Shown here one piece after another: positions 1-64,000 of a stretch of DNA of 64,000 nt. Each line of letters starts with the position of its first letter. Position 1 is the first letter of the stretch. The position numbers were made by a program, and so were the translations under genes. The notes under the pieces were generated by a model. It saw only the letters and a list, made by a program, of their open reading frames with translations, had not been told where the DNA came from and did no database searches. Source of the stretch: Clostridia bacterium (GTDB taxonomy: Bacteria; Bacillota; Clostridia; Oscillospirales; CAG-272); contig JAFQDK010000041.1 in NCBI GenBank assembly GCA_017399305.1, positions 9,504-73,503 on the forward strand, in the 5' to 3' direction.

Positions 1-267
1 GAAAGCGAGCTTGGGTGGAAGAAATCGACCACATTTACCGTGCTTCGCCGCCTTTCTGAGAAAGGGATTTTTCAGAATAACGGCGGCACAGTAACATCGC
101 TTATTTCAAAAGATGAGTTTTACTCTATGCAAAGCGAAAAGTTCGTTGAGGAAACCTTTGACGGCTCGCTCCCTGCCTTTTTGGCAGCATTTACAAAGCG
201 TAAAAGCCTGACCAAAGAAGAGGTGGCATCGCTACGCAAAATGGTAGCAGAATATGAGGAGGACTAA
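1..267 (+). CDS. BlaI/MecI/CopY-family transcriptional repressor, C-terminal part (5' end outside window)
   Basis: Frame 1 is open from nt 1 (ESELGWKKSTTFTVLRRLSEKG...), a winged-helix segment typical of BlaI-type repressors. Its stop abuts the ATG of an M56 BlaR1-like gene (TAAATG). Confidence 0.75.
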   Translation, partial: ESELGWKKSTTFTVLRRLSEKGIFQNNGGTVTSLISKDEFYSMQSEKFVEETFDGSLPAFLAAFTKRKSLTKEEVASLRKMVAEYEED

Positions 268-2277
268 ATGTATAGCATCTTTTTAAAGCTTATCAATATG
301 AGTATTGCGGCAAGCTGGCTTGTACTTGCAGTAATACTGCTTCGCCTTGTGCTGAAAAAAGCCCCCAAAGCAATAATGTGCATCATGTGGGCTATCGTGG
401 CGATAAGGCTGGTCTGTCCGTTTTCATTTGAAAGCAAACTAAGTCTGATTCCAAGCGTAGAAACCATACCGAGCGATATCATATATGCACGGGAACCGAA
501 AATTCATACGGGTATACAGTTTCTCAATTCTGCAGTAAACCCAATTATTACCGAAAGCTTTGCGCCCAAAGACACGCTTACAAGTATAAATCCGATCCAA
601 TTCTGGCTGCTTGTGGCAGAACAGATATGGCTGATCGGCATGTTGGCAATGCTTGTATACACGGTTATAAGCTTCATCCGCATTTATCTCAGAGTACGCG
701 AAGCTGTAAAAGTTGGTGACATATGGCTGTGTGACAATATCGACACCCCGTTTATCCTTGGCGTTTTTCGACCTAAAATATATGTACCGTCAACCATGAG
801 CGAAAGCGACATTGAATATGTCACAGCGCATGAAAAGGCGCACATAAAGCGCCGCGACTATATATGGAAACCGCTTGGATTTGCGATTTTGACTGTATAC
901 TGGTTCAATCCTGTAATGTGGATTGCATATATCCTGCTTTGCCGCGACATTGAACTTGCGTGCGATGAAAAGGTACTGAGAGAAAAGGGAACAGAGATTA
1001 AAAAGGCGTATTCCGATGCGCTTATAAACGCAAGCGTGCCACGCAAACTTATTTCTGCCTGTCCGCTTGCCTTTGGCGAAACCTCGGTTAAATCGAGGGT
1101 TAAAAGTGTGCTAAGCTACAAAAAGCCTGCTTTTTGGATAATCATAGTCGCCTTAGCCGCATGTGCCGTCACCGCCATGTGCTTTTTGACAAATCCGAAA
1201 GAGGACGAAAAAATCACTTTCAACGGCGCACCGCTTACTTTTGACAAAGAGGACGTATATGTGTTTTACCCCAAAGAGCTCGTGTATGATAGTCCGGTTT
1301 TTTCTTCAATTGGCTTTTTGGCCCCCACTTTGAAATACAGATTGCGCGGAGATATGACATTTGAGGAAATCCGAAATGACATTATCACCGAGCTTGGACA
1401 AATGACAGAGATTAAACTTTCAGAAGATACATTTGAGCTTATCTATTATGATGAATTAAAAGTAGAGCTTATAGAAAACAATCGTCGTTCATGGAAATGC
1501 AGTTCGCCTAAGGGAGATTATACATATACATATATTCTTTTTGAACAGAATGACGGCACATATTATATTTTTGACGGTATCAGATATATCTACCGTGTCA
1601 ATAAAGAGCGGCAGTCTTACATATCGCAGATAAGCGAGGTCGGCGGATATAATATTTATAAATACCATAGTTCGCCTGACCCCATGACACCGTCTTTGAA
1701 TTTATACGATAATCCGAAAACATTCACTTTCAGTTGGTCGGGCTTTAGCTCATACTTTGCCGTAGGCAAATATGAACTTGACGGTGAAACGCTTACACTC
1801 AAAACCGATGACGGATTGAATACGTACATTTTTGACGTTGTTGGTGATACATATGTATTTGATGCATCACGCTCGTCAATGATACCGAGCTATAAATATT
1901 CTGACGATGCACCGAGTGTCGAGTGCCCTGTACCTGATGGTGCAGTGTTTGAGTTTGACACTTACATGGAACGCTTCAGTATGATATCCGACAGCGCATT
2001 ATTTGACATTGACAGTGACGGCGAGGACGAAACGGTAATCATGAGCATGGGACCGACATCGGGGTTGTTTACGCTTACGTTTACTGTAATCAAAGAAAAC
2101 AGCGACCATTTTGAGAGTGTTGTTTACGGCGGCAACTGGAGCGACTTCTATTTCCATGAGGACGAAAACGGTAAAGTCACATTTTGCACCGTTGATAATG
2201 ACACAGGCGAAAAAACCTACCATGATTTATCATTCAAAGACGGGAATGTGTGTATTAAAGGATTAACGGAGATATAA
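268..2277 (+). CDS. M56-family (BlaR1/MecR1-like) membrane metalloprotease/sensor with a non-PBP C-terminal domain
   Basis: N-terminal TM helices and the HExxH motif 'AHEKAHIKRRD'. An extra TM helix ('FWIIIVALAACAVTAMCFL') precedes an approx. 360-aa C-terminal region with no visible SxxK/KTG motifs. Paired with a BlaI-like gene. Confidence 0.85.
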   Translation: MYSIFLKLINMSIAASWLVLAVILLRLVLKKAPKAIMCIMWAIVAIRLVCPFSFESKLSLIPSVETIPSDIIYAREPKIHTGIQFLNSAVNPIITESFAPKDTLTSINPIQFWLLVAEQIWLIGMLAMLVYTVISFIRIYLRVREAVKVGDIWLCDNIDTPFILGVFRPKIYVPSTMSESDIEYVTAHEKAHIKRRDYIWKPLGFAILTVYWFNPVMWIAYILLCRDIELACDEKVLREKGTEIKKAYSDALINASVPRKLISACPLAFGETSVKSRVKSVLSYKKPAFWIIIVALAACAVTAMCFLTNPKEDEKITFNGAPLTFDKEDVYVFYPKELVYDSPVFSSIGFLAPTLKYRLRGDMTFEEIRNDIITELGQMTEIKLSEDTFELIYYDELKVELIENNRRSWKCSSPKGDYTYTYILFEQNDGTYYIFDGIRYIYRVNKERQSYISQISEVGGYNIYKYHSSPDPMTPSLNLYDNPKTFTFSWSGFSSYFAVGKYELDGETLTLKTDDGLNTYIFDVVGDTYVFDASRSSMIPSYKYSDDAPSVECPVPDGAVFEFDTYMERFSMISDSALFDIDSDGEDETVIMSMGPTSGLFTLTFTVIKENSDHFESVVYGGNWSDFYFHEDENGKVTFCTVDNDTGEKTYHDLSFKDGNVCIKGLTEI

Positions 2278-2298
2278 ATTAATGATTACGCGATTAAC

Positions 2299-2358
2299 GC
2301 CGCGATGCGGCTACACCTCATCAGTCAGCTACGCTGACAGCTTCCCCTCAAGGGAAAG
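2299..2358 (+). repeat. Intergenic multi-hairpin element (GCCGC-gat-GCGGC; GTCAGC-tac-GCTGAC; TTCCC-ctcaa-GGGAA)
   Basis: The stems are directly readable. The same two-hairpin layout, joined by GAC-AGC, recurs at 5444-5479. Confidence 0.6.
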
Positions 2359-2371
2359 CCTAAAAATCTGT

Positions 2372-2405
2372 AAAAAAGCCTAACGCATAAGCGTTAGGCT
2401 TTTTT
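2372..2405. terminator. Bidirectional intrinsic terminator
   Basis: AAAAAAGCCTAACGC-ataa-GCGTTAGGCTTTTTT lies between convergent genes. Confidence 0.75.
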
Positions 2406-2719
2406 CATTCTGCGTCTTCATCAAGTGTTTCGAGCAAAAAGCTCACGGGGCGAAAGCCGTCATTGCAAGATATCATGGCGGACTTTTCATTTTTCATCCA
2501 ACCGTCATAGAAGTTGCCGCCGCCATTTGCGAGCACTTGCACAAACTGTGACATACTCTCCCACGCACTGTCACAAAAGCCTTCGGGCTTTTCAAAACCG
2601 TTTGCAACGAATACGTCGCCTACCTTGATATCGCATGCATGCTCAATTGGGTTTTCGTACTTTTCCATAAGGTCGGCATATACCGTTTGCCGCATGGCTG
2701 TAATTTTTACTTTTTTCAT
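2405..2719 (-). CDS. TIGR04076-family small protein
   Basis: 104 aa with 'PEGFCDSAW' and 'ISCNDGFRPVSFLLE', the pattern I associate with TIGR04076. AGGAG RBS 6 nt upstream. Confidence 0.65.
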   Translation of the reverse strand: MKKVKITAMRQTVYADLMEKYENPIEHACDIKVGDVFVANGFEKPEGFCDSAWESMSQFVQVLANGGGNFYDGWMKNEKSAMISCNDGFRPVSFLLETLDEDAE

Positions 2720-2728
2720 ACTCTACTC

Positions 2729-2860
2729 CTAAAAAAGGTTGACAGGACCAAAAAAGTTCTCGTCTAAAAAATGTGTCTTTTGCCAATTGGGATCATACAT
2801 GTCATTGTATCTGTTGAAAGACCACATTTTTTCATACTGCGTTCCCTTGCTCATATGCAT
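2729..2860 (-). CDS. Candidate small ORF (41-43 aa), aromatic/Asn/Asp-rich, unknown function
   Basis: My own translation: M(HM)SKGTQYEKMWSFNRYNDMYDPNWQKTHFLDENFFGPVNLF*. AAGGA lies upstream of the second ATG (2854). The TAG stop sits inside the RBS of the next gene. Below the ORF-track size cutoff. Confidence 0.3.
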   Translation of the reverse strand: MHMSKGTQYEKMWSFNRYNDMYDPNWQKTHFLDENFFGPVNLF

Positions 2861-2864
2861 CCTT

Positions 2865-3182
2865 TTAGCGAAACGCTGATTTCAATTTTTTCAAGAAGCC
2901 GTGCAATTCATGGGCAAATACGGCTACAGGATTTTCGCCTTGTGTCAAACGAAAAATGCTTCTTTTCTGCTTTTTGCCAAACCATGATAAAAAAGGAATG
3001 CAGTAAGTCCACTTTGACAAAATGTAAGTAGCAGACATGACAGTTCCTTCGCCTTTGCAAAGTTCTATATCCTGCCACCTGTTCATAAAGCCAAGTTTTC
3101 CCTGATACACAAGAGTTTTGTCATAGTAGACATCATAAAGTTGTTTAACATCCGATGCGGTCTGAACAACTTCGATTATCAT
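2865..3182 (-). CDS. Hypothetical protein (105 aa from the internal ATG)
   Basis: The track ORF 2865-3251 overlaps the helicase. The ATG at 3182 lies 1 nt after the helicase stop (MIIEVVQTASDVKQLYDVYYDK...). No motif recognised. Confidence 0.5.
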   Translation of the reverse strand: MIIEVVQTASDVKQLYDVYYDKTLVYQGKLGFMNRWQDIELCKGEGTVMSATYILSKWTYCIPFLSWFGKKQKRSIFRLTQGENPVAVFAHELHGFLKKLKSAFR

Positions 3183-3183
3183 A

Positions 3184-5346
3184 TCAACTCTCCTGACATA
3201 TCTCCAGTTTTGCTCGCTGTGAAACCAGGCGCGGGGTGTCGATGCCGTCAAACTGTATCATATAGGCTGATTTTTCTGTATCGATATCCACCACTGTTCC
3301 CTCGCCGAGAATAGGATGCTTTATACGAGAGCCAACCGCAATAAGCGTTTGCTCGGTCTCCTCTTTTAGCCATTTTCCACTATTCTCAATATGCACTTTT
3401 GCTTCTTCAATAAGGCTTGCGCGCGGCTTTGGAACATAGTTTAAAAGTCGGTCGTCTATATCCAATATAAAGCGCGACGGGTAACGCGGTGTACCGTCAA
3501 AATTGCGGCCGTCAGCCTCAGTGATATACAGCATCTTTTTAGCTCTTGTCACGGCTACAAACGCAAGACGCCGCTCCTCTTCCATAGCCTGTATACTCTG
3601 CGTTTTGCGCGTTGGGAACACGCCTTCATTCATTGCACAAAGAAATACATAGTTAAATTCAAGTCCTTTGGCTGTATGAACCGTCATAAGCTTTACCTTA
3701 TCGCCGGTGTCCTCTGCATCGCTGTTTGTGAACAGCGCGACATGCGCAAGATAATGAGAGAGCGTGCTCTCCTCTCCGCAGGATATCTCATAATCATGAA
3801 CCGACTGTTTCAGCTCTGCAAGATTGTCAAGTCTATCTTGCGCGCCCTCTGTGCGAAGCATCTTTTCATATCCGCTGTCGCTAAGGATAGCCGCAAGCAC
3901 CTCGGATATTTGCCTATCCTCATACTGTGCTGCAAACTTCTCTATAAGCTCTACAAACTTCGCCGCCCTCGTACCTTTGAATATCTCATTGTCAAGCGTA
4001 GCAACCAATGCTTCATAAAGCGTACACGAATTTGCCTCGGCGTATTCAGAAAGAAACTGCATACGCCGCTTGCCAAGGTTTCGCTTAGGGCGGTTTGCAA
4101 TACGCGCAAATGACAGATCATCCTTATACGCTATCATTCGCAAATATGAAAGTGCGTCCTTTATCTCCATACGGTTAAAGAACTGAGTACCACTGTAAAT
4201 TGTATACGGTATCTGCTCCTTTAAAAATGCTTCCTCAATACTGCGAGTAACATAATGCGCGCGGTATAGCACCGTTATATCGCGATAAACAATTCCCTTT
4301 TCACAAAACTTTTTTATCTCGTTGGCTATCCACACAGCCTCCGCCTCGGAATTATCACCATGGTGACAAATAACCGTGTCGCCGCTCGGCAATGTTGGAA
4401 CAAGTTGCTTTTCAATACGGTTTTTATTCTTACCGATAAGTGAATTTGCAACCGCAAGTATCTCGGGAGTTGAGCGATAATTCTGCATCATCATTATCGT
4501 TTTAACATTTGGAAAATTCTTGTCAAAATCCAAAAGATAGCGCACCCTTGCACCACGCCATGTGTAAATGGTCTGGTCCGGGTCACCAACGATAAACAAA
4601 TTCTTATGGTATGCACAAAGCACTTCCATAAGCCTGTACTGCAAGTCGTCTATGTCCTGAAACTCATCTATCATGATATATTCAAGACGCTTTTGCCACT
4701 TGAGTCTAATATCCTCGTTTTCTTCAAATATGTACAGCGAAAACTTAATGAGGTCATTATAATCTAGGGCAAAACACTTCTTTTCCTGATAGAGATAACC
4801 GTAAAAGATTATATCTGCGGCAGTCTGTGCCTTATCATACTTGTCGCGCAGTGTGTCAAGCGACATCTCTATCATGTCAAGGTAATACTCGGGCTCCTTG
4901 ATGCACTTGCGTATCTCTATCATGTCGCGCGCGTTTGAATAGGTCATATCGCGCAAAGTCAGCCCTCGCTCCTCGTAGATGATACCAAGCATATCGTCAA
5001 TATCCGAATTATCAAGAACAATAAAGCTTTTAGGATACTGCACAGCATAGCTGTCTTCCTGTAAGACAGACACACAAAAGCCGTGGAATGTGTTTATGTA
5101 ACCTGTATCGTTATCGCCTGTCAGATTGTGAATACGCTGACGCATCTCATTTGCAGATTTATTGGTAAATGTCACGCAAAGGATATTCGATGGCAATATA
5201 CCCATCTCATTTACAAGATAAGCAAAGCGATGAGAAAGTGCGCGAGTCTTGCCCGAACCTGCCCCTGCAATAACACGAACAAATCCCTCGGTAGAGGTAA
5301 CCGCCTCGCGCTGGGCATCATTTAGTTTTTCAAGAATATCATACAT
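3184..5346 (-). CDS. UvrD/PcrA/Rep-family ATP-dependent DNA helicase
   Basis: Walker A 'AGAGSGKT', 'DEFQD', 'TVHTAKGLEF', and a C-terminal Tudor-like tail 'KHPILGEGTVVDID'. Confidence 0.9.
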   Translation of the reverse strand: MYDILEKLNDAQREAVTSTEGFVRVIAGAGSGKTRALSHRFAYLVNEMGILPSNILCVTFTNKSANEMRQRIHNLTGDNDTGYINTFHGFCVSVLQEDSYAVQYPKSFIVLDNSDIDDMLGIIYEERGLTLRDMTYSNARDMIEIRKCIKEPEYYLDMIEMSLDTLRDKYDKAQTAADIIFYGYLYQEKKCFALDYNDLIKFSLYIFEENEDIRLKWQKRLEYIMIDEFQDIDDLQYRLMEVLCAYHKNLFIVGDPDQTIYTWRGARVRYLLDFDKNFPNVKTIMMMQNYRSTPEILAVANSLIGKNKNRIEKQLVPTLPSGDTVICHHGDNSEAEAVWIANEIKKFCEKGIVYRDITVLYRAHYVTRSIEEAFLKEQIPYTIYSGTQFFNRMEIKDALSYLRMIAYKDDLSFARIANRPKRNLGKRRMQFLSEYAEANSCTLYEALVATLDNEIFKGTRAAKFVELIEKFAAQYEDRQISEVLAAILSDSGYEKMLRTEGAQDRLDNLAELKQSVHDYEISCGEESTLSHYLAHVALFTNSDAEDTGDKVKLMTVHTAKGLEFNYVFLCAMNEGVFPTRKTQSIQAMEEERRLAFVAVTRAKKMLYITEADGRNFDGTPRYPSRFILDIDDRLLNYVPKPRASLIEEAKVHIENSGKWLKEETEQTLIAVGSRIKHPILGEGTVVDIDTEKSAYMIQFDGIDTPRLVSQRAKLEICQES

Positions 5347-5443
5347 ATCCGTTACCTCCTTTTTAAGTATTTTATCATATTTCTTGTCCGATAAATCGGA
5401 CAGCTGCAGCCTGTTTCGGTAAATGACTCATACCACTACCCCA

Positions 5444-5479
5444 GCCGCCGTTCGGCGACAGCCCCCTTTAGGCAAGGGG
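5444..5479 (+). repeat. Second copy of the two-hairpin intergenic element (GCCGCC-gttc-GGCGAC AGC CCCCTT-taggc-AAGGGG)
   Basis: Same architecture and GAC-AGC linker as 2324-2356, but with different stem sequences. Confidence 0.55.
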
Positions 5480-5514
5480 ACCTTTAGTAACATAAACCAT
5501 AATTTATCTTTCTA

Positions 5515-6288
5515 TCATTTTTCCTTATTTAGACTGTCCACAAAGTAAATATCTCTTGCGGTGAGCTCTGCCCATGCAGGAGCAAAGCCACATTTGACAG
5601 CATTGCGGACAGACTTTATATTGCACCATGCGGCACAGTAGAACGGTACTTTATCAAGTGCCAGAATTTCAAGTGCAAGACGACTTGTAAGTGCAGCTGC
5701 TATTCCCTGCCGTCTGTATTCGGGAAGCACATCAACACCGATTTGATACATATCATCACAATCGGCAGAACAGCCTGCAAGTCCGACAAGCTTTTCGCCG
5801 TCATATGCACCGACGCCAAGTACATCGAGTTCCTTTCGCTTTTTGCAAAGAGCATTGCTCCAATCGGGGGTATAAAGGTTTTCGAAATCTTCATTATGAA
5901 GCATGCGAAGCTCATATTTGCAAGGCAAAGCCTTGATCTTATTTACATCAGGCAAAAAATATTCCGCCATAAAGCATACCTTTAGCCCATAAGGTGCAAG
6001 CATCTCATCAAGCGCATGAATATGCGGCGTTTCAAAAGCATGCTCTGTGGGGTATTTGTTTATATATTCGCGCACAACACCTGCAAGTCTCTCGCTTGTC
6101 TGCGCTATAATACCACTTCCGTATGTCACCATATCGCACTCAAACGGAAGCGGCAGATACTTACGTGCTCTTGGGTGTGACTTGGATACTGTAACTATAT
6201 TTTCGCCGGAGAAAAAATCCTCAGCCGCACATCCGCAATCGTATGCAGATTGCTTTAGTGCAATCTCCCATATTTGCTCATTTGTCAT
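5515..6288 (-). CDS. GNAT-family N-acetyltransferase
   Basis: Acetyl-CoA motif 'YRRQGIAAALTSRL'. Its ATG overlaps the def stop (ATGA). Confidence 0.8.
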   Translation of the reverse strand: MTNEQIWEIALKQSAYDCGCAAEDFFSGENIVTVSKSHPRARKYLPLPFECDMVTYGSGIIAQTSERLAGVVREYINKYPTEHAFETPHIHALDEMLAPYGLKVCFMAEYFLPDVNKIKALPCKYELRMLHNEDFENLYTPDWSNALCKKRKELDVLGVGAYDGEKLVGLAGCSADCDDMYQIGVDVLPEYRRQGIAAALTSRLALEILALDKVPFYCAAWCNIKSVRNAVKCGFAPAWAELTARDIYFVDSLNKEK

Positions 6289-6707
6289 ATCAGGATTCCC
6301 TCTAAATGGTCACATTCGTGTTGGATTATCTGCGCGGTCCAACCCGTGAATGTCTTAACACGGGTTTGGAACTCCGCAGTTTCATACTGCACTTTTATTG
6401 TCTGATAACGCTTGGTTTTGCGAGGTCCGCCGAGAAGAGAAAGACATCCCTCCTCAGTATCGTATACCCCACTCTTTTTAACAATTTCGGGATTGAACAT
6501 TATCATGTATTCGCCATCGTTATCAAACACTATTATACGCTTGCGTACACCTATCATGTTAGCCGCCATGCCAACGCAGTTTTCTCTATTTGATATAAGC
6601 GTATCAAGCAGATCGCGTGCAACATCTGCATCCGCTGCCGTGGCAGGTTCTGACTTTTGCGCAAGAAATATAGTATCATGTATTATTTCTTTTATCACGT
6701 TATTCAC
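6285..6707 (-). CDS. def: Peptide deformylase
   Basis: The three def motifs are present: 'GMAANMIGV', 'EGCLS', 'HECDHLEG'. The start is GTG at 6707, or GTG at 6698, which has better AGAGG spacing. Confidence 0.9.
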   Translation of the reverse strand: MNNVIKEIIHDTIFLAQKSEPATAADADVARDLLDTLISNRENCVGMAANMIGVRKRIIVFDNDGEYMIMFNPEIVKKSGVYDTEEGCLSLLGGPRKTKRYQTIKVQYETAEFQTRVKTFTGWTAQIIQHECDHLEGILI

Positions 6708-6763
6708 CTCTATAGATAAAGTATAACAAAAAGCGACACTTTGTTCAAGTGTCGCCTTGTTAT

Positions 6764-7564
6764 TTACGGATCACAGCGCTTGCACGGTACAAAGCCTTGC
6801 GAGATTATCACATCACGCCCTGCGTTGCTTTCCTTATAATTCTTCGGCTTTATAGTATCAACACTGCTACAGCTCATTCTATGAAACTTTTTGGTGTTTG
6901 TATTAAGTACATACGTCGCACCGGAAACATACTCGGGCTGTTTTTCTGCAGTTGCTTTTGTCGTTTCTTTAGTAGTTTGCTCGGTAGTTGTTACTACCGT
7001 TGTTTCCTCTGTAGTTGCTTCAGTAGTTGCTGTCGTTGTTTCCTCTGTAGTTGCTTCGGTAGTTGCTGTCGTTGTTTCATCAACAGTTGCTTCGGTAGTT
7101 GTTACTACAGTTGTAACTTCAAAAGTAATCTCCGCAGTTGTAGCGACAGTTGTCTCCACCACCGCATCAGTCAGTAGAACATTGACAGTAGTAGCTTCAG
7201 CGATCGTTGTATTTTCAGCAGCTACTTCAGTTGTTGTCTTGGGTATTATACCGGCAACATTCATTGACAAATCATTTTTTGAGATAGATTTGCCTGTATC
7301 GCTGCTTTCACCTGTTGCCGCACCTACGATAAGCGACACGCTTCCGACTACAACAAAGCAAGCAATAATAACAGCCATAGCTGCATCTTTAAGCTTAAAC
7401 TTTTCTTTTATAAAATCGTGTATGCGCGTTTCCGGCAACAGAAGAAGTGATGCCAAACCAAATGCAAATGTGTGCACTCCGAAACCGAATACACAAGCAA
7501 GCAATATACATGTCATCGCACCAATCCACTCAAAGAAAACGCCAATCTTTTTCAACTTTTCCAT
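6764..7564 (-). CDS. Membrane protein with a Thr-rich linker and a C-terminal Ada-like Cys/His zinc motif
   Basis: N-terminal TM helices, the low-complexity run 'TTEATTEETTTATTEATTEETT', and a C-terminus 'KKFHRMSCSS...GFVPCKRCDP'. Preferred over the mirror ORF 6891-7682. Confidence 0.6.
   Translation of the reverse strand: MEKLKKIGVFFEWIGAMTCILLACVFGFGVHTFAFGLASLLLLPETRIHDFIKEKFKLKDAAMAVIIACFVVVGSVSLIVGAATGESSDTGKSISKNDLSMNVAGIIPKTTTEVAAENTTIAEATTVNVLLTDAVVETTVATTAEITFEVTTVVTTTEATVDETTTATTEATTEETTTATTEATTEETTVVTTTEQTTKETTKATAEKQPEYVSGATYVLNTNTKKFHRMSCSSVDTIKPKNYKESNAGRDVIISQGFVPCKRCDP
6999..7081. repeat. 36-bp tandem repeat, about 2.3 copies, inside the Thr-rich linker
   Basis: CGTTGTTTCCTCTGTAGTTGCTTC(A/G)GTAGTTGCTGT at 6999-7034 and 7035-7070, with a partial third copy. 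Confidence 0.85.
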
Positions 7565-7726
7565 GTCAGCTCCTGTAGAAATTTGTCATTATGTACGATT
7601 TTACCACAAACACAACACAAATTCAAGAGTAAACCTATCTTACAATGACATTATTTACATTTCAGCCATGAAGTATTTTTAACATATTCCGCAAAAAACT
7701 TTACAAGCGACTTAAAAAAACTTGCA

Positions 7727-7755
7727 TTGACCGATATGGCAAAGTATGGTATACT
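7727..7755 (+). promoter_or_regulatory. Sigma-A-type promoter of the phosphofructokinase gene
   Basis: TTGACC (7727-7732), a 17-nt spacer, then extended -10 TGgTATACT (7747-7755). Confidence 0.5.
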
Positions 7756-7789
7756 GATTATGTTAATAAAAACTGAATGGAGAATTCAA

Positions 7790-9016
7790 ATGGAGAAACT
7801 CTATGGCAACGCTGTAGTCGGTCAGTCCGGCGGCCCTACTTCCGCTATCAATGCTACCCTCTCAGGTGTTATCCGCGGCGCACTTGCCGGTGTCGAAAAG
7901 GGCATCATCGGCAAGGTTTACGGAATGCGAAACGGCATTGAAGGCCTTTGTGAAGAACGCCTTGTCGACCTTGGCAAAATCTTTTCAACAGAGCAACACT
8001 TCACCGATCTTGAGCACACGCCTGCGGCGGCTCTCGGCTCATGTCGCAAAAAGCTACCCAATCCCAAAGACAATCCTGTTGCATTTGAGTATATCATCGA
8101 TATTTTTAAGAAGTACGACATCCGATACTTCTTCTATATCGGCGGCAACGACTCTATGGACACCGTCATGAAGCTGAGCGAATATGTCAGCGAAATAGAC
8201 TACGAAATGCGTATCATCGGTGTTCCCAAAACCATTGACAATGACCTTGCAGGCACCGACCATACCCCCGGATTTGGCTCGGCGGCGAAGTACATAGCTA
8301 CATCTGTAAAAGAAATCATATGTGACTGCGCGGTCTACACCACAAAAGCGGTAACTATCACCGAGATTATGGGGCGCGATGCAGGCTGGCTCACAGCTTC
8401 TGCAGGTCTTGCACGCCTTTCGGGCGGCGTTGGCCCTGACTATATCTATCTGCCTGAGCGCGACTTTGATATGGATAGCTTCTTCTCGGATATCCGAACA
8501 GCGCTCAAGGCGCATCCCAACGTAGTTATTGCCGTTTCTGAAGGAATACGTTTTGCAAACGGCACATACATCAGCGAAAACGGAAGAACCGATGCTTTCG
8601 GTCACAAACAGCTTTCGGGAACGGGTACTGTTCTTGCCGAAGCACTACGCAATGAAGTCGGCTGTAAAACAAGAGCTGTTGAATTTAATACTTCACAGCG
8701 TTGCGCCGCACATATCGCTTCAAAAACAGACCTTAAAGAATCTGTGGCTATCGGTAAAAAGGCTGTTGAATTTGCACTTAAAGGCGTCAGCGGTCACGTT
8801 ATGATTTATGTCCGCAGTAAGGTTGGCTATAAAATCTCTATTGACAGTGTTCCTGCCGTTGATGTTGCAAACAAGGTAAAGAGGGTTCCCGATGAATTTA
8901 TCACCCCATCAGGCAACAACGTAACCGAAAAGTGTCTTGAATACCTCCGCCCACTTATTGAAGGCGAAGTCAAATATCGCCACGAAGCAGGACTTCCCGT
9001 ACATTTTAAAATCTAA
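7790..9016 (+). CDS. pfp: Phosphofructokinase, probably PPi-dependent (diphosphate--fructose-6-phosphate 1-phosphotransferase)
   Basis: PFK fold ('GQSGGPTSAINA', 'PKTIDNDL'). 'GGNDS' (Asp rather than Gly) and Lys in 'PKTIDND' are the residues associated with PPi specificity. The ATG at 7790 has a GGAG RBS. Confidence 0.8.
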   Translation: MEKLYGNAVVGQSGGPTSAINATLSGVIRGALAGVEKGIIGKVYGMRNGIEGLCEERLVDLGKIFSTEQHFTDLEHTPAAALGSCRKKLPNPKDNPVAFEYIIDIFKKYDIRYFFYIGGNDSMDTVMKLSEYVSEIDYEMRIIGVPKTIDNDLAGTDHTPGFGSAAKYIATSVKEIICDCAVYTTKAVTITEIMGRDAGWLTASAGLARLSGGVGPDYIYLPERDFDMDSFFSDIRTALKAHPNVVIAVSEGIRFANGTYISENGRTDAFGHKQLSGTGTVLAEALRNEVGCKTRAVEFNTSQRCAAHIASKTDLKESVAIGKKAVEFALKGVSGHVMIYVRSKVGYKISIDSVPAVDVANKVKRVPDEFITPSGNNVTEKCLEYLRPLIEGEVKYRHEAGLPVHFKI

Positions 9017-9020
9017 ACAA

Positions 9021-9046
9021 AAAGCACCCTTACCGGGTGCTTTTTT
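9021..9046. terminator. Bidirectional terminator
   Basis: GCACCC-ttacc-GGGTGC followed by a T-run, between convergent genes. Confidence 0.7.
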
Positions 9047-9617
9047 ATTTCTTTTTTCTCTTTTTCTTTGCGCTGTCACCAAAGCCTGAAAGCTTTTTGC
9101 CAAGTGCAAAATACTCACCGTGTGCAAAGGCGATGAGATTTGCTTTGCCGAGATCCATCTTGCCGTTTTTATCAAGTAGCTTTTCATCTACATTTGTGGC
9201 AAGTATATCCGCAAGTATCATTACATGCGTGCCAAGATCCTGTGTTTCAACAACACGGCATTCAAGTGCAAGTGGACTTTCACCGATTATGGGGGCAGCT
9301 ATCTGACTTGCCTCCTCTTTGGTAAAATTGCATTTCTTAAATTTGTCCACCTTGCGTCCGGTATAAATGCCGCAATAATCTACACTTTTCACCATTTCAG
9401 CAGTGGTAAGATTTATTGCAAACTCACCTGTTTTTTCTATTATCTCATAGCTATAACGACTTTTGCGAAGCGAAATATATGTTTTTGGTGGAATAGTGTT
9501 TACGATACCTGTCCAAGCAACAGTAGCGATATTACTGTTCTCCATATCCCCCGACGTGATAAGCACTGCAGGCAGCGGCGCAAGCAATGCCCCACCCTTC
9601 CATATCTGTTTTGCCAT
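9045..9617 (-). CDS. Flavin reductase-like (FMN-binding split-barrel) protein
   Basis: 'LAPLPAVLITSG...NIATVAWTGIVNTIPP' is typical of the flavin reductase domain. Confidence 0.7.
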   Translation of the reverse strand: MAKQIWKGGALLAPLPAVLITSGDMENSNIATVAWTGIVNTIPPKTYISLRKSRYSYEIIEKTGEFAINLTTAEMVKSVDYCGIYTGRKVDKFKKCNFTKEEASQIAAPIIGESPLALECRVVETQDLGTHVMILADILATNVDEKLLDKNGKMDLGKANLIAFAHGEYFALGKKLSGFGDSAKKKRKKK

Positions 9618-9700
9618 TATTATACCTTAACTTTCACATGAATTTCAGAAAAACTATGCACATTCGCCATTATTTTATGCTACAATAATGATGAAAGGAA

Positions 9701-10123
9701 GTGTCAGAAGTGTTTCGTAAGTTTCTTGATGCCCTGCGCCGATTTATGTATGGCAGATATGGCGCAGACCAACTTTACTTTGCACTTATAATTATATTTT
9801 TTGTTCTTAGCGTTGTCAATAGTTTCATTGACTCTATTATCATCGCCGTAATACAAATTGCAATTTTCATTTGGGCGATGTGCCGCTATCTCTCCAAAAA
9901 CATTTACAAAAGGCGTGAAGAAAACCGTAAGTTTCTCGGAATATGGCAGAAGTTCAAAGGCTTTTTTACTTATGCGCGTGACAAGTTTCGCGACCGCAAG
10001 GTATGCCGCTATCGCAAATGCAAACACTGCCATGCGGCTTTGCGACTGCCGATAAAAAAAGGCAAAAACTCTGTAAAATGTCCTCGCTGCGGAAAAAGCT
10101 TTAAAGTCAACATCTGGATATAA
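9701..10123 (+). CDS. Membrane protein with a C-terminal zinc ribbon
   Basis: Central TM helices and 'CKHCHAALRLP...KCPRCGKSF'. The start is GTG at 9701 or 9710. Confidence 0.55.
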   Translation: MSEVFRKFLDALRRFMYGRYGADQLYFALIIIFFVLSVVNSFIDSIIIAVIQIAIFIWAMCRYLSKNIYKRREENRKFLGIWQKFKGFFTYARDKFRDRKVCRYRKCKHCHAALRLPIKKGKNSVKCPRCGKSFKVNIWI

Positions 10124-10156
10124 AAAATATGGATGCTCTCACATCCATATTTTTTA
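10122..10156. terminator. Bidirectional terminator
   Basis: AAAAATATGGATG-ctctca-CATCCATATTTTT. Confidence 0.7.
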
Positions 10157-10158
10157 TT

Positions 10159-10965
10159 TTACACAGCTTCACCGACAAATACTGTTTCACATTTTGCACA
10201 AAGCGAAGCTTCGTTGCCGTACAGTTCAACACAAAAGCTACCGTTTAAAGACTTGACCATTATACGATGCGAATCCACAATCTCATATTCAGTCGCCGCA
10301 TATGCGCTTAGTACTGCGCCCTCTCCAAGTGCACTCATTTCTCCGATGCGACATCTCCATGAACGAAGCGCAAGCGCATTGTCACCGGCCACTGCCATAA
10401 AGTGCAGATCAATGTTCTCACCGTAGAATAAAACCTCCTCAAGCCGCCTGCATACACTCTGTATATTGAGCGCTCTGAGCGCGGCACAGCTTTCCATAAA
10501 GAACACTGCATGATCTCCGCACAGCTCATATACGCTGACCTTGGGATGCACGATGCACGCACGAAGCACCTCGCCACGTATGCCATGGTAGTATTTAAGC
10601 TGTTCCATAGGACGCGGAATGATACGCGGCATATCAAGCCATGCACACAGTACTCTGCCGCGCATGGTAGAAAGGCGCACAGAATATACAGCATCTTTGA
10701 ATGAAAGATTTACACGACTTTCCCCACCGTGTGTATCATAAATATATTTAGCCGCCGCTATCAATGCTGTAGATGAAAAAAGACCTTCCTTGCCATCGGG
10801 AAGAAACAGCTCAACCCGCCTTTCTTCCGAAAGCATGATAAGGCCATCTGCACCAATACCAACTCGCCTGTTGAGAAGTTGCATGGCAAGCGCTGAACTG
10901 TCCTGGCAAGGTTCCGTGCAAATTAGATAATCACTTCCGGCCGTATGTATCTTTGTAAGTTTCAT
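10159..10965 (-). CDS. DapF (diaminopimelate epimerase)-fold protein lacking both catalytic cysteines
   Basis: 'MKLTKIHTAGSDY' parallels DapF 'MxFxKMHGLGNDF'. 'DGKEGLFSSTAL' aligns ungapped with 'DGSEVAQCGNGAR' (Cys->Ser). 'GEMSALGEGA' aligns with 'GETQACGSGA' (Cys->Leu). The ATG is at 10965. Confidence 0.6.
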   Translation of the reverse strand: MKLTKIHTAGSDYLICTEPCQDSSALAMQLLNRRVGIGADGLIMLSEERRVELFLPDGKEGLFSSTALIAAAKYIYDTHGGESRVNLSFKDAVYSVRLSTMRGRVLCAWLDMPRIIPRPMEQLKYYHGIRGEVLRACIVHPKVSVYELCGDHAVFFMESCAALRALNIQSVCRRLEEVLFYGENIDLHFMAVAGDNALALRSWRCRIGEMSALGEGAVLSAYAATEYEIVDSHRIMVKSLNGSFCVELYGNEASLCAKCETVFVGEAV

Positions 10966-11006
10966 ATACTTCACCCTTTCTATAAAGTATATGGACATCA
11001 CAAAAT

Positions 11007-11041
11007 AAAAATAACGCAGTTTTTAAAACTGCGTTATTTTT
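11007..11041 (-). terminator. Terminator after livF
   Basis: AAAAATAACGCAGTTTT-t-AAAACTGCGTTATTTTT, a perfect palindrome. Confidence 0.75.
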
Positions 11042-11042
11042 A

Positions 11043-11762
11043 TTATTTCTTTTTACCGAGGTAAGCCTCTTTAACTTCCTCATTGGCAAGCAGTTCTGCA
11101 CCTGTGCCGCTGAGAGTAATCTCACCGGTCTGCATTACAAACGCGCTGTCTGCAACCTTAAGTGCCATATTAGCATTCTGCTCAATCAGAAGAACGGTAA
11201 TGCCCTCTTTGTTAATCTGTCTTATGATATCAAAGATACCCTGGACAACGATAGGTGCAAGACCGAGAGAAGGTTCATCCATCATGACAAGCTTAGGACG
11301 CGCCATAAGTGCACGACCTACAGCAAGCATCTGCTGCTCACCACCCGAAAGAGTACCGGCAAGCTGCCATGAACGCTCTTTAAGTCTCGGGAAAAGTGAG
11401 TATACATACTCAAGGTCATCGGCGATATTATCTTTACGGAGATAAGCACCGATCTTGAGGTTTTCAAGTACGGTAAGGTTGGGGAACACATGACGTCCCT
11501 CAGGAACAAGTGTAACACCGTGTTTAACTATCTGGTCAGGCGACATACCAAGAATGTTCTTTCCCTCAAAGAGAACTTCACCGTGCTTCGCCTTAACAAT
11601 ACCGGCGATAGAACGAAGAGTTGAACTCTTACCTGCACCGTTTGATCCGATAAGAGTGACAATCTTGCCCTCTTCAACATCAAATGAAATGCCCTTGATA
11701 GCCTCGATACCGCCATAAGACACACTGAGGTTTTTGATCTCAAGAATATTACTCATCTTCAC
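11043..11762 (-). CDS. livF: Branched-chain amino-acid ABC transporter, ATP-binding protein (LivF type)
   Basis: Walker A 'GSNGAGKSS', signature 'LSGGEQQ', Walker B 'LVMMDEPS'. Last gene of the liv-type operon. Confidence 0.9.
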   Translation of the reverse strand: MKMSNILEIKNLSVSYGGIEAIKGISFDVEEGKIVTLIGSNGAGKSSTLRSIAGIVKAKHGEVLFEGKNILGMSPDQIVKHGVTLVPEGRHVFPNLTVLENLKIGAYLRKDNIADDLEYVYSLFPRLKERSWQLAGTLSGGEQQMLAVGRALMARPKLVMMDEPSLGLAPIVVQGIFDIIRQINKEGITVLLIEQNANMALKVADSAFVMQTGEITLSGTGAELLANEEVKEAYLGKKK

Positions 11763-12588
11763 TTACCCCCAGATATGCTTTAATTACAAGCTCATTGTTC
11801 TGAATCTCGGCAGGAACGCCACTTGCAATCATCTTACCGAAGTCGATAACATAGATTCTGTCAGAAATATCCATAACGAGATCCATATGATGCTCAATCA
11901 TGAAAATGGTCAGTCCAAATTCATCACGGATGCGGTAAATAAACTGTGTAAGCTCTGCAGTCTCCTGCGGGTTCATACCTGCAGCAGGCTCGTCAAGCAA
12001 AAGCAGCGTCGGTTCAGTAGCAAGCGCACGAGCAATCTCAAGGCGGCGCTGCTTACCATAAGGCAGACTTGTAGCAAGCTCATCCTTAACGTCAAGAAGA
12101 CCTACCTTATCAAGAAGATCAAGCGCTTTCTGCTTATTCGCCTTTTCCTCTTTATAATTGAGCATGAATGTCGCAGTAAAAAGATTGCTCTTTCTGCGCA
12201 TATGCATTGCAACAAGCACATTCTCAAGCACGGTCATTGACTTGAACAGACGAATGTTCTGGAAAGTACGCGCTATGCCGAGCTTTGTGATCTTGTCGGG
12301 CGTCTTTACAATGTGCTTTTTATATACGCCCTTGTTCTCACCGGCATAAAGACGGTTCATTTTACCGTGAGGATAGCTTTCAACTATCGCCTTGCCATCA
12401 AAACTTACGCGGCCGTTGGTCGGCTCATAAACACCGGTAACAACATTGAATGCTGTTGTCTTACCAGCACCGTTAGGTCCGATAAGAGAAACGATTTCGC
12501 CCTCGTTAACCTCAAGGGAAAGGTTGTTAACGGCTACAACGCCGCCAAACTGCATTGTTACATCTTCAAGTTTAAGAAGGTTTTTCAT
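11749..12588 (-). CDS. livG: Branched-chain amino-acid ABC transporter, ATP-binding protein (LivG type)
   Basis: 'FGGVVAVNNLSLEV..GEIVSLIGPNGAGKTT' and 'LLLLDEPAAG'. Confidence 0.9.
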   Translation of the reverse strand: MKNLLKLEDVTMQFGGVVAVNNLSLEVNEGEIVSLIGPNGAGKTTAFNVVTGVYEPTNGRVSFDGKAIVESYPHGKMNRLYAGENKGVYKKHIVKTPDKITKLGIARTFQNIRLFKSMTVLENVLVAMHMRRKSNLFTATFMLNYKEEKANKQKALDLLDKVGLLDVKDELATSLPYGKQRRLEIARALATEPTLLLLDEPAAGMNPQETAELTQFIYRIRDEFGLTIFMIEHHMDLVMDISDRIYVIDFGKMIASGVPAEIQNNELVIKAYLGVSEDE

Positions 12589-13688
12589 TATTCAACCTCC
12601 TTTGTTTTTTTCTTTTTGCCTGAAAAGATACTCTTCACGCCGTTCACGATTCTCTCGGTAGAGAACTCCTTGTCGCCCATAAGACCACGGCGGAAGAAGA
12701 GAACGATAACCATGATAGCAGCGGAGAATACTACAAGACGGAATCCGTTGCGTGAGAGGCCCGGGATAACACCCTCGGTATCAAGGAAACGGAGCCACCA
12801 CTCTGAGCAAGCGATATAAAGGAAGCTTGCAATAACAGAGCCGCTGAGTGAACCGATACCACCGATAACAACAATAAGAAGAATCTCATATGTAAGTGTT
12901 GTGGTAAAGGGTTTAGCCTGAATGGTATTCTGATACATTGCGAAAAGTGCGCCGCCGATACCTGCAAAGAACGAGCTGATAACAAAAGATATCATCTTAT
13001 GCTTTGCAAGATTAATTCCCATAGCCTCAGCCGCAACCTCATCATCGCGGATAGCCTTGAACGCACGTCCGTAGGTTGACTTGATAAGCAGTGCAATAAT
13101 TGCAATGCAAAGTCCTGCAATGAGGAAATAGGGCATTATAGAATTGAAATAGGGATACATACGAAGCTGGTTTGAACCGTTGGTAAGAGTACCAAGACCC
13201 TTCCACTGACAGATTGCACGGAGAATTTCCGCAAATCCAAGAGAAGCAATTGCAAGATAGTCACTCTTGAGACGAAGTACGGGCAGACCGATAAAGTATG
13301 CAAATACTGCCGCAACGAGACCTGCAAGAACGATTGCAATGCCCATAGGAAGAACCAACTGAACAAGTCCGCCAATTTCTTCACCGGCAGAGTTTGTCAT
13401 GGTGTAATACTTGTAAACAGAAAGCCTTGCCTCATTGGGAATGGTGAAAATAGCGTATGTATACGCACCGAGTAGCATAAAGCCAGCCTGACCAAGTGAA
13501 AACAGACCGGTAAAGCCGTTAAGCAAGTTCATAGAAACTGCAACAAGTGCAAATACCGCACCCTTTTGAAGCACCTTGAACTTGATATCATAGGTGGGAA
13601 GGAACTGGTCTGCAAGGAATACAAGCGCAAAAAGCGCAATAAGCAGAGCGACGTCTACTATTCTGTAATTAAACTTTTTAGTTTTCAT
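12588..13688 (-). CDS. livM: Branched-chain amino-acid ABC transporter permease (LivM type)
   Basis: Polytopic membrane protein located between the LivH-type and LivG-type genes. Confidence 0.85.
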   Translation of the reverse strand: MKTKKFNYRIVDVALLIALFALVFLADQFLPTYDIKFKVLQKGAVFALVAVSMNLLNGFTGLFSLGQAGFMLLGAYTYAIFTIPNEARLSVYKYYTMTNSAGEEIGGLVQLVLPMGIAIVLAGLVAAVFAYFIGLPVLRLKSDYLAIASLGFAEILRAICQWKGLGTLTNGSNQLRMYPYFNSIMPYFLIAGLCIAIIALLIKSTYGRAFKAIRDDEVAAEAMGINLAKHKMISFVISSFFAGIGGALFAMYQNTIQAKPFTTTLTYEILLIVVIGGIGSLSGSVIASFLYIACSEWWLRFLDTEGVIPGLSRNGFRLVVFSAAIMVIVLFFRRGLMGDKEFSTERIVNGVKSIFSGKKKKTKEVE

Positions 13689-13699
13689 TTTCGCCCTCC

Positions 13700-14578
13700 T
13701 TATACCTTATCGGTTGTCTTTTCGCCAAAGATACCGGTAGGTCTGACGCAAAGAACGATTATGAGAAGTGCAAATGTAAACGCATCAGAGAAAATAGAGA
13801 ACTCTGTGCTTGACTTGATAATGTTCTCACAAATACCGATAACAAATGCACCTACTACCGCACCGGGGATAGAACCGATACCGCCAAACACGGCTGCAAC
13901 GAAAGCCTTAAGACCTGGCATCGCGCCTGATGTAGGTGTAACCGACTGATAGCTTGAGAAATAAAGCAGTGAGCCGATAGCCGCAAGGAACGAACCGATA
14001 ATAAATGTGGTACTGATAACCTTATTGATTTTGATACCCATGAGCTGTGATGTTTCAAAATCCTTTGAAACTGCACGCATCGCCATACCAATCTTGGTAT
14101 AACGGATAAGCACAACAAGAGCAACAACAAGTACAAGAGTGAGTACAGGTGTCACCACAGTAACACGCTTTGTAACAGCACCGAACAGCTCTACAGAATC
14201 AGATATCCACGGGATTGCAGGATAAGTCTGCGGCAGGCCGCCTGTTATGTAAAGTGCAAGGTTCTGAATGAGGTATGATACACCGATAGCCGAGATCATA
14301 ACAGACATACGAGGTGCACTTCTGAGCGGCTTATATGCAGCGCGCTCAATTAAAAATCCGATAAATACTGTAGCAATGATCACAACAGGAATTGCATACT
14401 GAAGAGGCATTGCGGTAGTGAGGTATACAATAATAAGTCCGGATGCCATAAAAACGTCACCGTGAGCGAAGTTGATAAGGCGAAGGATGCCGTATACCAT
14501 TGTATAACCTATCGCGATCAGCGCATACTGACCGCCGGCGGAAATACCCGCCAGAATATGGTCTATGGTTAAGTTCAT
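13700..14578 (-). CDS. livH: Branched-chain amino-acid ABC transporter permease (LivH type)
   Basis: 'GGQYALIAIGYTMVYGILRLINFAHGD' is a typical LivH N-terminus. Confidence 0.9.
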   Translation of the reverse strand: MNLTIDHILAGISAGGQYALIAIGYTMVYGILRLINFAHGDVFMASGLIIVYLTTAMPLQYAIPVVIIATVFIGFLIERAAYKPLRSAPRMSVMISAIGVSYLIQNLALYITGGLPQTYPAIPWISDSVELFGAVTKRVTVVTPVLTLVLVVALVVLIRYTKIGMAMRAVSKDFETSQLMGIKINKVISTTFIIGSFLAAIGSLLYFSSYQSVTPTSGAMPGLKAFVAAVFGGIGSIPGAVVGAFVIGICENIIKSSTEFSIFSDAFTFALLIIVLCVRPTGIFGEKTTDKV

Positions 14579-14620
14579 AAGAATCCCTCTCTATGTTTTT
14601 CAGACTGCATTGAAAAAACA

Positions 14621-14644
14621 GAAAAGGGCATTTTCTGCCCTTTC
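14621..14644 (-). terminator. Intercistronic terminator-like hairpin between livJ and livH
   Basis: Minus strand: GAAAGGGCA-gaaaa-TGCCCTTTTC followed by TGTTTTTT. A second hairpin lies at 14677-14705, directly after the livJ stop. Confidence 0.5.
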
Positions 14645-14720
14645 AGAACAGCCTAAAAAGGTTTCCTAAAATCAATGCAAGGGCTTGACAAAAGCCAAGC
14701 CCTGCATATCGTAAGTAAAA

Positions 14721-15893
14721 TTAGTTAACGCCCTGCTCCTTAACGAAGTCCCAAAGAGCAGTTTCGGTATTAACCTTCTTGATGTAAGCGGTGGTTCTGA
14801 CAGCATCGCCGTTAATATCATCGAACTTAATCTGTCCGGTAACACCAGTGTACTCAACATCCCAGATAGCTTCCATGATCTTTGCGGAATCAGCAGCGCC
14901 TGCAAGCTTGATAGCTTCAAGTGCGGTAAAGTAAGCGTCATAACCCATTGCGGATACTGCTGCGATCTTGGAGTCGCCACCGTTATCGGTGAGGTTCTGG
15001 CTGTTGGACTCAAGCCATTCCTTGAAGCCTTTATCGAAGTCTGCGTTACCACCCTCCTGATAGAAGGTTGTAACCTGAATGTCAACATTCTTGCCGGAAG
15101 CTGCTGCGAGAATCTGGTTGGAATCCCAAGTATCGCCTGCCATAAGAGTTACATTTGCACCCTTAGCTGCTGCCTGCTCAACAATAAGCTGAGCATAGTT
15201 GGTAGAAGTAGGAGCGAAGATAACTTCAGCGCCTGCATTAACAGCATTTGTAATGTAAGAATTAAAGTCAGAGGTGTTTTCGGGGAAGTTTGCGTTCTCT
15301 ACCTTACCGCCGAGAGCTGTGAAAGCTTCGGTGAAGTAGTGAGCAAGACCCTCGTCATAGTCATTGCCGTTCTCTGCAAGAGTGTAAGCGGTTCTGTAAC
15401 CAAGCTCATTGTAAGCATAGTTAGCAAGAACTGTACCCTGGAAGGGATCGAGGAAGCAAATACGGAAGTAGTGAGTATTGCCTTCTGTTACCTGAGGGTT
15501 GGTACAAGTAACGCCGATAGCGGGAACGCCAGCGTTCTTGAATGTGTCAGAAGCTGCGATAGAAACACCGGAACCGTAGGAACCGAGAACTACCTTTGCA
15601 CCTGCGCTGATAAGATCAGCAGCAGCGGTGGGAGCCTTGTCGTTAGAAGACTGGTTGTCAGCATAAACAAGCTCTACCTTGTAGGTCTCGCCGTTGATAT
15701 CAACAGTGGGGCATACAGAGTGAGCATACTTAATGCCGAGGGTCTCCTGCTTACCACCTGCACCGTTGGAACCGGAAGCGGGCTCGTAAACACCGATTTT
15801 GATTACCTTTTCATCTGTTTTGGTCTCGCCGCATCCTGCAAATACTGCTGTGAGCATAAGAGCAGCAAGAACCAGGGCAACTATTTTTTTCAT
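14721..15893 (-). CDS. livJ: Branched-chain amino-acid ABC transporter substrate-binding lipoprotein (LivJ/K type)
   Basis: Signal peptide with lipobox 'AVFAGCG' and a type-I periplasmic binding fold. The ATG at 15893 has a GGAGG RBS. Confidence 0.85.
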   Translation of the reverse strand: MKKIVALVLAALMLTAVFAGCGETKTDEKVIKIGVYEPASGSNGAGGKQETLGIKYAHSVCPTVDINGETYKVELVYADNQSSNDKAPTAAADLISAGAKVVLGSYGSGVSIAASDTFKNAGVPAIGVTCTNPQVTEGNTHYFRICFLDPFQGTVLANYAYNELGYRTAYTLAENGNDYDEGLAHYFTEAFTALGGKVENANFPENTSDFNSYITNAVNAGAEVIFAPTSTNYAQLIVEQAAAKGANVTLMAGDTWDSNQILAAASGKNVDIQVTTFYQEGGNADFDKGFKEWLESNSQNLTDNGGDSKIAAVSAMGYDAYFTALEAIKLAGAADSAKIMEAIWDVEYTGVTGQIKFDDINGDAVRTTAYIKKVNTETALWDFVKEQGVN

Positions 15894-16112
15894 AGTTGTG
15901 TCCTCCATATAAAATTCGTTGAAACTGTTTTCCTTTGAAAACAATTATTAACATTAATTATACTCTCAATATAATTCGTTTGCAATAGTTTTTTGAATTT
16001 TTTGTTATATTTTGATTGCAAACTCGTCCTTTAGTCTGCATCAAAGAATGCATTTATTCGTTTTTAAATGAATTTTTGCAAGTTTAAAGTTGCACTTCTT
16101 GCATTTTTGTGT

Positions 16113-16140
16113 TTACATTTTCGGGCAGCGGTGTTATAAT
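16113..16140 (+). promoter_or_regulatory. Sigma-A-type promoter of the DUF554 gene
   Basis: TTTACA (16113-16118), a 16-nt spacer, then TATAAT (16135-16140). Confidence 0.45.
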
Positions 16141-16172
16141 TCATTTATCCTATAATTAAACGCAGGTGGAAC

Positions 16173-16913
16173 ATGGCACTCTCGGGAACACTGATAAACT
16201 GTATACTCATAATCGTCGGCTCTGTTGCAGGGCTTGTCTTCAAAAAGCTTATGCCTGAGCGACTAAAAAGCACTTTGCTTCAAGCAGTTGGACTTATAGT
16301 AATGTTTGTCGGTATAGGCGGTGTTATAAGTGCAACTCTTACATATGAAGACGGCATTTTCGGCACAAAAGACACACTGAACATGATTCTTTCCATGGTT
16401 TTCGGTACTATTATCGGTGAACTTATCAATATTGAAAAGCAACTTGACCGTTTCGGTGCGTTCTGCCAGAAAAAGCTCATCAAAGGTGATTCAAAATCTA
16501 CATTCGCCGAAGGATTTGTCACATCTTCTCTCATTTTTGTAGTCGGCGCAATGGCAGTTGTAGGCGCACTTGACAACGGCATACGCGGTGATGACTCCAC
16601 CCTAGTTGCCAAAGGTATCATCGACTGCATCACAGGTATGGTGCTTGCCTCCACACTCGGCATCGGAGTTATGTTATCCTCTGTACCTGTGCTTGTGTAT
16701 CAAGGAGCAATCGCATTGCTTGGCGTTTACATTGAGCCTTATCTCACAGATGCAGTCATTTCGCAAATGTCTTTCACCGGATCAATTCTTATATTCGCAA
16801 TCGGCGTAAACATGCTCGGATTCATAAAAATAAAAGTCGGCAATATGTTGCCTGCGATATTTATGCCAATAGTATTTGACCTTATTATGAGAGTATGGAA
16901 CATGATATTCTAA
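16173..16913 (+). CDS. DUF554-family membrane protein (YqgA-like)
   Basis: 'GTLINCILIIVGSVAGLVFKK.MPERLK' resembles the YqgA/DUF554 N-terminus. Polytopic. Confidence 0.7.
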   Translation: MALSGTLINCILIIVGSVAGLVFKKLMPERLKSTLLQAVGLIVMFVGIGGVISATLTYEDGIFGTKDTLNMILSMVFGTIIGELINIEKQLDRFGAFCQKKLIKGDSKSTFAEGFVTSSLIFVVGAMAVVGALDNGIRGDDSTLVAKGIIDCITGMVLASTLGIGVMLSSVPVLVYQGAIALLGVYIEPYLTDAVISQMSFTGSILIFAIGVNMLGFIKIKVGNMLPAIFMPIVFDLIMRVWNMIF

Positions 16914-16916
16914 TAT

Positions 16917-16946
16917 AAAAAAGCGGCTTTTTAAGCCGCTTTTTTG
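16917..16946. terminator. Bidirectional terminator
   Basis: AAAAAAGCGGCTT-ttt-AAGCCGCTTTTTT. Confidence 0.75.
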
Positions 16947-18313
16947 TTCTTTCGGTCAACAAGCCAACCGACAAGCATAAATATTGCAAACGTAAGCAGA
17001 TAGTAAACTACTCCGCTGTGTGACGATGCAGCCGCATATACCATAAAGATACTGCCGGCAACCGCCAATATCGGGATGACAAAGCGTTTTACAATGCCAA
17101 ATTCCTTGCTCTGCTTCATAAAACTGATATAAATAGGAATATAGAACGCATAAAGCGTAATTATCGGAAGTTCTGACGAATCAAATCCAAATGGCCCAAG
17201 CAATCCTATGAGCTGTGAAGCATAGAAATGCAGAAACCAGAAAGTAGCAAAAAGCAGACCGCTGACAGACGATGCAATAGGCATATTTGTCTTTTCATCA
17301 ATGCGGGAGAACACCTTTGGGCAAGGGCCGGTGCCGCGCGCCGCCAATGCATACATCGTTCTTGTAGATGCAAGCATAAGTCCGTTAAGTGTTCCAAGGC
17401 ATGACAAAGCAACAAAAAGCTTGAGTATAGTGCCGAATCTGCCGCCAAAAATATTTGTAAATGCCTTGCCGGTGCCTATCTTCTCGTTTGCGAGATCACC
17501 GACGGTGGCACCGCCAGCAACACCTATGTTATATAACACACAAATCGCAACAACAATAAGCGATCCAATGGTCAACGCAAGGGGAAGATTGCGCTTTGCA
17601 TTCTTGATCTCTGCATTGATACTGGTTGCAATTATCCAGCCGTCATACGCAAACGCAGTTGCGGTAAGAGCGCCAAAGAACAGCATCAATCTGCTCTCGG
17701 ATTTTATCGACTCCACTGCAAAATTCTCAACTAAAGTTCCGTTTGAAAGACCTACGATAATACCCACAACACCCATAAGAATAAGGGGAATAAGCTTGAT
17801 GACGGTAACCGAAACCTGAAATTTTCCCGCAAGCTTAGGCGAAAGAACATTGAGAAAATATGTTGCAATCAGATACACAAGAGTAAGCAGGATGCACCAA
17901 AGCCCAACCATAGAGTTTATATTTGTTCCAACAGCAGAATTCAAAAACTCTATTGTATATCTTGCAGACAGCCATGCCAACACACCGGTGATAGATGGCA
18001 TATAGATAGTGGCTACGAACCATCCAACAAAGTATGCGTACCTTTTGCCGATCGTCTCCTCTGCATAGTCGACAATGCCGCTTACCTTTTCATACTTGGT
18101 TGCCATAAAGGAAAACGCAAGAGCGCAGAAAACCATGATAATTCCGCCGAATACCCAAGCAAGTATACCGGGAACAAGATCGCCGCCTGTTGCAGTCAAA
18201 ATAGTCTGTGCCTTGAAGAATACGCCGCTGCCTATTACTATGCCGACAACCATGGCGATAGCCGTAAACAGCCCATACTTTTTAGTGAGTTTCTGTTCCA
18301 TATTAGGCTCCAT
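16931..18313 (-). CDS. APC-superfamily amino-acid permease
   Basis: 460 aa, about 12 TM helices, with a 'GSGVFFK' motif near TM1. Confidence 0.85.
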   Translation of the reverse strand: MEPNMEQKLTKKYGLFTAIAMVVGIVIGSGVFFKAQTILTATGGDLVPGILAWVFGGIIMVFCALAFSFMATKYEKVSGIVDYAEETIGKRYAYFVGWFVATIYMPSITGVLAWLSARYTIEFLNSAVGTNINSMVGLWCILLTLVYLIATYFLNVLSPKLAGKFQVSVTVIKLIPLILMGVVGIIVGLSNGTLVENFAVESIKSESRLMLFFGALTATAFAYDGWIIATSINAEIKNAKRNLPLALTIGSLIVVAICVLYNIGVAGGATVGDLANEKIGTGKAFTNIFGGRFGTILKLFVALSCLGTLNGLMLASTRTMYALAARGTGPCPKVFSRIDEKTNMPIASSVSGLLFATFWFLHFYASQLIGLLGPFGFDSSELPIITLYAFYIPIYISFMKQSKEFGIVKRFVIPILAVAGSIFMVYAAASSHSGVVYYLLTFAIFMLVGWLVDRKNKKAA

Positions 18314-18380
18314 TTCTTATTAGTGACTATAGTATAGCATATATAGAAAAAAAAAGCAACCTGCATAGCAGGTCGCCTTT

Positions 18381-19430
18381 TTAAAGCAGTTCAAGTCCGT
18401 CTTTATCCGGCATTGTGCCGCTCACATCATAAACACGGTCAAGATAGAAATATGCGACCGATGAAATATCGTCTTGAAGCGGAAGATACCTTCCCTCAGT
18501 GCGCCAACCGAGTGCCTGAATGGTAACGCGCAGGTCGCTGTTAAAACGGATAGGATCCTTTATATGCCAGCGGTAAAGCGAGAAACGGCGGTTGGACTTA
18601 TACGCTTCGTCCGTAGGAGAAATCCAGAGTCCGGAATATGCGGTGGAAAACGGCGTATACTTACCGCCTATGTCAAAATTCCATGCGCCGCAAAAATAAT
18701 CCTCTGTGCCTGTGCCGCAAATTGTGGGGAAATCCTTATCGCCGTCCATATAGAACTTTATCTCTCCTTCGCCCCACCAGCCATTGTTGTTAACGCCCCA
18801 ATACATATATGTGCCTACATAGTGTCCCTTACCTTTTACACCGTCAAGAATTGTATAGACCTCCTTATATGGAAGCGGATTTGTGCGGTTGAACTGTGCG
18901 TGGAAATATGCACTGCCCCGAGGTAGCGCGCCAAGTTGATAATCTATCTGATAATAAAGAGTTACTTCTTCATTAAAGAGATTTTCCATAGTTATCTTGA
19001 ATCCCTTTTTGAACGGCATCTGCCAGTAGCAGTTAAACGCACGTTTTGGATTTACACACACCATAAGCGAATTGATAAGAGGTGCATTCTGATAATCGGT
19101 TGCCGCAAAAAAATCGCACGAAGGAACTTCAACCGATGGTGTGTCAGAGCCATCCCAGTACATACGCAGTATCATACGACGGTTTTTCTTGCAGGTATCT
19201 GTCATCCATATATGGGTTATCATTCCCTCTCCACTGACATCCGCAAGAGTGATGGTCTCACCGGCGGGTATTCTTATAGAAGGAGACACTTTCCAACCGA
19301 TACCGAGTTCGCGCGCAGCATTTGCTCCTGTTCCCTCGGTTGCCATGCCAGCTTTACCTTTTTCACCGGTAAAATTCTCAGCACTTATGGAGCGTGTCTC
19401 AAAATGTGATAGCATAAATAAATCGTCCAT
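18381..19430 (-). CDS. DUF2961 / GH172-family glycoside hydrolase (intracellular, single domain)
   Basis: 'WWGEGEIKFYMDGDKDFPTICGTGTEDYF' is the DUF2961 signature. No signal peptide. GGAGGG RBS. Confidence 0.8.
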   Translation of the reverse strand: MDDLFMLSHFETRSISAENFTGEKGKAGMATEGTGANAARELGIGWKVSPSIRIPAGETITLADVSGEGMITHIWMTDTCKKNRRMILRMYWDGSDTPSVEVPSCDFFAATDYQNAPLINSLMVCVNPKRAFNCYWQMPFKKGFKITMENLFNEEVTLYYQIDYQLGALPRGSAYFHAQFNRTNPLPYKEVYTILDGVKGKGHYVGTYMYWGVNNNGWWGEGEIKFYMDGDKDFPTICGTGTEDYFCGAWNFDIGGKYTPFSTAYSGLWISPTDEAYKSNRRFSLYRWHIKDPIRFNSDLRVTIQALGWRTEGRYLPLQDDISSVAYFYLDRVYDVSGTMPDKDGLELL

Positions 19431-19479
19431 AGTTTTTGCCCTCCTGTATATATGTTAACAGTTTTTGCTGCGTTTGAAA

Positions 19480-19492
19480 ATTGCAACTATTG
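19480..19492 (+). promoter_or_regulatory. Candidate regulator site ATTGCAACTATTG in the GH172/AraC divergent region
   Basis: 12 of 13 nt identical to ATTGCAACAATTG (minus strand, 23730->23718). The related ATTTATTGCA occurs at 19517-19526. Confidence 0.35.
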
Positions 19493-19544
19493 ACTTTTTT
19501 TAAGATTTGATTTAACATTTATTGCAGAGGGTAGGTGAAAAAAC

Positions 19545-20405
19545 GTGAATATCAATGAAATATCCCCATATGTGCGAAGGGCAATGCACTCGCAGATGAA
19601 TTCAGGCTTCCTTATAGGGCAAAGAGTGATTTTCGACTATGAAATAATTCACATTGCCTACGGAAAAATGCGGATCAATATCGGAAACAAAGACTACATC
19701 TGTCAAAAAGGAGACATAATACTTCTCCGCCCCGGTATTCCTCACACGCTTTCTTCGGTTGACGACATAGCAGTATCACAGCCTCATATCCATTTTGATG
19801 TTACATACGATGAGCACAGCGAAAAGGTGTATATAACCTTCAAAGACATTGACAAATTTACAGACGAAGAAAAAACATGGATAAGAAAAGATATTTTTGA
19901 GGATATGGCTCTCTGTCCGATAATAAAAATATCCGACCAATCAAAATTTTTAAAAACCTTTTACGAGGTTATTGATGTTTTCTATAAAAAAACGGATGTA
20001 TACCAGCTCTCCTGCAAAGCAAAAATGATAGAGCTGATTGAAACAATAATCAAGGACAATGCCGTTATTCACGAAAAGCCGCAGGCGGACATTGCCCTGC
20101 CCGAACTTATACGCCACTATATTGATTACAGCTTTAAAAATGTGATAACGCTTGATTCTCTTGAAAAGCAGTTCAATTACAGCAAATTCCATATCGGACG
20201 TGTGTTTTTTGACCATGTAGGTACTACCGTAATCAAGTATTACAATGAAAAACGCGTAAAATACGCAAAAGCAATGCTATCCTCCGGCGCATCGGTATCC
20301 GAAGTGGTCGAGGAGCTTAATTTCAGCTCAATATACGCATTCAGCCGTTATTTTAAAACCGCTGTCGGCTGTTCACCAAGCGAGTATAGGAAGATAAAAA
20401 AATAA
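19545..20405 (+). CDS. AraC/XylS-family transcriptional regulator (cupin sensor plus HTH)
   Basis: N-terminal cupin-like 'GDIILLRPGIPH'. The C-terminal double HTH 'FSSIYAFSRYFKTAVGCSPSEYR' is AraC-typical. Confidence 0.85.
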   Translation: MNINEISPYVRRAMHSQMNSGFLIGQRVIFDYEIIHIAYGKMRINIGNKDYICQKGDIILLRPGIPHTLSSVDDIAVSQPHIHFDVTYDEHSEKVYITFKDIDKFTDEEKTWIRKDIFEDMALCPIIKISDQSKFLKTFYEVIDVFYKKTDVYQLSCKAKMIELIETIIKDNAVIHEKPQADIALPELIRHYIDYSFKNVITLDSLEKQFNYSKFHIGRVFFDHVGTTVIKYYNEKRVKYAKAMLSSGASVSEVVEELNFSSIYAFSRYFKTAVGCSPSEYRKIKK

Positions 20406-20431
20406 GAACCCCGAGGGGTTCTTATTTTTTA
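20402..20431. terminator. Bidirectional terminator
   Basis: AAGAACCC-cgag-GGGTTCTT followed by a T-run. Confidence 0.7.
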
Positions 20432-23400
20432 TTAAGTCAGCTTAATATAGTCAATGCCTACATAATGCTTTGTCGCTGATGCGTTTTTACCTGTAATCTT
20501 AAACTCTATGGTATTACTTCCCGCATTCAGCGTAGCAGAACCAAAGGCTGCGGTCATATGAGTAACACTTGCACTGTAGCCGTCAAAGGTGCCAACCTTT
20601 GTACCGTTTATATACAGGTCGATAATACCGTAATCCTTTGCAGCGGTAAAACCGCCGCTGATATTATACGTTCCCGCTTTTGATACTGAAACCGTGGTGG
20701 TAAGCGTGTTGTCAGCTGCAGAAACTGTCCAGAAAAGCTGACCTCCGCCACTCCAGCCGTCGCCCCACGCAGACATGGTCTGTGAACGTGTCGAGCCTGA
20801 GGTAACACTTGCATTTGCCAGTAAATCGGTTTCTCCCTCAAAAAGATATGTGCCCTCAACCTCAGTGAACTTAATATAGTCAAGTCCGGATTGATAACCT
20901 GTCGATGAAGCGTTCTTTCCAACGGTTTTTATAACTATCTTATTGTCGCCCGCCTTCATTGTAACCTTGCCGACATTTTTAGTTGTATATCCGACACTTG
21001 CAGAGTACAAATCAAGAGTACTTCCTACCTTTGTGCCGTTGACGTATATATCGACCTTACCGTAATTCTTTGCAGTAGTAAAGCCGCCGAGAACATTATA
21101 GTCGCCTGCCTTTTCAACGTGCGCATAAACTGTCATAGTTGCGTCAGTAGCGCCCGCCGTCCAGTAAAGCTGCTCGCCGCCGCTCCAGCTATCACCATAG
21201 CTTGTCATAATCTGCTTACGTGCGCTGCCCGAGGTAACGCTTGCCAGAATAAGAAGATCCTCTCCCTCGTAGGTAAACTCCTTAGCTCCGCTCTGCTTTG
21301 CATTGATGCGATGCACATTAGTATACTGTGAAAGGTCAACAGACGATGTTTTGTTGTATTTCGAAACAGGAACAACGATTACAAAGTCAACGCCGAAATT
21401 CTGTGCACGCGCACTTGCGTTCTTGCCTGCAACAGTAAACGCTATTGTATTTGTAAATCCCTTGGTAAGCGTAACCTCGCCTAGCTCATACAATACGTCT
21501 GCACTAACAGTTGGGCTATACAAATCCACCGGGGCACCGACATTGGCACCGTTAACCGAGGTCTGAACAATGCCGTATCCCGTAGCCTTGGTAAAGGAAG
21601 CAAGAAGCATATACTTTCCGTCTGCCTCCGCAGGGAGAATAAGCTCTATAGAATCGCCAACTGCACCGCCGTTGCAGGTAAGCTGTACCACATTACTCCA
21701 CGATGAGCCGAAGGCAATCATGTTCTGCTCATAGCTTGTCAGGCTTCCGCTACGCGAAAGCACGTAAAGCTGCTCCGCTTCTGTAAAGTTGCTGCTATAT
21801 GCGTTTCCATCGGGGACGAAATAGGACATAATTTCTTCGTCCGTATATGTTTCTCTGTTTGTGGTGCCGTTTTTGTCAAGATAGAAATGGCTTGTATATC
21901 CTACCGACGTATAGTCGTCAGCGTAATACTTTTCAAGATAGCCGTCAAAGCTGCTTGTAAACGGAACACTGTCATGCATCATAATACGTGTCATTACACG
22001 GTTGCCTTTATACGAGCTTCTTCCCTCACAGTATGCCTGCGAGTGATAAGCACGTGAAAAGATTTGGTCAGAGCACCATGCATATCCGAAAAAGTCCTCG
22101 GTTCCCGTACCGTACCACGACGGGAATTTTTCGCCGTCTACAAAGAACTTTTCGTCGCCCTCGCCCCACCAAAGATTTCCGAGACCGCTCTTCGGGTCGG
22201 TGCAGTCGATAAGCTGGTCCATATGAAGTGTAAGACCTACAAGTCTACCCTCGCCCTCTGCATAGAGGAAGCGGTGGTCGGGCCAGCGGTTTTTGTTCTC
22301 CGCATATTCACCGAGCGAGAACTGTGAATTATAATACAGCATACTATCTTTGTTTACTGTATTATCAACCGTGTTGACCGAAACCGAAATATTTGCGGTA
22401 ATGCCGTCTTTAGCACTTATTTCAATCTTTGCGCCTTCAAGATACGGCATATAGAAGTAGTTGTAGAGTGTTCTGTCGTCACGCACGCCGAGCAAAAGCG
22501 TTTGAATTTCATCAAAGCCATACGAGCTACCGAAAAAATCGCCAAGCGGTACATCTACCGACGGCTCGCTCTCGCCGTCCCAATAAATACGGATATGAAG
22601 TCCCTTGAGAACTTCAATAGCTTCAAGAGCAGTTGCAGGCAAGGCATTGTCTATAGAATTAATGCGGACAAGCAGACCACTTATTGCGCCGGCACCTGAA
22701 AACTCCTTTATTACAGGAGATGCCGAGGAAACGTTGTGCTTTGTGAAAGCCGCATCGGCATATCCATCGGGATGTGTGCCGATTTTCGAGCCAAAGAAGG
22801 TATCTACCGCCGAGAGTGCCGCTTTCTGCTTAGTTGAAAATGTTTTAGGCATACTTTCGACAACCGTTCCCTCGGGGAACAAGGTATAGTTTACATGATA
22901 GTATTTACCCCAGCCCTCGGGATTTGTGGTTTCGTTATAGAATCCTCCGTACGCTACAATTCGGCAGGACTTTGCAAAGGTAATTGGCACATAGGTATTC
23001 TTGCCGCGCGCCGCATCCTCATAAACAAGGTTTTCGTACGTGAAAGGTGCCGCTGTGCGGTTGAAAAAGTCCTCAAATTCAAGGTCGATAATCGGAGTAG
23101 TTGCACCGTCAATATAAATTTTTATATGTCCAGTCCCTGCAGTAGCCGACCAGATACGTGAAATATATCCTGCGCCCTCTATATCGGCAACAAGGTGTCC
23201 GCCGTCGTCGGTCTCGGGTATTTGCGTACCGCCGTCAAGGTTGGAGTTCCAGTTTTTATACACGCCGTTTTCATATACAGACGTACGGCTGTATGAAGTA
23301 AACTCGGCACTTTTCTCACCGCTGTACCCCTCGGCAAGAATACGCGTATCGGTCATTCTCTCTACAATATCAACGTAAGAATACGTACTGTAGAGATTAC

Positions 23401-23647
23401 CGCCCTCGCCGTTTACAACACATTTTAAAACGAGAATAGCATCAACGATAGTCACTTCACCGTCTCTGTTTGCATCTGCACTCTCGTTATATGTATCCGA
23501 AACAGTGGCTCTCATTATACGAACGATGTCAGCAAGACTTACCTCGCCGTCACCTGTTGCATCATACTCCTTTGGAGCAGCAAATACACCAAGTACAAGC
23601 ACAAGAGCAAGCAGACTGCATGTTAACAAATATTTCAACCTTGACAT
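20432..23647 (-). CDS. Secreted multidomain protein: N-terminal dockerin, DUF2961/GH172 domain, three C-terminal approx. 141-aa beta-sandwich-like modules
   Basis: Signal peptide from the ATG at 23647 (GGAG RBS). Dockerin 'DATGDGEVSLADIV...DANRDGEVTIVDAIL'. GH172 signature 'WWGEGDEKFFVDGEKFPSWYGTGTEDFF'. Three tandem homologous modules follow. Confidence 0.8.
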   Translation of the reverse strand: MSRLKYLLTCSLLALVLVLGVFAAPKEYDATGDGEVSLADIVRIMRATVSDTYNESADANRDGEVTIVDAILVLKCVVNGEGGNLYSTYSYVDIVERMTDTRILAEGYSGEKSAEFTSYSRTSVYENGVYKNWNSNLDGGTQIPETDDGGHLVADIEGAGYISRIWSATAGTGHIKIYIDGATTPIIDLEFEDFFNRTAAPFTYENLVYEDAARGKNTYVPITFAKSCRIVAYGGFYNETTNPEGWGKYYHVNYTLFPEGTVVESMPKTFSTKQKAALSAVDTFFGSKIGTHPDGYADAAFTKHNVSSASPVIKEFSGAGAISGLLVRINSIDNALPATALEAIEVLKGLHIRIYWDGESEPSVDVPLGDFFGSSYGFDEIQTLLLGVRDDRTLYNYFYMPYLEGAKIEISAKDGITANISVSVNTVDNTVNKDSMLYYNSQFSLGEYAENKNRWPDHRFLYAEGEGRLVGLTLHMDQLIDCTDPKSGLGNLWWGEGDEKFFVDGEKFPSWYGTGTEDFFGYAWCSDQIFSRAYHSQAYCEGRSSYKGNRVMTRIMMHDSVPFTSSFDGYLEKYYADDYTSVGYTSHFYLDKNGTTNRETYTDEEIMSYFVPDGNAYSSNFTEAEQLYVLSRSGSLTSYEQNMIAFGSSWSNVVQLTCNGGAVGDSIELILPAEADGKYMLLASFTKATGYGIVQTSVNGANVGAPVDLYSPTVSADVLYELGEVTLTKGFTNTIAFTVAGKNASARAQNFGVDFVIVVPVSKYNKTSSVDLSQYTNVHRINAKQSGAKEFTYEGEDLLILASVTSGSARKQIMTSYGDSWSGGEQLYWTAGATDATMTVYAHVEKAGDYNVLGGFTTAKNYGKVDIYVNGTKVGSTLDLYSASVGYTTKNVGKVTMKAGDNKIVIKTVGKNASSTGYQSGLDYIKFTEVEGTYLFEGETDLLANASVTSGSTRSQTMSAWGDGWSGGGQLFWTVSAADNTLTTTVSVSKAGTYNISGGFTAAKDYGIIDLYINGTKVGTFDGYSASVTHMTAAFGSATLNAGSNTIEFKITGKNASATKHYVGIDYIKLT
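20435..21790 (-). repeat. Three tandem approx. 141-aa protein modules (putative carbohydrate-binding modules)
   Basis: Modules at 21368-21790, 20858-21283 and 20435-20857 share '..SW(S/G)..QL.....G......V....AG.Y.....FT.AK.YG..D.Y.NG.KVG...D.YSASV.......G..T..AG.N.I..K..GKNAS....G.DYIK.T'. Confidence 0.75.
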
Positions 23648-23672
23648 TTTCAATTCTCCTTTGCATATTTTG

Positions 23673-23701
23673 ATTTTACAATTTAATAATAATTGCAGCA
23701 A
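23673..23701 (-). promoter_or_regulatory. Candidate promoter of the large GH172 gene
   Basis: Minus strand: TTGCTG (23701-23696), a 17-nt spacer, then TAAAAT (23678-23673). Confidence 0.4.
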
Positions 23702-23717
23702 GGTAAGCATTGAATAT

Positions 23718-23759
23718 CAATTGTTGCAATAAATTTAACAATTGTTGACATAAATCAAA
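23718..23759 (-). promoter_or_regulatory. Two exactly tandem 21-bp direct repeats upstream of the large GH172 gene (candidate AraC-type operator)
   Basis: CAATTGTTGCAATAAATTTAA (23718-23738) and CAATTGTTGACATAAATCAAA (23739-23759) match at 17 of 21 positions. They end 16 nt from the -35 box. Confidence 0.45.
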
Positions 23760-23784
23760 AAGAACCTCAAGAGAGGTTCTTTTT
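23757..23784 (-). terminator. Terminator of the radical SAM gene (overlaps its stop codon)
   Basis: AAAAAGAACCTC-tctt-GAGGTTCTTTTT on the minus strand, followed by GATTT. Confidence 0.6.
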
Positions 23785-24618
23785 AAATTTTTGCTTTGCG
23801 TATCCGCAACAGCAACAAAGCAGTTCTGCCGCTTTGCCATTAGTAAATCCGTCTATTATGTTCTTGGCGCGTGACGATACAAGAATATCATCAAAACTTT
23901 GCTCAAAAAGATTGCCAAGCGGGATATCGCCCTCATGGTCAAGACAACACGGGACTACTGTTCCGTCTGCGAGAACACCTATCTGATCGCGCAGGCCATA
24001 GCAAAACACATTATATCCACTATCCGGTGCCGCCATATCGGGCCAGTCAAACTTATCACCGTAGTCAAGATATGTTTTATCGGCGATGCGCGAACCGCGT
24101 GAGTTGTCACACCACGGTTTTGGGAAATACTTCTCCATTGTTTCAAGAATCATCTCATTTTTCGCTTCCGCGCCGCCGTGATTCCAAAGGCGGTATACAA
24201 CCAGTTTTTCACCGGTGGCCGCCTTGCCGAACTCAAAGCAACCATTAAGATATTCTTCAAAAGTAACCTTCAAATCATTAGCTTCAAACGCGTGCAGCGA
24301 TATATTGACCTTATGCAATGCCTTGGACGACAGCAAAACATCGCAATTCTCACTCAACAATGTCCCGTTGGTGGTTATGATGACCTTTAATCCGGCATCG
24401 CCTGCCATATCCAAAAAACTTTTCAGCTGGGGATGACAAAGCGGTTCTCCCATAAGATGAAAATATAGATAGTCTGTATACGGAACAATCTTCGGTAGCA
24501 GTGATGCAAACTCTTGCTCACTAAGAGCACGCGGTGCGCGCCTTGTACCCGGACAAAAGCGGCACGCAAGATTGCAAATATTTGATATTTCAAGATATAT
24601 TTTATTAAAACGCTTCAT
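23767..24618 (-). CDS. Radical SAM protein with a short SPASM/twitch-like Cys-rich C-terminus
   Basis: 'CNLACRFC' (CxxxCxxC) at aa 15-22. C-terminal cysteines 'FCYGL...VPCCLDHEGD...LLCCCCGYA'. Confidence 0.85.
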   Translation of the reverse strand: MKRFNKIYLEISNICNLACRFCPGTRRAPRALSEQEFASLLPKIVPYTDYLYFHLMGEPLCHPQLKSFLDMAGDAGLKVIITTNGTLLSENCDVLLSSKALHKVNISLHAFEANDLKVTFEEYLNGCFEFGKAATGEKLVVYRLWNHGGAEAKNEMILETMEKYFPKPWCDNSRGSRIADKTYLDYGDKFDWPDMAAPDSGYNVFCYGLRDQIGVLADGTVVPCCLDHEGDIPLGNLFEQSFDDILVSSRAKNIIDGFTNGKAAELLCCCCGYAKQKFKKNLS

Positions 24619-24713
24619 TTTTCACTCTCCATACCACTATTTTAAATGATATCCCCTGTGCTGTCAATATTCATAAATCACTACTTTTTGCACCCATTCA
24701 ATATTTTATACAA

Positions 24714-24742
24714 TTGACATTTATACAAATATTAAGTATAAT
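24714..24742 (+). promoter_or_regulatory. Consensus sigma-A promoter of the GH43 gene
   Basis: TTGACA (24714-24719), a 17-nt spacer, then TATAAT (24737-24742). Confidence 0.55.
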
Positions 24743-24785
24743 AATTGTATCTGTATATTTGTACATCCGAAAGGAGTTATTTAAT

Positions 24786-25694
24786 ATGAAGCTTAACATT
24801 AATATTCAGGGTAAAGCTCAACCCGATCCGTTTATCTTTGAGGACAACGGGAAATTTTACATATATGTTACCGCTAACGAAGGTGTTGAGGCATACAGCG
24901 CCGATGATATTTTCGGAGAGTGGAAACACGAAGGTGTTATCTGCTCTGTTGAGGGATGGAAATACTACTGGGCGCCATGTATCGCAAAAGTTGGCGAGAA
25001 GTATTATCTCTATTTTTCCTGCCAGACCAAGGATTGTTTCCAGTATCTTCACGCGGCCGAGGGCGATAGTCCGCTTGGCCCATTCACCAAGAAAAAGTGT
25101 CTGTTTGACCGTTTCTCAATAGATGCACATGTCGTAGAAACAAAAGCAGGTCTTTTCCTTTGGTACGCAGAGGATAACACCGATACCGACCGTGTAGGTA
25201 CGCGTGTTTTCGTTGACAAGCTTATCGACCCCATGACACCTGCAGGAATCCGTAAAGAAGTTATCGTTCCCTCCTTTGATGAAGAGATATTCAAGCGCAA
25301 TCGCTTTGGCGACGGAAAAGACTGGCACACACTTGAAGGGCCGTTCTGGTTCCGCGAAGGCGAATGGCAGTATGTAATGTTCAGTGGCGCTTGCTTTGAA
25401 AACGAAACATACCACATCGGTTATGCCGCAGCAAAGTCAGATGAGGAAGACCTCACTAAGGTTGATTTCGTAAAGCATACCGACAATGGCAAATGGGTTC
25501 CCACGATGATTAAAAATGATGTTGAAGAGGGTGTGGGTCACCACAGTGTCATTAAGCTCGGCGATCAGTATTATGCGGTTTACCATGGCAGAGATGTTGT
25601 GCGCGATCCTGCAGACAAGAGCGCAGAACGCCGCACCGCACGCATTTGCAAGCTCACTGTTAAAGACGGCATTATCACTGCTCACCAGAAATAA
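24786..25694 (+). CDS. GH43-family glycoside hydrolase (five-bladed propeller, intracellular)
   Basis: 'QPDPFIFEDNGKFYIY', 'YWAPCIAKVGEKYYLYFS', 'SIDAHVV', 'LEGPFWFREGEWQYVMFS' are the GH43 Asp/Asp/Glu blocks. The ATG at 24786 has an AGGAG RBS. Confidence 0.8.
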   Translation: MKLNINIQGKAQPDPFIFEDNGKFYIYVTANEGVEAYSADDIFGEWKHEGVICSVEGWKYYWAPCIAKVGEKYYLYFSCQTKDCFQYLHAAEGDSPLGPFTKKKCLFDRFSIDAHVVETKAGLFLWYAEDNTDTDRVGTRVFVDKLIDPMTPAGIRKEVIVPSFDEEIFKRNRFGDGKDWHTLEGPFWFREGEWQYVMFSGACFENETYHIGYAAAKSDEEDLTKVDFVKHTDNGKWVPTMIKNDVEEGVGHHSVIKLGDQYYAVYHGRDVVRDPADKSAERRTARICKLTVKDGIITAHQK

Positions 25695-25700
25695 ATATTC

Positions 25701-25731
25701 AGGAGCATCTTTATTCAGATGCTCCTTTTAT
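25701..25731 (+). terminator. Intrinsic terminator
   Basis: AGGAGCATCT-ttattc-AGATGCTCCT followed by TTTTA. Confidence 0.7.
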
Positions 25732-25815
25732 TCATTTAATATGCATTTTTATACATTTTTGGCGAATTTGACATATTAATATTGAATAAACTATCAATCT
25801 TTATTCAAAAAGCTA

Positions 25816-25844
25816 TTGACATAGCATTATCGCGGGTGTATAAT
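25816..25844 (+). promoter_or_regulatory. Consensus sigma-A promoter of the amino-acid ABC operon
   Basis: TTGACA (25816-25821), a 17-nt spacer, then TATAAT (25839-25844). Confidence 0.55.
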
Positions 25845-25901
25845 CATACCGATAAAATTCAAATGGGTGAAAAGCCCATACACAGAAAAGAGGAAAATAT
25901 C

Positions 25902-26747
25902 ATGAAAAAGATTCTCTCCCTTGTACTTGCATCTATGATGCTTGTATGCATGCTCGCTTCTTGCGGCGGTGAGACTGTTGTTACTACCGACGCTCCTAAG
26001 AACGATGCACCCGAGACCACCGAAGCTCCCGTAGAAACTACAGAAGCTCCTGTTGAGACCACTGAGGCTCCCGTTGATGACAATGTAATCATCATGGCTA
26101 CCAACGCTTACTTCCAGCCCTATGAGTATTACGAAGGCGACAAGATCATCGGTATCGATGCTGAAATCGCTGAAGCAATCGCTGCTAAGCTTGGTATGAC
26201 TCTCCAGATTGCTGACATGGAGTTCGGCTCTATCATCACCGCTGTTATGGAAGGTGAGGCTGACTTCGGTATGGCAGGTATGACCGTTACCGATGAGCGT
26301 CTTAAGAGCATCAACTTCACATCCAGCTATGCAAGTGGCGTTCAGTCTATCATCGTTAAAGAAGGCTCTGCTATCAAGAGCGTTGACGACCTCTATGCTG
26401 AGGGCGCAACCTACAAAGTAGGCGTTCAGCTCGCTACCACCGGTGACATCTACGCTTCTGACGACTTCGGCGAAGAGAATGTTCAGCGTTACTCCAACGG
26501 TAGCGAGGCAGTTCTTGCTCTCGTAGGCGGCGATGTTGACTGCGTAATCATCGACAACGAGCCTGCAAAGGCACTTGTTGCTGAAAACGAAGGACTCGTA
26601 ATTCTCGACACCGCATATGCTGACGAGGACTACGCTATCTGCGTTGCAAAGGAAAACACCGAGCTTCTTGACAAGCTCAACGTTGCTATTGATGAGCTCA
26701 CCGCTGACGGTACTATCGATGCAATCGTTGCTAAGTACATCAAGTAA
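25902..26747 (+). CDS. Polar amino-acid ABC transporter substrate-binding lipoprotein
   Basis: Lipobox 'MLASCGG', the linker 'ETTEAPV' x3, then a type-II SBP fold ('PYEYYEGDKIIGIDAEIA', 'GMAGMTVTDER'). Confidence 0.85.
   Translation: MKKILSLVLASMMLVCMLASCGGETVVTTDAPKNDAPETTEAPVETTEAPVETTEAPVDDNVIIMATNAYFQPYEYYEGDKIIGIDAEIAEAIAAKLGMTLQIADMEFGSIITAVMEGEADFGMAGMTVTDERLKSINFTSSYASGVQSIIVKEGSAIKSVDDLYAEGATYKVGVQLATTGDIYASDDFGEENVQRYSNGSEAVLALVGGDVDCVIIDNEPAKALVAENEGLVILDTAYADEDYAICVAKENTELLDKLNVAIDELTADGTIDAIVAKYIK
26013..26075 (+). repeat. Three tandem 21-bp units encoding ETTEAPV, differing mainly at synonymous positions
   Basis: gagaccaccgaagctcccgta / gaaactacagaagctcctgtt / gagaccactgaggctcccgtt. 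Confidence 0.85.
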
Positions 26748-26770
26748 TCTGTACGCATAACACATATCTG

Positions 26771-26801
26771 ACAAACGGGAATGCTTGACATTCCCGTTTG
26801 T
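26771..26801 (+). other. Intercistronic 13-bp-stem hairpin between the SBP and permease genes
   Basis: ACAAACGGGAATG-cttga-CATTCCCGTTTGT with no T-run. Likely an mRNA stabiliser or attenuator. Confidence 0.5.
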
Positions 26802-26817
26802 AATATACGGAGAAACA

Positions 26818-28221
26818 ATGAAGAAAAAGAGAAAATATCAAGGTCTGATTACCGGTCTAATCTGCGTAGCACTGGCTGTGCTTATAGTATTTGGCATATA
26901 CTTTGTGCAAAAAATGGGTAACAAGATTGACTCTGAATTATCCATAGAAGATGCGCAAACTCTTATCGACAATACTGTTATGGGGCTGCCCGGTAATGTT
27001 TCGACTGGCGCAAAATATGTGGCGGATAACACCGCGGTCACAGTAAACGACCTGAGCTACGGTACCGAAAAGGACATTATCCTTGAATGTACATACAAAA
27101 CTGTCAACATCGGCGATGCTATCGAAACTAATATTGATAAATACCTTGAAAACGTATATGCTTTCTATCTCGACAATACTGCACAGGGTATCAAAACAAA
27201 TGCGACTAAGATAAAGCTTTATATCGCAGAAATCATTGAGGCCGACCTTGCCGCATCCACCCCTGTAACCGGAGAAGTCACAGTTTATCTCTACGAAACT
27301 ACGCCCGGCGTGTTTACACCATATCTCAGCGATGAAACTGTAAACACTATTTTCGGCGGCATCCTTGATGCTAAAAATATCATCACAAGTGCACATACCG
27401 TTACTCACAACGGCGAGAGCGTGGACATCGCAAATCTCAACACACTGAGAACCGGTATTAACGATTATATTGCTCTCAAGAACTATGACAGCGAAAAGCC
27501 CGACACCAGTGTTCCGATTGAAAAACTCTGGAATACACTGAAGTACGATTTTCACCGCAACTTTGTAGTAAACCAGCAGTACAAGTATCTGACAAGAGGT
27601 CTTGCTACTACTCTTGAGATAACTGCTCTTGCAGTTCTCCTCGGTATACTTATCGGCTTTATTGTAGCGGTTATCAGATGCGTTAATCAGAAAACCGGCA
27701 AGCTCACCCTGCTCTCCGGCATATGCAAGGTTTATCTATCCGTTATGCGCGGTACACCTGTCATGGTGCAGTTGCTTATAATGTATTTCGTTGTCCTTCT
27801 GCCGCTTGGAGTTGAGAAGTTCCCTGCCGCTGTCATTTGCTTTGGACTGAACTCAGGTGCTTACGTTTCTGAAATCGTCCGCGGCGGTATCATGTCCATT
27901 GACGAGGGACAGACTGAAGCTGGACGTAGCCTTGGCTTTAACTATATTGAAACAATGTGGTATATTATTATACCTCAGGCTTTCAAGGCAGTTCTCCCCT
28001 CTCTTGCAAATGAGTTTATTACTCTGCTTAAAGAGTCGTCGGTAGCATTCTATATCGGTGTTGCTGACCTCACACTCGGCGGTATCAAGATCCGTTCTAT
28101 CACATACAGTAACTATATGCCACTTATCGCAGTAGCACTTATCTACCTTGTAGTCGTGCTTGGCCTTTCCAAGTGTGTGGCTATCTTAGAAAGGAGGCTG
28201 AGCAAGAGTGATAAGCGTTAA
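26818..28221 (+). CDS. Amino-acid ABC transporter permease with an approx. 240-aa N-terminal extracytoplasmic extension
   Basis: The C-terminal half is a His/Glu/Gln/Arg-type permease ('[12 protein letters not shown]', EAA-like loop). The N-terminus has one TM helix plus an unassigned soluble domain. Confidence 0.85.
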
Positions 28222-28939
28222 GAATCTTTATAAAAACTTCGGTGAGAATGACGAGATTAAAGTCCTCAAGGGAATTGACGAGCATATCGAAAAAGGCGAA
28301 AAGGTAGTTGTAATCGGCCCTTCGGGAAGCGGTAAATCAACTTTTCTCCGTTGTCTTAACCGCCTTGAAGAACCATCGTCCGGCGAGATATACTTTGACG
28401 GTCAGCTTATAACCGACAAAAAGTGCAACATCGACAAACTGCGTATGCAGATGGGTATGGTGTTCCAGCACTTCAACCTCTTTCCTCACCTTTCTATCCT
28501 TGAAAACATTACGCTTGCACCGATAAAGCTACTCAAAAAGAAAAAGTCGGAAGCAGAAGCAGAAGCAAAAAAGCTGCTTGAGATAGTCGGTCTGCCCGAC
28601 AAAGCAGATGCTTATCCTGCACAGCTTTCGGGCGGTCAGAAGCAGCGTATCGCCATTGCGCGTTCGCTTGCAATGAATCCGCAGGTAATGCTGTTCGACG
28701 AGCCTACAAGCGCGCTTGACCCCGAAATGGTTGGCGAAGTTCTCGATTTGATGAAGAAGCTTGCCAATGACGGAATGACCATGGTCATAGTAACACATGA
28801 AATGGGCTTTGCACGCGAGGTTGCAAACAGAGTTATCTTCATGGACGAGGGTAAAATACTTGAACAAGGTGCTCCCGAAGAGTTCTTTGCAAATCCCAAG
28901 CATCCACGTCTTAAAGACTTTTTATCCAAAGTGTTATAA
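28208..28939 (+). CDS. Amino-acid ABC transporter ATP-binding protein (GlnQ type)
   Basis: 'GPSGSGKST', '[16 protein letters not shown]', '[11 protein letters not shown]'. GTG start with a GGAGG RBS. Confidence 0.9.
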
Positions 28940-28940
28940 A

Positions 28941-28975
28941 ACAAAAGCCGCTCTTACGAGCGGCTTTTGTTTTTA
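28941..28975. terminator. Bidirectional terminator
   Basis: ACAAAAGCCGCTC-ttac-GAGCGGCTTTTGT. Confidence 0.75.
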
Positions 28976-29230
28976 GTCTTCTTTATTCTCAAGATTAGAA
29001 ATGCGATGATGCTGGCGATCATTGCGATGCAATTCCACATCAGCGCGCCATTCCAAATCATCCACACGGTGAACAAGTCTTGCAACTACGATGCACAAAA
29101 AAGCAAATGCCACCGTCGAAAAAACATCTTTAACAAAGTCCCCAACTGTGAGATACATACCGCTGGCGGCATAAATAATCGGAATAACACAGCGGATACC
29201 TGCAATAATATAAAGAATAATCGACGTCAT
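28973..29230 (-). CDS. Small membrane protein, unknown function
   Basis: 85 aa with two hydrophobic helices and a charged tail. GGAG lies upstream. No motif recognised. Confidence 0.45.
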   Translation of the reverse strand: MTSIILYIIAGIRCVIPIIYAASGMYLTVGDFVKDVFSTVAFAFLCIVVARLVHRVDDLEWRADVELHRNDRQHHRISNLENKED

Positions 29231-29299
29231 AATTCAAAACTCTCCTTTCTGATTTTAACAAATGAATTCTTCACAGTGAAAATGCAGTTCAAAAGCTCT

Positions 29300-30733
29300 T
29301 CATTCGCTCAGTTCCTTTTTCATTTCATTGATAGCAGCTTGTCCTATCGGCACGGACACTAAAAACGATATTACATCCGCAACAGTTTGCGAAAGCTGTA
29401 TTCCGAGCAATGCCTCAAATCCCAGTGCGCGCATTGCAAGTGGCATCAGGAGCACCGCCGGGATAAATGCGATTCCCTGTCTGAGCATTGCAACAAGCGT
29501 TGCCCCCACGGTCTTGCCGATATTCTGCAACATCATATTGCTCATTGTAACCCATGCCATAAGAGGGAACACGACAAGCTGCGCGCGAAGTGCAAACTTA
29601 GCTATTTCTGCCGCCTCGGCACTACTGCCTGCAACCGCATCTGTAATTGGACCGGCAAACACTGTGCCAAGAGTTGATAAAGCAACCAGAACCACGAAAG
29701 AAACCTTTATGCAGAAGTAATATGCCTTGATAACGCGGTCATATTTCTTTGCACCGTAGTTGAATCCGCACACGGGCTGGAATCCCTGTCCAAAGCCGAT
29801 TATCGCAGAATACAGGAACATCATTATTCTTGATGTACCTGTCATTGCAGCCTGTGCTGCATCAATCATCGCAGGAGCAACAAATGCACCTATCGAATTA
29901 TTAAGGCAGGTGGTTGCGATGCTACCAAGCCCCTGACGTGCAAGTGACGGCAATCCTCCCTGAACGATACCGCCAATATAATATTTATTGGGTGTGAAGT
30001 TTTTAAGATGTATCTTGACATTGTCACTGCGCCACATACCAATAGCAAGCAGTACAAAGCTCACTATCTGACTTGCCGCAGTCGCGAGTGCCGCACCCCC
30101 GACGCCCATGCCAAAACCGAAAGGCATTGTTATAGCACCGCCAAAAATAACAGCTCCCTTTTCAAAAATCAGAATGGGGTCAAGAATGATGTTAAGAATC
30201 GCTCCAGAGGTAAGTCCTATCATTGAAAAAAAAGCATTGCCCTGCATGCGAAGCTGATTGTTTATAACTATTGCACCCATCATAAATGGGGTTGCAAGCA
30301 ATATGTAAAACATATAGTTTATGCTCTCGCGCATAGTAGCAGCCGTCTTAGCACCGAGCACCGTAACAAGCGGAACGCGGAACAACAAACCAAACACACT
30401 TATAAAAATACCAATAAGGAAAGCAAAACCGAATCCGGTAGCCGCCATTTTTTCTGCGCTTTTATAATCCTGTCTGCCAAAAGCGCGTGAAATATAATTT
30501 GCCGAACCGTGGCCACAGAAAAAGCCGCACGCCTGTATTATGGACATAAGCGGCATTACAATGCCGACTGCCGCAACCATACTGTCATTTTCAAGTTGGC
30601 GGACAAAAAGAGTATCAGCAAGATTATAAAAAGATGTAACAAGCATACTGATAATGGTTGGCACAGCGAGCTTAGCTATCAATTTTTCAATGGGTTCGGT
30701 GGTCATTTTTATATATTTAGCATTTTGCTCCAT
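29300..30733 (-). CDS. MATE-family efflux transporter
   Basis: 477 aa, 12 TM helices, with the typical MATE N-terminus 'PIEKLIAKLAVPTIISMLVTSFYNLADTLFV'. Confidence 0.9.
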   Translation of the reverse strand: MEQNAKYIKMTTEPIEKLIAKLAVPTIISMLVTSFYNLADTLFVRQLENDSMVAAVGIVMPLMSIIQACGFFCGHGSANYISRAFGRQDYKSAEKMAATGFGFAFLIGIFISVFGLLFRVPLVTVLGAKTAATMRESINYMFYILLATPFMMGAIVINNQLRMQGNAFFSMIGLTSGAILNIILDPILIFEKGAVIFGGAITMPFGFGMGVGGAALATAASQIVSFVLLAIGMWRSDNVKIHLKNFTPNKYYIGGIVQGGLPSLARQGLGSIATTCLNNSIGAFVAPAMIDAAQAAMTGTSRIMMFLYSAIIGFGQGFQPVCGFNYGAKKYDRVIKAYYFCIKVSFVVLVALSTLGTVFAGPITDAVAGSSAEAAEIAKFALRAQLVVFPLMAWVTMSNMMLQNIGKTVGATLVAMLRQGIAFIPAVLLMPLAMRALGFEALLGIQLSQTVADVISFLVSVPIGQAAINEMKKELSE

Positions 30734-30773
30734 TGGGTAATCACCTCTATAATAATTTTACCACTGCAAATAC

Positions 30774-30805
30774 AAAAAAGCAACCTTATAAAAGGTTGCT
30801 TTTTA
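30774..30805 (-). terminator. Terminator closing the Asp-box protein operon
   Basis: AAAAAAGCAACCTT-ataa-AAGGTTGCTTTTT, located 5 nt after the mini-lipoprotein stop. Confidence 0.7.
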
Positions 30806-30809
30806 TTAT

Positions 30810-30929
30810 TTATGGTCTGTATATTGCTGACCAGCCGTCATCGGTAGTCTCTGTCGGCTTATCACCGCAAGCAGTAAAAGCAAACACAAGACTTAGTGCC
30901 ATGCACATAACAATTATTAATTTTTTCAT
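30810..30929 (-). CDS. Candidate 39-aa mini-lipoprotein, translationally coupled to the upstream gene
   Basis: My own translation: MKKLIIVMCMALSLVFAFTACGDKPTETTDDGWSAIYRP*. Signal peptide plus lipobox-like FTAC. The ATG overlaps the upstream TGA (TGATG). The terminator follows this ORF rather than the large gene. Confidence 0.45.
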   Translation of the reverse strand: MKKLIIVMCMALSLVFAFTACGDKPTETTDDGWSAIYRP

Positions 30930-33538
30930 CACTCAAGAACGATTGCAGGCCAACGGTTTGTTGTAAATGCGCTTACACCGGTGAGAGTATCATTGGTGGA
31001 GCCGCTGCCGTCCTGATTAGAAAGAGAAGGATTAACTACAAATGAAGTTGCGCCATCAAGACCTACAAGTGCCTTGGGAATAGCTACCTCGGTAACAACA
31101 CCCTCGTCCTTATCCTCATTGTTACCGGCTGTACCGAAAACCTTTACAACAGCATTGCCGCCGGTAACAGTGTTCTTAGCTGCGCCATTTTCAACATATG
31201 TGATAGAATCCACACCGTTAAGACTTACAACCACGCGGTAGTAGCTACTGGTGCCTGCACCGATACAAATAGTTGTTGTATCGCCCTCGGTGATATAGGT
31301 ATCAAGGCGGGAGATAAGGAAGTAAACATTATTCTTATCATGTGCTGTGCGGAGAGTGATCTGTGCCTGGGTTTCGCTACCTACAAAGAGTGCGTCTGTA
31401 TTTTCGGTCCACTCATTGGTATAACCGTCAACATTTACTGCAACCTTGGGCGCGTTTGTACGGTGGTTGAGGTATGAATAGTAAAGATTAATACCGCGGA
31501 GGTCGCCATTTTTGCAAGGATTAGCTGCAACGAGTTTGTGGCTATCAAGAACCTCAATAGAGCCCCATGAACCTGCAGAATCCTTAGCAGGACGGAATTC
31601 CTTGGAGTCAAGAACACTGCCGTCAGGGCTGACCATTCTTGCACGGAGAACCGCATTGATACCATATGTAAGAACTACCTCGCCCGACTCAAAACGACCT
31701 ACATACGGCGATGCTGCACCGGTTGGAATAACATCTTTATATGTTGTAGTAGGACCTTCTTCGGTGAGATCAAGGTGATCCCATTCGCCGCCATCTTTGC
31801 TTATCGCATATGAGATACGGAAGTCCTTATCAAGTCTCTGAACCTCAACTGCAAGAAGTGACTTACCATTATAAAGCTGAACTGCAGCAGGCATCTGACC
31901 GCCGAAATACGGAACTGCCTCGGTATACATAGGAGTACCGTCGGGATTTGTACCGTAAGGAACCTTGTCGCCGACATATTCCTGGTAAACGCGCTTGCCT
32001 ACATAGTGGCTCTCTTTTGTGGTTTCGGGCGACCATGTATAACCGTTATCATCAGAATAAATCATGGATGTACATGTGGAGCGCTTATCCGAGTCCATGC
32101 CGTAGATGTCAATATAAGCAATCGCGCAAGACCAGTAAACCTCTACTCTGCCGTCATCACGCTGGAAAATGAATGGCTCCCAAACCTGTCCCTTGGTGAG
32201 CTGTACTTCTTCCTGTACGACCTGAGAAGGATAAACCTTTTCTTCAGTGGTACTCCATACAACCTTATTATCCTCAGTAACCTTACCACGAGCCATAAAG
32301 ATACCGTTCATTTCTGCATAATCTGCATAACCGTAACCGGAACTAGGACGGATAGCATATACGCAGAGAATATCACCGTTATCAAGTACGCATGCATCCG
32401 CGTTTACCGCAAGATACTGGTCGTCTTTACCTGCAAGAGGTCCGTATGTATGAGTAAACTTCTTATCGTTGGTAGCTCCCCAGAAAACTTCAGGATTAGT
32501 CCATGTCTGTCCGTCATTGGAATATGCAACGTAGAGATGTCTACCAAACTGACCGTACATCCAGAACATGATGTAGAGGTCGTCCTTAACTTGCTTGATA
32601 CGGGGATACCATGCATTGTCATAACGTGTCTGACCTGTTGTAGAAGAAGTAAGCTCTACATTCTCTCTGAAGTTAATCTCAAGAGAAGATGTAGCGATAT
32701 CATCGTCTGCATGGTCGCCATTTGTGCTCTTCTGGTCGAGATCTTGAATAGCAACAAGCTCTGTTACAGGATTTTCGGGAACTACGGGTTCTGCAGTGTC
32801 GTCTTCACCGATGATATATCCCATTACCTCATTGAACTTATCAGCAGTGTAAAGTCCCTTGTCGAGAAGCTGAACTGCAATGATTTCGCCCTCTTTTACC
32901 TTTGCGCCAAGCGCATTGTAGCAGATTACAAATGCATCGCCACGGGTAAACTCAGCGTCGGGAGTTTCATCACCGATAAGACCAACCTCTTTTGCAAGTG
33001 CATAAGGATTGTTCCATACGAAGTCGCCCTCTGCGTCCTTGTAACCGAGGACACGAAGAATTGCGGTGAGGAATGCATAATCGGTCATACCGCTTACCGC
33101 ATCAAATTTTGTTGCACTTACACCTGCGGTAATCTTATTTACATAAGCATAAGAGATATACGGAACTGCCCATGCGGGAAGGTCAGTAAAAGGATGTGCA
33201 TTTGTCTCGGTTGTAGCCGCCTTCTCTGCACCGAGGAAACGAACTACCTGAGTAATTGACTCTGCTCTTGTAAGGCTGCCGTCAACATCGAAATTGATGC
33301 TTCCGTCAGCATTAGTGCCCTTACCTGCAAGAAGTCCGAGAGCATTAAGTGCCTTTGCCGCCTCTTCTGCGGGAATAGCATACTTATCAATAGGAGGTAC
33401 GCTTGCGTTGGGATTTGGCGCGATGAGCATGCCATCTTTTGCGTTTTCAAACAAATCCTTAGTTTCGCTTGCAAAAACCATCGGCATAACCGAAACAAGC
33501 ATGCATACCGCAATAACAAGGCAAATTATTCTTTTCAT
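30929..33538 (-). CDS. Secreted SLH-like repeats + Asp-box (sialidase-fold) propeller + CBM9-like module
   Basis: Signal peptide. SLH-like 'FTDLPAWAVPYISYAYVNKITAG'. Asp boxes 'SNDGQTW', 'SDDNGYTW', 'SKDGGEW'. C-terminal 'DGYTNEWTENTDALFVGS...VYFLISR'. Confidence 0.7.
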   Translation of the reverse strand: MKRIICLVIAVCMLVSVMPMVFASETKDLFENAKDGMLIAPNPNASVPPIDKYAIPAEEAAKALNALGLLAGKGTNADGSINFDVDGSLTRAESITQVVRFLGAEKAATTETNAHPFTDLPAWAVPYISYAYVNKITAGVSATKFDAVSGMTDYAFLTAILRVLGYKDAEGDFVWNNPYALAKEVGLIGDETPDAEFTRGDAFVICYNALGAKVKEGEIIAVQLLDKGLYTADKFNEVMGYIIGEDDTAEPVVPENPVTELVAIQDLDQKSTNGDHADDDIATSSLEINFRENVELTSSTTGQTRYDNAWYPRIKQVKDDLYIMFWMYGQFGRHLYVAYSNDGQTWTNPEVFWGATNDKKFTHTYGPLAGKDDQYLAVNADACVLDNGDILCVYAIRPSSGYGYADYAEMNGIFMARGKVTEDNKVVWSTTEEKVYPSQVVQEEVQLTKGQVWEPFIFQRDDGRVEVYWSCAIAYIDIYGMDSDKRSTCTSMIYSDDNGYTWSPETTKESHYVGKRVYQEYVGDKVPYGTNPDGTPMYTEAVPYFGGQMPAAVQLYNGKSLLAVEVQRLDKDFRISYAISKDGGEWDHLDLTEEGPTTTYKDVIPTGAASPYVGRFESGEVVLTYGINAVLRARMVSPDGSVLDSKEFRPAKDSAGSWGSIEVLDSHKLVAANPCKNGDLRGINLYYSYLNHRTNAPKVAVNVDGYTNEWTENTDALFVGSETQAQITLRTAHDKNNVYFLISRLDTYITEGDTTTICIGAGTSSYYRVVVSLNGVDSITYVENGAAKNTVTGGNAVVKVFGTAGNNEDKDEGVVTEVAIPKALVGLDGATSFVVNPSLSNQDGSGSTNDTLTGVSAFTTNRWPAIVLE

Positions 33539-33548
33539 AGATTTCTCC

Positions 33549-36065
33549 TTACTTAAGGTTTATTTTTATCCAGGTTGAAGTATCATTAACATCTATACCG
33601 TTGATACGGTCAGTAACATCTGCGCCTGCATCGTAAAGACCGGGACAAACGCTTATGCTGTCACCTGTGAGTCCGAGTGCGGCTCGGTCAAAGCAAAGTT
33701 CGTAAACTCTGCCGCCGGTCGCATTCTTTGTTCCGCCTGTAACACCGGCAGGAAGTGTGTAATCACCGTAACTGATAGTTGCATTGATATAACCGTCTGC
33801 AGTTGCGATGTATACAAAGTTTGTATCTTCCTTGGAATTAGACTTGTCGGTACGGTCAATTGCAACATAGATGTACTTATCGTCATATGCAAAACGGTAT
33901 GCCGCCTGAGCATCAGCAGTAAGACTGCCTACAAAGAGAGCATCTTTGATTTCCTTCCATTCCTGAAGATTACCGTCTGCAACCATATTCTTCTTTGTCG
34001 CGTCAATCGGGTGATTGAGGTGAACCTTACCAAGAACAGTAGTGTTGTGAAGAACCTCATTTCCATCAACTGTTTCGGGAACAACACCTTTATATCTCTT
34101 ATACGACATAGATACAAGTGCAACATGCGAACCTATCGGTGTAGCATGACTCCAGAAGCCACCGTCTGTATCTTTATCATTGTAGAAAATATTGGACTCA
34201 TAGGCAGTAGACATGTTGGTTCCGCGATTATTGAGAAGTCTGGCATAAAGCATACTGGAATTGTTATATGTAAGCAAAATCTCACCTGAGACAAATCTCA
34301 TAAGCGTGGGAGCCGCACCTCTGAATACATCGTTCGAGGTATTGGAAGGACCTGCCTCATCGATAGCAAGCTCATTCCATTCGCGTCCTGCATTTGAATA
34401 TGCTTTACTGATCATATGATAACTGCGATCAACTGATCTCGTCTCAGCAACAAGCATCATCTTGTCGCCCTGAGCAAGTTCGATAACACCGGGCATCTGT
34501 CCGTGTACAAACGGAACGCTCTTACCATTTATAGTAAGATTTCCTGCGGCATACTGATATACTCTCTTAGCCGCAAACGGTGCGGAAGTAACATTAGGTG
34601 TCCATGTATTTCCGCCGTCAGTGGAGGAAATCATCGCTACACCGCTTGAACGCATGCTATCCTGGAAGCCATACTTATAAAGCATAGGCGCGATGTGTGT
34701 AAAGTAAATCTCAACATTTCCGTCAGAACGTTGTAAAATCTCTGCCTCCCAGTTCTGACCGTGATAGATAGAAACAGGCTCAGACCACTTTATTGTTGTA
34801 CCGCTTACTGTTCCCTTCACAAGTTCGAGGGTGGAGAGTGCCGCATACTCTTTAAGTGCATAACCTGTGCAAGGACGGCGCGAATATACACAGAGAATAG
34901 TTCCGTCATCAAGCACACAGTGGTCTGCGGTCGTAGCGTAATATACATCTTCTGTTCCCTTAAGCGAACCGGAAGTATGCGTAAATGTGTTATTCGCGGC
35001 ATTGTATAGAACCTTTGGTGCTCCCCAATTTATACCGTCGGTACTTGTTACATAGTAAAGATGCATGCCCTCTTGAGCATAATTGAGCGTCATGAGATAA
35101 AGCTCATCATTTACTTTTGATATGCGGGGATAAAATGCATTCTGGTATCTTGCATGGTCGTTTTCATCAAGAGTTACCATAGAACTTCTGTCAAGCTCGA
35201 TATATGCATTGCCGCCGGCATTTGAATTATTTTTAGAGTCAGTGTTCAGATCGTAAATAGAAGTCTTTGTAGTATAGTTTGAACCTGTATAGGTGGAGAG
35301 CAATGCTGCCGCTGTTTCATCACCTGCTGCCGCCGCCTCGGTAGCAACTGCATATACACTATTGATAGCGCAGCCGTTTGCACTGCCGCTTCTCGAATAA
35401 TATACCGTGCGTTTAACACCGTTTGCATCCGCATAAGTAATATAAGGACGAACTGCAATCTCGTCTGCAAGAGATGCAACATCTACACCGAGTACGGTTA
35501 CTGCAAATGTAATAGTAGTAGTATCTTCAGCATATGTAAACACACCGGGAACTACCGCACCGCTTTTTACATTTGTGCCGCTCTGCTTTGTAAGCTTTTC
35601 AGTTGTGTCAACATTTATTGCCACAACAGCACCATAGCCAATGTCGGTTGCATGTTCATTTTTAGGAGTGAGAGTGCCGTTAAAGCCCTTACGGTTAAGA
35701 GGATTAAGCCCCTCAACTGTACTTCTCAGCTCTTTGTTGAACTTGACCTGGAATCTGATACCGTTTACTTCGGGGGCAAACTCTTCTACCGGTATCGAAA
35801 AACCGTAATTGCCCTTTTCAACAGTTGCACCGTAAACAGTGCCGCTATAGTTCTTATCTGCAGCTTTTGTTACATCAAGTGCCAATGCTGCCTCTTCGGT
35901 TGTAAACCAACCGCCAAAAAGTCCGCCGCCGGGTACAGTAAGGCTTGAAATATCACCTGACGCTGTTTCAACAGTTACCTTAACAGGAAGAGCTGCGGAC
36001 GAAACCACTGCAAACAGTGCCGCAGAAAGACATATTACTATAAAGAATCCTAAAATCTTTTTCAT
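33549..36065 (-). CDS. Secreted unknown N-terminal module + Asp-box (sialidase-fold) propeller + CBM9-like module
   Basis: Signal peptide. 'STDGINW', 'SSTDGGNTW'. 'DGNLQEWKEIKDALFVGS...YRFAYDDKYIYVAIDR'. Paralog of 36433-39039. Confidence 0.7.
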   Translation of the reverse strand: MKKILGFFIVICLSAALFAVVSSAALPVKVTVETASGDISSLTVPGGGLFGGWFTTEEAALALDVTKAADKNYSGTVYGATVEKGNYGFSIPVEEFAPEVNGIRFQVKFNKELRSTVEGLNPLNRKGFNGTLTPKNEHATDIGYGAVVAINVDTTEKLTKQSGTNVKSGAVVPGVFTYAEDTTTITFAVTVLGVDVASLADEIAVRPYITYADANGVKRTVYYSRSGSANGCAINSVYAVATEAAAAGDETAAALLSTYTGSNYTTKTSIYDLNTDSKNNSNAGGNAYIELDRSSMVTLDENDHARYQNAFYPRISKVNDELYLMTLNYAQEGMHLYYVTSTDGINWGAPKVLYNAANNTFTHTSGSLKGTEDVYYATTADHCVLDDGTILCVYSRRPCTGYALKEYAALSTLELVKGTVSGTTIKWSEPVSIYHGQNWEAEILQRSDGNVEIYFTHIAPMLYKYGFQDSMRSSGVAMISSTDGGNTWTPNVTSAPFAAKRVYQYAAGNLTINGKSVPFVHGQMPGVIELAQGDKMMLVAETRSVDRSYHMISKAYSNAGREWNELAIDEAGPSNTSNDVFRGAAPTLMRFVSGEILLTYNNSSMLYARLLNNRGTNMSTAYESNIFYNDKDTDGGFWSHATPIGSHVALVSMSYKRYKGVVPETVDGNEVLHNTTVLGKVHLNHPIDATKKNMVADGNLQEWKEIKDALFVGSLTADAQAAYRFAYDDKYIYVAIDRTDKSNSKEDTNFVYIATADGYINATISYGDYTLPAGVTGGTKNATGGRVYELCFDRAALGLTGDSISVCPGLYDAGADVTDRINGIDVNDTSTWIKINLK

Positions 36066-36082
36066 AAAACTGTCCTTCGCAC

Positions 36083-36418
36083 TTAGTCTACAAGCTTACC
36101 AAGTCCGACATCTTCACCAAGAACATGTCGGATAATAAGCAATACATCGGCAATATTAACTTTTCCGTCAGAGTTTGTGTCTATGCTGTCACGAAGCGAG
36201 CTTGTTTTTGTGCCTGCAACATACTTAATACTTGTCATAGCATCAAGCAAATTCACCTTACCGTCTCCGTTAGAGTCGCCTGCAATATGCTGTCCTATCG
36301 GAAACACAACCTCGTCAGACGAAAACTGTACATAGTTTTCCCCTTCATAAGCCATAGCAAAAACAGAGAAAGTGCAAAGCATTACAGCGCATAAAAGAAG
36401 CGAAACCGTTCTTTTCAT
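36083..36418 (-). CDS. Dockerin-only small secreted protein
   Basis: 111 aa. Signal peptide ('FSVFAMA'), then about 25 aa, then one dockerin with two Ca-binding loops: 'DSNGDGKVNLLD' and 'DTNSDGKVNIAD'. Confidence 0.75.
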   Translation of the reverse strand: MKRTVSLLLCAVMLCTFSVFAMAYEGENYVQFSSDEVVFPIGQHIAGDSNGDGKVNLLDAMTSIKYVAGTKTSSLRDSIDTNSDGKVNIADVLLIIRHVLGEDVGLGKLVD

Positions 36419-36432
36419 GTTTTTCTCCTTAT

Positions 36433-39039
36433 TTATTTAAGATTTATCTTAAGCCATGTAGAAGTATCGCTAAGGGTTGTGCCGTTGATGCGGTCATCAA
36501 CGCCTGTTGCAACATCGGTAAATCCGGGATTTACACGAATGTAGTCGCCTGTGAGACCAAGTGCCGCGCGGTCAAAGCAAAGCTCATATACTCTGCCACC
36601 TGCCGCATTCTTTGTACCACCGGTAACGCCGGCAGGAAGTGTGTAGTCGCCATAAGAAATCTCGGCTTTTACACTGCCTGTGGAAGTAGCAACAAGAACA
36701 TAGTTTGTGTCTTCCTTATTGTTGGACTTATCTGTACGGTCAATAGCAACATAGATATAGTCATCATCATATGCAAAGCGGTATGTCGCCTGAACGTCAG
36801 CAGTAAGACTTCCTACAAAGAGTGCATCGGTAATGTTTTTCCATTCCTGAAGATTGCCGTCTGCAACCATGTTCTTCTTTGTCGCATTGATAGTATGATT
36901 AAGTCTTACCTTACCGATAACTGTAGTGTTATGAAGAACATCACTTGTAGTACCGTCTTCATTTTCTACTGTTTCAGGAGCTGCACCCTGATATTTCTTA
37001 TATGACATAGCGAGGATGGCAGTATGAGAATCGACCGGTGCAGATGCACTCCAGAAGCCGCTGTCTGTTTCGCTTGTCGTATAGAAAGGATTAAGTTCAT
37101 ATGCAGTTGCAATATCGCTGCCTGTCTTGTTGAGCAGGCGTGCATACATCATATTGGAACCTACTCTGTTTGCGTTATATGTAAGGAGAAGCTCGCCGGA
37201 ATCAAATTTCATAAGAGTAGGCGCTGCGCCCTTGAAATTATCTTCCTTGACGTCCGAGGGACCTGCTTCGTCTATACCGAGTTCTTTCCATACTCCATTT
37301 GCACCCGAATAAGCCGCACTTATCATATGGTAACTACGCGAGGTTGTTCTTGTCTCAGCAACAACCATAAGTTTTCCGTTTGAGAGTTCTACTACACCGG
37401 GCATCTGACCGTGATAGAAATTAACTTTGTTCCCGTTCTCAAGAGTAAACTGACCTGCATTATACTGATAAATACGCTTGCCGGCATAGTTGTTTGTACC
37501 CTCTGCATCGGTCTTGGGGGTCCATGTATAACCGCCGTCAGTGGAAGATATCATTGCAACGCCGCTTGAACGCATTGTCTCATCAAACCCGTACAAGTGG
37601 ATCATCGGCGCAGAATGAGACCAGTAGATCTCAATATTTCCGTTTGAACGCTGAATTATTTCAGGCTCCCAGCTGTGTCCATAGTAAACAGGTGTGGGTT
37701 GGCCCCATTTGACGGTAGTTCCACTCACGGTTCCTCTGACGACCTCAAGAGTGTGAAGTCCGGTATACTCGTTCGAACCGTAGCCCTTTACTGCACGGCG
37801 GGAATATACGCAAAGTATAGTACCGTCATTAAGTACGCAATGGTCAGCAGTTGCCGCAAAGAATTGGTCGGAGGTACCTGCAAGAGAACCGGTAGTATAT
37901 GTATTTGCATTGACCGCCGAACTTGATGCATATAATAGCTTAGGATCCGCCCATGTTTTACCGTCTGTACTTGTTGTATAATATAAGTGCTGACCTGTCT
38001 GATTATAGTTGAAGGTCATGAGGTAAAGGTTGTCCTTAACCTTTGTAATACGGGGATAAAATGCATCCTGATATCTGTAATGGTCGTTTTCGTCAAGCGT
38101 TGTAAGAGTGGTTCTGTCAAGCTCAACATATGCATTGTCATTATCCGCGCTTCCGGCCACAGAAGACAGGTTGAATGAAGCGATAGTAGACTTTGTAGTA
38201 TAGTTAGTACCTGTATATGTGGAAATCAGATTACTTGCCGCTGCCTTTTCATTTTCGGTAGCGTTTTCGTCAGCTACAACAAGGTTTGCAATCTCATAAA
38301 GGCTTGCCGCATATGCATTGTTGGCAGAGCCGGTTTCGGTATAGTAAACAGTATGCTCATTGCCGTTTGCATCCGCATATGTAACATATGGGCGCGCCGC
38401 TATCTTATCAGCGACAGCCGCAGTTTCAATACCGATAACAGTTGCAGTATAGGTGATGCTTGCATCATCCTCAGAATATACGTATACACCGGGAACGCAC
38501 ATACCGTCTGTTACTGTTGTACCGTCAAGCTTTGTAAGTTTTCCCTCGGTTTCAACATCAATGGCAAGCACCATGCCGTAACCGATGCCAGTCTTATACT
38601 CATTCATAGGATTGAACGTGCCGCCCTTGCCCTTGCAATTAAGCGCATTCAGTTTTTCAATCACACTTATAAGCGCCTTATCGATCTTGGCAAGAAAACG
38701 CACGCCATATGGCTCATCGGTACGCATCTGCACTCCTATGAGCTGAAGATCATCAGCATCAAGTGCAACGACCGCACCGTATACCGTTCCGTCGTATCCG
38801 TTGGATGCAGCTTTTGCAATATCAAGTGACTTTGCAGCAGCTTCACTTGTGAACCAGCCGCAGAAAAGCCCGTCCTCACTCACGGTGAGCGACGAAAGCT
38901 TTGTTGAAGCCGAAGATGTCGCAGTAACAACCGTGATGTCACCCATATTATTAACAGGGAGGTCGGTTGCAAAAGCTGTAATCGATGTCATAAGCATAAA
39001 AATGACAAGCAAAAACGACACTATTCTTATGTTTTTCAT
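36433..39039 (-). CDS. Secreted unknown N-terminal module + Asp-box (sialidase-fold) propeller + CBM9-like module
   Basis: Signal peptide. 'STDGKTW', 'SSTDGGYTW'. 'DGNLQEWKNITDALFVGS...YRFAYDDDYIYVAIDR'. First gene of the operon. Confidence 0.7.
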   Translation of the reverse strand: MKNIRIVSFLLVIFMLMTSITAFATDLPVNNMGDITVVTATSSASTKLSSLTVSEDGLFCGWFTSEAAAKSLDIAKAASNGYDGTVYGAVVALDADDLQLIGVQMRTDEPYGVRFLAKIDKALISVIEKLNALNCKGKGGTFNPMNEYKTGIGYGMVLAIDVETEGKLTKLDGTTVTDGMCVPGVYVYSEDDASITYTATVIGIETAAVADKIAARPYVTYADANGNEHTVYYTETGSANNAYAASLYEIANLVVADENATENEKAAASNLISTYTGTNYTTKSTIASFNLSSVAGSADNDNAYVELDRTTLTTLDENDHYRYQDAFYPRITKVKDNLYLMTFNYNQTGQHLYYTTSTDGKTWADPKLLYASSSAVNANTYTTGSLAGTSDQFFAATADHCVLNDGTILCVYSRRAVKGYGSNEYTGLHTLEVVRGTVSGTTVKWGQPTPVYYGHSWEPEIIQRSNGNIEIYWSHSAPMIHLYGFDETMRSSGVAMISSTDGGYTWTPKTDAEGTNNYAGKRIYQYNAGQFTLENGNKVNFYHGQMPGVVELSNGKLMVVAETRTTSRSYHMISAAYSGANGVWKELGIDEAGPSDVKEDNFKGAAPTLMKFDSGELLLTYNANRVGSNMMYARLLNKTGSDIATAYELNPFYTTSETDSGFWSASAPVDSHTAILAMSYKKYQGAAPETVENEDGTTSDVLHNTTVIGKVRLNHTINATKKNMVADGNLQEWKNITDALFVGSLTADVQATYRFAYDDDYIYVAIDRTDKSNNKEDTNYVLVATSTGSVKAEISYGDYTLPAGVTGGTKNAAGGRVYELCFDRAALGLTGDYIRVNPGFTDVATGVDDRINGTTLSDTSTWLKINLK

Positions 39040-39171
39040 AAATACCTCGTAAGCCTAATTATTCATCTTATATTATTATACCATAACTTCATACATCTGT
39101 GGTGTAGAAATTCGGTGCAAAAAACTGTGCAAAATGAAACAATGATGCTTATTCCACCGCTTTTTTGCACA

Positions 39172-39204
39172 AACAAATAAGGACCGCGCATACCGCGGTC
39201 CTTT
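39172..39204 (-). terminator. Terminator of the carboxypeptidase gene
   Basis: Minus strand: AAGGACCGCG-gtatg-CGCGGTCCTT followed by ATTTGTTTG. Confidence 0.7.
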
Positions 39205-39314
39205 ACCTGTTTTCTTGTGCACCTTGGCAAAAATGCGGATAACTTACAAAACAAGAATACAACAAAATCGCCTAAACTGCAATATTAAATTTCACGCATG
39301 AATATACGCCTAAT

Positions 39315-40406
39315 TTAAGACTCGACAACATACTCTCTGTAAATGTCGAACGCATCATAGACAGCTGCATGGTCGCCGTCCTCAGCGCTGTATCCATTAG
39401 CGGTAACGAGAATGTACCGTTTGCCGTCTTCAGTCTCCGCCACAGACGCAAGGCAACGACGCGCCTCGGTAGTATAGCCTGTCTTTCCGGCAAATATATC
39501 AATTCCGTCAACCTCATCGCCGCGCATATAACTGAACATCGTGCTGGTAAGCAAAAGTCCGTCAGGATGTTGCGGTGTAGGTGTCGTAGTATACTGATAC
39601 TCAGACATTATCTCAGCGATAATTGGATTCTTCATAGCATACTCGGTGATTTTTGCCATCTCATGCGGTGTAGTATAATGGTTGGGATCGTGAAGTCCGC
39701 TTGCGTTTACAAAATGAGTGTTGGTAAGCCCCATGGCTTTTGCCTTGTCGTTCATCATTTCAACAAACGCTTCTTCTGTGCCGGCAACCTCGATTGCAAT
39801 AGCGGTTGCAGCATCGGCTCCGGACGGTAAATGTATACCGTAGAGGATGTCTATGAGCGGCACGGTTTCGCTTGAAAGAAAGCCTGCAATGCTTGCGCCC
39901 GCCTCATATGCCGGATCAGTTATTGTATAATCAAATGTAAACGTATCGTTAAGATCTTCGATATTTTCAATTGCCACAATAAGGGTCATAACCTTTGTCA
40001 TTGATGCAGGATATATAATAGCCTCGCCATTCTTGTGCGCCACAACTTCATTGTTGGTGACATCAAGTAAAAATGCATATTCGCTATTGATTTGCTCGGT
40101 TATCTCCTTGGTATTCGCCGTATAGCGTGCAATAGAATCTATCTCAATAGGTCTGACCATTGTTTCGTCATCTGCCGTCTGTTTTCGCTTTTCCTCAAGT
40201 TCGGCTGAAAGAAGCGCAACCTCCTGTGCCTTTGCATCTGCGCGATGCTTGAGTATGGAAACAAGACTAAACAGAACGATCAAAGAAAGCGCAAGAATAA
40301 CGGCAACAACCGCTACCATAACTTGCGAAGTTTTTTGAGAAGTGCTACCGATCGGTACACGGTGTCCACCGGTCGGCGGGGTATGTCTTTGCGGATTTTG
40401 CTGCAT
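39315..40406 (-). CDS. D-alanyl-D-alanine carboxypeptidase (S11, PBP5-like), membrane-anchored
   Basis: N-terminal TM helix. 'ASMTKVMT' (SxxK), 'SGAD', and later 'KTGYT' (KTG). Confidence 0.85.
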   Translation of the reverse strand: MQQNPQRHTPPTGGHRVPIGSTSQKTSQVMVAVVAVILALSLIVLFSLVSILKHRADAKAQEVALLSAELEEKRKQTADDETMVRPIEIDSIARYTANTKEITEQINSEYAFLLDVTNNEVVAHKNGEAIIYPASMTKVMTLIVAIENIEDLNDTFTFDYTITDPAYEAGASIAGFLSSETVPLIDILYGIHLPSGADAATAIAIEVAGTEEAFVEMMNDKAKAMGLTNTHFVNASGLHDPNHYTTPHEMAKITEYAMKNPIIAEIMSEYQYTTTPTPQHPDGLLLTSTMFSYMRGDEVDGIDIFAGKTGYTTEARRCLASVAETEDGKRYILVTANGYSAEDGDHAAVYDAFDIYREYVVES

Positions 40407-40501
40407 ACCGTGCCTTTCCTTTCTGAAAATATAAATTTATTCTATCACAGTTTGCCCTTTTTTTCAATACCCGATGCAAAATTATCAATGCTAAAAAAGA
40501 C

Positions 40502-40530
40502 TTGCATTTGACAAAATGCTATAGTATAAT
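40502..40530 (+). promoter_or_regulatory. Sigma-A promoter of yajC
   Basis: TTGCAT (40502-40507), a 17-nt spacer, then TATAAT (40525-40530). Confidence 0.5.
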
Positions 40531-40560
40531 AATAACGATACTTTTTACACGGAGGCAAAG

Positions 40561-40923
40561 ATGTTTAATTTCTTTTTAGAGGGTGCAACAAATACCACTG
40601 CACCGCAGAACGCTAACTTATTCTCCGGCTTCGGTGGAATAATCATGCTCGTTTTGATGTTTGTAGTTATGTACTTCCTTATGATCCGTCCCCAGAAGAA
40701 GCAGGAACAGGAAGCACAGAAAATGCGCGACAGCCTCGCAGTTGGTGATGAGATTACCACCATCGGCGGAATCATCGGCGAAATTGTTTCAATCAAAGAA
40801 GAAACCGTTACAATTGAAACAAGCAAAGCAGGCACAAAAATTCGTTTTCTCAAGAGCGCTATCAGAAGCGTTGATGTAAGCGCTGAAGACAAGAAAAAGG
40901 CTGCTGAAGGCGGACAAAACTGA
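40561..40923 (+). CDS. yajC: Preprotein translocase subunit YajC
   Basis: 'MYFLMIRPQKKQEQE...LAVGDEITTIGGIIGEIVSI'. Confidence 0.9.
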   Translation: MFNFFLEGATNTTAPQNANLFSGFGGIIMLVLMFVVMYFLMIRPQKKQEQEAQKMRDSLAVGDEITTIGGIIGEIVSIKEETVTIETSKAGTKIRFLKSAIRSVDVSAEDKKKAAEGGQN

Positions 40924-40926
40924 TTT

Positions 40927-40952
40927 AAAAAAGCGGCACTGCCGCTTTTTTA
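40927..40952 (+). terminator. Intrinsic terminator
   Basis: AAAAAAGCGGC-act-GCCGCTTTTTT. Confidence 0.75.
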
Positions 40953-41036
40953 TTTAGCACGAGGAATTTTGCTTGTTTTTTCGACTAAAATAATGAAGCG
41001 TTACCAAAAGTTGACGTGGCGAAACGGAGGTACAAT

Positions 41037-42386
41037 ATGAAAACTTGCAAACTCAAAAGCACAGCTTTAATAGCTTTGATGTTGGTAGTAGCACTGATCG
41101 GTACTGTAACCACAACGCCGAACGCACAAACAACAATCAATGCCAATGCACTTGCCGTTGCCGAATATCCCGAAATGGCAAAATATCCCGAGCACGAAAT
41201 GCAGATAGGGTTCGATAATAGATACGATGAATGGTGGGCTGATCAGAAAAAGCAACGCTCTTTCTACGGTGCTGGAGAGGGGCTTGACGGCTTCTTTACA
41301 AAAACCTTTGCTGAGTTTCTTTCAGACAGTGAAAACAAAAACGCTGTTTATTCGCCGCTTAATGTTTACATGGCACTTGCCATGCTCGCCGAAACAACAG
41401 AGGGTGAAAGCCGTGCGCAAATACTTGACTTGCTCGATGCGGACAATATCGAAGCACTGCGTAAGCAGGCCAATTTCATTTGGAATGCAAACTACTCGGA
41501 TGACGGTGCTGTGACAAGTATTCTCGCAAGCTCGTTGTGGTTAAACAAGGACATAACATTCAAGCAGTCCACGCTTAAACTGCTCGCTGATAAGTATTAT
41601 GCTTCATCTTACAGCGGAGAAATGGGTTCTGCAGAGTTGAACAGTTCTATAAAAGATTGGATGAACGAGCAAACAGGCGGTCTTCTCAAAGATTACATAT
41701 CGGGAATCGAACTGTCTCCGGAAACTATCATGGCGCTTGTAACCACGATATATTTTCAGGCGAAGTGGGAGAACGAATTCTCCGAGAGAAAAACAGTTGA
41801 CGATATATTCCATACCGCAAACGGAGATATAACCTGTAAGTTTATGAATACCACAGAAACTTACGGTAACTATTATTGGAGCGACACTTTCTCTGCAACC
41901 AGACTTTCTCTGCAAAACAGCGGTAATATGTGGTTTATACTACCCGATGCCAATATAAGCATTGACGAACTGCTGAAAAATGAAGCGGCACTTTCCCTTA
42001 TGTGCCAGGATACAAGCAATATAAACCGCAAGTCGCTTAAAGTAAACATTTCACTTCCAAAGTTTGATGTAAGTTCCAAGATGGATCTCACCAAGGGATT
42101 GAACAAGCTGGGAATCACAAATTGCTTTAGCGCAAGCAGTGCAGACTTCTCTCCCCTGCTTGAAACCGAACAACCAATCTGGCTTGACAAGGTTGAACAC
42201 GGCGCACGAGTCGTCATAGACGAAGAAGGCGTAACCGCGGCAGCATATACGGAAATGGTGATGTGCGGCGCCGCGATGCCTCCCGAAGAGGAGGTAGACT
42301 TTGTTCTTGACCGTCCTTTCATTTTCGTAATCACCGGCAGCGACGGATTACCTTTGTTTGCAGGGGTAGTAAACAATCCGGCATAA
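41037..42386 (+). CDS. Serpin-family protease inhibitor, exported
   Basis: Hydrophobic N-terminus. The serpin hinge and reactive-centre loop 'IDEEGVTAAAYTEMVMCGAAMPPEEEVDFVLDRPFIFVI'. The ATG at 41037 has a GGAGG RBS. Confidence 0.85.
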   Translation: MKTCKLKSTALIALMLVVALIGTVTTTPNAQTTINANALAVAEYPEMAKYPEHEMQIGFDNRYDEWWADQKKQRSFYGAGEGLDGFFTKTFAEFLSDSENKNAVYSPLNVYMALAMLAETTEGESRAQILDLLDADNIEALRKQANFIWNANYSDDGAVTSILASSLWLNKDITFKQSTLKLLADKYYASSYSGEMGSAELNSSIKDWMNEQTGGLLKDYISGIELSPETIMALVTTIYFQAKWENEFSERKTVDDIFHTANGDITCKFMNTTETYGNYYWSDTFSATRLSLQNSGNMWFILPDANISIDELLKNEAALSLMCQDTSNINRKSLKVNISLPKFDVSSKMDLTKGLNKLGITNCFSASSADFSPLLETEQPIWLDKVEHGARVVIDEEGVTAAAYTEMVMCGAAMPPEEEVDFVLDRPFIFVITGSDGLPLFAGVVNNPA

Positions 42387-42427
42387 AAGCAATTCTTATT
42401 CATCCAAAAAATATAGGAGATAATACA

Positions 42428-42862
42428 ATGAAATCAAGTAATATAGAAAAACAGCAGATAATCAATGCGGCACTTAATGAGTACGGGGTTATAACCGAAG
42501 AACTATCCTATCAGGAATGCGTTGAAAAGCTAAGAAGTTATTTAAAAATTGAAGATAAAGAAACTTTGACGAAGAAATTTGGTGAGTATGCTATCGCTGC
42601 AGAAAACTACGAGTGCATAACAGAAGATGAAATTGAAGAAGGAAGAAAAGTTTTATCTTTGCTAAACAAAGGAAAACTGTTTTCAAAATCAAATATATAC
42701 GTCAGAACATTTGTAACCGTAAAGCTCGGAAACAAATCTATGTTTTCACTTGTCAGTCCAAACCAAATCTTATGGGAATTATCAGGTGTTTCAAGAGATA
42801 TGGCTGAGGACATTGCAAAACAAATATCTGAAAAACTCGGTATTGCACTTAAAATATATTAA
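42428..42862 (+). CDS. Hypothetical acidic cytoplasmic protein (144 aa)
   Basis: AGGAG RBS, located 41 nt after the serpin stop with no intervening hairpin. No motif recognised. Confidence 0.5.
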   Translation: MKSSNIEKQQIINAALNEYGVITEELSYQECVEKLRSYLKIEDKETLTKKFGEYAIAAENYECITEDEIEEGRKVLSLLNKGKLFSKSNIYVRTFVTVKLGNKSMFSLVSPNQILWELSGVSRDMAEDIAKQISEKLGIALKIY

Positions 42863-42867
42863 TTATA

Positions 42868-42902
42868 AAATCCCCCTTGTTCTATCTGAACAAGGGGGAT
42901 TT
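42868..42902. terminator. Bidirectional terminator
   Basis: AAATCCCCCTTGTT-ctatctg-AACAAGGGGGATTT. Confidence 0.8.
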
Positions 42903-42909
42903 GTTAGTC

Positions 42910-44832
42910 TTATCTTTTAACTATCTTAAAACGTTTGCCGACGGCATTCCATTTATCACCGAGTATATCCGGAATTCGCGCGATAAGCTCGCGGTCATAT
43001 ACTGTGGAATCCGGCAATCCAAGTTTTTCAGACCGCTCAGGCAATTCCTCATATGCACAAATGTATGGATGCAACTGCAAAACGGGACAATTGTGACGGC
43101 CTTTACTGATATCAGATGCTTTATATGCATTGACCTGATCAATAGTCGCAGTTTCCCAGCCCTCGGATTCAAGAAAAGCCATCCAGCGATTGTGCTCTGA
43201 ATACGAAAGCATATCCAGCTTTTCTTTTTCAAGATAGTCCTTTAACTCTACCTCCTCGCCATCTGCATCGGCATCTGTATAATCAAGTCCAAGCAATGCC
43301 AATTTATACCTGATGTGCATTGCATTTGCTCTGTTTGAACGCTTGTTCACTTCAAATATCTTGTATCTTCCAAGCGCCGCCTGCACATCAATATCTGCTT
43401 CACTGAATATATCCTCATAAACAAGATGCACGTTTTTTGAGAGCTTCTCGATATCGGAATCAACAAGATTGTTGTATGTATAAATATCTCCGTAATAACC
43501 AAACGGCGTTATATCATAACTCGTGCGGCGTTCGGGATTAGCTTCGGAAGTCTGAAGATTTCTCACCATTTTAGCTTTATCCGAATACCGGATATATGCG
43601 TATATCGGAGGAGCATTTTTATACTCGCTATCAAATTTATAAAACATTCGGCGAAGTAGAATGGCTATATTTACGGTTTCCTCATCATTCTCACGGTTGA
43701 CCACAATATAGTTTGCGTCGCGGCAATGCTTGTCAACGGTATCTGCAAAATCCTTATCGCCTATACATGAATAAAACTCCACATCGTATCTATCCGTAAA
43801 GAGACCGGGAAACCAGAGTTTCATATTTTCAATCTCTTTTTCTATGTCGATGCCAACAACCCTGACTTTGAGTTTGTATCCGGCAAGTTGACCGCACCAA
43901 AGTGCCGCACGCAAAAATGCCTTATCGAGCTTATCCAAGCCGCAAAGCAGAATAGATATCTCACTGTTTGTTGCATGTTTATACAACGGATACTCATTCA
44001 ACAAATCATACGCTATCGTTTCTATCTCATTGACAACATGAATGTCAATATTGCCTTTATCCGAAGAATCAATCATAATATCAACATTGTCGCCATCTGC
44101 AAACAGAAAAACATGAATCTTCTGCTGAACCTCTGTCGGAAGATCTCTTGAATCGTTTATAAGATCAAGAGTGTGATTGAGGTTTATATCAGAATCACCT
44201 GTAATACAAAAATAATAAATCTCTTTGTCTGCAACATGCTTTATCTGAATAGACTCTATGCTCTTTTCATAAACAATGCAGTTAAGTTCCTGTTGCAGAA
44301 CATTTTTTTCTGCAACGCCAGAAATATCAGAAAACACGATATCGCATTTCCCTATAGTTTCGCGGATGTTACGGGCAAGTGCCTCAGACTTGTTATTTAT
44401 CTCAGAAAACACAAATATGGGGCGTCGTCTGTGATTAACCACCGACAAACGGACTGTTGCAAGAAAATGCAACACCAAAGTAATCGCCGACACTGCGGAA
44501 ACCGCAGGCAAAGCGATATGAACAAATCCCAGAAGCGCTATGTATATCTTCTCAAAAAGTCCAAATCCGATACTTGCAGTTATAAAATCATACCAATCGA
44601 GGCATCCGGACTCAAGTGAGATTACCTGCAAAATGTTATAAAGGCTGCCCCATACAGCAGCTATAGGCTCATATCCAATAAAAAACGGCGGTATGTATAA
44701 TATATACGTTGAGACTGTAAACAAAACAAATATATAGAATACTTTTTTACTGCCATGTTTTGTGTCAACCGAAACCATAGCAGTGACAACAAAAAGCATT
44801 ACAGCCGCAATAGCACATATATACCAAATCAT
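42910..44832 (-). CDS. Membrane protein with two Rossmann-like modules and a C-terminal RyR domain
   Basis: About 4 N-terminal TM helices. 'RPIFVFSEINNKSEALARNI' and 'ISILLCGLDKLDKAF'. C-terminal 'SEHNRWMAFLESEGW...LHPYICAYEELPE...YDRELIARIPDIL'. Confidence 0.65.
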   Translation of the reverse strand: MIWYICAIAAVMLFVVTAMVSVDTKHGSKKVFYIFVLFTVSTYILYIPPFFIGYEPIAAVWGSLYNILQVISLESGCLDWYDFITASIGFGLFEKIYIALLGFVHIALPAVSAVSAITLVLHFLATVRLSVVNHRRRPIFVFSEINNKSEALARNIRETIGKCDIVFSDISGVAEKNVLQQELNCIVYEKSIESIQIKHVADKEIYYFCITGDSDINLNHTLDLINDSRDLPTEVQQKIHVFLFADGDNVDIMIDSSDKGNIDIHVVNEIETIAYDLLNEYPLYKHATNSEISILLCGLDKLDKAFLRAALWCGQLAGYKLKVRVVGIDIEKEIENMKLWFPGLFTDRYDVEFYSCIGDKDFADTVDKHCRDANYIVVNRENDEETVNIAILLRRMFYKFDSEYKNAPPIYAYIRYSDKAKMVRNLQTSEANPERRTSYDITPFGYYGDIYTYNNLVDSDIEKLSKNVHLVYEDIFSEADIDVQAALGRYKIFEVNKRSNRANAMHIRYKLALLGLDYTDADADGEEVELKDYLEKEKLDMLSYSEHNRWMAFLESEGWETATIDQVNAYKASDISKGRHNCPVLQLHPYICAYEELPERSEKLGLPDSTVYDRELIARIPDILGDKWNAVGKRFKIVKR

Positions 44833-44859
44833 TGTTTTTCTCCTTATTTTACGGAGTTA

Positions 44860-44904
44860 CAAATTGGCAGTAACGGCACCGAAAGGCGCCGCGACTGCCA
44901 TTTG
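44860..44904 (-). terminator. Long imperfect hairpin after the WG-repeat gene
   Basis: CAAATGGCAGT...GGCGCC-tttc-GGTGCC...ACTGCCAATTTG on the minus strand. Confidence 0.5.
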
Positions 44905-44957
44905 CACATCTTTTCCGCATCTTAAAGCTGCGTCTTATTTACCATTTTACCATAAAA

Positions 44958-47900
44958 TCAGTAAAGTCTGAGTGCTGCAGCGACGGTCTGCTCTGCTGTG
45001 CACATGGTATGCGGCGAGAATTTATCATCGCCCATTCCAAGCATGATTCCTGCAGCGCGCATATTGTATACACTTTCCTTTGCCCAGTCGGCAATAGCGC
45101 TGTCATCAGCGTATGTATAGCCGTCCGGGGTAACGCTCTTTCCGCCAAGTCGGTAAACTCTGTCAAGGATAGTTGCAACCTCTTCGCGGGTAATATACGC
45201 GTCGGGTGCAAACTTTCCGTTGCCCTTGCCGTAGATAACGCCGAGGGTGCTCAGCGCCTTAACCGCTTCGCTATCGGTATCGGTAAAGTTTATTGCTTGA
45301 GCGGTTGTACTTGCGAGTGCGGTTTTAACAGCAGGAAGATTATACACTATCTCGCAGAAGCCCTCGCGTGTGATATTCTTACGATAAAGTGGCGGATTCT
45401 CATATTCGATAAGCCCTTTATCAAGTGCGATGAGCACTGTTTCACCTGCCCAATCCGACGGATTGTTGTAAACACACTTTACAAGGCGTTTGCCGAGCGG
45501 TCCCGCCTTGCCGAGATTTGTGTATACAAACGCAAGTTTGTTTTCAAAATCTCCGCCATAGCACCACACATTGTTTGACTCAAGAACGATATCGCCGTCT
45601 TCATTGATATACGATGTATCGCCGTATCTACCGTAGATGATATTCTGTACCACAGGTGCCATGCCGCCGCTGAATTTATCCTGAACATAGTAGCCGTGCG
45701 GAAGTGTGATCTTCACCTTGCCGGTATTATCAATATATCCCTCAAAGCCGCGCTTTGATATGCCGACATAACCGTTATCGCCAATATCGGTTACATGAGT
45801 ACAGCCGGACGCTAAAACTCTGCCGCTTGCGTGCACCACAGCAAAAAGTCCGCCACGGTATACTTTGAACATATCGTCACCGAGATATGTTATATCGCCT
45901 ATTGCCGGCTCTATCACGGTTTCACCTTTGATATTTACAACGCCGAGTTCGTTCATTTCATCGCCGGAAACGATGAGATAATTCTCATTAACGATATTCT
46001 GTATATATCTTTCGCCAAGATCCAATAAAAGCTCAAAGTTCTTGTTATATATCTTCGAGCCAACTATATAATATCCGGTATAATCGGTATAAACATCAGG
46101 CTTTGAGGCAAACGGCTCTTTGTTGAGCTCGTTTCCGTCAGCGTCAACAACATACCAGCCGCCGTCACGCTTTGCGGCAAACTCCTTGTCAAGGAACCAC
46201 ACAAGTTCATAAGGTGTTCTTGAGCCTAAAATATAGTATTTACCGTCATTTTCTTTGCAGTAATACTGACCGATATTTCCAAGATAGAACTCTGCAAGGC
46301 CTGCAGTTTCTTCAAGCGACCAATCATAAACTATTCTTTCACATGCAGGAGAACGCGAAACAATCATTACAGAATTATCATAGACTATAGCAATTTCCTG
46401 CTCACCCTCAATAATCTGCTTATACTCGCCCTCTTTGAGCGTCATCATAACATCGTTTTCGGTATCGCGTATCTCTACGGTATCACCCTCGTTAAAAATA
46501 CAAGTGCCGTAAACCAAAACTTTATTATCGGTTGGTCTGCCTTTAAGGTCGAAATAACGCTCGGTGCCATCCTTCATACTGAAGACATAGCCGCCGTCAC
46601 GCTTAGCAATCGTGCTGACCTCGCCGTAGAAATCAATATACTCAAATTCCCAGAGCGGTACTGACTTTTCAGGTATGTACTTCACCACACCGTAACGATT
46701 ACCGTCAGTCACGGTGAAAAACCCCTCATGCTCGGTACTGCCGAACGAAGAATAGCTTGTTGTCACCTTGTCGGAAAGAGTGAATACGACCTTGCCGGTA
46801 GTATCTACAAACTTGCCGTTTTCGATATAAGCAATTCCGTTGTTAAATCCCTGCGACCAGTTTTCAGGATTGAAAACAACTTTGCCGTCAGTGTCAATTA
46901 CTTCATGTGTCCATACACCGTCAATACAGCTTGATGCAAAGGCATATCCCTCAGCATAGTTTGAAACCATACGGTATTTGAACTCAGTTATCTCGTTGCC
47001 GAAAAGGTCATAGTATCCTGAATGGTCATACGACTTTTGTGCCTTGATAATACCGTCTGAGATATCATAAATATTGGTATGCTCTATAGGCAAAACAAGA
47101 TTGCCGCTAAAATCGACAAGGCCGTAAAGTTTCGGATACTCATCTTTATCCTCACGTGTATTGTCTATCGACACCTTAACGAGTGAATAGTCATAGAATA
47201 CGTTAGCTATCTCATACTCGCACGGCTCCATCATAACGGTTTTGCCGTCGGATGCAACAACTCCGTATTTATTGCCAATCTGTACCTTGTAGCACTTAAG
47301 ATACCCGTTGTCGGTTATCGGCTCAATGTAGTCATACGCAAAAGGCGTAAGAATATTACCGTCATAGTCAATGATGCCATGCTTGCCGTCCTTAACAGCT
47401 ACAACAGAATAGCTGTCAGCAGTAAAAGCATATATCTTATCATACTCAGGCTTTATTGCAACATTGAAGCCATGATCAAGTGCACCGAACTTGCCATTTT
47501 CCTCAAATACAAGTCTGCTGCTGTCAAAGGTCAGTCCGTATCCGGCATTTTTATCCGGAACAAATCCGTCATACGGAAGAACTTTTAGCCGGTTTCCCTG
47601 ATAATCACAGATTGCGAACTCACCTTCATAATAGAAAATAGGTCTGCCGTCATTATTATTTCCAAGGTCTATAAAAACAAAATTGTTTGAAAGAGAGATA
47701 AACTCTTTCCCAAAAGTGCCGACCACCTGACCGTTGTAATTAATAATTTCATAAGTGTCACCGAGTTTACCGACACCCATACCATGATCATTGAAGTAAA
47801 GGCTGTCATAATCCTTGGTGAGCTTGTCACCTTTGAGGTCATATGCAGCTACCTTTTCATTTTCATCAAGAGCAATAATACGGCGACCTGTCACATAAAA

Positions 47901-48017
47901 CGAATCAAACTCTATTCTGCCGTATTCTGTAGGAAGTATATATTCAAATGTACCGACGGCACTTATTCCAAATGTCAAAACAAGGCATGCTGCCATAAAC
48001 ACTATAAATTTTCTCAT
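44958..48017 (-). CDS. WG(KWG)-repeat beta-propeller-like protein with C-terminal SLH-like wall anchors
   Basis: Signal peptide from the ATG at 48017 (GGAGG RBS). Many 'G(K/R)xG(V/I)(V/I)Dx.G..(V/I).P.(Y/F)D' units. C-terminal 'FTDTDSEAVKALSTLGVIYGKGNGKFAP...TREE'. Confidence 0.7.
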   Translation of the reverse strand: MRKFIVFMAACLVLTFGISAVGTFEYILPTEYGRIEFDSFYVTGRRIIALDENEKVAAYDLKGDKLTKDYDSLYFNDHGMGVGKLGDTYEIINYNGQVVGTFGKEFISLSNNFVFIDLGNNNDGRPIFYYEGEFAICDYQGNRLKVLPYDGFVPDKNAGYGLTFDSSRLVFEENGKFGALDHGFNVAIKPEYDKIYAFTADSYSVVAVKDGKHGIIDYDGNILTPFAYDYIEPITDNGYLKCYKVQIGNKYGVVASDGKTVMMEPCEYEIANVFYDYSLVKVSIDNTREDKDEYPKLYGLVDFSGNLVLPIEHTNIYDISDGIIKAQKSYDHSGYYDLFGNEITEFKYRMVSNYAEGYAFASSCIDGVWTHEVIDTDGKVVFNPENWSQGFNNGIAYIENGKFVDTTGKVVFTLSDKVTTSYSSFGSTEHEGFFTVTDGNRYGVVKYIPEKSVPLWEFEYIDFYGEVSTIAKRDGGYVFSMKDGTERYFDLKGRPTDNKVLVYGTCIFNEGDTVEIRDTENDVMMTLKEGEYKQIIEGEQEIAIVYDNSVMIVSRSPACERIVYDWSLEETAGLAEFYLGNIGQYYCKENDGKYYILGSRTPYELVWFLDKEFAAKRDGGWYVVDADGNELNKEPFASKPDVYTDYTGYYIVGSKIYNKNFELLLDLGERYIQNIVNENYLIVSGDEMNELGVVNIKGETVIEPAIGDITYLGDDMFKVYRGGLFAVVHASGRVLASGCTHVTDIGDNGYVGISKRGFEGYIDNTGKVKITLPHGYYVQDKFSGGMAPVVQNIIYGRYGDTSYINEDGDIVLESNNVWCYGGDFENKLAFVYTNLGKAGPLGKRLVKCVYNNPSDWAGETVLIALDKGLIEYENPPLYRKNITREGFCEIVYNLPAVKTALASTTAQAINFTDTDSEAVKALSTLGVIYGKGNGKFAPDAYITREEVATILDRVYRLGGKSVTPDGYTYADDSAIADWAKESVYNMRAAGIMLGMGDDKFSPHTMCTAEQTVAAALRLY

Positions 48018-48133
48018 ATAAAATCCTCCTTTTGCTTTTTCTATATTAATTTTACCATATAAAGCTACGTTTGGCAACAGGTATTATTATCTCCGCAAAT
48101 GCATATACATTTATCAAAAAACGGAGGATAGCC

Positions 48134-48532
48134 ATGCCAAAAAATACTTTAGAAAAAATGTCATTGCCCATACGTACCGCTATTACTGTAGGAGCATCTC
48201 TGTTATTCGCCTTTATCATTTGCATTATAATAAGCGCTGTAGCATTTTTGAGCGATGACCCGACAAAAAACCTAACCCTCTATGGAGAAATAGCATTTTG
48301 CATCACTATGTTGTTTTGCGGTTTTCTCGGTGCACGTATCGCATCCGACAAGCGATTTGCAAGTGGAGTTATCGCGAGTGGCATCATGCTGCTGATAGTC
48401 ATAACGGCATCCATAGTATTTGGCGGCGAAAGCTTTGTCAAGGAGCTGATTCTCGCCCTGCTCGGCGCATTTATCGCATCGGTTGGAGCGGCTATCGGTT
48501 CACGCGAAAAGAAAAGAAGACGAAAAAGATAA
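48134..48532 (+). CDS. Small polytopic membrane protein (TIGR04086-like)
   Basis: 4 TM helices and a basic tail 'REKKRRRKR'. The ATG at 48134 has a GGAGG RBS. The family call is tentative. Confidence 0.5.
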   Translation: MPKNTLEKMSLPIRTAITVGASLLFAFIICIIISAVAFLSDDPTKNLTLYGEIAFCITMLFCGFLGARIASDKRFASGVIASGIMLLIVITASIVFGGESFVKELILALLGAFIASVGAAIGSREKKRRRKR

Positions 48533-48561
48533 AAAGCAGACTCGCCATGAGTCTGCTTTTT
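48532..48561 (+). terminator. Intrinsic terminator
   Basis: AAAAGCAGACTC-gccat-GAGTCTGCTTTT. Confidence 0.75.
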
Positions 48562-48586
48562 ACTTGCACGAATTACAATTTTTGTA

Positions 48587-48634
48587 GGGGGAGGCGTTTT
48601 GCCGCCCCCTTACGTTTTAGCGACTGCGTCGCTA
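48587..48634 (+). repeat. Intergenic double-hairpin element (GGGGGAGGC-gtttt-GCCGCCCCC; TAGCGAC-tgc-GTCGCTA)
   Basis: The stems are directly readable. G/C-rich within an AT-rich spacer, and not followed by a T-run. Confidence 0.5.
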
Positions 48635-48719
48635 AACTATATATTTATCTTTATCCGCAAATATTGCTTTTATATCAAATAAATGTTACAATAATAAAGA
48701 TAATCTAAAATCGGAGCGT

Positions 48720-50441
48720 TTGACATTGAAAAGAATATTACATTACCTTTCAAAATACAAAGTGGTATCATTTTTAGCGCCGCTTTTTAAAATGCTTGAA
48801 GCAACATTTGAACTGCTTGTCCCCATTGTCGTTATGGATCTTGTGGACATAGGCATAAAAAACGGCGATAAGGGATATATCATCAGCCGCGCACTTATTC
48901 TCGTGCTTTTCTGTGCACTTGGGTTCGGCTTTGCCGTAACTGCACAGTTTTTCTCTGCCAAGGCTGCTGTCGGCGTTGCAAAAGACCTTCGCCGTGATAT
49001 GTATGAAAAGACACAAAAATTCAATCACGCCGATCTCGACAGAGCCGGAATATCAAACATTCTCACCAGAATGACAGGGGATGTTAACCAGGTGCAGACA
49101 GGTGTCAACATGACGCTCCGTCTGCTTATGCGCTCACCAATAGTTGTTTTCGGTGCCGTTATCTGCGCATTTCTTATAGACGTTAAGTGCGCACTGATTT
49201 TTGCAGTTGCAGTACCTCTCCTGCTTATCGCGGTATTTGCAATAATTCTTGTTACAATTCCACTTTTTAAGAATGTACAAAAAAAGCTTGAACGTGTTCT
49301 GCGTTCTGCTCGCCAAAACCTCACAGGTGCAAGAGTTATCCGTGCATTCTGCGCCGAGGATGAAGAAATAAATGATTTTGACAAAGAAAACAACGAGCTT
49401 TTCGATATGCAAAAGTTCACTTCGCGCATATCCGTTTTACTGAATCCATTAACGTATCTTATAATTAACTTTGCAATTATCGCACTTATATACACAGGCG
49501 CTATCCGCATTGAAAGCGGTATCATCACACAGGGTGCACTGCTTGCTCTCTACGACTATATGTCGCAGATACTGATTGAACTTGTCAAGTTTGCAAACTT
49601 CATCGTCACCATTACAAAAGCTATGGCAAGTGCAAACCGAATTGATGAGTTCTTCAAAGAGGGAACTCCTATGAAGACTATCGCCGATAAGCGCGATGAA
49701 AATGCTCCGTTTATCGTATTTGACAATGTTTCATTTGCATACCCAAGCGGCGGAAACGTACTTGAAAACATATCTTTCACCGCCAACCGTGGTGAAACGA
49801 TCGGCATTATCGGCGGTACAGGCAGCGGCAAAAGCTCACTTGTATCACTTATCCCGCGCTTCTACGAAGTATCGGGCGGCACTGTAAAGGTTGACGGCCT
49901 TGACGTACGTGCGTACGATGGCGACAGCCTTAAAGAGCGCATCGGCGTTGTACCGCAAAGAGCTGTTCTCTTTGCAGGAAGTATACGCGACAACATGAAG
50001 TGGGGCAAAAACAATGCCACTGACGAAGAGATACTCGATGCGATAAAGACCGCACAAGGCGGCGATATTGTGAGCGCAAAAGGCTCTCTTGATGCACCGG
50101 TAACCGAGGGCGGCAAAAACTTCTCAGGCGGTCAACGTCAGCGCCTTACCATTGCGCGCGCACTCGTTCGCAAGCCTGAGATACTCATTCTGGACGACAG
50201 CGCAAGTGCGCTTGACTATGCAACCGATGCAAAACTCCGCATGGCTATACGCGGCCTGGAGAATCCGCCAACAACATTTATTGTGTCTCAGCGTACCGCA
50301 TCGGTAATGCACGCTGACAAGATAATCGTTCTTGACGACGGAAAAGCCGTTGGAATCGGCACACATGATGAATTACTTGAAAGCTGTCCCATATACAAAG
50401 AAATATACGATTCCCAGTTCAAGGGAGGTGAGGGCAAATGA
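48720..50441 (+). CDS. ABC exporter, fused permease/ATPase (heterodimer subunit 1)
   Basis: 6 TM helices plus an NBD ('GGTGSGKSS', 'FSGGQRQRLTIARAL', 'ILILDDS'). TTG start at 48720 or 48726. Confidence 0.9.
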   Translation: MTLKRILHYLSKYKVVSFLAPLFKMLEATFELLVPIVVMDLVDIGIKNGDKGYIISRALILVLFCALGFGFAVTAQFFSAKAAVGVAKDLRRDMYEKTQKFNHADLDRAGISNILTRMTGDVNQVQTGVNMTLRLLMRSPIVVFGAVICAFLIDVKCALIFAVAVPLLLIAVFAIILVTIPLFKNVQKKLERVLRSARQNLTGARVIRAFCAEDEEINDFDKENNELFDMQKFTSRISVLLNPLTYLIINFAIIALIYTGAIRIESGIITQGALLALYDYMSQILIELVKFANFIVTITKAMASANRIDEFFKEGTPMKTIADKRDENAPFIVFDNVSFAYPSGGNVLENISFTANRGETIGIIGGTGSGKSSLVSLIPRFYEVSGGTVKVDGLDVRAYDGDSLKERIGVVPQRAVLFAGSIRDNMKWGKNNATDEEILDAIKTAQGGDIVSAKGSLDAPVTEGGKNFSGGQRQRLTIARALVRKPEILILDDSASALDYATDAKLRMAIRGLENPPTTFIVSQRTASVMHADKIIVLDDGKAVGIGTHDELLESCPIYKEIYDSQFKGGEGK

Positions 50442-52174
50442 AAAAAGGAACCTTTACACGTGTGCTCACCTATATAAAAAACAGCATTGGTCTTCTGCTC
50501 GTTACCCTCATTTTAGCTCTCGCCATTGTAGCAATGACACTGTATCTACCAATTCTTATCGGCGATGCTATTGACCTTTGCGTAGAGGGCAATGTTAAAA
50601 TTGATACGATAGTCGATATCCTGATAAAATGCGGTATAACAGTTGCACTCACTGCAATTTTACAGTGGATAATGAGCATTCTCAACAACAATATAACATT
50701 CCGCATCGTGCGTGATATCCGACGCGATGCAATCCGCAAAATACAGCGTTTGCCCCTCTCCTACATCGACTCACATCAGACAGGTGAAACGGTAAACCGC
50801 GTCATTTCGGATGTTGACCAGTTCTCAGACGGATTGCTTATGGGCTTTACGCAGTTCTTCACAGGCATAATCACTATCATTGGTACGCTTGCCTTCTTGA
50901 TAGTAATTGACTGGAGAATTGCACTGTTTGTATTTGCGCTGACGCCTCTTTCGTTGTTTGTTGCCAAGTTCATTGCACAGCACACACACGATTTCTTCCT
51001 TGTGCAAAGCAAAACCAAGGCGGAGCAGACAGCGTTTATCAATGAAACTGTATCCGAGCAAAAAGTATCAATCGCTTTTTCTCACGGTGACGAAAACCTT
51101 GAAAAATTTGACGAGATAAACGACAGACTTGCAAAATGCTCGCTCAAAGCAACATTCTACTCTTCCCTTACCAATCCGTCAACGCGAGTTGTAAACAACC
51201 TCGTTTACTTTGGCGTTGCACTGCTCGGCGGATTTTTCTGTATCGGAATCAATCCTTCTATGACAGTCGGCAACCTCGCCGTATGCTTGCGCTATGCAAA
51301 CCAGTATACAAAGCCTTTCAACGAAATTTCAGGCGTTATCACAGAGTTGCAAAATGCACTTGCATGCGCATCGCGCATCTTTGAAATGCTTGACGCAAAG
51401 GAAATTGAGCCCGACAAGGACGACGCGGCTGACCCCGAAGAGATTAACGGCAATGTTACATTTGAGAACGTTCATTTCTCCTACACCCCCGAAAAGAAGC
51501 TTATTGAAAACTTTAATTTTGCAGCAAAGCACGGTCAGCGCATTGCCATTGTAGGTCCTACAGGCTGTGGTAAGACCACGCTTATAAATCTCTTAATGCG
51601 CTTCTACAACCCCACAGACGGCAAGATAATGATAGACGGAATCTGCACAAGAGATTTAAAGCGCGTTACACTACGCAAAAACTTTGGCATGGTGCTTCAG
51701 GACACATGGCTGAGAGAAGGCACCATACGCGACAATATCACAATGGGAAAGCCCGATGCCACGGATGAAGAGGTTGTTGCCGCGGCAAAGGCGGCTCACG
51801 CACACAGCTTTATCAAAAATCTGCCAAACGGCTATGACACCTACATCGGAGAGGACGGCGGCGCCCTCTCCGCAGGACAAAAGCAGCTGCTGTGTATCAC
51901 GCGAATCATGCTCTGCCTACCGCCCATGCTTATCCTCGATGAAGCAACCTCGTCCATCGACACACGCACGGAAATGCGCATTCAGAACGCGTTTGCAACA
52001 CTGATGAAAGGCAGAACCAGCTTTATAGTTGCACACCGCCTTTCGACCATACGCGAGGCTGACGTTATCCTTGTTATGCGTGACGGTAATATCGTTGAGC
52101 AGGGCACGCATGACGAGCTGTTAGCTAAAGGCGGCTTCTACTCCGAGCTCTGGAACGCTCAGTTTGTAAATTAA
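50438..52174 (+). CDS. ABC exporter, fused permease/ATPase (heterodimer subunit 2)
   Basis: 'GPTGCGKTT', 'LSAGQKQLLCITRIM', 'MLILDEATS'. 4-nt overlap with the upstream gene. Confidence 0.9.
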   Translation: MKKGTFTRVLTYIKNSIGLLLVTLILALAIVAMTLYLPILIGDAIDLCVEGNVKIDTIVDILIKCGITVALTAILQWIMSILNNNITFRIVRDIRRDAIRKIQRLPLSYIDSHQTGETVNRVISDVDQFSDGLLMGFTQFFTGIITIIGTLAFLIVIDWRIALFVFALTPLSLFVAKFIAQHTHDFFLVQSKTKAEQTAFINETVSEQKVSIAFSHGDENLEKFDEINDRLAKCSLKATFYSSLTNPSTRVVNNLVYFGVALLGGFFCIGINPSMTVGNLAVCLRYANQYTKPFNEISGVITELQNALACASRIFEMLDAKEIEPDKDDAADPEEINGNVTFENVHFSYTPEKKLIENFNFAAKHGQRIAIVGPTGCGKTTLINLLMRFYNPTDGKIMIDGICTRDLKRVTLRKNFGMVLQDTWLREGTIRDNITMGKPDATDEEVVAAAKAAHAHSFIKNLPNGYDTYIGEDGGALSAGQKQLLCITRIMLCLPPMLILDEATSSIDTRTEMRIQNAFATLMKGRTSFIVAHRLSTIREADVILVMRDGNIVEQGTHDELLAKGGFYSELWNAQFVN

Positions 52175-52188
52175 GAAAAGGTTTTACG

Positions 52189-52758
52189 ATGAAAAGAACA
52201 AAAGTATTAACATTTATTTTGTTGACACTCGTGCTTCTCGCCATAGCTTCTGCAGGCTCTCTCTACTACCGCACCACACCGCACTACTTATTGCGGCATG
52301 AATACGCTGCTGATGTTACTCTTGACAACGGTAACGTGGTAAGATTTATACGGCATTATGAACACACTCCTGAAGGTCTTGTTTTTTACGACGAACTTGA
52401 TGTTTACAGAATTGTAGACCTGTGTTCGGATGACCTTGTAATTCCCGAGAAGGTCGGCGGCTACCCTGTTACAGCATTTGGAAAGCATACACCTGTGGCT
52501 TTCTTCGCAGATACCAACTCTTTACAGGTTAAAAAACTGACACTCCCCGATACGATGAAAAACGTAGGTGCGGGAAATTTCTCAAATCTTGAATATCTGG
52601 ATATAGGAAACTCAACCGCATACGGCTTGTGTCAATTGGATGCATACAATTTAAAAGATGTCAAGGTCAGCCCTGACAATGCTCGTTATAAGTTAGAAAA
52701 CGGCTGTCTTGTATATAAAGAAAACGGCGATTTGGTGTTTGACTATACGGTAGAATAA
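52189..52758 (+). CDS. Membrane-anchored protein with BspA-type leucine-rich-repeat-like units
   Basis: N-terminal TM helix. 'LVIPEKVGGYPVTAFG', 'LTLPDTMKNVGAGNFSNLEYLDIGNS'. Confidence 0.5.
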   Translation: MKRTKVLTFILLTLVLLAIASAGSLYYRTTPHYLLRHEYAADVTLDNGNVVRFIRHYEHTPEGLVFYDELDVYRIVDLCSDDLVIPEKVGGYPVTAFGKHTPVAFFADTNSLQVKKLTLPDTMKNVGAGNFSNLEYLDIGNSTAYGLCQLDAYNLKDVKVSPDNARYKLENGCLVYKENGDLVFDYTVE

Positions 52759-52790
52759 CCAATTATATATTAAAGAATTGGAGAACTAAC

Positions 52791-53480
52791 ATGATAGGAA
52801 TTATTTGTGCAATGAAAATTGAGGCGGATGCAATTCGCGCATCCCTCTCCGATACGAAGATGGAAACAGTGAGCGGTGTGGAATTTACACAAGGCACGCT
52901 CCATGGCAAAGACATTGTTATCGCCGTATGCGGCATCGGCAAGGTATTTGCCGCTATCTGCACCGAGGCGATGATACTTCGCTATTCACCTGAGCTTATT
53001 ATCAACAGCGGCGTTGCGGGAACTCTTACCGAAGCGCTCTCTATCGGCGATATTGCTATTGCAAAGACTCTTGTTCAGCACGATATGGACACAAGTCCGC
53101 TCGGCGATCCTGTAGGTCTTATTTCCGGCATCAACAAGATACACTTTGAGGCTGATACAAAGGCTGTCAAGGCTTTTGAGGATGCAGTAAAAGAGGTCGG
53201 CGCAAACAGCGTAGTAGGCACTATCGCCTCGGGCGACCAGTTTATGTCCGACACCGAAAAGAAAAACATCATCCGTGACCGTTTTAACGCTATCGCGTGT
53301 GAAATGGAAGGCGCGGCTATAGCTCACGTTGCATATGTTAACGCTGTTCCCTTTGCGGTGCTCCGCGCTATCTCTGACAGTGCAAGTGGCGACGCGCAGA
53401 TGGAATATCCCAAGTTTGTTGCAATGGCATCCGAACGCTCACATAAAATTATTGATACTTTTGTAAAGCTATGGAAATGA
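52791..53480 (+). CDS. mtnN: 5'-methylthioadenosine/S-adenosylhomocysteine nucleosidase
   Basis: 'MIGIICAMKIEA', 'VCGIGKV', 'CEMEGAAIAHV'. Confidence 0.9.
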   Translation: MIGIICAMKIEADAIRASLSDTKMETVSGVEFTQGTLHGKDIVIAVCGIGKVFAAICTEAMILRYSPELIINSGVAGTLTEALSIGDIAIAKTLVQHDMDTSPLGDPVGLISGINKIHFEADTKAVKAFEDAVKEVGANSVVGTIASGDQFMSDTEKKNIIRDRFNAIACEMEGAAIAHVAYVNAVPFAVLRAISDSASGDAQMEYPKFVAMASERSHKIIDTFVKLWK

Positions 53481-54592
53481 AGAAATTAGGATTTGGGCTG
53501 ATGCGTCTGCCCCTGACCGACGCAAATGATGCAGGCAGTATAGATATATCAAAGCTCTGCGAAATGGTTGATGCGTTTCTTGACAACGGCTTCACATACT
53601 TTGATACTGCATGGATGTACTGCGGCGGCAAAAGTGAAGATGCCGTAAATGAGGCGCTGACAAAGCGTCATCCGCGAAACAGTTTTTCCGTTACATCAAA
53701 ACTTCCATCATACAAGATCAAGTCACATGAAGACAGAGATATCGTCTTCAATGAGCAACTGCGCAAAACCGGTCTCGAATATTTCGACTATTATTTTCTG
53801 CACAATGTAAACTCCGAGTCAATTGAGGTATTTGACGGCTTTGACTGCTTTAACTGGATAAAAGAAAAAAAGGCAAGCGGACTTGCCAAAAAAATCGGCT
53901 TTTCTTTTCATGATGGGCCGGAATTTCTTGACAAGGTGCTCACCTCGCACCCCGAATTTGATGTAGTTCAATTGCAGATAAACTACCTCGACTGGGAAAG
54001 TGCAGTACAGTCACGCGCATGCTATGAAGTAGCTCGAAAACACGACAAGGATATCATCGTTATGGAGCCTGTAAAGGGCGGCACCCTTGCAAACGTACCG
54101 GAAGAAGTTGAAAAACTATTCAAATCGCATGATGAAAAAATGTCCGTCCCCTCATGGGCTATCCGCTTTGCAGCAAGCCTTGACGGTGTTATAATGGTAC
54201 TCAGCGGTATGAGCAACATGGAACAGCTTTGTGACAACATGAATTACATGAAGGATTTTAAGCCGCTTACAGCTGAAGAAACTGCAATGGTACACAAAGC
54301 TACCGATATCATAAACAGCGCAAAGCTGATCCCTTGCACCGGTTGTGAATACTGTATTGTCAACTGTCCCCAAAATATTGCAATACCAAAGTATTTTTCA
54401 CTTTATAACAGAGATATCAGCGAAGCAAAGCTTAAGAAATGGACCGTTGAAGCTGCATACTATGAGCGACTTGCCACTACCTTCGGCAAAGCATCAGACT
54501 GCATCGAATGCGGTCAGTGCGAAAACATGTGCCCTCAGCACCTGCCGATAATAGAGCATCTAAAAGAAGTTGCCAAGAATTTCGAGAAATAA
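53471..54592 (+). CDS. Aldo/keto reductase fused to a 2x[4Fe-4S] ferredoxin-like C-terminus
   Basis: AKR N-terminus 'LGFGLMRLP...FDTAWMY'. C-terminal 'CTGCEYCIVNCP' and 'CIECGQCENMCP'. Confidence 0.85.
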   Translation: MEMKKLGFGLMRLPLTDANDAGSIDISKLCEMVDAFLDNGFTYFDTAWMYCGGKSEDAVNEALTKRHPRNSFSVTSKLPSYKIKSHEDRDIVFNEQLRKTGLEYFDYYFLHNVNSESIEVFDGFDCFNWIKEKKASGLAKKIGFSFHDGPEFLDKVLTSHPEFDVVQLQINYLDWESAVQSRACYEVARKHDKDIIVMEPVKGGTLANVPEEVEKLFKSHDEKMSVPSWAIRFAASLDGVIMVLSGMSNMEQLCDNMNYMKDFKPLTAEETAMVHKATDIINSAKLIPCTGCEYCIVNCPQNIAIPKYFSLYNRDISEAKLKKWTVEAAYYERLATTFGKASDCIECGQCENMCPQHLPIIEHLKEVAKNFEK

Positions 54593-54621
54593 AAAATTCC
54601 ACCCATAAGGGTGGAATTTTT
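54592..54621. terminator. Bidirectional terminator
   Basis: AAAAATTCCACCC-ataa-GGGTGGAATTTTT. Confidence 0.8.
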
Positions 54622-54624
54622 ATT

Positions 54625-56082
54625 TTACTTATCCATGCCGATAGCTTTGCGGTATGCCATTGAAATTACATTGAGTGATGCTTCTGCAGCAACCTCAAGT
54701 CTTGCATAGCGGCTTGACCAGTCAAAGTTACCCTCGTTAAGCATATAAATAAGATTCTTATTGAGGTTTGCAGGCTGATAACAATAGCCAAGATCATATG
54801 CACGTGTGTCGAAAATAATATCAAGCATTGCCGCACTATCTTCGTCACGGGTATACTGACCGGTAAGAGTCTTATCATAGTATGCAGGGATGATATACTG
54901 ATTTGAATAGTAACCGATTGCCTCGATAACGGCAGATGTACGTTCCTCATCCTCAACCATGAGCGGTACGCACATATAGTTCATATAGAAAGGTGCAACC
55001 GTGTTGTAATACTCGGTCTGATGTCTGTCATAGAGGAAGTATGGCAGAATACCATAGTCGGTCTCCATGTCACGGAACTCGCCAAGCTTACCGATAGTGG
55101 TAAGGAAGAAGAGCGCCTGATTGCCGCTAAATATAGGAATATACTCTTTACCAGTAGAATTGTGCTGATACATCTTGGAAATATCCATATCCATAACCAT
55201 GTTATAGAACTTCTCAAGCACATTATATGTTGTTTCGGTATTAATCGAAAGCTCATATGTAAGAGTATCGGGATTGAGAGTTACCATCTTCTGACCGGCA
55301 GCATTAACTGCGCCGTATACTGCATCTACCCAGTAAAGGTTGCCGTATACATCGGTGATACCGTCACCGTTAGTATCGTCGGAAACTTCCTTGGATATCT
55401 CATACATCTTGTCGATAGTCCACTCATATTCGGTAACGAGCTCATAAAGATCCTCTACACCGTACTGGTTTGCAAGGTCCTTATTAAACGCGATACAATA
55501 TGTCTGGTCCATCATGCTGATACCGAAATCACCTGTAGTAAAGAAGAGAGAGCCGCCGAACTCAAAGGTTTCGTTAGCCTTTTCATCATACCACTTGTTG
55601 TTCTTATCAAAATGAGGAAGCGCGTTGAGGTCACTGAGATATCCCTCATATGCAAGCTGGCTCACATCATAGCCGGGGATAACACACATATCGTAGTTAT
55701 AGTCTCCGGCGGTTGCTTCTCTTACAAGAACACGATATGCCTCAGGCGACTGCTGATTCGCAGTGGTATTCTTCTGCTCTGTTTCAATAGTGATGTTATA
55801 GAGGTCTTCAACCGCTTTATTGCGGCGCTCAATAGCAGCATCAAGAACAGTGGGAGAATTCTCCTCGTAGAGGAAGTCATTTTCATTTACAGAACCGCGT
55901 CCAACGGAGAGAATATAGAACTCGTGCTCCTCAAAATCATATTCGGGAAGCTTGTATTCTTCTTCATCAGGAGTGGTTGCAGTGGGATTTGCAGTAGTTG
56001 TGTCAGGCTTATCCTTACCGCAAGATGCAAGAGGAATAAGCATCATAAGTGCGAGTAAAAGTGCAAGTGTTCTCTTGAACAT
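54625..56082 (-). CDS. Extracellular solute-binding lipoprotein (large sugar-type SBP), paralog A
   Basis: Lipobox 'PLASCG' from the ATG at 56082 (GGAGG RBS). About 485 aa. Highly similar to 57684-59126. Confidence 0.65.
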   Translation of the reverse strand: MFKRTLALLLALMMLIPLASCGKDKPDTTTANPTATTPDEEEYKLPEYDFEEHEFYILSVGRGSVNENDFLYEENSPTVLDAAIERRNKAVEDLYNITIETEQKNTTANQQSPEAYRVLVREATAGDYNYDMCVIPGYDVSQLAYEGYLSDLNALPHFDKNNKWYDEKANETFEFGGSLFFTTGDFGISMMDQTYCIAFNKDLANQYGVEDLYELVTEYEWTIDKMYEISKEVSDDTNGDGITDVYGNLYWVDAVYGAVNAAGQKMVTLNPDTLTYELSINTETTYNVLEKFYNMVMDMDISKMYQHNSTGKEYIPIFSGNQALFFLTTIGKLGEFRDMETDYGILPYFLYDRHQTEYYNTVAPFYMNYMCVPLMVEDEERTSAVIEAIGYYSNQYIIPAYYDKTLTGQYTRDEDSAAMLDIIFDTRAYDLGYCYQPANLNKNLIYMLNEGNFDWSSRYARLEVAAEASLNVISMAYRKAIGMDK

Positions 56083-56099
56083 TACTTTCCCCTCCAAAA

Positions 56100-57566
56100 T
56101 TATTTAATAAGACCGTCCTGAGGTGTGGTGGTCGGTCCCTTAACAAGAAGAACATCGGGTTCACCATCTACCTCAACGAATTTCATTGCATCATAGCAGA
56201 TGTGACGGGGAGAAATCTCAACAGGGCTAAAGTGCTGATGATAGAACATGATATACTCGCCGTCCTTGGTTCTGGTATAAACAGAGTCGCCTGTACCACG
56301 TGAGAACTTAGTACCGCGGAGAATAGGATTGTACTTGTACTTTACATAAGGACCAAGAGGCTTTTCAGCGATAGCAAAGCCTTCGCCGTAGTCGCCCTTG
56401 TAGTGCGAGCCTGCATAAATCATATAGTAGAGACCCTTGTGCTTGAAGATAACACCGCCCTCGGTGATACGGGCATAGTCACACTCCCAAGGCTCGGTGG
56501 GAACCATGATCTTAACGAGAGTATCGTCAAGAGCAGTTACAATACCATCCTCCATCTTGATCTCATATGCCCAAATCTCATTGCCGTTATTGAAACGTAC
56601 ACAAGTGAGATAGCAACGACCGTCCTCGTCGATAAAGGGATGTCCGCCGATTTCAAGAACGTCCTCATGAATGGGCTTCATAGTCTTGGACTTGAAGGGG
56701 CCGAGAGGGCTTTCGGAAGTTGCAAATGCGATATGCGGCTCACGGCGACCCGTCTTGGGGTTAGGTGCGGTGTGAGAAGCATAGAACATATAGAAAAGAC
56801 CGTCTTTGTAGATTACATTGGGGCTCATGTACTCGTTGTTACCCCAACCGTCACAGCCGTTGAATACAACATGAGGCTCAGACCAGTGAATGAGGTCCTT
56901 GGATGTGTAGCACTGGAAGAGAGACATATCCTGTGTATCGGTGAAGTAAAGATAGTACATACCGTCATAGAACATGATATCAGGGTCAGCGCCGTATACA
57001 ACGGGATTGAGATACTGCTTATCGGGATCGAATGGCTTTGCAGGCTCAATCTCGGTAACAGAGATATTCTTGAACTCTGCAACACCGTCACCAAAGTTGA
57101 AACCGTAGCCGCCACGGGTGAAGTGCTTGAGTTCAAGGTCGATCTTGGGATATATGGGAGCAGTTTCTTTTTCAAAGTTATTGAAGTAGATCTTTGCATA
57201 TGTACCGCGAAGCTCGATGCGAATCTTATACCACTTGTCCTTGATAAAAGGATAGCACATATGGCTGAGAACAATGTGATCACTGTCGCCGCCATTTACC
57301 TTCTGAAGTTTGAGAGAACAGTCAGCAGCGTTGATGGTGAGGTAATAGCCAACAACCCATCTTGCGCCATTCTTACCCTGTGAACGGAAGTATACGCCTG
57401 CCTCGCCGTTCTTATTGAGCTTGATTTCGCACTCAAGTGCAAAATTGAGGGGCGCCTTGTCCACAGAAAACATTGTATTAGGCTCTTTTGTGGGGAAAAG
57501 GGTGTCCTTTACAGAATAAACACCGTTTGTTTCGGCGATCTCTGCGCCAAATTTCATCCATTCCAT
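56100..57566 (-). CDS. Intracellular GH43-like glycoside hydrolase with an N-terminal lectin/LamG-like beta-sandwich
   Basis: 'GADPDIMFYDGMYYLYFT', 'MSPNVIYKDGLFYMFYA', 'ITEGGVIFKHKGLYYMIYA'. No signal peptide. Confidence 0.7.
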   Translation of the reverse strand: MEWMKFGAEIAETNGVYSVKDTLFPTKEPNTMFSVDKAPLNFALECEIKLNKNGEAGVYFRSQGKNGARWVVGYYLTINAADCSLKLQKVNGGDSDHIVLSHMCYPFIKDKWYKIRIELRGTYAKIYFNNFEKETAPIYPKIDLELKHFTRGGYGFNFGDGVAEFKNISVTEIEPAKPFDPDKQYLNPVVYGADPDIMFYDGMYYLYFTDTQDMSLFQCYTSKDLIHWSEPHVVFNGCDGWGNNEYMSPNVIYKDGLFYMFYASHTAPNPKTGRREPHIAFATSESPLGPFKSKTMKPIHEDVLEIGGHPFIDEDGRCYLTCVRFNNGNEIWAYEIKMEDGIVTALDDTLVKIMVPTEPWECDYARITEGGVIFKHKGLYYMIYAGSHYKGDYGEGFAIAEKPLGPYVKYKYNPILRGTKFSRGTGDSVYTRTKDGEYIMFYHQHFSPVEISPRHICYDAMKFVEVDGEPDVLLVKGPTTTPQDGLIK

Positions 57567-57654
57567 AATATTACTCCTTTCAAAAAGCAGAAAAATATTT
57601 TGCTGATTCCATGATAATATATTTTTTGTACATAGTAAATATCAAAAAAACGAT

Positions 57655-57668
57655 TTTTTGTACAAAAA
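57655..57668. promoter_or_regulatory. Perfect 14-bp palindrome TTTTTGTACAAAAA upstream of the GH43 gene (candidate operator)
   Basis: Exact inverted symmetry. A half copy TTTTTTGTACA lies at 57622-57632, and the near copy TTTTTGTATAAAAA at 59203-59216. Confidence 0.4.
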
Positions 57669-57683
57669 TTAAGAGAAAAGCGA

Positions 57684-59126
57684 TTATTCCTCCATACCTA
57701 TCGTCTGTCGGTAGAATTTAGAATAATAATTAAGCAAGGTCTGTGCGGAGATCTCTAACCTTGCATATCTGCTTGACCAATCGAACACGCCGTCACGTAT
57801 CATGAACAGCATATTCTCTGGAAGCTGAGAGGGCTGAAACACATAACCAAGATCATATGCACGTGTATCAAATATGATATCGAGCATCTCACCGCTCTCT
57901 TCATCACGTGTATACTGGCCGTTGAGAGTTTTCTCATAATATGCAGGGATAATATAGTCATTTGAATAATAACCGATAGCCTCAATAACAGCAGAGGTAC
58001 GCTCCTCGTCCTCAACAAGCATCGGTACACACATACAAGTCATATAGAATGGTGCGACAGTATTGCTGTACTCGGTATTAGGTCCGCAAAGTGTATACGG
58101 CAGAATACCGTAGTCCGTCTCCATATCGCGAAACTCGCCAAGCTTGCCGATTGTTGTCATAAAGAACAGCGCTCTGTTGCCGCTGAAAACATCTATATAC
58201 TCCTTTGCCGCCGAATTGTGCTGATATTTTAAAGAAATTTCAGGATCAAGCACCATGTTGGCAAAGTACTCAAGTACATTGAATGTTGTCTCGGTGTTTA
58301 ATGTAAGCTGCATATTGAGAGTGTTGGGATCAAGCACAACAGATCGCTCACCAGCCGCATTTACAATGCCGTATGCAGCGTCAACCCAGTAATATATGCC
58401 ATACACATCGGTAACACCGTCACCGTCTGTATCGTCTGACACCTCTTTAGCTATCTGATGCATCTTTTCAAGCGTCCACTTACGCTCACGCACAAGCTCA
58501 TACGGATTTTCAATAGCATACTGCGCCGCAAGATCCTTGTTGAATGCAATGCAATATGTCTGATTCATAAGACATATACCGTAATCACCCGTGGTATAAT
58601 ACAGCGTATCACCAAATGTAAAGGTCTCGTTTGCTTTTTGATCGTACCACTCATTTTCAGCATTAAAATATGGCAAGGTGTTAAGATCGGTAAGATATCC
58701 CTGACACGCAAGCTGACACACATCATATCCGGGTATAACACACATATCATAGCTGTAATCACCCGCCGTTGCTTCACGCACAAGCTCCCTGTATGCCTCG
58801 GGGGATTGATAATTTGCGGTAGTGTCTATCTGTTCGGTTGCTATCCTGATGTTATACTGCTCCTCAACCGCCTTGTTGCGCCGCTCAACCGCAAGATCAA
58901 GCACAGACGGAGCTTCATCATTGTACAAAAAGTCATTTGTATTGGTTCTTCTGCCAACTGAAAGAATATAGAATTCATGTTCTTCGAAGTCAAACTCGGG
59001 CAGCTTATACTCAGCTTCACCGGTAGCTTCTGCCATGCCTTGCTCCGTAGTGACAGCGTCAGGCTTTTTTCCGCATGATGCGAGTACAAGCACAATAACA
59101 AACAATGCAGCAAATAATCTTTTCAT
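57684..59126 (-). CDS. Extracellular solute-binding lipoprotein (large sugar-type SBP), paralog B
   Basis: Lipobox 'VLASCG' from the ATG at 59126 (GGAGG RBS). Long identical runs with paralog A, for example 'EEHEFYILSVGR' and 'FRDMETDYGILPY'. Confidence 0.65.
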   Translation of the reverse strand: MKRLFAALFVIVLVLASCGKKPDAVTTEQGMAEATGEAEYKLPEFDFEEHEFYILSVGRRTNTNDFLYNDEAPSVLDLAVERRNKAVEEQYNIRIATEQIDTTANYQSPEAYRELVREATAGDYSYDMCVIPGYDVCQLACQGYLTDLNTLPYFNAENEWYDQKANETFTFGDTLYYTTGDYGICLMNQTYCIAFNKDLAAQYAIENPYELVRERKWTLEKMHQIAKEVSDDTDGDGVTDVYGIYYWVDAAYGIVNAAGERSVVLDPNTLNMQLTLNTETTFNVLEYFANMVLDPEISLKYQHNSAAKEYIDVFSGNRALFFMTTIGKLGEFRDMETDYGILPYTLCGPNTEYSNTVAPFYMTCMCVPMLVEDEERTSAVIEAIGYYSNDYIIPAYYEKTLNGQYTRDEESGEMLDIIFDTRAYDLGYVFQPSQLPENMLFMIRDGVFDWSSRYARLEISAQTLLNYYSKFYRQTIGMEE

Positions 59127-59216
59127 AACATTATCCTCCTGCAAAACCTTATACTATTATGATACATCAAAGCATGGTGGCGGTAAATACTAAAAGCATA
59201 TTTTTTTGTATAAAAA

Positions 59217-59244
59217 CTAAAAAAGACCTCCGAAGAGGTCTTTT
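59217..59244 (-). terminator. Intrinsic terminator
   Basis: AAAAGACCTC-ttcg-GAGGTCTTTT. Confidence 0.7.
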
Positions 59245-59249
59245 AAAAT

Positions 59250-59867
59250 TTACTTGACATATAGCTTTGCATACTCGGCAATTACCTTTGCGGTACCTTC
59301 TGCTCCTAGCTTGCCGGCGTCAATCGCGAGGTTATAATTCTCCATCTCGCCCCAGCGATTTCCTGTATAAAAATTATAGTAGTTTGCACGGCGACGGTCG
59401 GTCTTTGAAATGAGCGACGCTGCCTCATTTTTAGTAATTTTGTCATCCTTGCTCAAAACATTATTTACACGAACCTCGTTGTCAGCAAAGATGAACACGC
59501 TGAATGCTCTGGGATGGTCACGAAGAACATAGTCCGCACATCTGCCGACTATAACCGCGCCGCCCTTGCCGGCGATATCACGTATTACCTCGGACTGTGC
59601 CAAAAACAGCTTATCATTTATTGGCATGTTATAGTGCGAAGAATGAAGCATTGCACTTGACCCCATTGCAAGAGTATACAAAAGGCTGTTTGCATTGCGC
59701 TCATCTGCCTCTGCTGCCGCCTCATGGCAAAGATTACTCTTATCTGCCGCAAGTGTAATAAGCTCCTCATCATAAAAAGGGATACCAAGCTCTTTAGCAA
59801 CGAGCTCTCCTATATGTCTGCCGCCACTGCCAAACTGTCTGCCTATGGTGATAATAACATTTGTCAT
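59250..59867 (-). CDS. Cytidylate kinase-like family protein
   Basis: 'IITIGRQFGSGGRHIGELVAKELGIPFYD'. The ATG at 59867 has an AGGAGG RBS. Confidence 0.75.
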   Translation of the reverse strand: MTNVIITIGRQFGSGGRHIGELVAKELGIPFYDEELITLAADKSNLCHEAAAEADERNANSLLYTLAMGSSAMLHSSHYNMPINDKLFLAQSEVIRDIAGKGGAVIVGRCADYVLRDHPRAFSVFIFADNEVRVNNVLSKDDKITKNEAASLISKTDRRRANYYNFYTGNRWGEMENYNLAIDAGKLGAEGTAKVIAEYAKLYVK

Positions 59868-59924
59868 ATGTATCCCTCCTGTTCTTGGCTTCATTGTAAC
59901 ACAAAACGGATAATTTGTAAATAT

Positions 59925-60857
59925 CTAAAATACAGTTTCTACCACTTTACCGCAACAATCCGGCGAATAGCGCCATCTGTCAATGTGCTTTACCCTTTCT
60001 GTATCTATGAAATAACGTTTGCGCTTCATAAGTTCCCCGGCAGATGAATCTATTATAACGAGCTTTATTTTCATTCTTTCCGGTAATATACTCTTTATGT
60101 ATACGCTTGCAACGTCGCCAACCTTAACACCACTTTTACACTCGGCAAGACCTGCAAGATTCGGAGCAAGCTCGACAAACACACCATAGTCCTCAATGCT
60201 TCGCACTATTCCCGAAACTGCCTGTGCCGCCTCAAACTCTGCCGCATTCTCTTCCCATGTGCCAAGCAATTCGCGATGTGTAACAAAAACGCGGTCATTA
60301 TCCTCATCTATACTCTTTATAACAACCGGAATATACTCCCCCACCTCAAAGCGATCTGCTGGGTGCGATATACGTGACACCGATATACAATCAATGGTCA
60401 AAAGCGAAACTATGCCGCAACCGATATCAACAAATGCGCCAAAACTCTCCATGTGTGTTACTTTTGCGCGTACAATATCTCCGCAAATGAGTTCAGATAT
60501 ATACTCCCGTTTACATTCTGCTTGTGCGGCACGGCGTGAAAGATACGCAACAGTCATCCCTTTTTCCTCTGATATAGCCGTTACCTTGAAGCACACGGGC
60601 TTACCCACACGTGTAATTATCGCTATCGACTTTGTTTCTTCACCGTCGCGCGTCATCGCAACCTCTTCTCGCGGCATAATTCCGCGAACATTGCCAAGAT
60701 CCACATATAAATTCATGTCGCTATCGCACATCGCCGCCGATGCTTCCAGTATTCTGCCCTCACGCATGGCACGTTCAAGCCCTGCAACAGATGAAATGTA
60801 TTCTCTATTCTGCATGCTTCCGTACAGAAGACCTTCGGGCACATATTTTTCGTTCAT
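59925..60857 (-). CDS. S1 RNA-binding domain protein (multi-S1)
   Basis: Repeated S1 motifs: 'GDIVRAKVTHMESFGAFVDIG', 'VSGIVRSIEDYGVFVELA'. Confidence 0.8.
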   Translation of the reverse strand: MNEKYVPEGLLYGSMQNREYISSVAGLERAMREGRILEASAAMCDSDMNLYVDLGNVRGIMPREEVAMTRDGEETKSIAIITRVGKPVCFKVTAISEEKGMTVAYLSRRAAQAECKREYISELICGDIVRAKVTHMESFGAFVDIGCGIVSLLTIDCISVSRISHPADRFEVGEYIPVVIKSIDEDNDRVFVTHRELLGTWEENAAEFEAAQAVSGIVRSIEDYGVFVELAPNLAGLAECKSGVKVGDVASVYIKSILPERMKIKLVIIDSSAGELMKRKRYFIDTERVKHIDRWRYSPDCCGKVVETVF

Positions 60858-60921
60858 AATTCAGTTCCTTTCCTTTATCTTTATAGAAAATACTATGAAC
60901 AAAAAAGGAAAAGTATGCATA

Positions 60922-60949
60922 AAAAAAGTCCGCCGAAGCGGACTTTTTT
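60922..60949 (-). terminator. Intrinsic terminator
   Basis: AAAAAAGTCCGC-ttcg-GCGGACTTTTTT. Confidence 0.75.
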
Positions 60950-60955
60950 ATTTAA

Positions 60956-63900
60956 TTAGAATGTGAATACGATGTATCCCTTTTCAATGGTGAATTCTAC
61001 AGTATGAAGTTTTCCTTCGTCATCCTTAACGATAACCTGAAGATTCTTCATATCTGCATATTCAGCAGGAAGAGGAATGCTGTATGTGATGTTGGTAGCG
61101 TTGCCGTCAGTTTCATAAGAAACCTTAACCTCGGAACCGTATGCAGTATCCTGAAGAAGTGCATTGAGTGCAGCCTTCTCGGTCTTTGAAAGCTTGGATG
61201 CTACTACATCGAAGTCAGCGAGGTTACCGGATGCATCAACAGCGATTGCACCGGCATTAGCAGCACCATCCTCTGCATAGAGAAGTGCAGTTTCTACCTT
61301 GCCGCAAGACTTACATGTACGAGTCTTAACGCCGGGTTCAGTAGCAGTAGGCTCGGTTGTAACGGTATACTTGCCGAAGTTGTGGTTTGCACTTGTTACT
61401 TCAACATTTACCTTGCCACAAATTTCACAAGTAGTCTGAACGCCGATACCGCAACCGGTAGAGATCTCAACACCGCTATCCCACTCATGCTCGCAGAGAT
61501 CCTGGAGATTCTGAGAACAGTTTACGCAAACATTGTTATCATCATAATCATGCTCGCCTGTAGCAACATTGGTGCCGATGGAATACTGGATAAATCCACA
61601 CTCGGAGCATACTTCCTTCATAATCTCAGGGTTGATACAGTTTGCAGGAGTTGCAACTTCTGCATCGCCAAAGGTGTGATCAACGGGTTCAAATACAACA
61701 GTGTACTTCTTGTCGCAATCATCACAGATGTAAACACCGTAACCCTGCTTTGCACATGTAGATTCAACCTCTTCTACGGTTTCCGCGATATCATGCTCGC
61801 CATCAGCGTTTTCTTCGCAGAATGTATCGCCGAGAGCCTTGAAGAGAATTGTCTTGCTGTGAGGAGAAAGGTTGAATTGGAATGCAGTATCCTTAGCAGA
61901 AGGAACTGAAGGATCATAGTAAATTGTGAGTGTATCAAGATTTGCGGTGATGTCGTAAGTACCATCCTCCTGAGCTCTGAGGTTACCGCCCAAAGGTCGG
62001 AGTGTGGTTTCACCGGTAACAGACTGGAAGCTCTGAGAGGTGATAGTTCCGTCGTAAATGTAAATCGAAACGTTTCTTGCAGAACCTGCAGCAAGGTTAG
62101 CGGTCTTATTAACACCTACGATAGAGAAGTAGTTACCTACAGAAAGAGAACCGTCAAGAACAAAAGTAATATCCTTTACATCTCTTTCAAAGCCGCCGAG
62201 AGCAACATAGTCACGGAATGAAACATCGCCAAGAATTCTTACAGTTACAGAATTTCTGCTGTCGCCGCAAGATTCGGTAGAACCGCTGCCGGGACCACCT
62301 ACGGAGCCGCCGATCATTTCATAATATGTACCGGAGTAAATGGTAACATCATTGCTGCCGCCAGGGCAGTTAGCTGCAGTTATGTGAGTACCATCTGCAT
62401 GGTACTGTGAGTGATAGCATCCACCTACAATAACAGGAGCACAAGAACTGAGTCTCTGATTTGTATTTCTCATCCAGTCGATTGTAACATTTTCGCCGAG
62501 AACGAGCTTGTTATGCTGAGCAGCAAGATAGAAGAAACCATCGTTTGCTCTTGAAGTGTTCCAGTTGGAGAACTCGATGTTCTTAAAGATGGTGTCACCG
62601 TTCAATGCATAAAGGGTCTTACCGGTGGTGGAAAGTGCCGGGAACTTGAATACGCCAAGGTTGTTATAACCGCAAATAGTAATAGTGTTGTCATGTGCAG
62701 GCTCAGCAAATACTGTATGAGTAGAACCGCTGAAGTTAGGATCAACAGTTATAGAACCAACAACATAGATAGTTGCATCGCCGCCTTTATATGCTGCAGC
62801 GAGTTTAAGCGCAGTCTCAAAGTCGTTAAGGGGATAATCAGCGCTAAAACCGCCGTTGCCCTTACCGTTATCGGAAACGTAGATCTCGCCGTTGTTTTCG
62901 CCGCTGTAGGAGCCTTCAACGCCACAAATGTCGCAGTAGAAAGTGAGTTCACCGGAAGTCGTATCCCAGATGTACTCGTGGTCAGTAGCAGTCTTACATT
63001 CCTTAGTGTCACAGAATGTACAGTAACCATCTACATAATCATGACCGCCGGCGTACTTAACACACCATCTGCGGAATGTGAGGTTCTCCTGATTTTCGTA
63101 ATATGTATCTGCATACTGATTACCCTTTGCAATGAAGCCCATAGCATAATCCTCAGCGCTGGGAGAATTGGTGTCGGAAATGCTGTAGTAGCAGTTGACG
63201 TTCTTCCAGTGCTTGGCAGAAGCACCCATCATAAAGTCACCAACGGTCATATTTACACCGCTACCATTGTGGAAGAAGTGGTTTACAGTGTACTGGTCGT
63301 TTGTTCTGCCCTGTGTTTCAGAACGGTATGCAAGAGCAATAGTACCACCGTAATAGTGCATATTAACAACCGTACCGCTTACGTCTATGTTCTGGTCAAC
63401 ATTGATAGGAGCGAGCTGTGCAATCTTAGCTTCCGGACCGATAGAAATGTTGAAGGTACAATTCTTAGTATCCATAGCCTTACGTGAGCCGCCAACAACT
63501 ACAAAGAATGTACCGCCGTTAATGGTCATGTCAACGGTATAGGTTTCGTAGTTAGCGCCAGGATAATATCCGTTGGGATAGAAGCCGCCGCAAAGATATA
63601 TCTTACACGAAGGAACATCAATAGTAACATCGGTTGCATGACCCCAGTTACCGCCGGTCTTGGTATAAGCAAAGGTCTTTGTAGCTGCGGTACTTGCCAT
63701 CTCTACATTCTCTGTAAATACAATTGGGAAGCCACGACCGTAGATAGAGGTGCTCTGGCTGGAAGAGTTAGTAGAACCTGTAGCGTCACTAGAAATGTAT
63801 ATATCATCAAAGGTAGTAGGACCGGAGAGGTAGTACATGGAAGCGGTTGCAAAGGGGAAGAAAAGTGTTCCCTTTGCCGCACCGGGAGCAGATGTAATTG

Positions 63901-64000
63901 TTACATGTGCGTCATGGCGTGCTTCCTCAAAGTTCTTAATAGCTGTATTGTTTGCGGAAACAGGGTTATGGAAGAGTTTAACAGTACCTACGAGATAAAT
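60956..64000 (-). CDS. C-terminal >1000 aa of a very large protein with Gly/Asn/Thr-rich beta-repeat region and Cys-rich 'H..(F/Y/W)...C..CG' modules (5' end outside window)
   Basis: I translated 63839-64000 in the same frame and found no stop, so the track's Met at 63838 is internal. At least 4 Cys-rich modules, for example 'HNFGKYTVTTEPTATEPGVKTRTCKSCGK'. Confidence 0.7.
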   Translation of the reverse strand: MYLVGTVKLFHNPVSANNTAIKNFEEARHDAHVTITSAPGAAKGTLFFPFATASMYYLSGPTTFDDIYISSDATGSTNSSSQSTSIYGRGFPIVFTENVEMASTAATKTFAYTKTGGNWGHATDVTIDVPSCKIYLCGGFYPNGYYPGANYETYTVDMTINGGTFFVVVGGSRKAMDTKNCTFNISIGPEAKIAQLAPINVDQNIDVSGTVVNMHYYGGTIALAYRSETQGRTNDQYTVNHFFHNGSGVNMTVGDFMMGASAKHWKNVNCYYSISDTNSPSAEDYAMGFIAKGNQYADTYYENQENLTFRRWCVKYAGGHDYVDGYCTFCDTKECKTATDHEYIWDTTSGELTFYCDICGVEGSYSGENNGEIYVSDNGKGNGGFSADYPLNDFETALKLAAAYKGGDATIYVVGSITVDPNFSGSTHTVFAEPAHDNTITICGYNNLGVFKFPALSTTGKTLYALNGDTIFKNIEFSNWNTSRANDGFFYLAAQHNKLVLGENVTIDWMRNTNQRLSSCAPVIVGGCYHSQYHADGTHITAANCPGGSNDVTIYSGTYYEMIGGSVGGPGSGSTESCGDSRNSVTVRILGDVSFRDYVALGGFERDVKDITFVLDGSLSVGNYFSIVGVNKTANLAAGSARNVSIYIYDGTITSQSFQSVTGETTLRPLGGNLRAQEDGTYDITANLDTLTIYYDPSVPSAKDTAFQFNLSPHSKTILFKALGDTFCEENADGEHDIAETVEEVESTCAKQGYGVYICDDCDKKYTVVFEPVDHTFGDAEVATPANCINPEIMKEVCSECGFIQYSIGTNVATGEHDYDDNNVCVNCSQNLQDLCEHEWDSGVEISTGCGIGVQTTCEICGKVNVEVTSANHNFGKYTVTTEPTATEPGVKTRTCKSCGKVETALLYAEDGAANAGAIAVDASGNLADFDVVASKLSKTEKAALNALLQDTAYGSEVKVSYETDGNATNITYSIPLPAEYADMKNLQVIVKDDEGKLHTVEFTIEKGYIVFTF

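Follow-up and report, generated by a model that had tools for sequence, protein, structure and literature searches.

GH33 sialidases such as S. pneumoniae NanA (2ya7) and the M. viridifaciens enzyme (1eus) are six-bladed propellers with Asp boxes. The same superfamily holds the GH93 exo-alpha-L-1,5-arabinanase Abnx (3a71), also a six-bladed propeller; GH93 uses carboxylates, not an Arg triad and a Tyr, and acts on the plant cell wall. The inverting sialidase AmGH181 (Amuc_1547; 8AXI, 8HLS), a protein of about 600 amino acids, departs from GH33 in having two Arg plus a Gln, with His/Gln instead of the Tyr, and yet is active (PMC10067855, PMC12018670). Its residue constellation comprises E218, R234, R305, D345, H349, Q350, and Q367.

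Here we analyze a five-gene locus within a 64,000-nucleotide stretch of Clostridia DNA (the window). Our main reading, to which we assign a probability of roughly 50%, is that the locus is one unit that would put three enzymes of a candidate new family at or near the cell surface, where they would act as exo-glycosidases on glycans other than sialoglycans.

Five minus-strand genes and their borders

The locus consists of five minus-strand open reading frames (ORFs) in the order A-B-C-D-E (868, 111, 838, 869, and 39 amino acids), all located where a sequence-only reading of this DNA had placed them.

36433-39039, minus strand: gene A, 868 aa; signal peptide, N-terminal beta-sandwich, six-bladed propeller, and CBM9-like module
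36083-36418, minus strand: gene B, 111 aa; signal peptide and type I dockerin, nothing more
33549-36065, minus strand: gene C, 838 aa; architecture as in gene A, 59% identical
30929-33538, minus strand: gene D, 869 aa; signal peptide, three SLH repeats, propeller, and CBM9-like module
30810-30929, minus strand: gene E, micro-lipoprotein, 39 aa from ATG; start overlaps the D stop
39179-39203, minus strand: hairpin terminator; 10-bp stem with 7 GC pairs, then ATTTGTTTGT (terminator scan)
30775-30804, minus strand: intrinsic terminator closing the A-E unit; 13-bp stem, then the T run TTTTTTGTATTT (terminator scan)
39075-39083, minus strand: candidate extended -10 element TGgTATAAT, read by eye; about 36 nt upstream of the A start codon

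Read from the sequence, the spacers along A-B-C-D are 14, 17, and 10 nt, and the D stop and E start overlap as TGATG, matching the 10- to 17-nt gaps and the overlap described earlier. An AAGGA(G)-type ribosome-binding site had been ascribed to each gene; that description fails for A, where the Shine-Dalgarno sequence is GAGG, and for E, which has none of its own and depends on the overlap with D. Both hairpins that had been said to bracket the block were recovered by the scan. The upstream one closes the preceding Peptidase_S11 gene and forms the 5' border of the A-E unit. Although terminator-like sites across the region are not above chance (8 observed versus 7.9 expected), these two have the longest stems among the scanned sites and are placed exactly at the block borders. 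TGgTATAAT, which lies between the upstream hairpin and gene A, is likely the extended -10 promoter element of gene A; the promoter scan was silent on it because the accompanying -35 (ACCACA) is weak. From the tight gaps, the TGATG overlap, the flanking hairpins, and the conserved gene order described below, we infer that A through E form a single transcription unit.

A, C, and D have the signal peptides and Asp boxes quoted earlier. Among the sequence blocks said to be shared by these proteins, YPRI, GQMP, and DG..EW..DALFVGS occur as quoted, and D.CVL.DG.ILCVY is one residue off in D, where it reads DACVLDNGDILCVY.

Propeller core, flanking modules, and conserved residues

The modules of A and the anchor of D map as follows.

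38185-38952, minus strand: N-terminal module of A, residues 30-285; beta-sandwich plus two helices (AF2 pLDDT 77.9)
36904-38076, minus strand: propeller of A, approximately residues 322-712; Asp boxes at residues 357-363 and 499-506
36436-36903, minus strand: C-terminal module of A, residues 713-868; CBM9-like beta-sandwich, LNH...DGNLQEW...DALFVGS
32894-33391, minus strand: SLH triad of D, approximately residues 50-215; TRAE in repeat 1, TDYA in repeat 2, TRGD in repeat 3

Over the whole length of the two proteins, A shares 59% identity with C; with D it shares 33% across A322-868. Each of the three proteins has two canonical Asp boxes. Single-sequence searches of Pfam, NCBIfam, and the PDB with A, C, and D gave nothing significant, so that profiles were required, and NCBIfam holds no family for the window proteins. 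The AF2 model of the A propeller is six-bladed and followed by a beta-sandwich (pLDDT 90.2, pTM 0.89). Its best Foldseek match is 5hx0 (E 3e-12, TMt 0.62, 16% identity), followed by GH33 NanA, KDNase, and 1eus (E about 1e-8, TMt up to 0.67, the value for 1eus). Against the PDB, the broad family profile matched GH33 sialidases at E 1e-12 and 5hx0 weakly (E 6.6e-6); the Asp boxes drive these GH33 alignments, in which the blades are shifted, and a profile of blades 4 to 6 matched no PDB sequence. Pfam BNR_2 does not match full-length A or C and scores 23.8 bits for the A core and 19.1 bits for D, under its cut-off of 31.4. It matches 71 of 75 aligned family sequences, a set that includes A, C, and D, and distant relatives lie above the cut-off (e.g., P0081, 39 bits). 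Together, the model, the structural matches, and the profile matches show a predicted sialidase-superfamily six-bladed propeller with a beta-sandwich as the core of A, C, and D, as the sequence-only reading had proposed.

In a profile search, the family comprises approximately 635 representative clusters at an E of ≤1e-3 and 232 at an E of ≤1e-30; the top-scoring clusters are mostly about 550 to 630 amino acids long and cover nearly the whole profile of propeller and C-terminal module. It occurs in bacteria from the guts of ruminants and humans, human-gut MAGs included; where sources are named, all are uncultured gut organisms, and the sole label is "exo-alpha-sialidase" (PGAP). In the consensus of the 75 aligned sequences, a Cys stands at about position 20, an indication that many family members are lipoproteins. 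The family domain is fused to GH43 and a GDSL esterase in P0102 and to Esterase_PHB or Abhydrolase_2 plus a dockerin in P0147 and P0155, and the GH43 and esterase fusions hint at dietary glycans. A literature search for BNR_2 combined with a dockerin found nothing relevant, and the mucinolysome paper does not cover the family (PMC12997984).

The C-terminal module had been described as resembling CBM9. Pfam CBM9_1 has no match in A, C, or D themselves, and the top PDB match of a family profile, the CBM9 entry 1i82, has a nonsignificant E of 0.069. Among the 75 aligned sequences, CBM9_1 matches 11 (best E 1.2e-12); it is above Pfam's cut-off in P0075, P0095, and P0111. By transitivity through these relatives, the module is probably CBM9-like, in line with the earlier description.

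At the N terminus, A and C have one beta-sandwich in common. It has no Foldseek match in the PDB at an E of ≤1e-3 (best 0.039, the TVAII N-domain) and was seen in A/C-type proteins only; a profile search with the module returned just four fragments and gave no indication of where else it occurs. The module was also considered as a cohesin, an in-cis partner for B, and this was rejected, there being no cohesin structure among the Foldseek matches. The anchor of D is seen most clearly by profile. Pfam SLH on D alone gives 15.4 bits, under the 20.8 cut-off, and as a single sequence D matches SbsB and SpaA only weakly; with 26 D-type relatives added to build a profile, the SpaA SLH trimer 6cwc is matched with an E of 5.5e-5 over profile positions 33 to 182. 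This alignment spans all three repeats of D, with LTRAE in repeat 1, and D orthologues carry the name S-layer homology proteins. By this profile match, D bears a genuine three-repeat SLH anchor. The overall interpretation of the sequence-only reading holds in its fold, CBM9-like module, SLH repeats, dockerin, and lipoprotein, and gives way on "different surface-targeting modules," since A and C share one beta-sandwich and a targeting role for it is not demonstrated.

Residue conservation was read from the 75 sequences, which are 24 to 35% identical to A except for C (67%), in A numbering. R330, E458, E562, and E616 are invariant, and Q545 (99%) and R415, Y420, and H672 (all 92 to 93%) are nearly so; Y328, D399, and M546 are further conserved residues of the A propeller. 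The only conserved Arg residues in the alignment are R330 (100%) and R415 (92%), no Tyr after residue 472 is conserved at ≥75%, and the conserved positions of blades 5 and 6 are W663 and H672 only. In this alignment we found neither the GH33 Arg triad with its (F/Y)RIP motif, the motif being YPRI instead, nor the GH33 Tyr nucleophile and Glu partner of the last blades. Because only two Arg are conserved and no conserved Tyr occurs in blades 5 and 6, the GH33 catalytic signature is, at the level of alignment, absent from the family, which along with the lack of PDB matches for blades 4 to 6 agrees with the earlier view that these are not ordinary sialidases.

The degree of conservation argues for an active site over a scaffold. 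The predicted pocket residues are R330, R415, Y420, D399, E458, Q545, E562, E616, and H672. Since this set includes neither the Arg triad nor the Tyr/Glu pair of GH33, we infer an exo-acting glycosidase that would use carboxylate catalysis on a substrate other than classical sialoglycans. Loss of the triad and the Tyr does not alone exclude sialidase activity; as an argument against sialic acid it is weak because GH181, with two Arg plus a Gln and no Tyr, is a sialidase (PMC10067855).

The database label may be right, and the proteins may be GH181-like, noncanonical exo-sialidases or hydrolases of related 2-keto-3-deoxy acids (Kdn, Kdo, DHA, pseudaminic acid, or legionaminic acid). Two Arg and a Gln would hold the carboxylate, an activated water would replace the Tyr nucleophile, and the enzymes would harvest host mucin or microbial nonulosonic acids. 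PGAP calls relatives exo-alpha-sialidase, GH33 enzymes are the best characterized structural and profile matches, and the hosts live in the ruminant or human gut with mucin at hand. The conserved two Arg, Gln, and His resemble R234, R305, Q367, and H349 of AmGH181, which likewise combines a propeller with a CBM-like domain (PMC10067855, PMC12018670). We nevertheless regard this explanation as unlikely: the conserved residues run in another order along the chain than in GH181, whose entries are absent from the best 50 Foldseek and best 60 profile matches; the GH33 profile alignments are the blade-shifted, Asp-box-driven ones; some family members carry GH43 or esterase fusions; and no sialic-acid catabolic or transport genes (nan-type) adjoin any locus examined.

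Small genes and conservation of the locus

All five genes are conserved. Gene calls in locus L007 give the order YajC - Peptidase_S11 - A - B - C - D, as do those in L008 as far as the cut end of the locus; in L007, and also in L009, which is without B, D is followed by an E-like ORF.

B matches Dockerin_1 with an E of 4.4e-14 (52.9 bits; Pfam cut-off 22.9), bearing out its description as a dockerin-only protein, and has two DxNxDGxVNxxD calcium-binding loops, DSNGDGKVNLLD and DTNSDGKVNIAD. A separate dockerin ORF is kept in nine other loci (dN/dS 0.15 to 0.25), and in P0014 the same dockerin is fused N-terminally to an A-type protein. We considered whether B and C are one gene joined by stop-codon readthrough or split by a sequencing frameshift and rejected this: C lies in a different frame (17-nt offset) and begins with a signal peptide of its own, and the nine other loci keep the two genes apart at a dN/dS of about 0.2. 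The window ORFs that were scanned show no cohesin, and a literature search on stand-alone dockerins found nothing relevant. The window also encodes a second enzyme with an N-terminal dockerin, a GH172 protein with a CBM35.

E, earlier called a mini-lipoprotein, has a signal peptide with LVFAFTA, then the lipobox Cys (FTA/C) of a predicted lipoprotein, and a mature part, CGDKPTETTDDGWSAIYRP. The Cys and a WSxIY(R/K)P ending recur in eight other loci (L007, L009, L013, L022, L023, L024, L041, and L042; dN/dS 0.19 to 0.28), and gene callers missed the E-type ORF in the loci with gene calls. Judged from sequence, the dockerin-only B and the micro-lipoprotein E are real genes that keep their position in several other genomes; their dN/dS values combined range from about 0.15 to 0.28.

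YajC and Peptidase_S11 (a D-Ala-D-Ala carboxypeptidase) lie beside the locus in every genome of the lineage examined, where the number of sialidase-fold family genes varies from one to four: the sole family copy in L041 is the SLH form, followed by an E-like ORF, and L043 has a tandem array of four SLH paralogues. As many as six loci in one MAG match the family. The neighborhoods of family members are mostly housekeeping and point to no particular substrate, with the carboxypeptidase as the constant neighbor, and those of twelve related proteins show no consistent sugar-utilization context. The carboxypeptidase neighbor is equally in keeping with a role in the envelope and one in nutrition.

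These neighbors bear on the possibility that the locus serves the envelope of its own cell, with SLH-anchored D and lipopeptide E trimming or remodeling the secondary cell-wall polymer, an S-layer glycan, or the capsule, and with A and C as later duplicates. The fixed YajC-Peptidase_S11 context, the variable gene number with the SLH form and its E-like ORF alone in L041, the housekeeping surroundings of other family members, and the many lipoproteins suggested by the consensus Cys would all suit such a role. The carboxypeptidase adjacency, however, may be mere inherited synteny because a strong terminator separates that gene from A; the dockerin fusions, CBM9-like module, and GH43/esterase fusions point to external polysaccharides; and up to six loci in one MAG are more typical of nutrient-acquisition enzymes. 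We hold this explanation to be slightly less likely still than sialidase activity. Noncatalytic propellers, that is, surface adhesins, lectins, or S-layer-associated structural proteins keeping only the fold, would suit the missing GH33 signature, the BNR_2 scores under the cut-off, and tandem SLH paralogues that recall S-layer protein variant sets, but we give them little credence, as the invariance or near invariance of R330, E458, E562, E616, Q545, R415, Y420, and H672 at 24 to 35% identity is hard to explain for a simple binding scaffold and multienzyme proteins join the family domain to bona fide catalytic domains.

Proposed mechanism and comparison with known systems

We therefore return to surface-displayed exo-glycosidases. 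A, C, and D probably represent a candidate new glycosidase family that is mislabeled "exo-alpha-sialidase" in databases. The host would be a gut or rumen Clostridia (Oscillospiraceae-like). D would be the ancestral gene of the locus and its product would be tethered to pyruvylated secondary cell-wall polymer through its three SLH repeats. A and C would have arisen by lineage-specific duplication, with the family-restricted beta-sandwich, possibly a carbohydrate-binding module, taking the place of the SLH triad. B would be a secreted free dockerin that in some relatives forms the N terminus of the A-type enzyme, and E would yield a 19-residue mature lipopeptide, translationally coupled to D. 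The "glycan-trimming assembly" proposed earlier is likewise putative, as are the catalytic activity, the substrate, and any physical contact between the enzymes and B or E.

More tentatively, and with doubt outweighing belief, A, C, and D may be founders of a new GH family in the sialidase clan, accompanied by two accessory genes. Such a family would rely on two Arg and the three invariant Glu for its catalytic center and would have an as yet undescribed specificity; it would be widespread in ruminant and human gut Clostridia. The lipopeptide (19 to 35 residues, C terminus WSxIYRP) would partner or regulate the SLH-anchored enzyme, the free dockerin would work in trans, either as an adaptor or by competing for cohesin sites, and both accessory genes would be previously unrecognized.

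Several hundred gut and rumen metagenome gene clusters appear to be family members. Should the family be without the sialidase machinery, as its conservation pattern suggests, the capacity of these Clostridia for sialidase activity and mucin degradation is overestimated from metagenomes, and a glycan-cleaving activity would go uncounted. The locus is a compact experimental entry: its three paralogues differ in their N-terminal modules and suit comparative biochemistry, its dockerin offers a natural pair of split and fused forms, and it includes a conserved micro-lipoprotein.

With GH33, the family shares the six-bladed propeller with Asp boxes and an Arg in the first inner strand, with YPRI in place of RIP. 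It differs in apparently having two conserved Arg, not a triad, and no conserved Tyr nucleophile, in blades 4 to 6 that resemble no solved structure in sequence, in the BNR_2 scores of A, C, and D, and in its CBM9-like C-terminal module. AmGH181 and the family both join a propeller to a C-terminal CBM-like beta-sandwich; in AmGH181, however, that domain resembles a galectin and has a B domain inserted, where the family module is CBM9-like, the conserved residues follow another order, and 8AXI and 8HLS are missing from the best 50 Foldseek and best 60 profile matches. The best structural match to the A propeller, 5HX0 (Dfer_1899 of Dyadobacter fermentans, a structural-genomics entry), has a chain of 364 to 402 residues, too short for a second domain like the C-terminal module of the family; a literature search found no paper mentioning 5HX0 or Dfer_1899. 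The profile match to GH93 3a71 begins near the propeller start (profile 86 to 229 versus residues 22 to 172, E 7e-6), but it is weak, and 3a71 lies outside the Foldseek top 50. Cellulosome-type Clostridia, which display CAZymes at the cell surface by means of SLH anchors and cohesin-dockerin pairs, offer the closest parallels to the SLH triad on D, the type I dockerin B, the dockerin-enzyme fusions of relatives, and the GH172 enzyme with an N-terminal dockerin in the window. In contrast to such systems, the scanned window ORFs include no cohesin, the dockerin B is a separate 111-aa secreted protein and is kept so in nine other loci, and the SLH enzyme D has a conserved micro-lipoprotein coupled to it.

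Organization of the five-gene block

A sequence-only reading had proposed a block of five minus-strand ORFs at 30810-39039, and ORF listing recovered each of them at exactly the proposed position; every motif quoted in that reading was also found in the sequences. We designate the genes A to E in order of transcription. A, C and D are paralogous large proteins that combine a propeller with a C-terminal module, A and C sharing 59% identity over their full length and A and D 33% from the YPRI block to the C terminus.

Genes and flanking elements of the block (ORF listing for A to E; terminator scan for the hairpins; candidate -10 read from the sequence)
39179-39203: upstream flanking hairpin
39075-39083: candidate extended -10 (TGgTATAAT), between the upstream hairpin and A
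36433-39039, minus strand: A, 868 aa
36083-36418, minus strand: B, 111 aa, dockerin only
33549-36065, minus strand: C, 838 aa
30929-33538, minus strand: D, 869 aa
30810-30929, minus strand: E, 39 aa counted from ATG, micro-lipoprotein
30775-30804: downstream flanking hairpin

Read directly from the sequence, the A-B, B-C and C-D junctions span 14, 17 and 10 nt, and a single TGATG contains both the stop codon of D and the start codon of E. An AAGGA-type ribosome-binding site had been claimed for each gene. This held for B and D (AAGGAG) and for C (GAAGGA), but A is preceded by GAGG and E has no Shine-Dalgarno sequence of its own at its junction with D. Both hairpins said to bracket the block were recovered by the scan and have the longest stems of the region, in which terminator-like sites occur at chance level (8 versus 7.9 expected). 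A 417-aa antisense ORF (32006-33259, plus strand) lies wholly within D; we attribute it to codon composition and do not count it as a gene.

In B, a canonical type I dockerin (Pfam E 4.4e-14) follows a signal peptide of its own, which bears out the call of a dockerin-only gene. Separate ORFs of about 110 aa, each a signal peptide plus dockerin, occur in nine other related loci (L007, L008, L015, L016, L018-L021 and L026); in most of these the ORF begins about 15 nt past an A-type gene, and its product terminates in GLGxLV. B gives dN/dS of 0.15-0.25 against two orthologues, and the stand-alone dockerin ORFs are conserved under purifying selection. In the related proteins P0014-P0019, a B-like dockerin, including its GENY..FS lead-in, forms the N terminus of a 943- to 967-aa A-type enzyme. 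The possibility that B is a broken fusion was rejected: C lies in a different frame and has a signal peptide of its own, so B is maintained as a gene in its own right. The B-type dockerin runs on beyond the GLG motif in L001-L003 and L014, as does a second dockerin copy in L015, L017 and L026, and gene calls in L001-L003 fuse the dockerin to the enzyme. The B-type dockerin constitutes a natural split-versus-fused pair.

The mini-lipoprotein gene was likewise confirmed. Orthologues of E were found in eight related loci (L007, L009, L013, L022, L023, L024, L041 and L042), each following a D-type (SLH) gene; dN/dS is 0.19-0.28. They share a layout of signal peptide, lipobox Cys, acidic or Thr-rich linker and C-terminal WSxIY(R/K)P, the Cys being present in all and the terminal motif invariant.

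E-like ORFs in related loci (also found in L022, L023 and L024)
L007, 14581-14703
L009, 20619-20738
L013, 10269-10388
L041, 12487-12615
L042, 17053-17118

The E-like start overlaps the D-type stop in all three loci where this could be checked (L007, L009 and L041). In the loci with gene calls (L007, L009, L041 and L042), the ORF was left uncalled. The conserved C terminus of E could be the mark of a partner-binding or signaling peptide. Together, B and E are both real, conserved and previously unremarked genes.

Fold, modules and distribution of the large proteins

Single-sequence searches were of little help with the large proteins: A and C had no significant Pfam match, D matched BNR_2 and SLH below threshold, NCBIfam returned no match for A, C or D, and a PDB sequence search returned none for any of them. 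An AlphaFold2 prediction for residues 296-868 of A, with 21 homologues as input, reached a pLDDT of 90.2 and a pTM of 0.89. Its top Foldseek match in the PDB is an uncharacterized Dyadobacter protein (5hx0, E 3e-12), followed by GH33 sialidases and a KDNase (NanA, 7p1s, 7lbu and 1eus, the last with TMt 0.67), with GH145 and PL42 propellers ranked lower. Given the confidence of this model and the Foldseek ranking, the sialidase fold claimed from sequence is therefore correct.

Most of the remaining domain calls stand. A C-terminal module resembling CBM9 had been described; A, C and D themselves have no CBM9 match in Pfam, but CBM9_1 is found in 11 of 75 aligned sequences (best E 1.2e-12) and exceeds the Pfam cutoff in P0075, P0095 and P0111, so "CBM9-like" is justified by transitivity. 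The top PDB sequence match of the family profile is the Thermotoga CBM9 entry 1i82 (E 0.069), aligned on DG..EW..DALFVGS. The three SLH-like repeats of D, the first of which contains LTRAE, were substantiated by a profile built from D together with 26 D-type relatives, which matches the three-repeat SLH of Paenibacillus SpaA (6cwc) over its whole length (E 5.5e-5). The proposal of different surface-targeting modules failed for A and C, which carry no distinct ones. Their N-terminal module is predicted to be a beta-sandwich followed by two helices (pLDDT 77.9). It has no PDB structural match at E ≤ 1e-3 in Foldseek, its best matches being the TVAII amylase N-domain and a CBM9, both of low probability, and our searches found it only in the A/C protein lineage.

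An exhaustive profile search returned 635 representative clusters at E ≤ 1e-3, of which 232 remain at E ≤ 1e-30. Most top-scoring clusters are 550 to 630 aa long and align across nearly the whole profile of propeller plus C-terminal module; source names are "exo-alpha-sialidase," "S-layer homology domain-containing protein" or "hypothetical." BNR_2 was detected at E ≤ 1e-3 in 71 of the 75 aligned sequences, which include A, C and D. Wherever the organism is named, it is an uncultured member of the Clostridia, Oscillospiraceae or Rikenellaceae. The species-representative carriers are MAGs, recovered from roe-deer colon, from goat rumen and cecum, and from human gut, with up to six hit loci per MAG.

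Across the lineage, gene order is conserved as YajC, Peptidase_S11, the family genes, and then an amino-acid permease or branched-chain ABC transporter. There are two family genes in L001, at least three in L007, L008 and the window, and four in L009 and L043; L041 has a single family gene, of the SLH form, followed by an E-like ORF. P0038 (1476 aa; L042, 10001-14431) is an A-type protein fused to a D-type core. On the simplest reading, D plus E would be the ancestral state, A and C would be duplicates in which the SLH triad was exchanged for the new N-terminal module, and A/C-type duplicates would have gained a dockerin in some genomes. Four SLH-type paralogues stand in tandem at L043 4541-15278, and four BNR_2 paralogues at L011 292-13803 are interleaved with GH5, aldose 1-epimerase and a DUF5107/TPR protein.

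Genomic surroundings and candidate function

Neighboring features in the window
18381-19430, minus strand: GH172 (DUF2961), 349 aa; no further domain match
20432-23710, minus strand: GH172 (DUF2961), 1092 aa; N-terminal dockerin, sub-threshold C-terminal CBM35
41016-42386, plus strand: serpin, 456 aa; Pfam E 6e-71, N-terminal hydrophobic segment
42910-44832, minus strand: 640-aa ORF; no Pfam or PDB sequence match, cohesin not detectable
44958-48077, minus strand: WG-repeat protein, 1039 aa; beta repeats, C-terminal SLH (E 4e-17)
54625-59144, minus strand: glycan-uptake locus; GH43 protein between two sugar ABC solute-binding proteins
56100-57566, minus strand: the GH43 protein; N-terminal domain 3-keto-disaccharide-hydrolase-like
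60956-63838, minus strand: 960-aa ORF; no Pfam or PDB sequence match, cohesin not detectable

The 1092-aa GH172 protein shows that the organism places an N-terminal dockerin on another CAZyme too. The 1039-aa protein, with its clear SLH domain, is a second SLH-anchored surface protein near the operon, and the glycan-uptake locus is separate from the operon. The serpin gene lies two genes upstream; serpins are uncommon among bacteria and are present in some cellulosome-producing Clostridia.

Several outward-pointing cues hint at function. Many family members carry dockerins; P0102 (3256 aa) fuses the family propeller to GH43 and a GDSL esterase, P0147 and P0155 combine it with Esterase_PHB or Abhydrolase_2 domains and a dockerin, the L011 paralogues adjoin GH5 and aldose epimerase genes, and the window itself holds dockerin-bearing GH172 as well as GH43. 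Surface display and glycan trimming by the operon proteins are plausible. With a probability of about 0.5, we favor A, C and D as surface-displayed exo-glycosidases of an uncharacterized family, acting on an external glycan other than a classical sialoglycan.

The genomic surroundings say little about function: linkage to a sugar transporter, to nan genes or to a regulator was not found for the locus, and other family members are surrounded by housekeeping genes. A non-canonical GH181-style sialidase or ulosonic-acid hydrolase is an unlikely identity for these proteins. Envelope remodeling is a further role that we consider improbable; it is suggested by an SLH form that is always present, by the lipopeptide and by the neighboring carboxypeptidase.

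Conserved residues and comparison with GH33

Apart from C (67%), the 75 aligned sequences are 24 to 35% identical to A. Of the polar propeller residues (A numbering), Y328 and R330 of the YPRI block, E458, M546, E562 and E616 are conserved in 100% of them, Q545 in 99%, H672 in 93%, R415 and Y420 in 92% and D399 in 83%. The invariant Arg and Glu residues speak against a non-catalytic surface protein, to which we give very little credence. Returning to the exo-glycosidase reading, we see in the locus a candidate for a new family of glycosidases within the sialidase superfamily, displayed by familiar anchors and accompanied by two conserved small partners.

The defining residues of GH33, as restated in PMC12018670, are three Arg, the Tyr/Glu pair of the nucleophile and an Asp that serves as acid/base. 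A broad family profile reaches GH33 structures (E 1e-12), but the printed alignments are one blade out of register and carried by the Asp boxes; the same profile matches the GH93 exo-arabinanase 3a71 and 5hx0 at about 7e-6. A profile of blades 4 to 6 alone matched zero PDB sequences. The blade-shifted alignments, the unmatched blades 4 to 6 and the residue pattern of the 75-sequence alignment are therefore our grounds for not placing A, C and D in GH33: blades 5 and 6 have no conserved Tyr, and the family keeps two conserved Arg where GH33 has three.

Follow-up and report, generated by a model that had tools for sequence, protein, structure and literature searches.

A 64,000-nt stretch of DNA from a Clostridia bacterium (we refer to this whole stretch as the window) encodes a 640-residue protein that looked, at first sight, like a membrane protein with two Rossmann-like modules and a RyR domain at its C-terminus. 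What is this protein, and what might it do? The original prediction was that it was acquired horizontally and that it senses a ligand in some role related to channels, signaling, or conflict. We propose that it is probably an undescribed type of signal-gated membrane effector of bacterial immunity, of which the window carries a lone copy.

The gene and its surroundings

The gene lies at 42910..44832 on the minus strand (640 codons and a stop codon), and the reported open reading frame is real. It has a Shine-Dalgarno sequence (AAGGAG at 44840..44845, minus strand, 7 nt upstream of the ATG, as read from the sequence) and a strong terminator. The terminator is a bidirectional intrinsic hairpin at 42868..42902, with a perfect 15-bp stem and a 5-nt loop, and it sits between the gene and a convergent 144-aa open reading frame. 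The identical 640-residue protein is present on nine metagenome contigs, with its neighbors unchanged. These neighbors are ordinary chromosomal genes, which encode YajC, a PBP, a serpin, an SLH protein, and ABC transporters.

The gene and the 144-aa open reading frame had been judged by eye to be more AT-rich than their flanks, and this is confirmed by their composition: the GC content is 0.398 for the gene and 0.326 for the 144-aa open reading frame, as compared to 0.439 ± 0.016 for stretches of the same size as the gene, which puts it at the 1st percentile. We considered whether the 144-aa open reading frame might be a conserved partner and rejected this, as it accompanies the gene only in contigs from the same species. 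A search of the 64-kb window turned up neither a TIR gene nor a stand-alone RyR gene, and the window also lacks every gene of the six-gene cluster that is described below. In short, this is a member of the TM-RCK-RyR family without the family's usual partners.

The low GC content of the gene and its occurrence by itself, outside of the cluster in which the family is usually found, suggest that it was acquired horizontally, and we would put it no more strongly than that. These two features fit the original prediction, but no flanking direct repeats were found around 42.3–45.0 kb (only the terminator hairpin was detected) and no mobility genes flank the gene.

Domains of the 640-residue protein

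The AF2 model of the full-length protein has a pLDDT of 91.9 and a pTM of 0.84. We begin at the C-terminus, where the original prediction had placed a RyR domain in roughly the last 100 residues. The region is larger than this: homology and the modeled fold identify about 190 residues (452–640) as a tandem RyR-repeat module that resembles Repeat12 of the animal RyR. Repeat A (residues 452–532; 43237..43479, minus strand) is degenerate. It matches canonical RyR repeats with 67% probability in hhalign (E = 5.1e-5, 62 columns), and it retains the motif LxKNVHxxY, in which N467, H469, and Y472 are invariant. The GW and HP motifs are missing from repeat A. Repeat B (residues 533–640; 42913..43236, minus strand) was assigned from hhalign and from its invariant columns. 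With both close and distant relatives in the profile, residues 533–632 match eight canonical RyR repeats at 97.3% (E = 2.5e-11, 63 columns); with the close clade alone, the match is at 73.7% (E = 2.9e-5).

The original prediction had named the lack of a significant hit to the RyR HMM as an argument against itself, and Pfam's RyR model (PF02026, gathering score 27.4 bits) indeed does not match the window protein, even at E ≤ 1 (hmmscan). Nevertheless, the hhalign results support the RyR assignment, and so does structure: the top 50 Foldseek matches in the PDB for the model of residues 452–640 are all RyR repeat domains. Human RyR3 Repeat12, bound to ADP and dantrolene, ranks first among them (E = 1.8e-3, TM 0.50, 218 columns). 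The alignments to RyR3 Repeat12 cover about 215 columns, and hence both repeats.

Most other searches gave weaker signals or none. Pfam reports sub-threshold RyR matches in 13 of 20 close homologs (best E = 0.0011) and, for the distant relative P0184, in the homologous region (E = 0.0065). When a canonical RyR protein of the stand-alone kind was the tblastn query, it matched 43024–43260 (E = 0.034). In another distant relative, P0267, there is a RyR match with E = 8.5e-16, which we rejected as transitive proof: it is an additional, canonical RyR domain at the C-terminus, outside of the homologous region. Profile searches of the PDB found nothing with the full-length profile and one chance match (E = 0.63) with the C-terminal profile. 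A word-indexed search with the C-terminal profile returned only fragments from the same clade. In a library of viral structures, the top match is a phage RyR protein, which is not significant (E = 0.57).

Repeat B seems to have an intact ligand pocket. H547, W550, H588, and D613 are invariant among 39 sequences from the clade, and in the hhalign alignment they fall on positions that canonical RyR repeats also conserve (H, W, HP, and YD). Judged by these motifs, they appear to be the counterparts of H75, W78, H100, and D117 of RyDEP and of H129, W132, H154, and D171 of RyR Tad, which bind 2'cADPR, 3'cADPR, and cADPR (PMC13232231; 10.64898/2026.06.04.730250). The original prediction of a ligand sensor is supported to this extent: the C-terminus is a RyR/Repeat12-type module, predicted to bind nucleotides, whose pocket residues are intact. 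Between the GW and HP motifs, repeat B has a clade-specific insert of 16 residues (AYKASDISKGRHNCPV), within which S576, G578, R579, H580, and N581 are invariant.

Repeat12 of the animal RyR (R12; human RyR3 848–1055; PDB 9L9B, 6UHH) is the best fold match for the window protein's C-terminus, and RyR repeats are the only kind of match among the top 50. It is also a two-repeat, pseudo-dimeric, nucleotide-binding module within a single chain, its pocket shares the H-x-x-W, HP, and D residues, and it is likewise joined to a cation-channel-like protein. In contrast to Repeat12, the window protein has a degenerate repeat A, a repeat B with the 16-residue insert, and scores that fall below the Pfam threshold. 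Also, its module follows an RCK-type ring at the C-terminus of a protein of 640 residues, rather than lying inside a 5,000-residue Ca2+-release channel. The phage proteins RyDEP and RyR Tad share the RyR fold and the ligand residues with the window protein, but these are soluble homodimers of small size that block immunity as sponges or glycosidases, whereas the window protein is a membrane protein of the host in which a tandem repeat is fused to other domains, and it is predicted to receive the signal rather than to remove it.

Upstream of the RyR module, the original prediction had noticed two β-α-β-like starts, and both are present in the AF2 model: a strand at 139–142 with a helix at 147–160, and a strand at 291–297 with a helix at 301–313. 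They open Rossmann-like module 1 (RCK-like, residues 137–290; 43963..44424, minus strand), which was delimited with AF2 and Foldseek, and Rossmann-like module 2 (TrkA_N/RCK-like, residues 291–451; 43480..43962, minus strand), which was assigned from Pfam TrkA_N in distant relatives. A glycine-rich nucleotide motif is absent from module 1. The consensus for module 2 is SVLIVGxGxxG; the GxGxxG motif is degenerate in the window protein (LLCGLDKLDKAF) and throughout the close clade, and G298 is invariant. The TrkA_N model (PF02254) does not match the window protein or its close clade (hmmscan). It does match 14 of 63 distant full-length relatives, with a best E value of 1e-9, and in the three that we inspected, the match is at about residues 297–431 of those proteins, which corresponds in position to module 2. 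Relatives also have weak matches to NAD(P)-binding families.

The best full-length Foldseek matches are the gating rings of Slo1, Slo2.2, and LjCASTOR (E = 5e-4 to 5e-3, TMq 0.32–0.36). SAHH, which is another double-Rossmann fold, equals the gating rings by E value, but its TMq is just 0.17–0.20; malic enzyme is also among the matches of the Rossmann folds. With E values around 1e-3, we have moderate confidence that the modeled residues 137–451 resemble the gating rings that tandem RCK modules form in Slo1 and CASTOR, which agrees with the suggestion that the protein is related to channels. Slo1/BK, Slo2.2, LjCASTOR/POLLUX, and MthK likewise have a membrane domain followed by two Rossmann-type RCK modules. 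Unlike these channels, the window protein has no K+ filter and no recognizable Ca2+ bowl, and it has a three-helix membrane part, an acidic loop, and an extra RyR module. PDB profile searches and hhalign found no match at the sequence level between it and the tandem-RCK channels.

The membrane domain (residues 1–135; 44428..44832, minus strand) was defined from hydropathy and AF2 secondary structure. It had been described as having about four hydrophobic helices. Three transmembrane helices remain, and in place of a plain fourth one there is a less hydrophobic helix-loop-helix. By Kyte-Doolittle hydropathy, three segments are strongly hydrophobic (residues 1–25, 30–53, and about 90–132), and the AF2 model has N-terminal helices at 2–22, 29–53, 56–71, 81–88, and 92–134. 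In the model, TM1 is the first of these and TM2 is the second, which is kinked at the invariant P48. The last helix is long and runs into the cytoplasm, unbroken from the membrane to RCK module 1. The basic loops at 23–29 and 128–137 lead us to predict, by positive-inside reasoning, that the N-terminus is outside. Within this domain, Y97, H105, P109, and A116 are invariant in the clade, and the conserved polar or small residues are D74-A75-D76, H105, P109, S112, A113, A116, and T118. Because polar and small residues are conserved there, the membrane domain is likely to be more than an anchor.

A putative re-entrant pore loop (residues 56–88; 44569..44667, minus strand; AF2 DSSP) comprises a helix (56–71), a polar and acidic loop (72–80), and a second helix (81–88). 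The loop is SLESGCLDW in the window protein and S/T-x-D-A-D across the clade, where D74, A75, and D76 are 90–97% conserved. The window protein is the sole member of the clade with E74, and ESG replaces the clade's DAD. In the AF2 secondary structure, the order of outer helix, pore helix, loop, and inner helix fits the tetrameric P-loop cation channels (VIC superfamily), and we infer that the N-terminal membrane domain may form an ion pore. When hhalign was used to compare the domain with known pores, it aligned the loop with the P1 helix and TLESWS filter of NavAb; this alignment is weak, with a score of 13.8 that was equaled by 4 of 100 shuffles. No similarity to KcsA or MthK was found by this kind of comparison, and a TVGYG-like K+ selectivity signature is absent from residues 72–80. 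As a lead only, a register chosen by eye sets QVISLESG of the window protein against QVMTLESW of NavAb.

Relatives and their genomic partners

Full-length homologs at 45–50% identity number 175, and at E ≤ 1e-3 the family comprises 3,797 representative clusters. None of Pfam, NCBIfam, and PADLOC has a curated name for the TM-RCK-RyR family, and scanning the 640-residue protein itself against them gave no match. PADLOC also has no model that matches most of the cluster partners. Our search of the literature found no paper on a TM-RCK-RyR protein or on pairing of a TIR with a RyR effector. The claim that this type of protein is undescribed still holds, given that we found no curated family, defense model, or paper for the architecture. 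Within the clade, the AT-rich window copy is on its own long branch, and solitary copies are dispersed across the tree.

Directly downstream of the family gene, at –4 to +20 bp, 15 of 31 close loci have a TIR-LRR gene, which encodes a TIR_2/ThsB_TIR-LRR protein with an invariant catalytic-type Glu. In the close clade, this pair lies within a conserved six-gene cluster, which is headed by a Tubulin_2 protein of 1,140 residues (an FtsZ-like GTPase, FtsZl1) and includes two giant membrane proteins. One variant of the cluster encodes a protein that looks vWA-like, as judged by eye from a DxSxS motif only; Pfam gives no match for it.

The more distant relatives (21–30% identity) have TIR genes in the locus in 5 of 9 cases, with architectures that include TIR with a β-propeller, TIR-STING, and large TIR_2 proteins. 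Small stand-alone RyR genes adjoin the family gene in 5 of the 9 as well, and the two that we checked have Pfam E values of about 1e-36 to 1e-38. The TIR genes at these loci bear out the suggestion that the protein is conflict-related.

These loci resemble two kinds of known system. In Thoeris types II, V, and X, a TIR gene is beside a gene for a nucleotide-binding membrane protein (10.64898/2025.12.03.692087), as in the relatives of the window protein, and Thoeris systems with membrane effectors follow a logic like the one that we predict here, namely signal-activated membrane damage. The known effectors of Thoeris are Macro, DUF2270, or a 208-aa Ion_trans_2 channel (10.64898/2025.12.03.692087). 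In contrast, the TIRs of the relatives are fused to LRR or β-propeller domains, the close clade has the six-gene FtsZl1 cluster, and the window copy lacks any TIR. An effector gene that adjoins a TIR gene, as in Thoeris, is found among the relatives but not within the 64 kb of the window. The window protein is not ThsK, the type X effector: the 208-aa Ion_trans_2 protein from Vibrio (24.5 bits) compares to it with a BLASTP E value of 68. The other known system is the FtsZl1 (Pfam Tubulin_2)/vWA operons of Makarova and Koonin 2010 (PMC2875224), which are like the Tubulin_2-headed cluster of the close homologs, with its large membrane proteins. However, TIR, RCK, and RyR components were not reported for those operons, and the window lacks the cluster altogether. 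The six-gene cluster is more than a plain Thoeris system of two genes, and it may not be a defense system.

Possible functions

The original prediction knew of no assigned function for RyR domains in prokaryotes. This has been overtaken: preprints from 2026 describe prokaryotic and viral RyR domains that bind or cleave cADPR isomers (PMC13232231; 10.64898/2026.06.04.730250). We see roughly an even chance that the 640-residue protein is a ligand-gated membrane effector whose signal is a nucleotide made by a TIR. In this mechanism, the cytoplasmic tandem RyR module (residues 452–640) would supply the binding pocket, as expected from its homology and fold, and the ligand would probably be a nucleotide derived from NAD, for example ADPR or one of the cADPR isomers. 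The two RCK-like modules (137–451), whose fold is evident in the model, would pass the binding on, presumably by forming a gating ring beneath the membrane in an oligomer. Within the three-helix membrane domain, whose re-entrant loop bears the conserved acidic residue, the target of the ring would be the long inner helix. Ions could then pass through the opened path, which would leave the cell depolarized or poisoned. The source of the signal in most relatives would be the TIR enzyme in the same operon (fused to LRR, β-propeller, or STING), if its biochemistry is as we suppose, so that the two proteins would be a Thoeris-like pair of sensor and effector. The small stand-alone RyR protein may serve as a buffer or a partner. 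The solitary copy in the window might answer a signal that is made elsewhere in the genome, or it might have been co-opted to respond to an endogenous adenine nucleotide. Indeed, the ligand need not be derived from a TIR, because RyR3 Repeat12 binds ATP and ADP too.

This last point leads to an alternative: the protein might be a housekeeping cation channel of the K+ type, or a regulator, that senses the energy state of the cell (ATP, ADP, or NAD(H)), with the linkage to TIRs being a secondary recruitment. RCK/TrkA_N domains (PF02254) classically control K+ transport. Among known folds, RyR3 Repeat12 in complex with ADP or AMP-PCP comes closest to the RyR module, the window copy is alone amid ordinary chromosomal genes, and solitary copies are scattered over the tree of the clade, all of which would fit. 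We consider this unlikely, given that the loop has no TVGYG-like signature, that the GxGxxG motif is degenerate in the clade, and that patchy distribution and atypical composition would be unusual for a core homeostatic channel. Furthermore, the tight linkage to non-orthologous TIRs and to stand-alone RyR genes recurs at 21–50% identity, which is unlikely to be due to chance.

The effector could also work in another way. Upon binding a ligand, it might assemble into higher-order oligomers whose N-terminal helices perforate the membrane without selectivity, as the transmembrane effectors of CBASS and of Thoeris types II and V do. An N-terminal transmembrane bundle with a C-terminal ligand domain, encoded beside a TIR, is a common layout for effectors of Thoeris and CBASS (10.64898/2025.12.03.692087), and the homology of the pore loop is unproven (a few shuffles reach the NavAb score, and KcsA and MthK give no signal). 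We find this rather improbable: two ordered modules that resemble a gating ring would be superfluous for lysis driven by oligomerization, the long helix is continuous into RCK module 1, as mechanical gating would need, and the motif in the loop is conserved across the clade. Or the protein might be an enzyme that is anchored to the membrane, either a RyDEP-like cADPR glycosidase (with a self-limiting or anti-signaling role) or an NAD(P)-dependent Rossmann enzyme. The equivalents of RyDEP's catalytic dyad, H547 and D613, are invariant (PMC13232231), and the similarities to SAHH, malic enzyme, and NAD(P)-binding families point the same way. But most RyR-domain proteins with these residues bind without cleaving (PMC13232231), the dinucleotide motif is degenerate in the clade, the top TM-scores are for gating rings of channels rather than for enzymes, and the conservation of the membrane domain speaks against a mere anchor. 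Of an enzymatic role, we are very doubtful.

Returning to the ligand-gated effector, we can extend it to the family as a whole, although this is speculative and we would not bet on it. The family could be a prokaryotic channel that is gated by cADPR or an isomer via a sensor of the RyR Repeat12 type and is driven by TIRs encoded in the operon. If so, it would be the bacterial equivalent of the animal cADPR-RyR axis and perhaps the origin from which that axis evolved, and in Clostridia it would operate within a new six-gene system for conflict or membrane remodeling around an FtsZ-like GTPase.

The animal cADPR-ryanodine receptor axis has long been debated. If our proposal is correct, then the family would offer a small and tractable bacterial model for whether and how cADPR acts on RyR Repeat12, and it would be a new class of effector for TIR/Thoeris immunity in gut Clostridia. 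As of 2026, the only proteins in which RyR domains had been shown to bind TIR-made cADPR signals were small, immunity-blocking proteins of phages (PMC13232231; 10.64898/2026.06.04.730250), and the literature that we searched describes no host protein that receives a cADPR signal through a RyR domain. This family joins a RyR domain to a channel-like membrane machine beside TIR enzymes. The divergent, solitary copy in the window is a natural test case for such an effector without a cognate TIR.

Membrane domain and Rossmann modules

The 640-aa ORF that was originally noted is present: it lies at 42910-44832 on the minus strand, with a canonical ribosome-binding site (AAGGAG) 7 nt 5' of the ATG. 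A hairpin with a perfect 15-bp stem (42868-42902), which lies 8 nt past the end of the gene, is a bidirectional terminator for this gene and a convergent 144-aa ORF. Nine metagenome contigs carry an identical protein with unchanged neighbors, which shows that the gene is real and belongs to a Clostridial genome from the gut or rumen.

We modeled the protein with AlphaFold2, using 39 homologs as input (pLDDT 91.9, pTM 0.84). The domain order is a transmembrane region, two RCK-like modules, and a tandem RyR module. The N-terminus (residues 1-135) is hydrophobic, as predicted, but instead of about four hydrophobic helices it has three strongly hydrophobic ones (2-22, 29-53, and about 92-115). The second and third of these are separated by a helix of lower hydrophobicity (56-71), a loop that is polar and acidic (72-80), and then a short helix (81-88). 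Helix 3 is unbroken to residue 134 and runs directly into the first Rossmann module. Because loops 23-29 and 128-137 are basic and segment 54-91 is acidic, the positive-inside rule suggests an N-out topology, with the loop facing outward and the residues past 135 in the cytoplasm.

This succession of helix, loop, helix, and long helix agrees with S5-P1-filter-P2-S6 in bacterial sodium channels. Also, LQVISLESG in this protein resembles FQVMTLESW in NavAb; hhalign gave the same register, with a score that was reached by 4 of 100 shuffles. The pores of K+ channels gave no signal.

The two beta-alpha-beta modules that had been noticed are the Rossmann modules at residues 137-290 and 291-451. When we compared the whole model to the PDB with Foldseek, the top hits were the gating rings of Slo1/BK, Slo2.2, and Lotus CASTOR (E 5e-4 to 5e-3 at probability 1.0, with TMq 0.32-0.36). 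S-adenosylhomocysteine hydrolases came next, with equal E-values and about half the TM-score. The middle of the protein thus resembles the gating rings of the Slo and CASTOR type, but the protein has no K+ filter. TrkA_N was detected in 14 of 63 distant full-length relatives; in the three that we inspected, the match is at about residues 297-431 of those proteins and so, judging by position, in the second module.

A tandem RyR module

The predicted C-terminal RyR domain is present, although not by the HMM hit originally asked for: hmmscan of the protein found no RyR even at E ≤ 1, and a sequence-profile search of the PDB gave no RyR match, but the domain was recovered by profile-profile comparison, by fold, by recurrent weak hits, and by tblastn. 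Within the close clade (homologs at 45-50% identity), RyR recurs as a sub-threshold Pfam match: it came up in 13 of the 20 C-terminal pieces, with E 0.0011 at best. We modeled residues 452-640 separately (pLDDT 86.7), and the top 50 Foldseek matches in the PDB were all RyR repeat domains. The best was Repeat12 (tandem RyR repeats) of human RyR3, in a structure that includes ADP and dantrolene (E 1.8e-3, TM 0.50). The fold alignments span about 215 columns and cover both repeats of Repeat12; for 3NRT, a Bacteroides protein with one repeat, they span about 100 columns.

For hhalign, we used eight canonical repeats as the reference: 3NRT, RyR2 repeats 1-4, two bacterial RyR proteins of the stand-alone type, and one extra domain. 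With distant relatives included, residues 533-632 matched these at 97.3% probability (E 2.5e-11), or at 73.7% (E 2.9e-5) with the close clade alone. Residues 452-532 matched over the full repeat length (67%, E 5.1e-5). Finally, tblastn with a stand-alone canonical RyR protein as the query hit positions 43024-43260 (E 0.034). On the weak Pfam matches, the fold, hhalign, and tblastn together, the C-terminal 190 residues are a tandem RyR module, with a degenerate repeat A (452-532) and a well-preserved repeat B (533-640). Between its GW and HP motifs, repeat B has a clade-specific insert of 16 residues that includes an invariant string, S-x-G-R-H-N.

The strongest Pfam match to RyR among distant relatives (E 8.5e-16) was disregarded as proof for this protein, as it falls in an extra C-terminal domain of a longer relative, P0267, outside the homologous region. 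Some relatives of 920-990 aa have such an extra canonical RyR domain at the extreme C-terminus (P0267, residues 848-920; P0268; P0232), and they also have a divergent tandem module that is homologous to this one.

Two 2026 preprints assign the RyR domain a biochemical role (PMC13232231; 10.64898/2026.06.04.730250). Relatives of RyDEP, a phage anti-Thoeris protein, bind cADPR-isomer signals at nanomolar affinity, and the authors state that its ligand residues H75, W78, H100, and D117 are conserved throughout PF02026 as well as in RyR3 Repeat12 (PMC13232231). RyR Tad from a Pectobacterium phage binds 3'cADPR (43 nM), 2'cADPR, and canonical cADPR via H129/W132, K147/H154, and K170/D171 (10.64898/2026.06.04.730250). 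In the hhalign register, H547, W550, H588, and D613 of our protein align with H, W, HP, and YD, which are conserved in canonical RyR repeats, and all four are invariant in an alignment of 39 sequences. Judging by motif, rather than by aligning the phage sequences, these correspond to the phage ligand residues. Because these residues are invariant and align with canonical positions, the pocket is intact. The sensor fold is that of animal Repeat12 and of the phage proteins RyDEP and RyR Tad; here, the repeats are fused in tandem, in a membrane protein of the host.

TIR-linked gene clusters and a possible mechanism

There are 175 full-length homologs at 45-50% identity, all annotated as hypothetical proteins, from Oscillospiraceae, Acutalibacteraceae, Christensenellaceae, and related MAGs. 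An exhaustive HMMER search found 3,797 representative clusters, of which 2,104 had E ≤ 1e-10; most are 600-680 aa. We called and clustered ORFs in 31 non-redundant loci from the close clade, and half of these hold a conserved six-gene cluster on one strand with gaps of 3-90 bp (as at 61-14739 of locus L037; also L018, L026, L029, L001, and others). It encodes a Tubulin_2 (FtsZl1, FtsZ-like) protein of about 1,140 aa (1,141 in L037); a protein of about 675 aa (678) with C-terminal TM helices; a multi-TM membrane protein of about 1,450 aa (1,452) with a Zn ribbon and an HExxH motif; the family member; a TIR_2/ThsB_TIR protein with BspA-like LRRs; and a CitMHS permease. In 15 of 15 full-length cases, the TIR-LRR gene starts at -4 to +20 bp from the stop codon of the family member, and a catalytic-type glutamate (C-G-M-E) is invariant among the TIR-LRR proteins. 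Weak TIR matches aside, no PADLOC model covers this cluster.

Another gene order is found in L017, L022, L025, and L027: the family member, an 850-895-aa TM protein (such as L027 8408-11092), Tubulin_2, and a 700-aa protein. The 850-895-aa proteins lack Pfam matches, and by eye we noticed an N-terminal DxSxS motif (vWA/MIDAS-like). This arrangement is reminiscent of the FtsZl1/vWA operons that Makarova and Koonin (2010) described without listing TIR or a protein of this type (PMC2875224); our clusters extend those operons.

We also sampled nine distant relatives (21-30% identity); the uninformative ones are on contigs under 6 kb. Five of the nine have TIR genes in the locus, with differing architectures: TIR with a beta-propeller; two large TIR_2 proteins; TIR-STING; a stand-alone RyR, the family member, a 583-aa protein, and TIR-WD40; or a stand-alone RyR, the family member, and TIR_2. 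Stand-alone RyR genes (PF02026) of about 95 aa abut the family member in five of the nine, with gaps of -4 to 18 bp (L048 2470-2751, L049 206-502, L052 5673-5996, L053 2156-2455, and L054 5204-5488). Two that we re-scanned had Pfam E-values of 2.5e-38 and 3.5e-36. These small proteins may act on the membrane protein as partners, as buffers, or as regulators that degrade its signal. The TIR-STING gene (L051 487-1599; CAP12-PCTIR_TIR E 4.5e-15, prok_STING E 1e-21) is 16 bp upstream of P0184, a distant family member, which suggests a cyclic-dinucleotide-activated NADase coupled to the membrane protein. Proteins of 583-585 aa without Pfam matches lie directly downstream of two distant family members (L052 8010-9761 and L047 8092-9849) and are 46.5% identical to each other; in L052, this gene stands between the family member and TIR-WD40.

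The linkage to non-orthologous TIR enzymes across 21-50% identity is the strongest functional clue for the family. We rate the protein as a candidate TIR-signaling effector. The original observation stands and is enlarged, and the interpretation as a ligand-sensing membrane protein is supported. In mode of action it is likened to the Thoeris membrane effectors but is none of those described. The type X ion-channel effector, from a published Vibrio scaffold (L039 4358-5495), was ruled out: it is a 208-aa Ion_trans_2 protein with a filter-like motif (TLTYGGF) and no similarity to ours. It stops 4 bp before a ThsB-type TIR gene, in a locus that also has a DNA methyltransferase-like gene. The portions available to us of a systematic TIR survey's text and supplementary tables do not mention RyR, TrkA, RCK, LRR, or tubulin. 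The family is large and unnamed, and we did not find its architecture and TIR linkage described in the literature that we searched.

We propose that the RyR module would bind an NAD derivative made by TIR, that the two RCK-like modules would assemble as a ring in an oligomer, and that the ring would pull the long inner helix so that an ion path opens. If so, the family would let the connection of cADPR with RyR domains be approached in bacteria. This is tempered because the window copy has no TIR partner and because we infer both pore and ligand. The ion pore is the weakest step of the proposed mechanism. The protein might instead be a housekeeping nucleotide-sensing channel, which we consider unlikely, or a non-selective, oligomerizing membrane disruptor, which seems somewhat less probable still. 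Least probable is an enzyme anchored in the membrane, either one that hydrolyzes cADPR or one that uses NAD(P).

The copy in the window

Neither tblastn of the 64-kb window, with all of the cluster proteins, several TIR domains, and stand-alone RyR proteins, nor HMM searches of all its six-frame segments found any cluster partner, TIR, or stand-alone RyR besides the protein itself. In a neighbor-joining tree, it is on its own long branch, with solitary copies dispersed among those linked to clusters. No other clade member has E-S-G in place of the nearly invariant loop D74-A75-D76. We view it as an intact orphan that was probably relocated and possibly acquired horizontally. Horizontal acquisition had been predicted; low GC and solitary occurrence are consistent with this, but neither repeats nor mobility genes were found in the flanks. 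The predicted AT-richness was evident: GC is 0.398, compared to 0.439 ± 0.016 in same-size windows (1st percentile), and 0.326 in the 144-aa ORF.

That ORF (42428-42862, plus strand) has the lowest GC nearby and its own Shine-Dalgarno-like site. Its resemblance to ribosomal protein L16 stays below threshold (Pfam E 2e-5 and 25 bits, where the cutoff is 27.9; TIGR01164 E 2.9e-6), and the ORF is beside the family member in same-species contigs only. The gene neighbors include dockerin, SLH, serpin, YajC, and PBP genes. Among these are a bacterial serpin (41016-42386, plus strand; Pfam E 5.6e-71), a 1,039-aa SLH wall protein with WG repeats (44958-48077, minus strand), and a series of 838-869-aa proteins with a dockerin gene (30929-39039, minus strand). 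These cellulosome-type, cell-surface-rich surroundings are unrelated to the finding.
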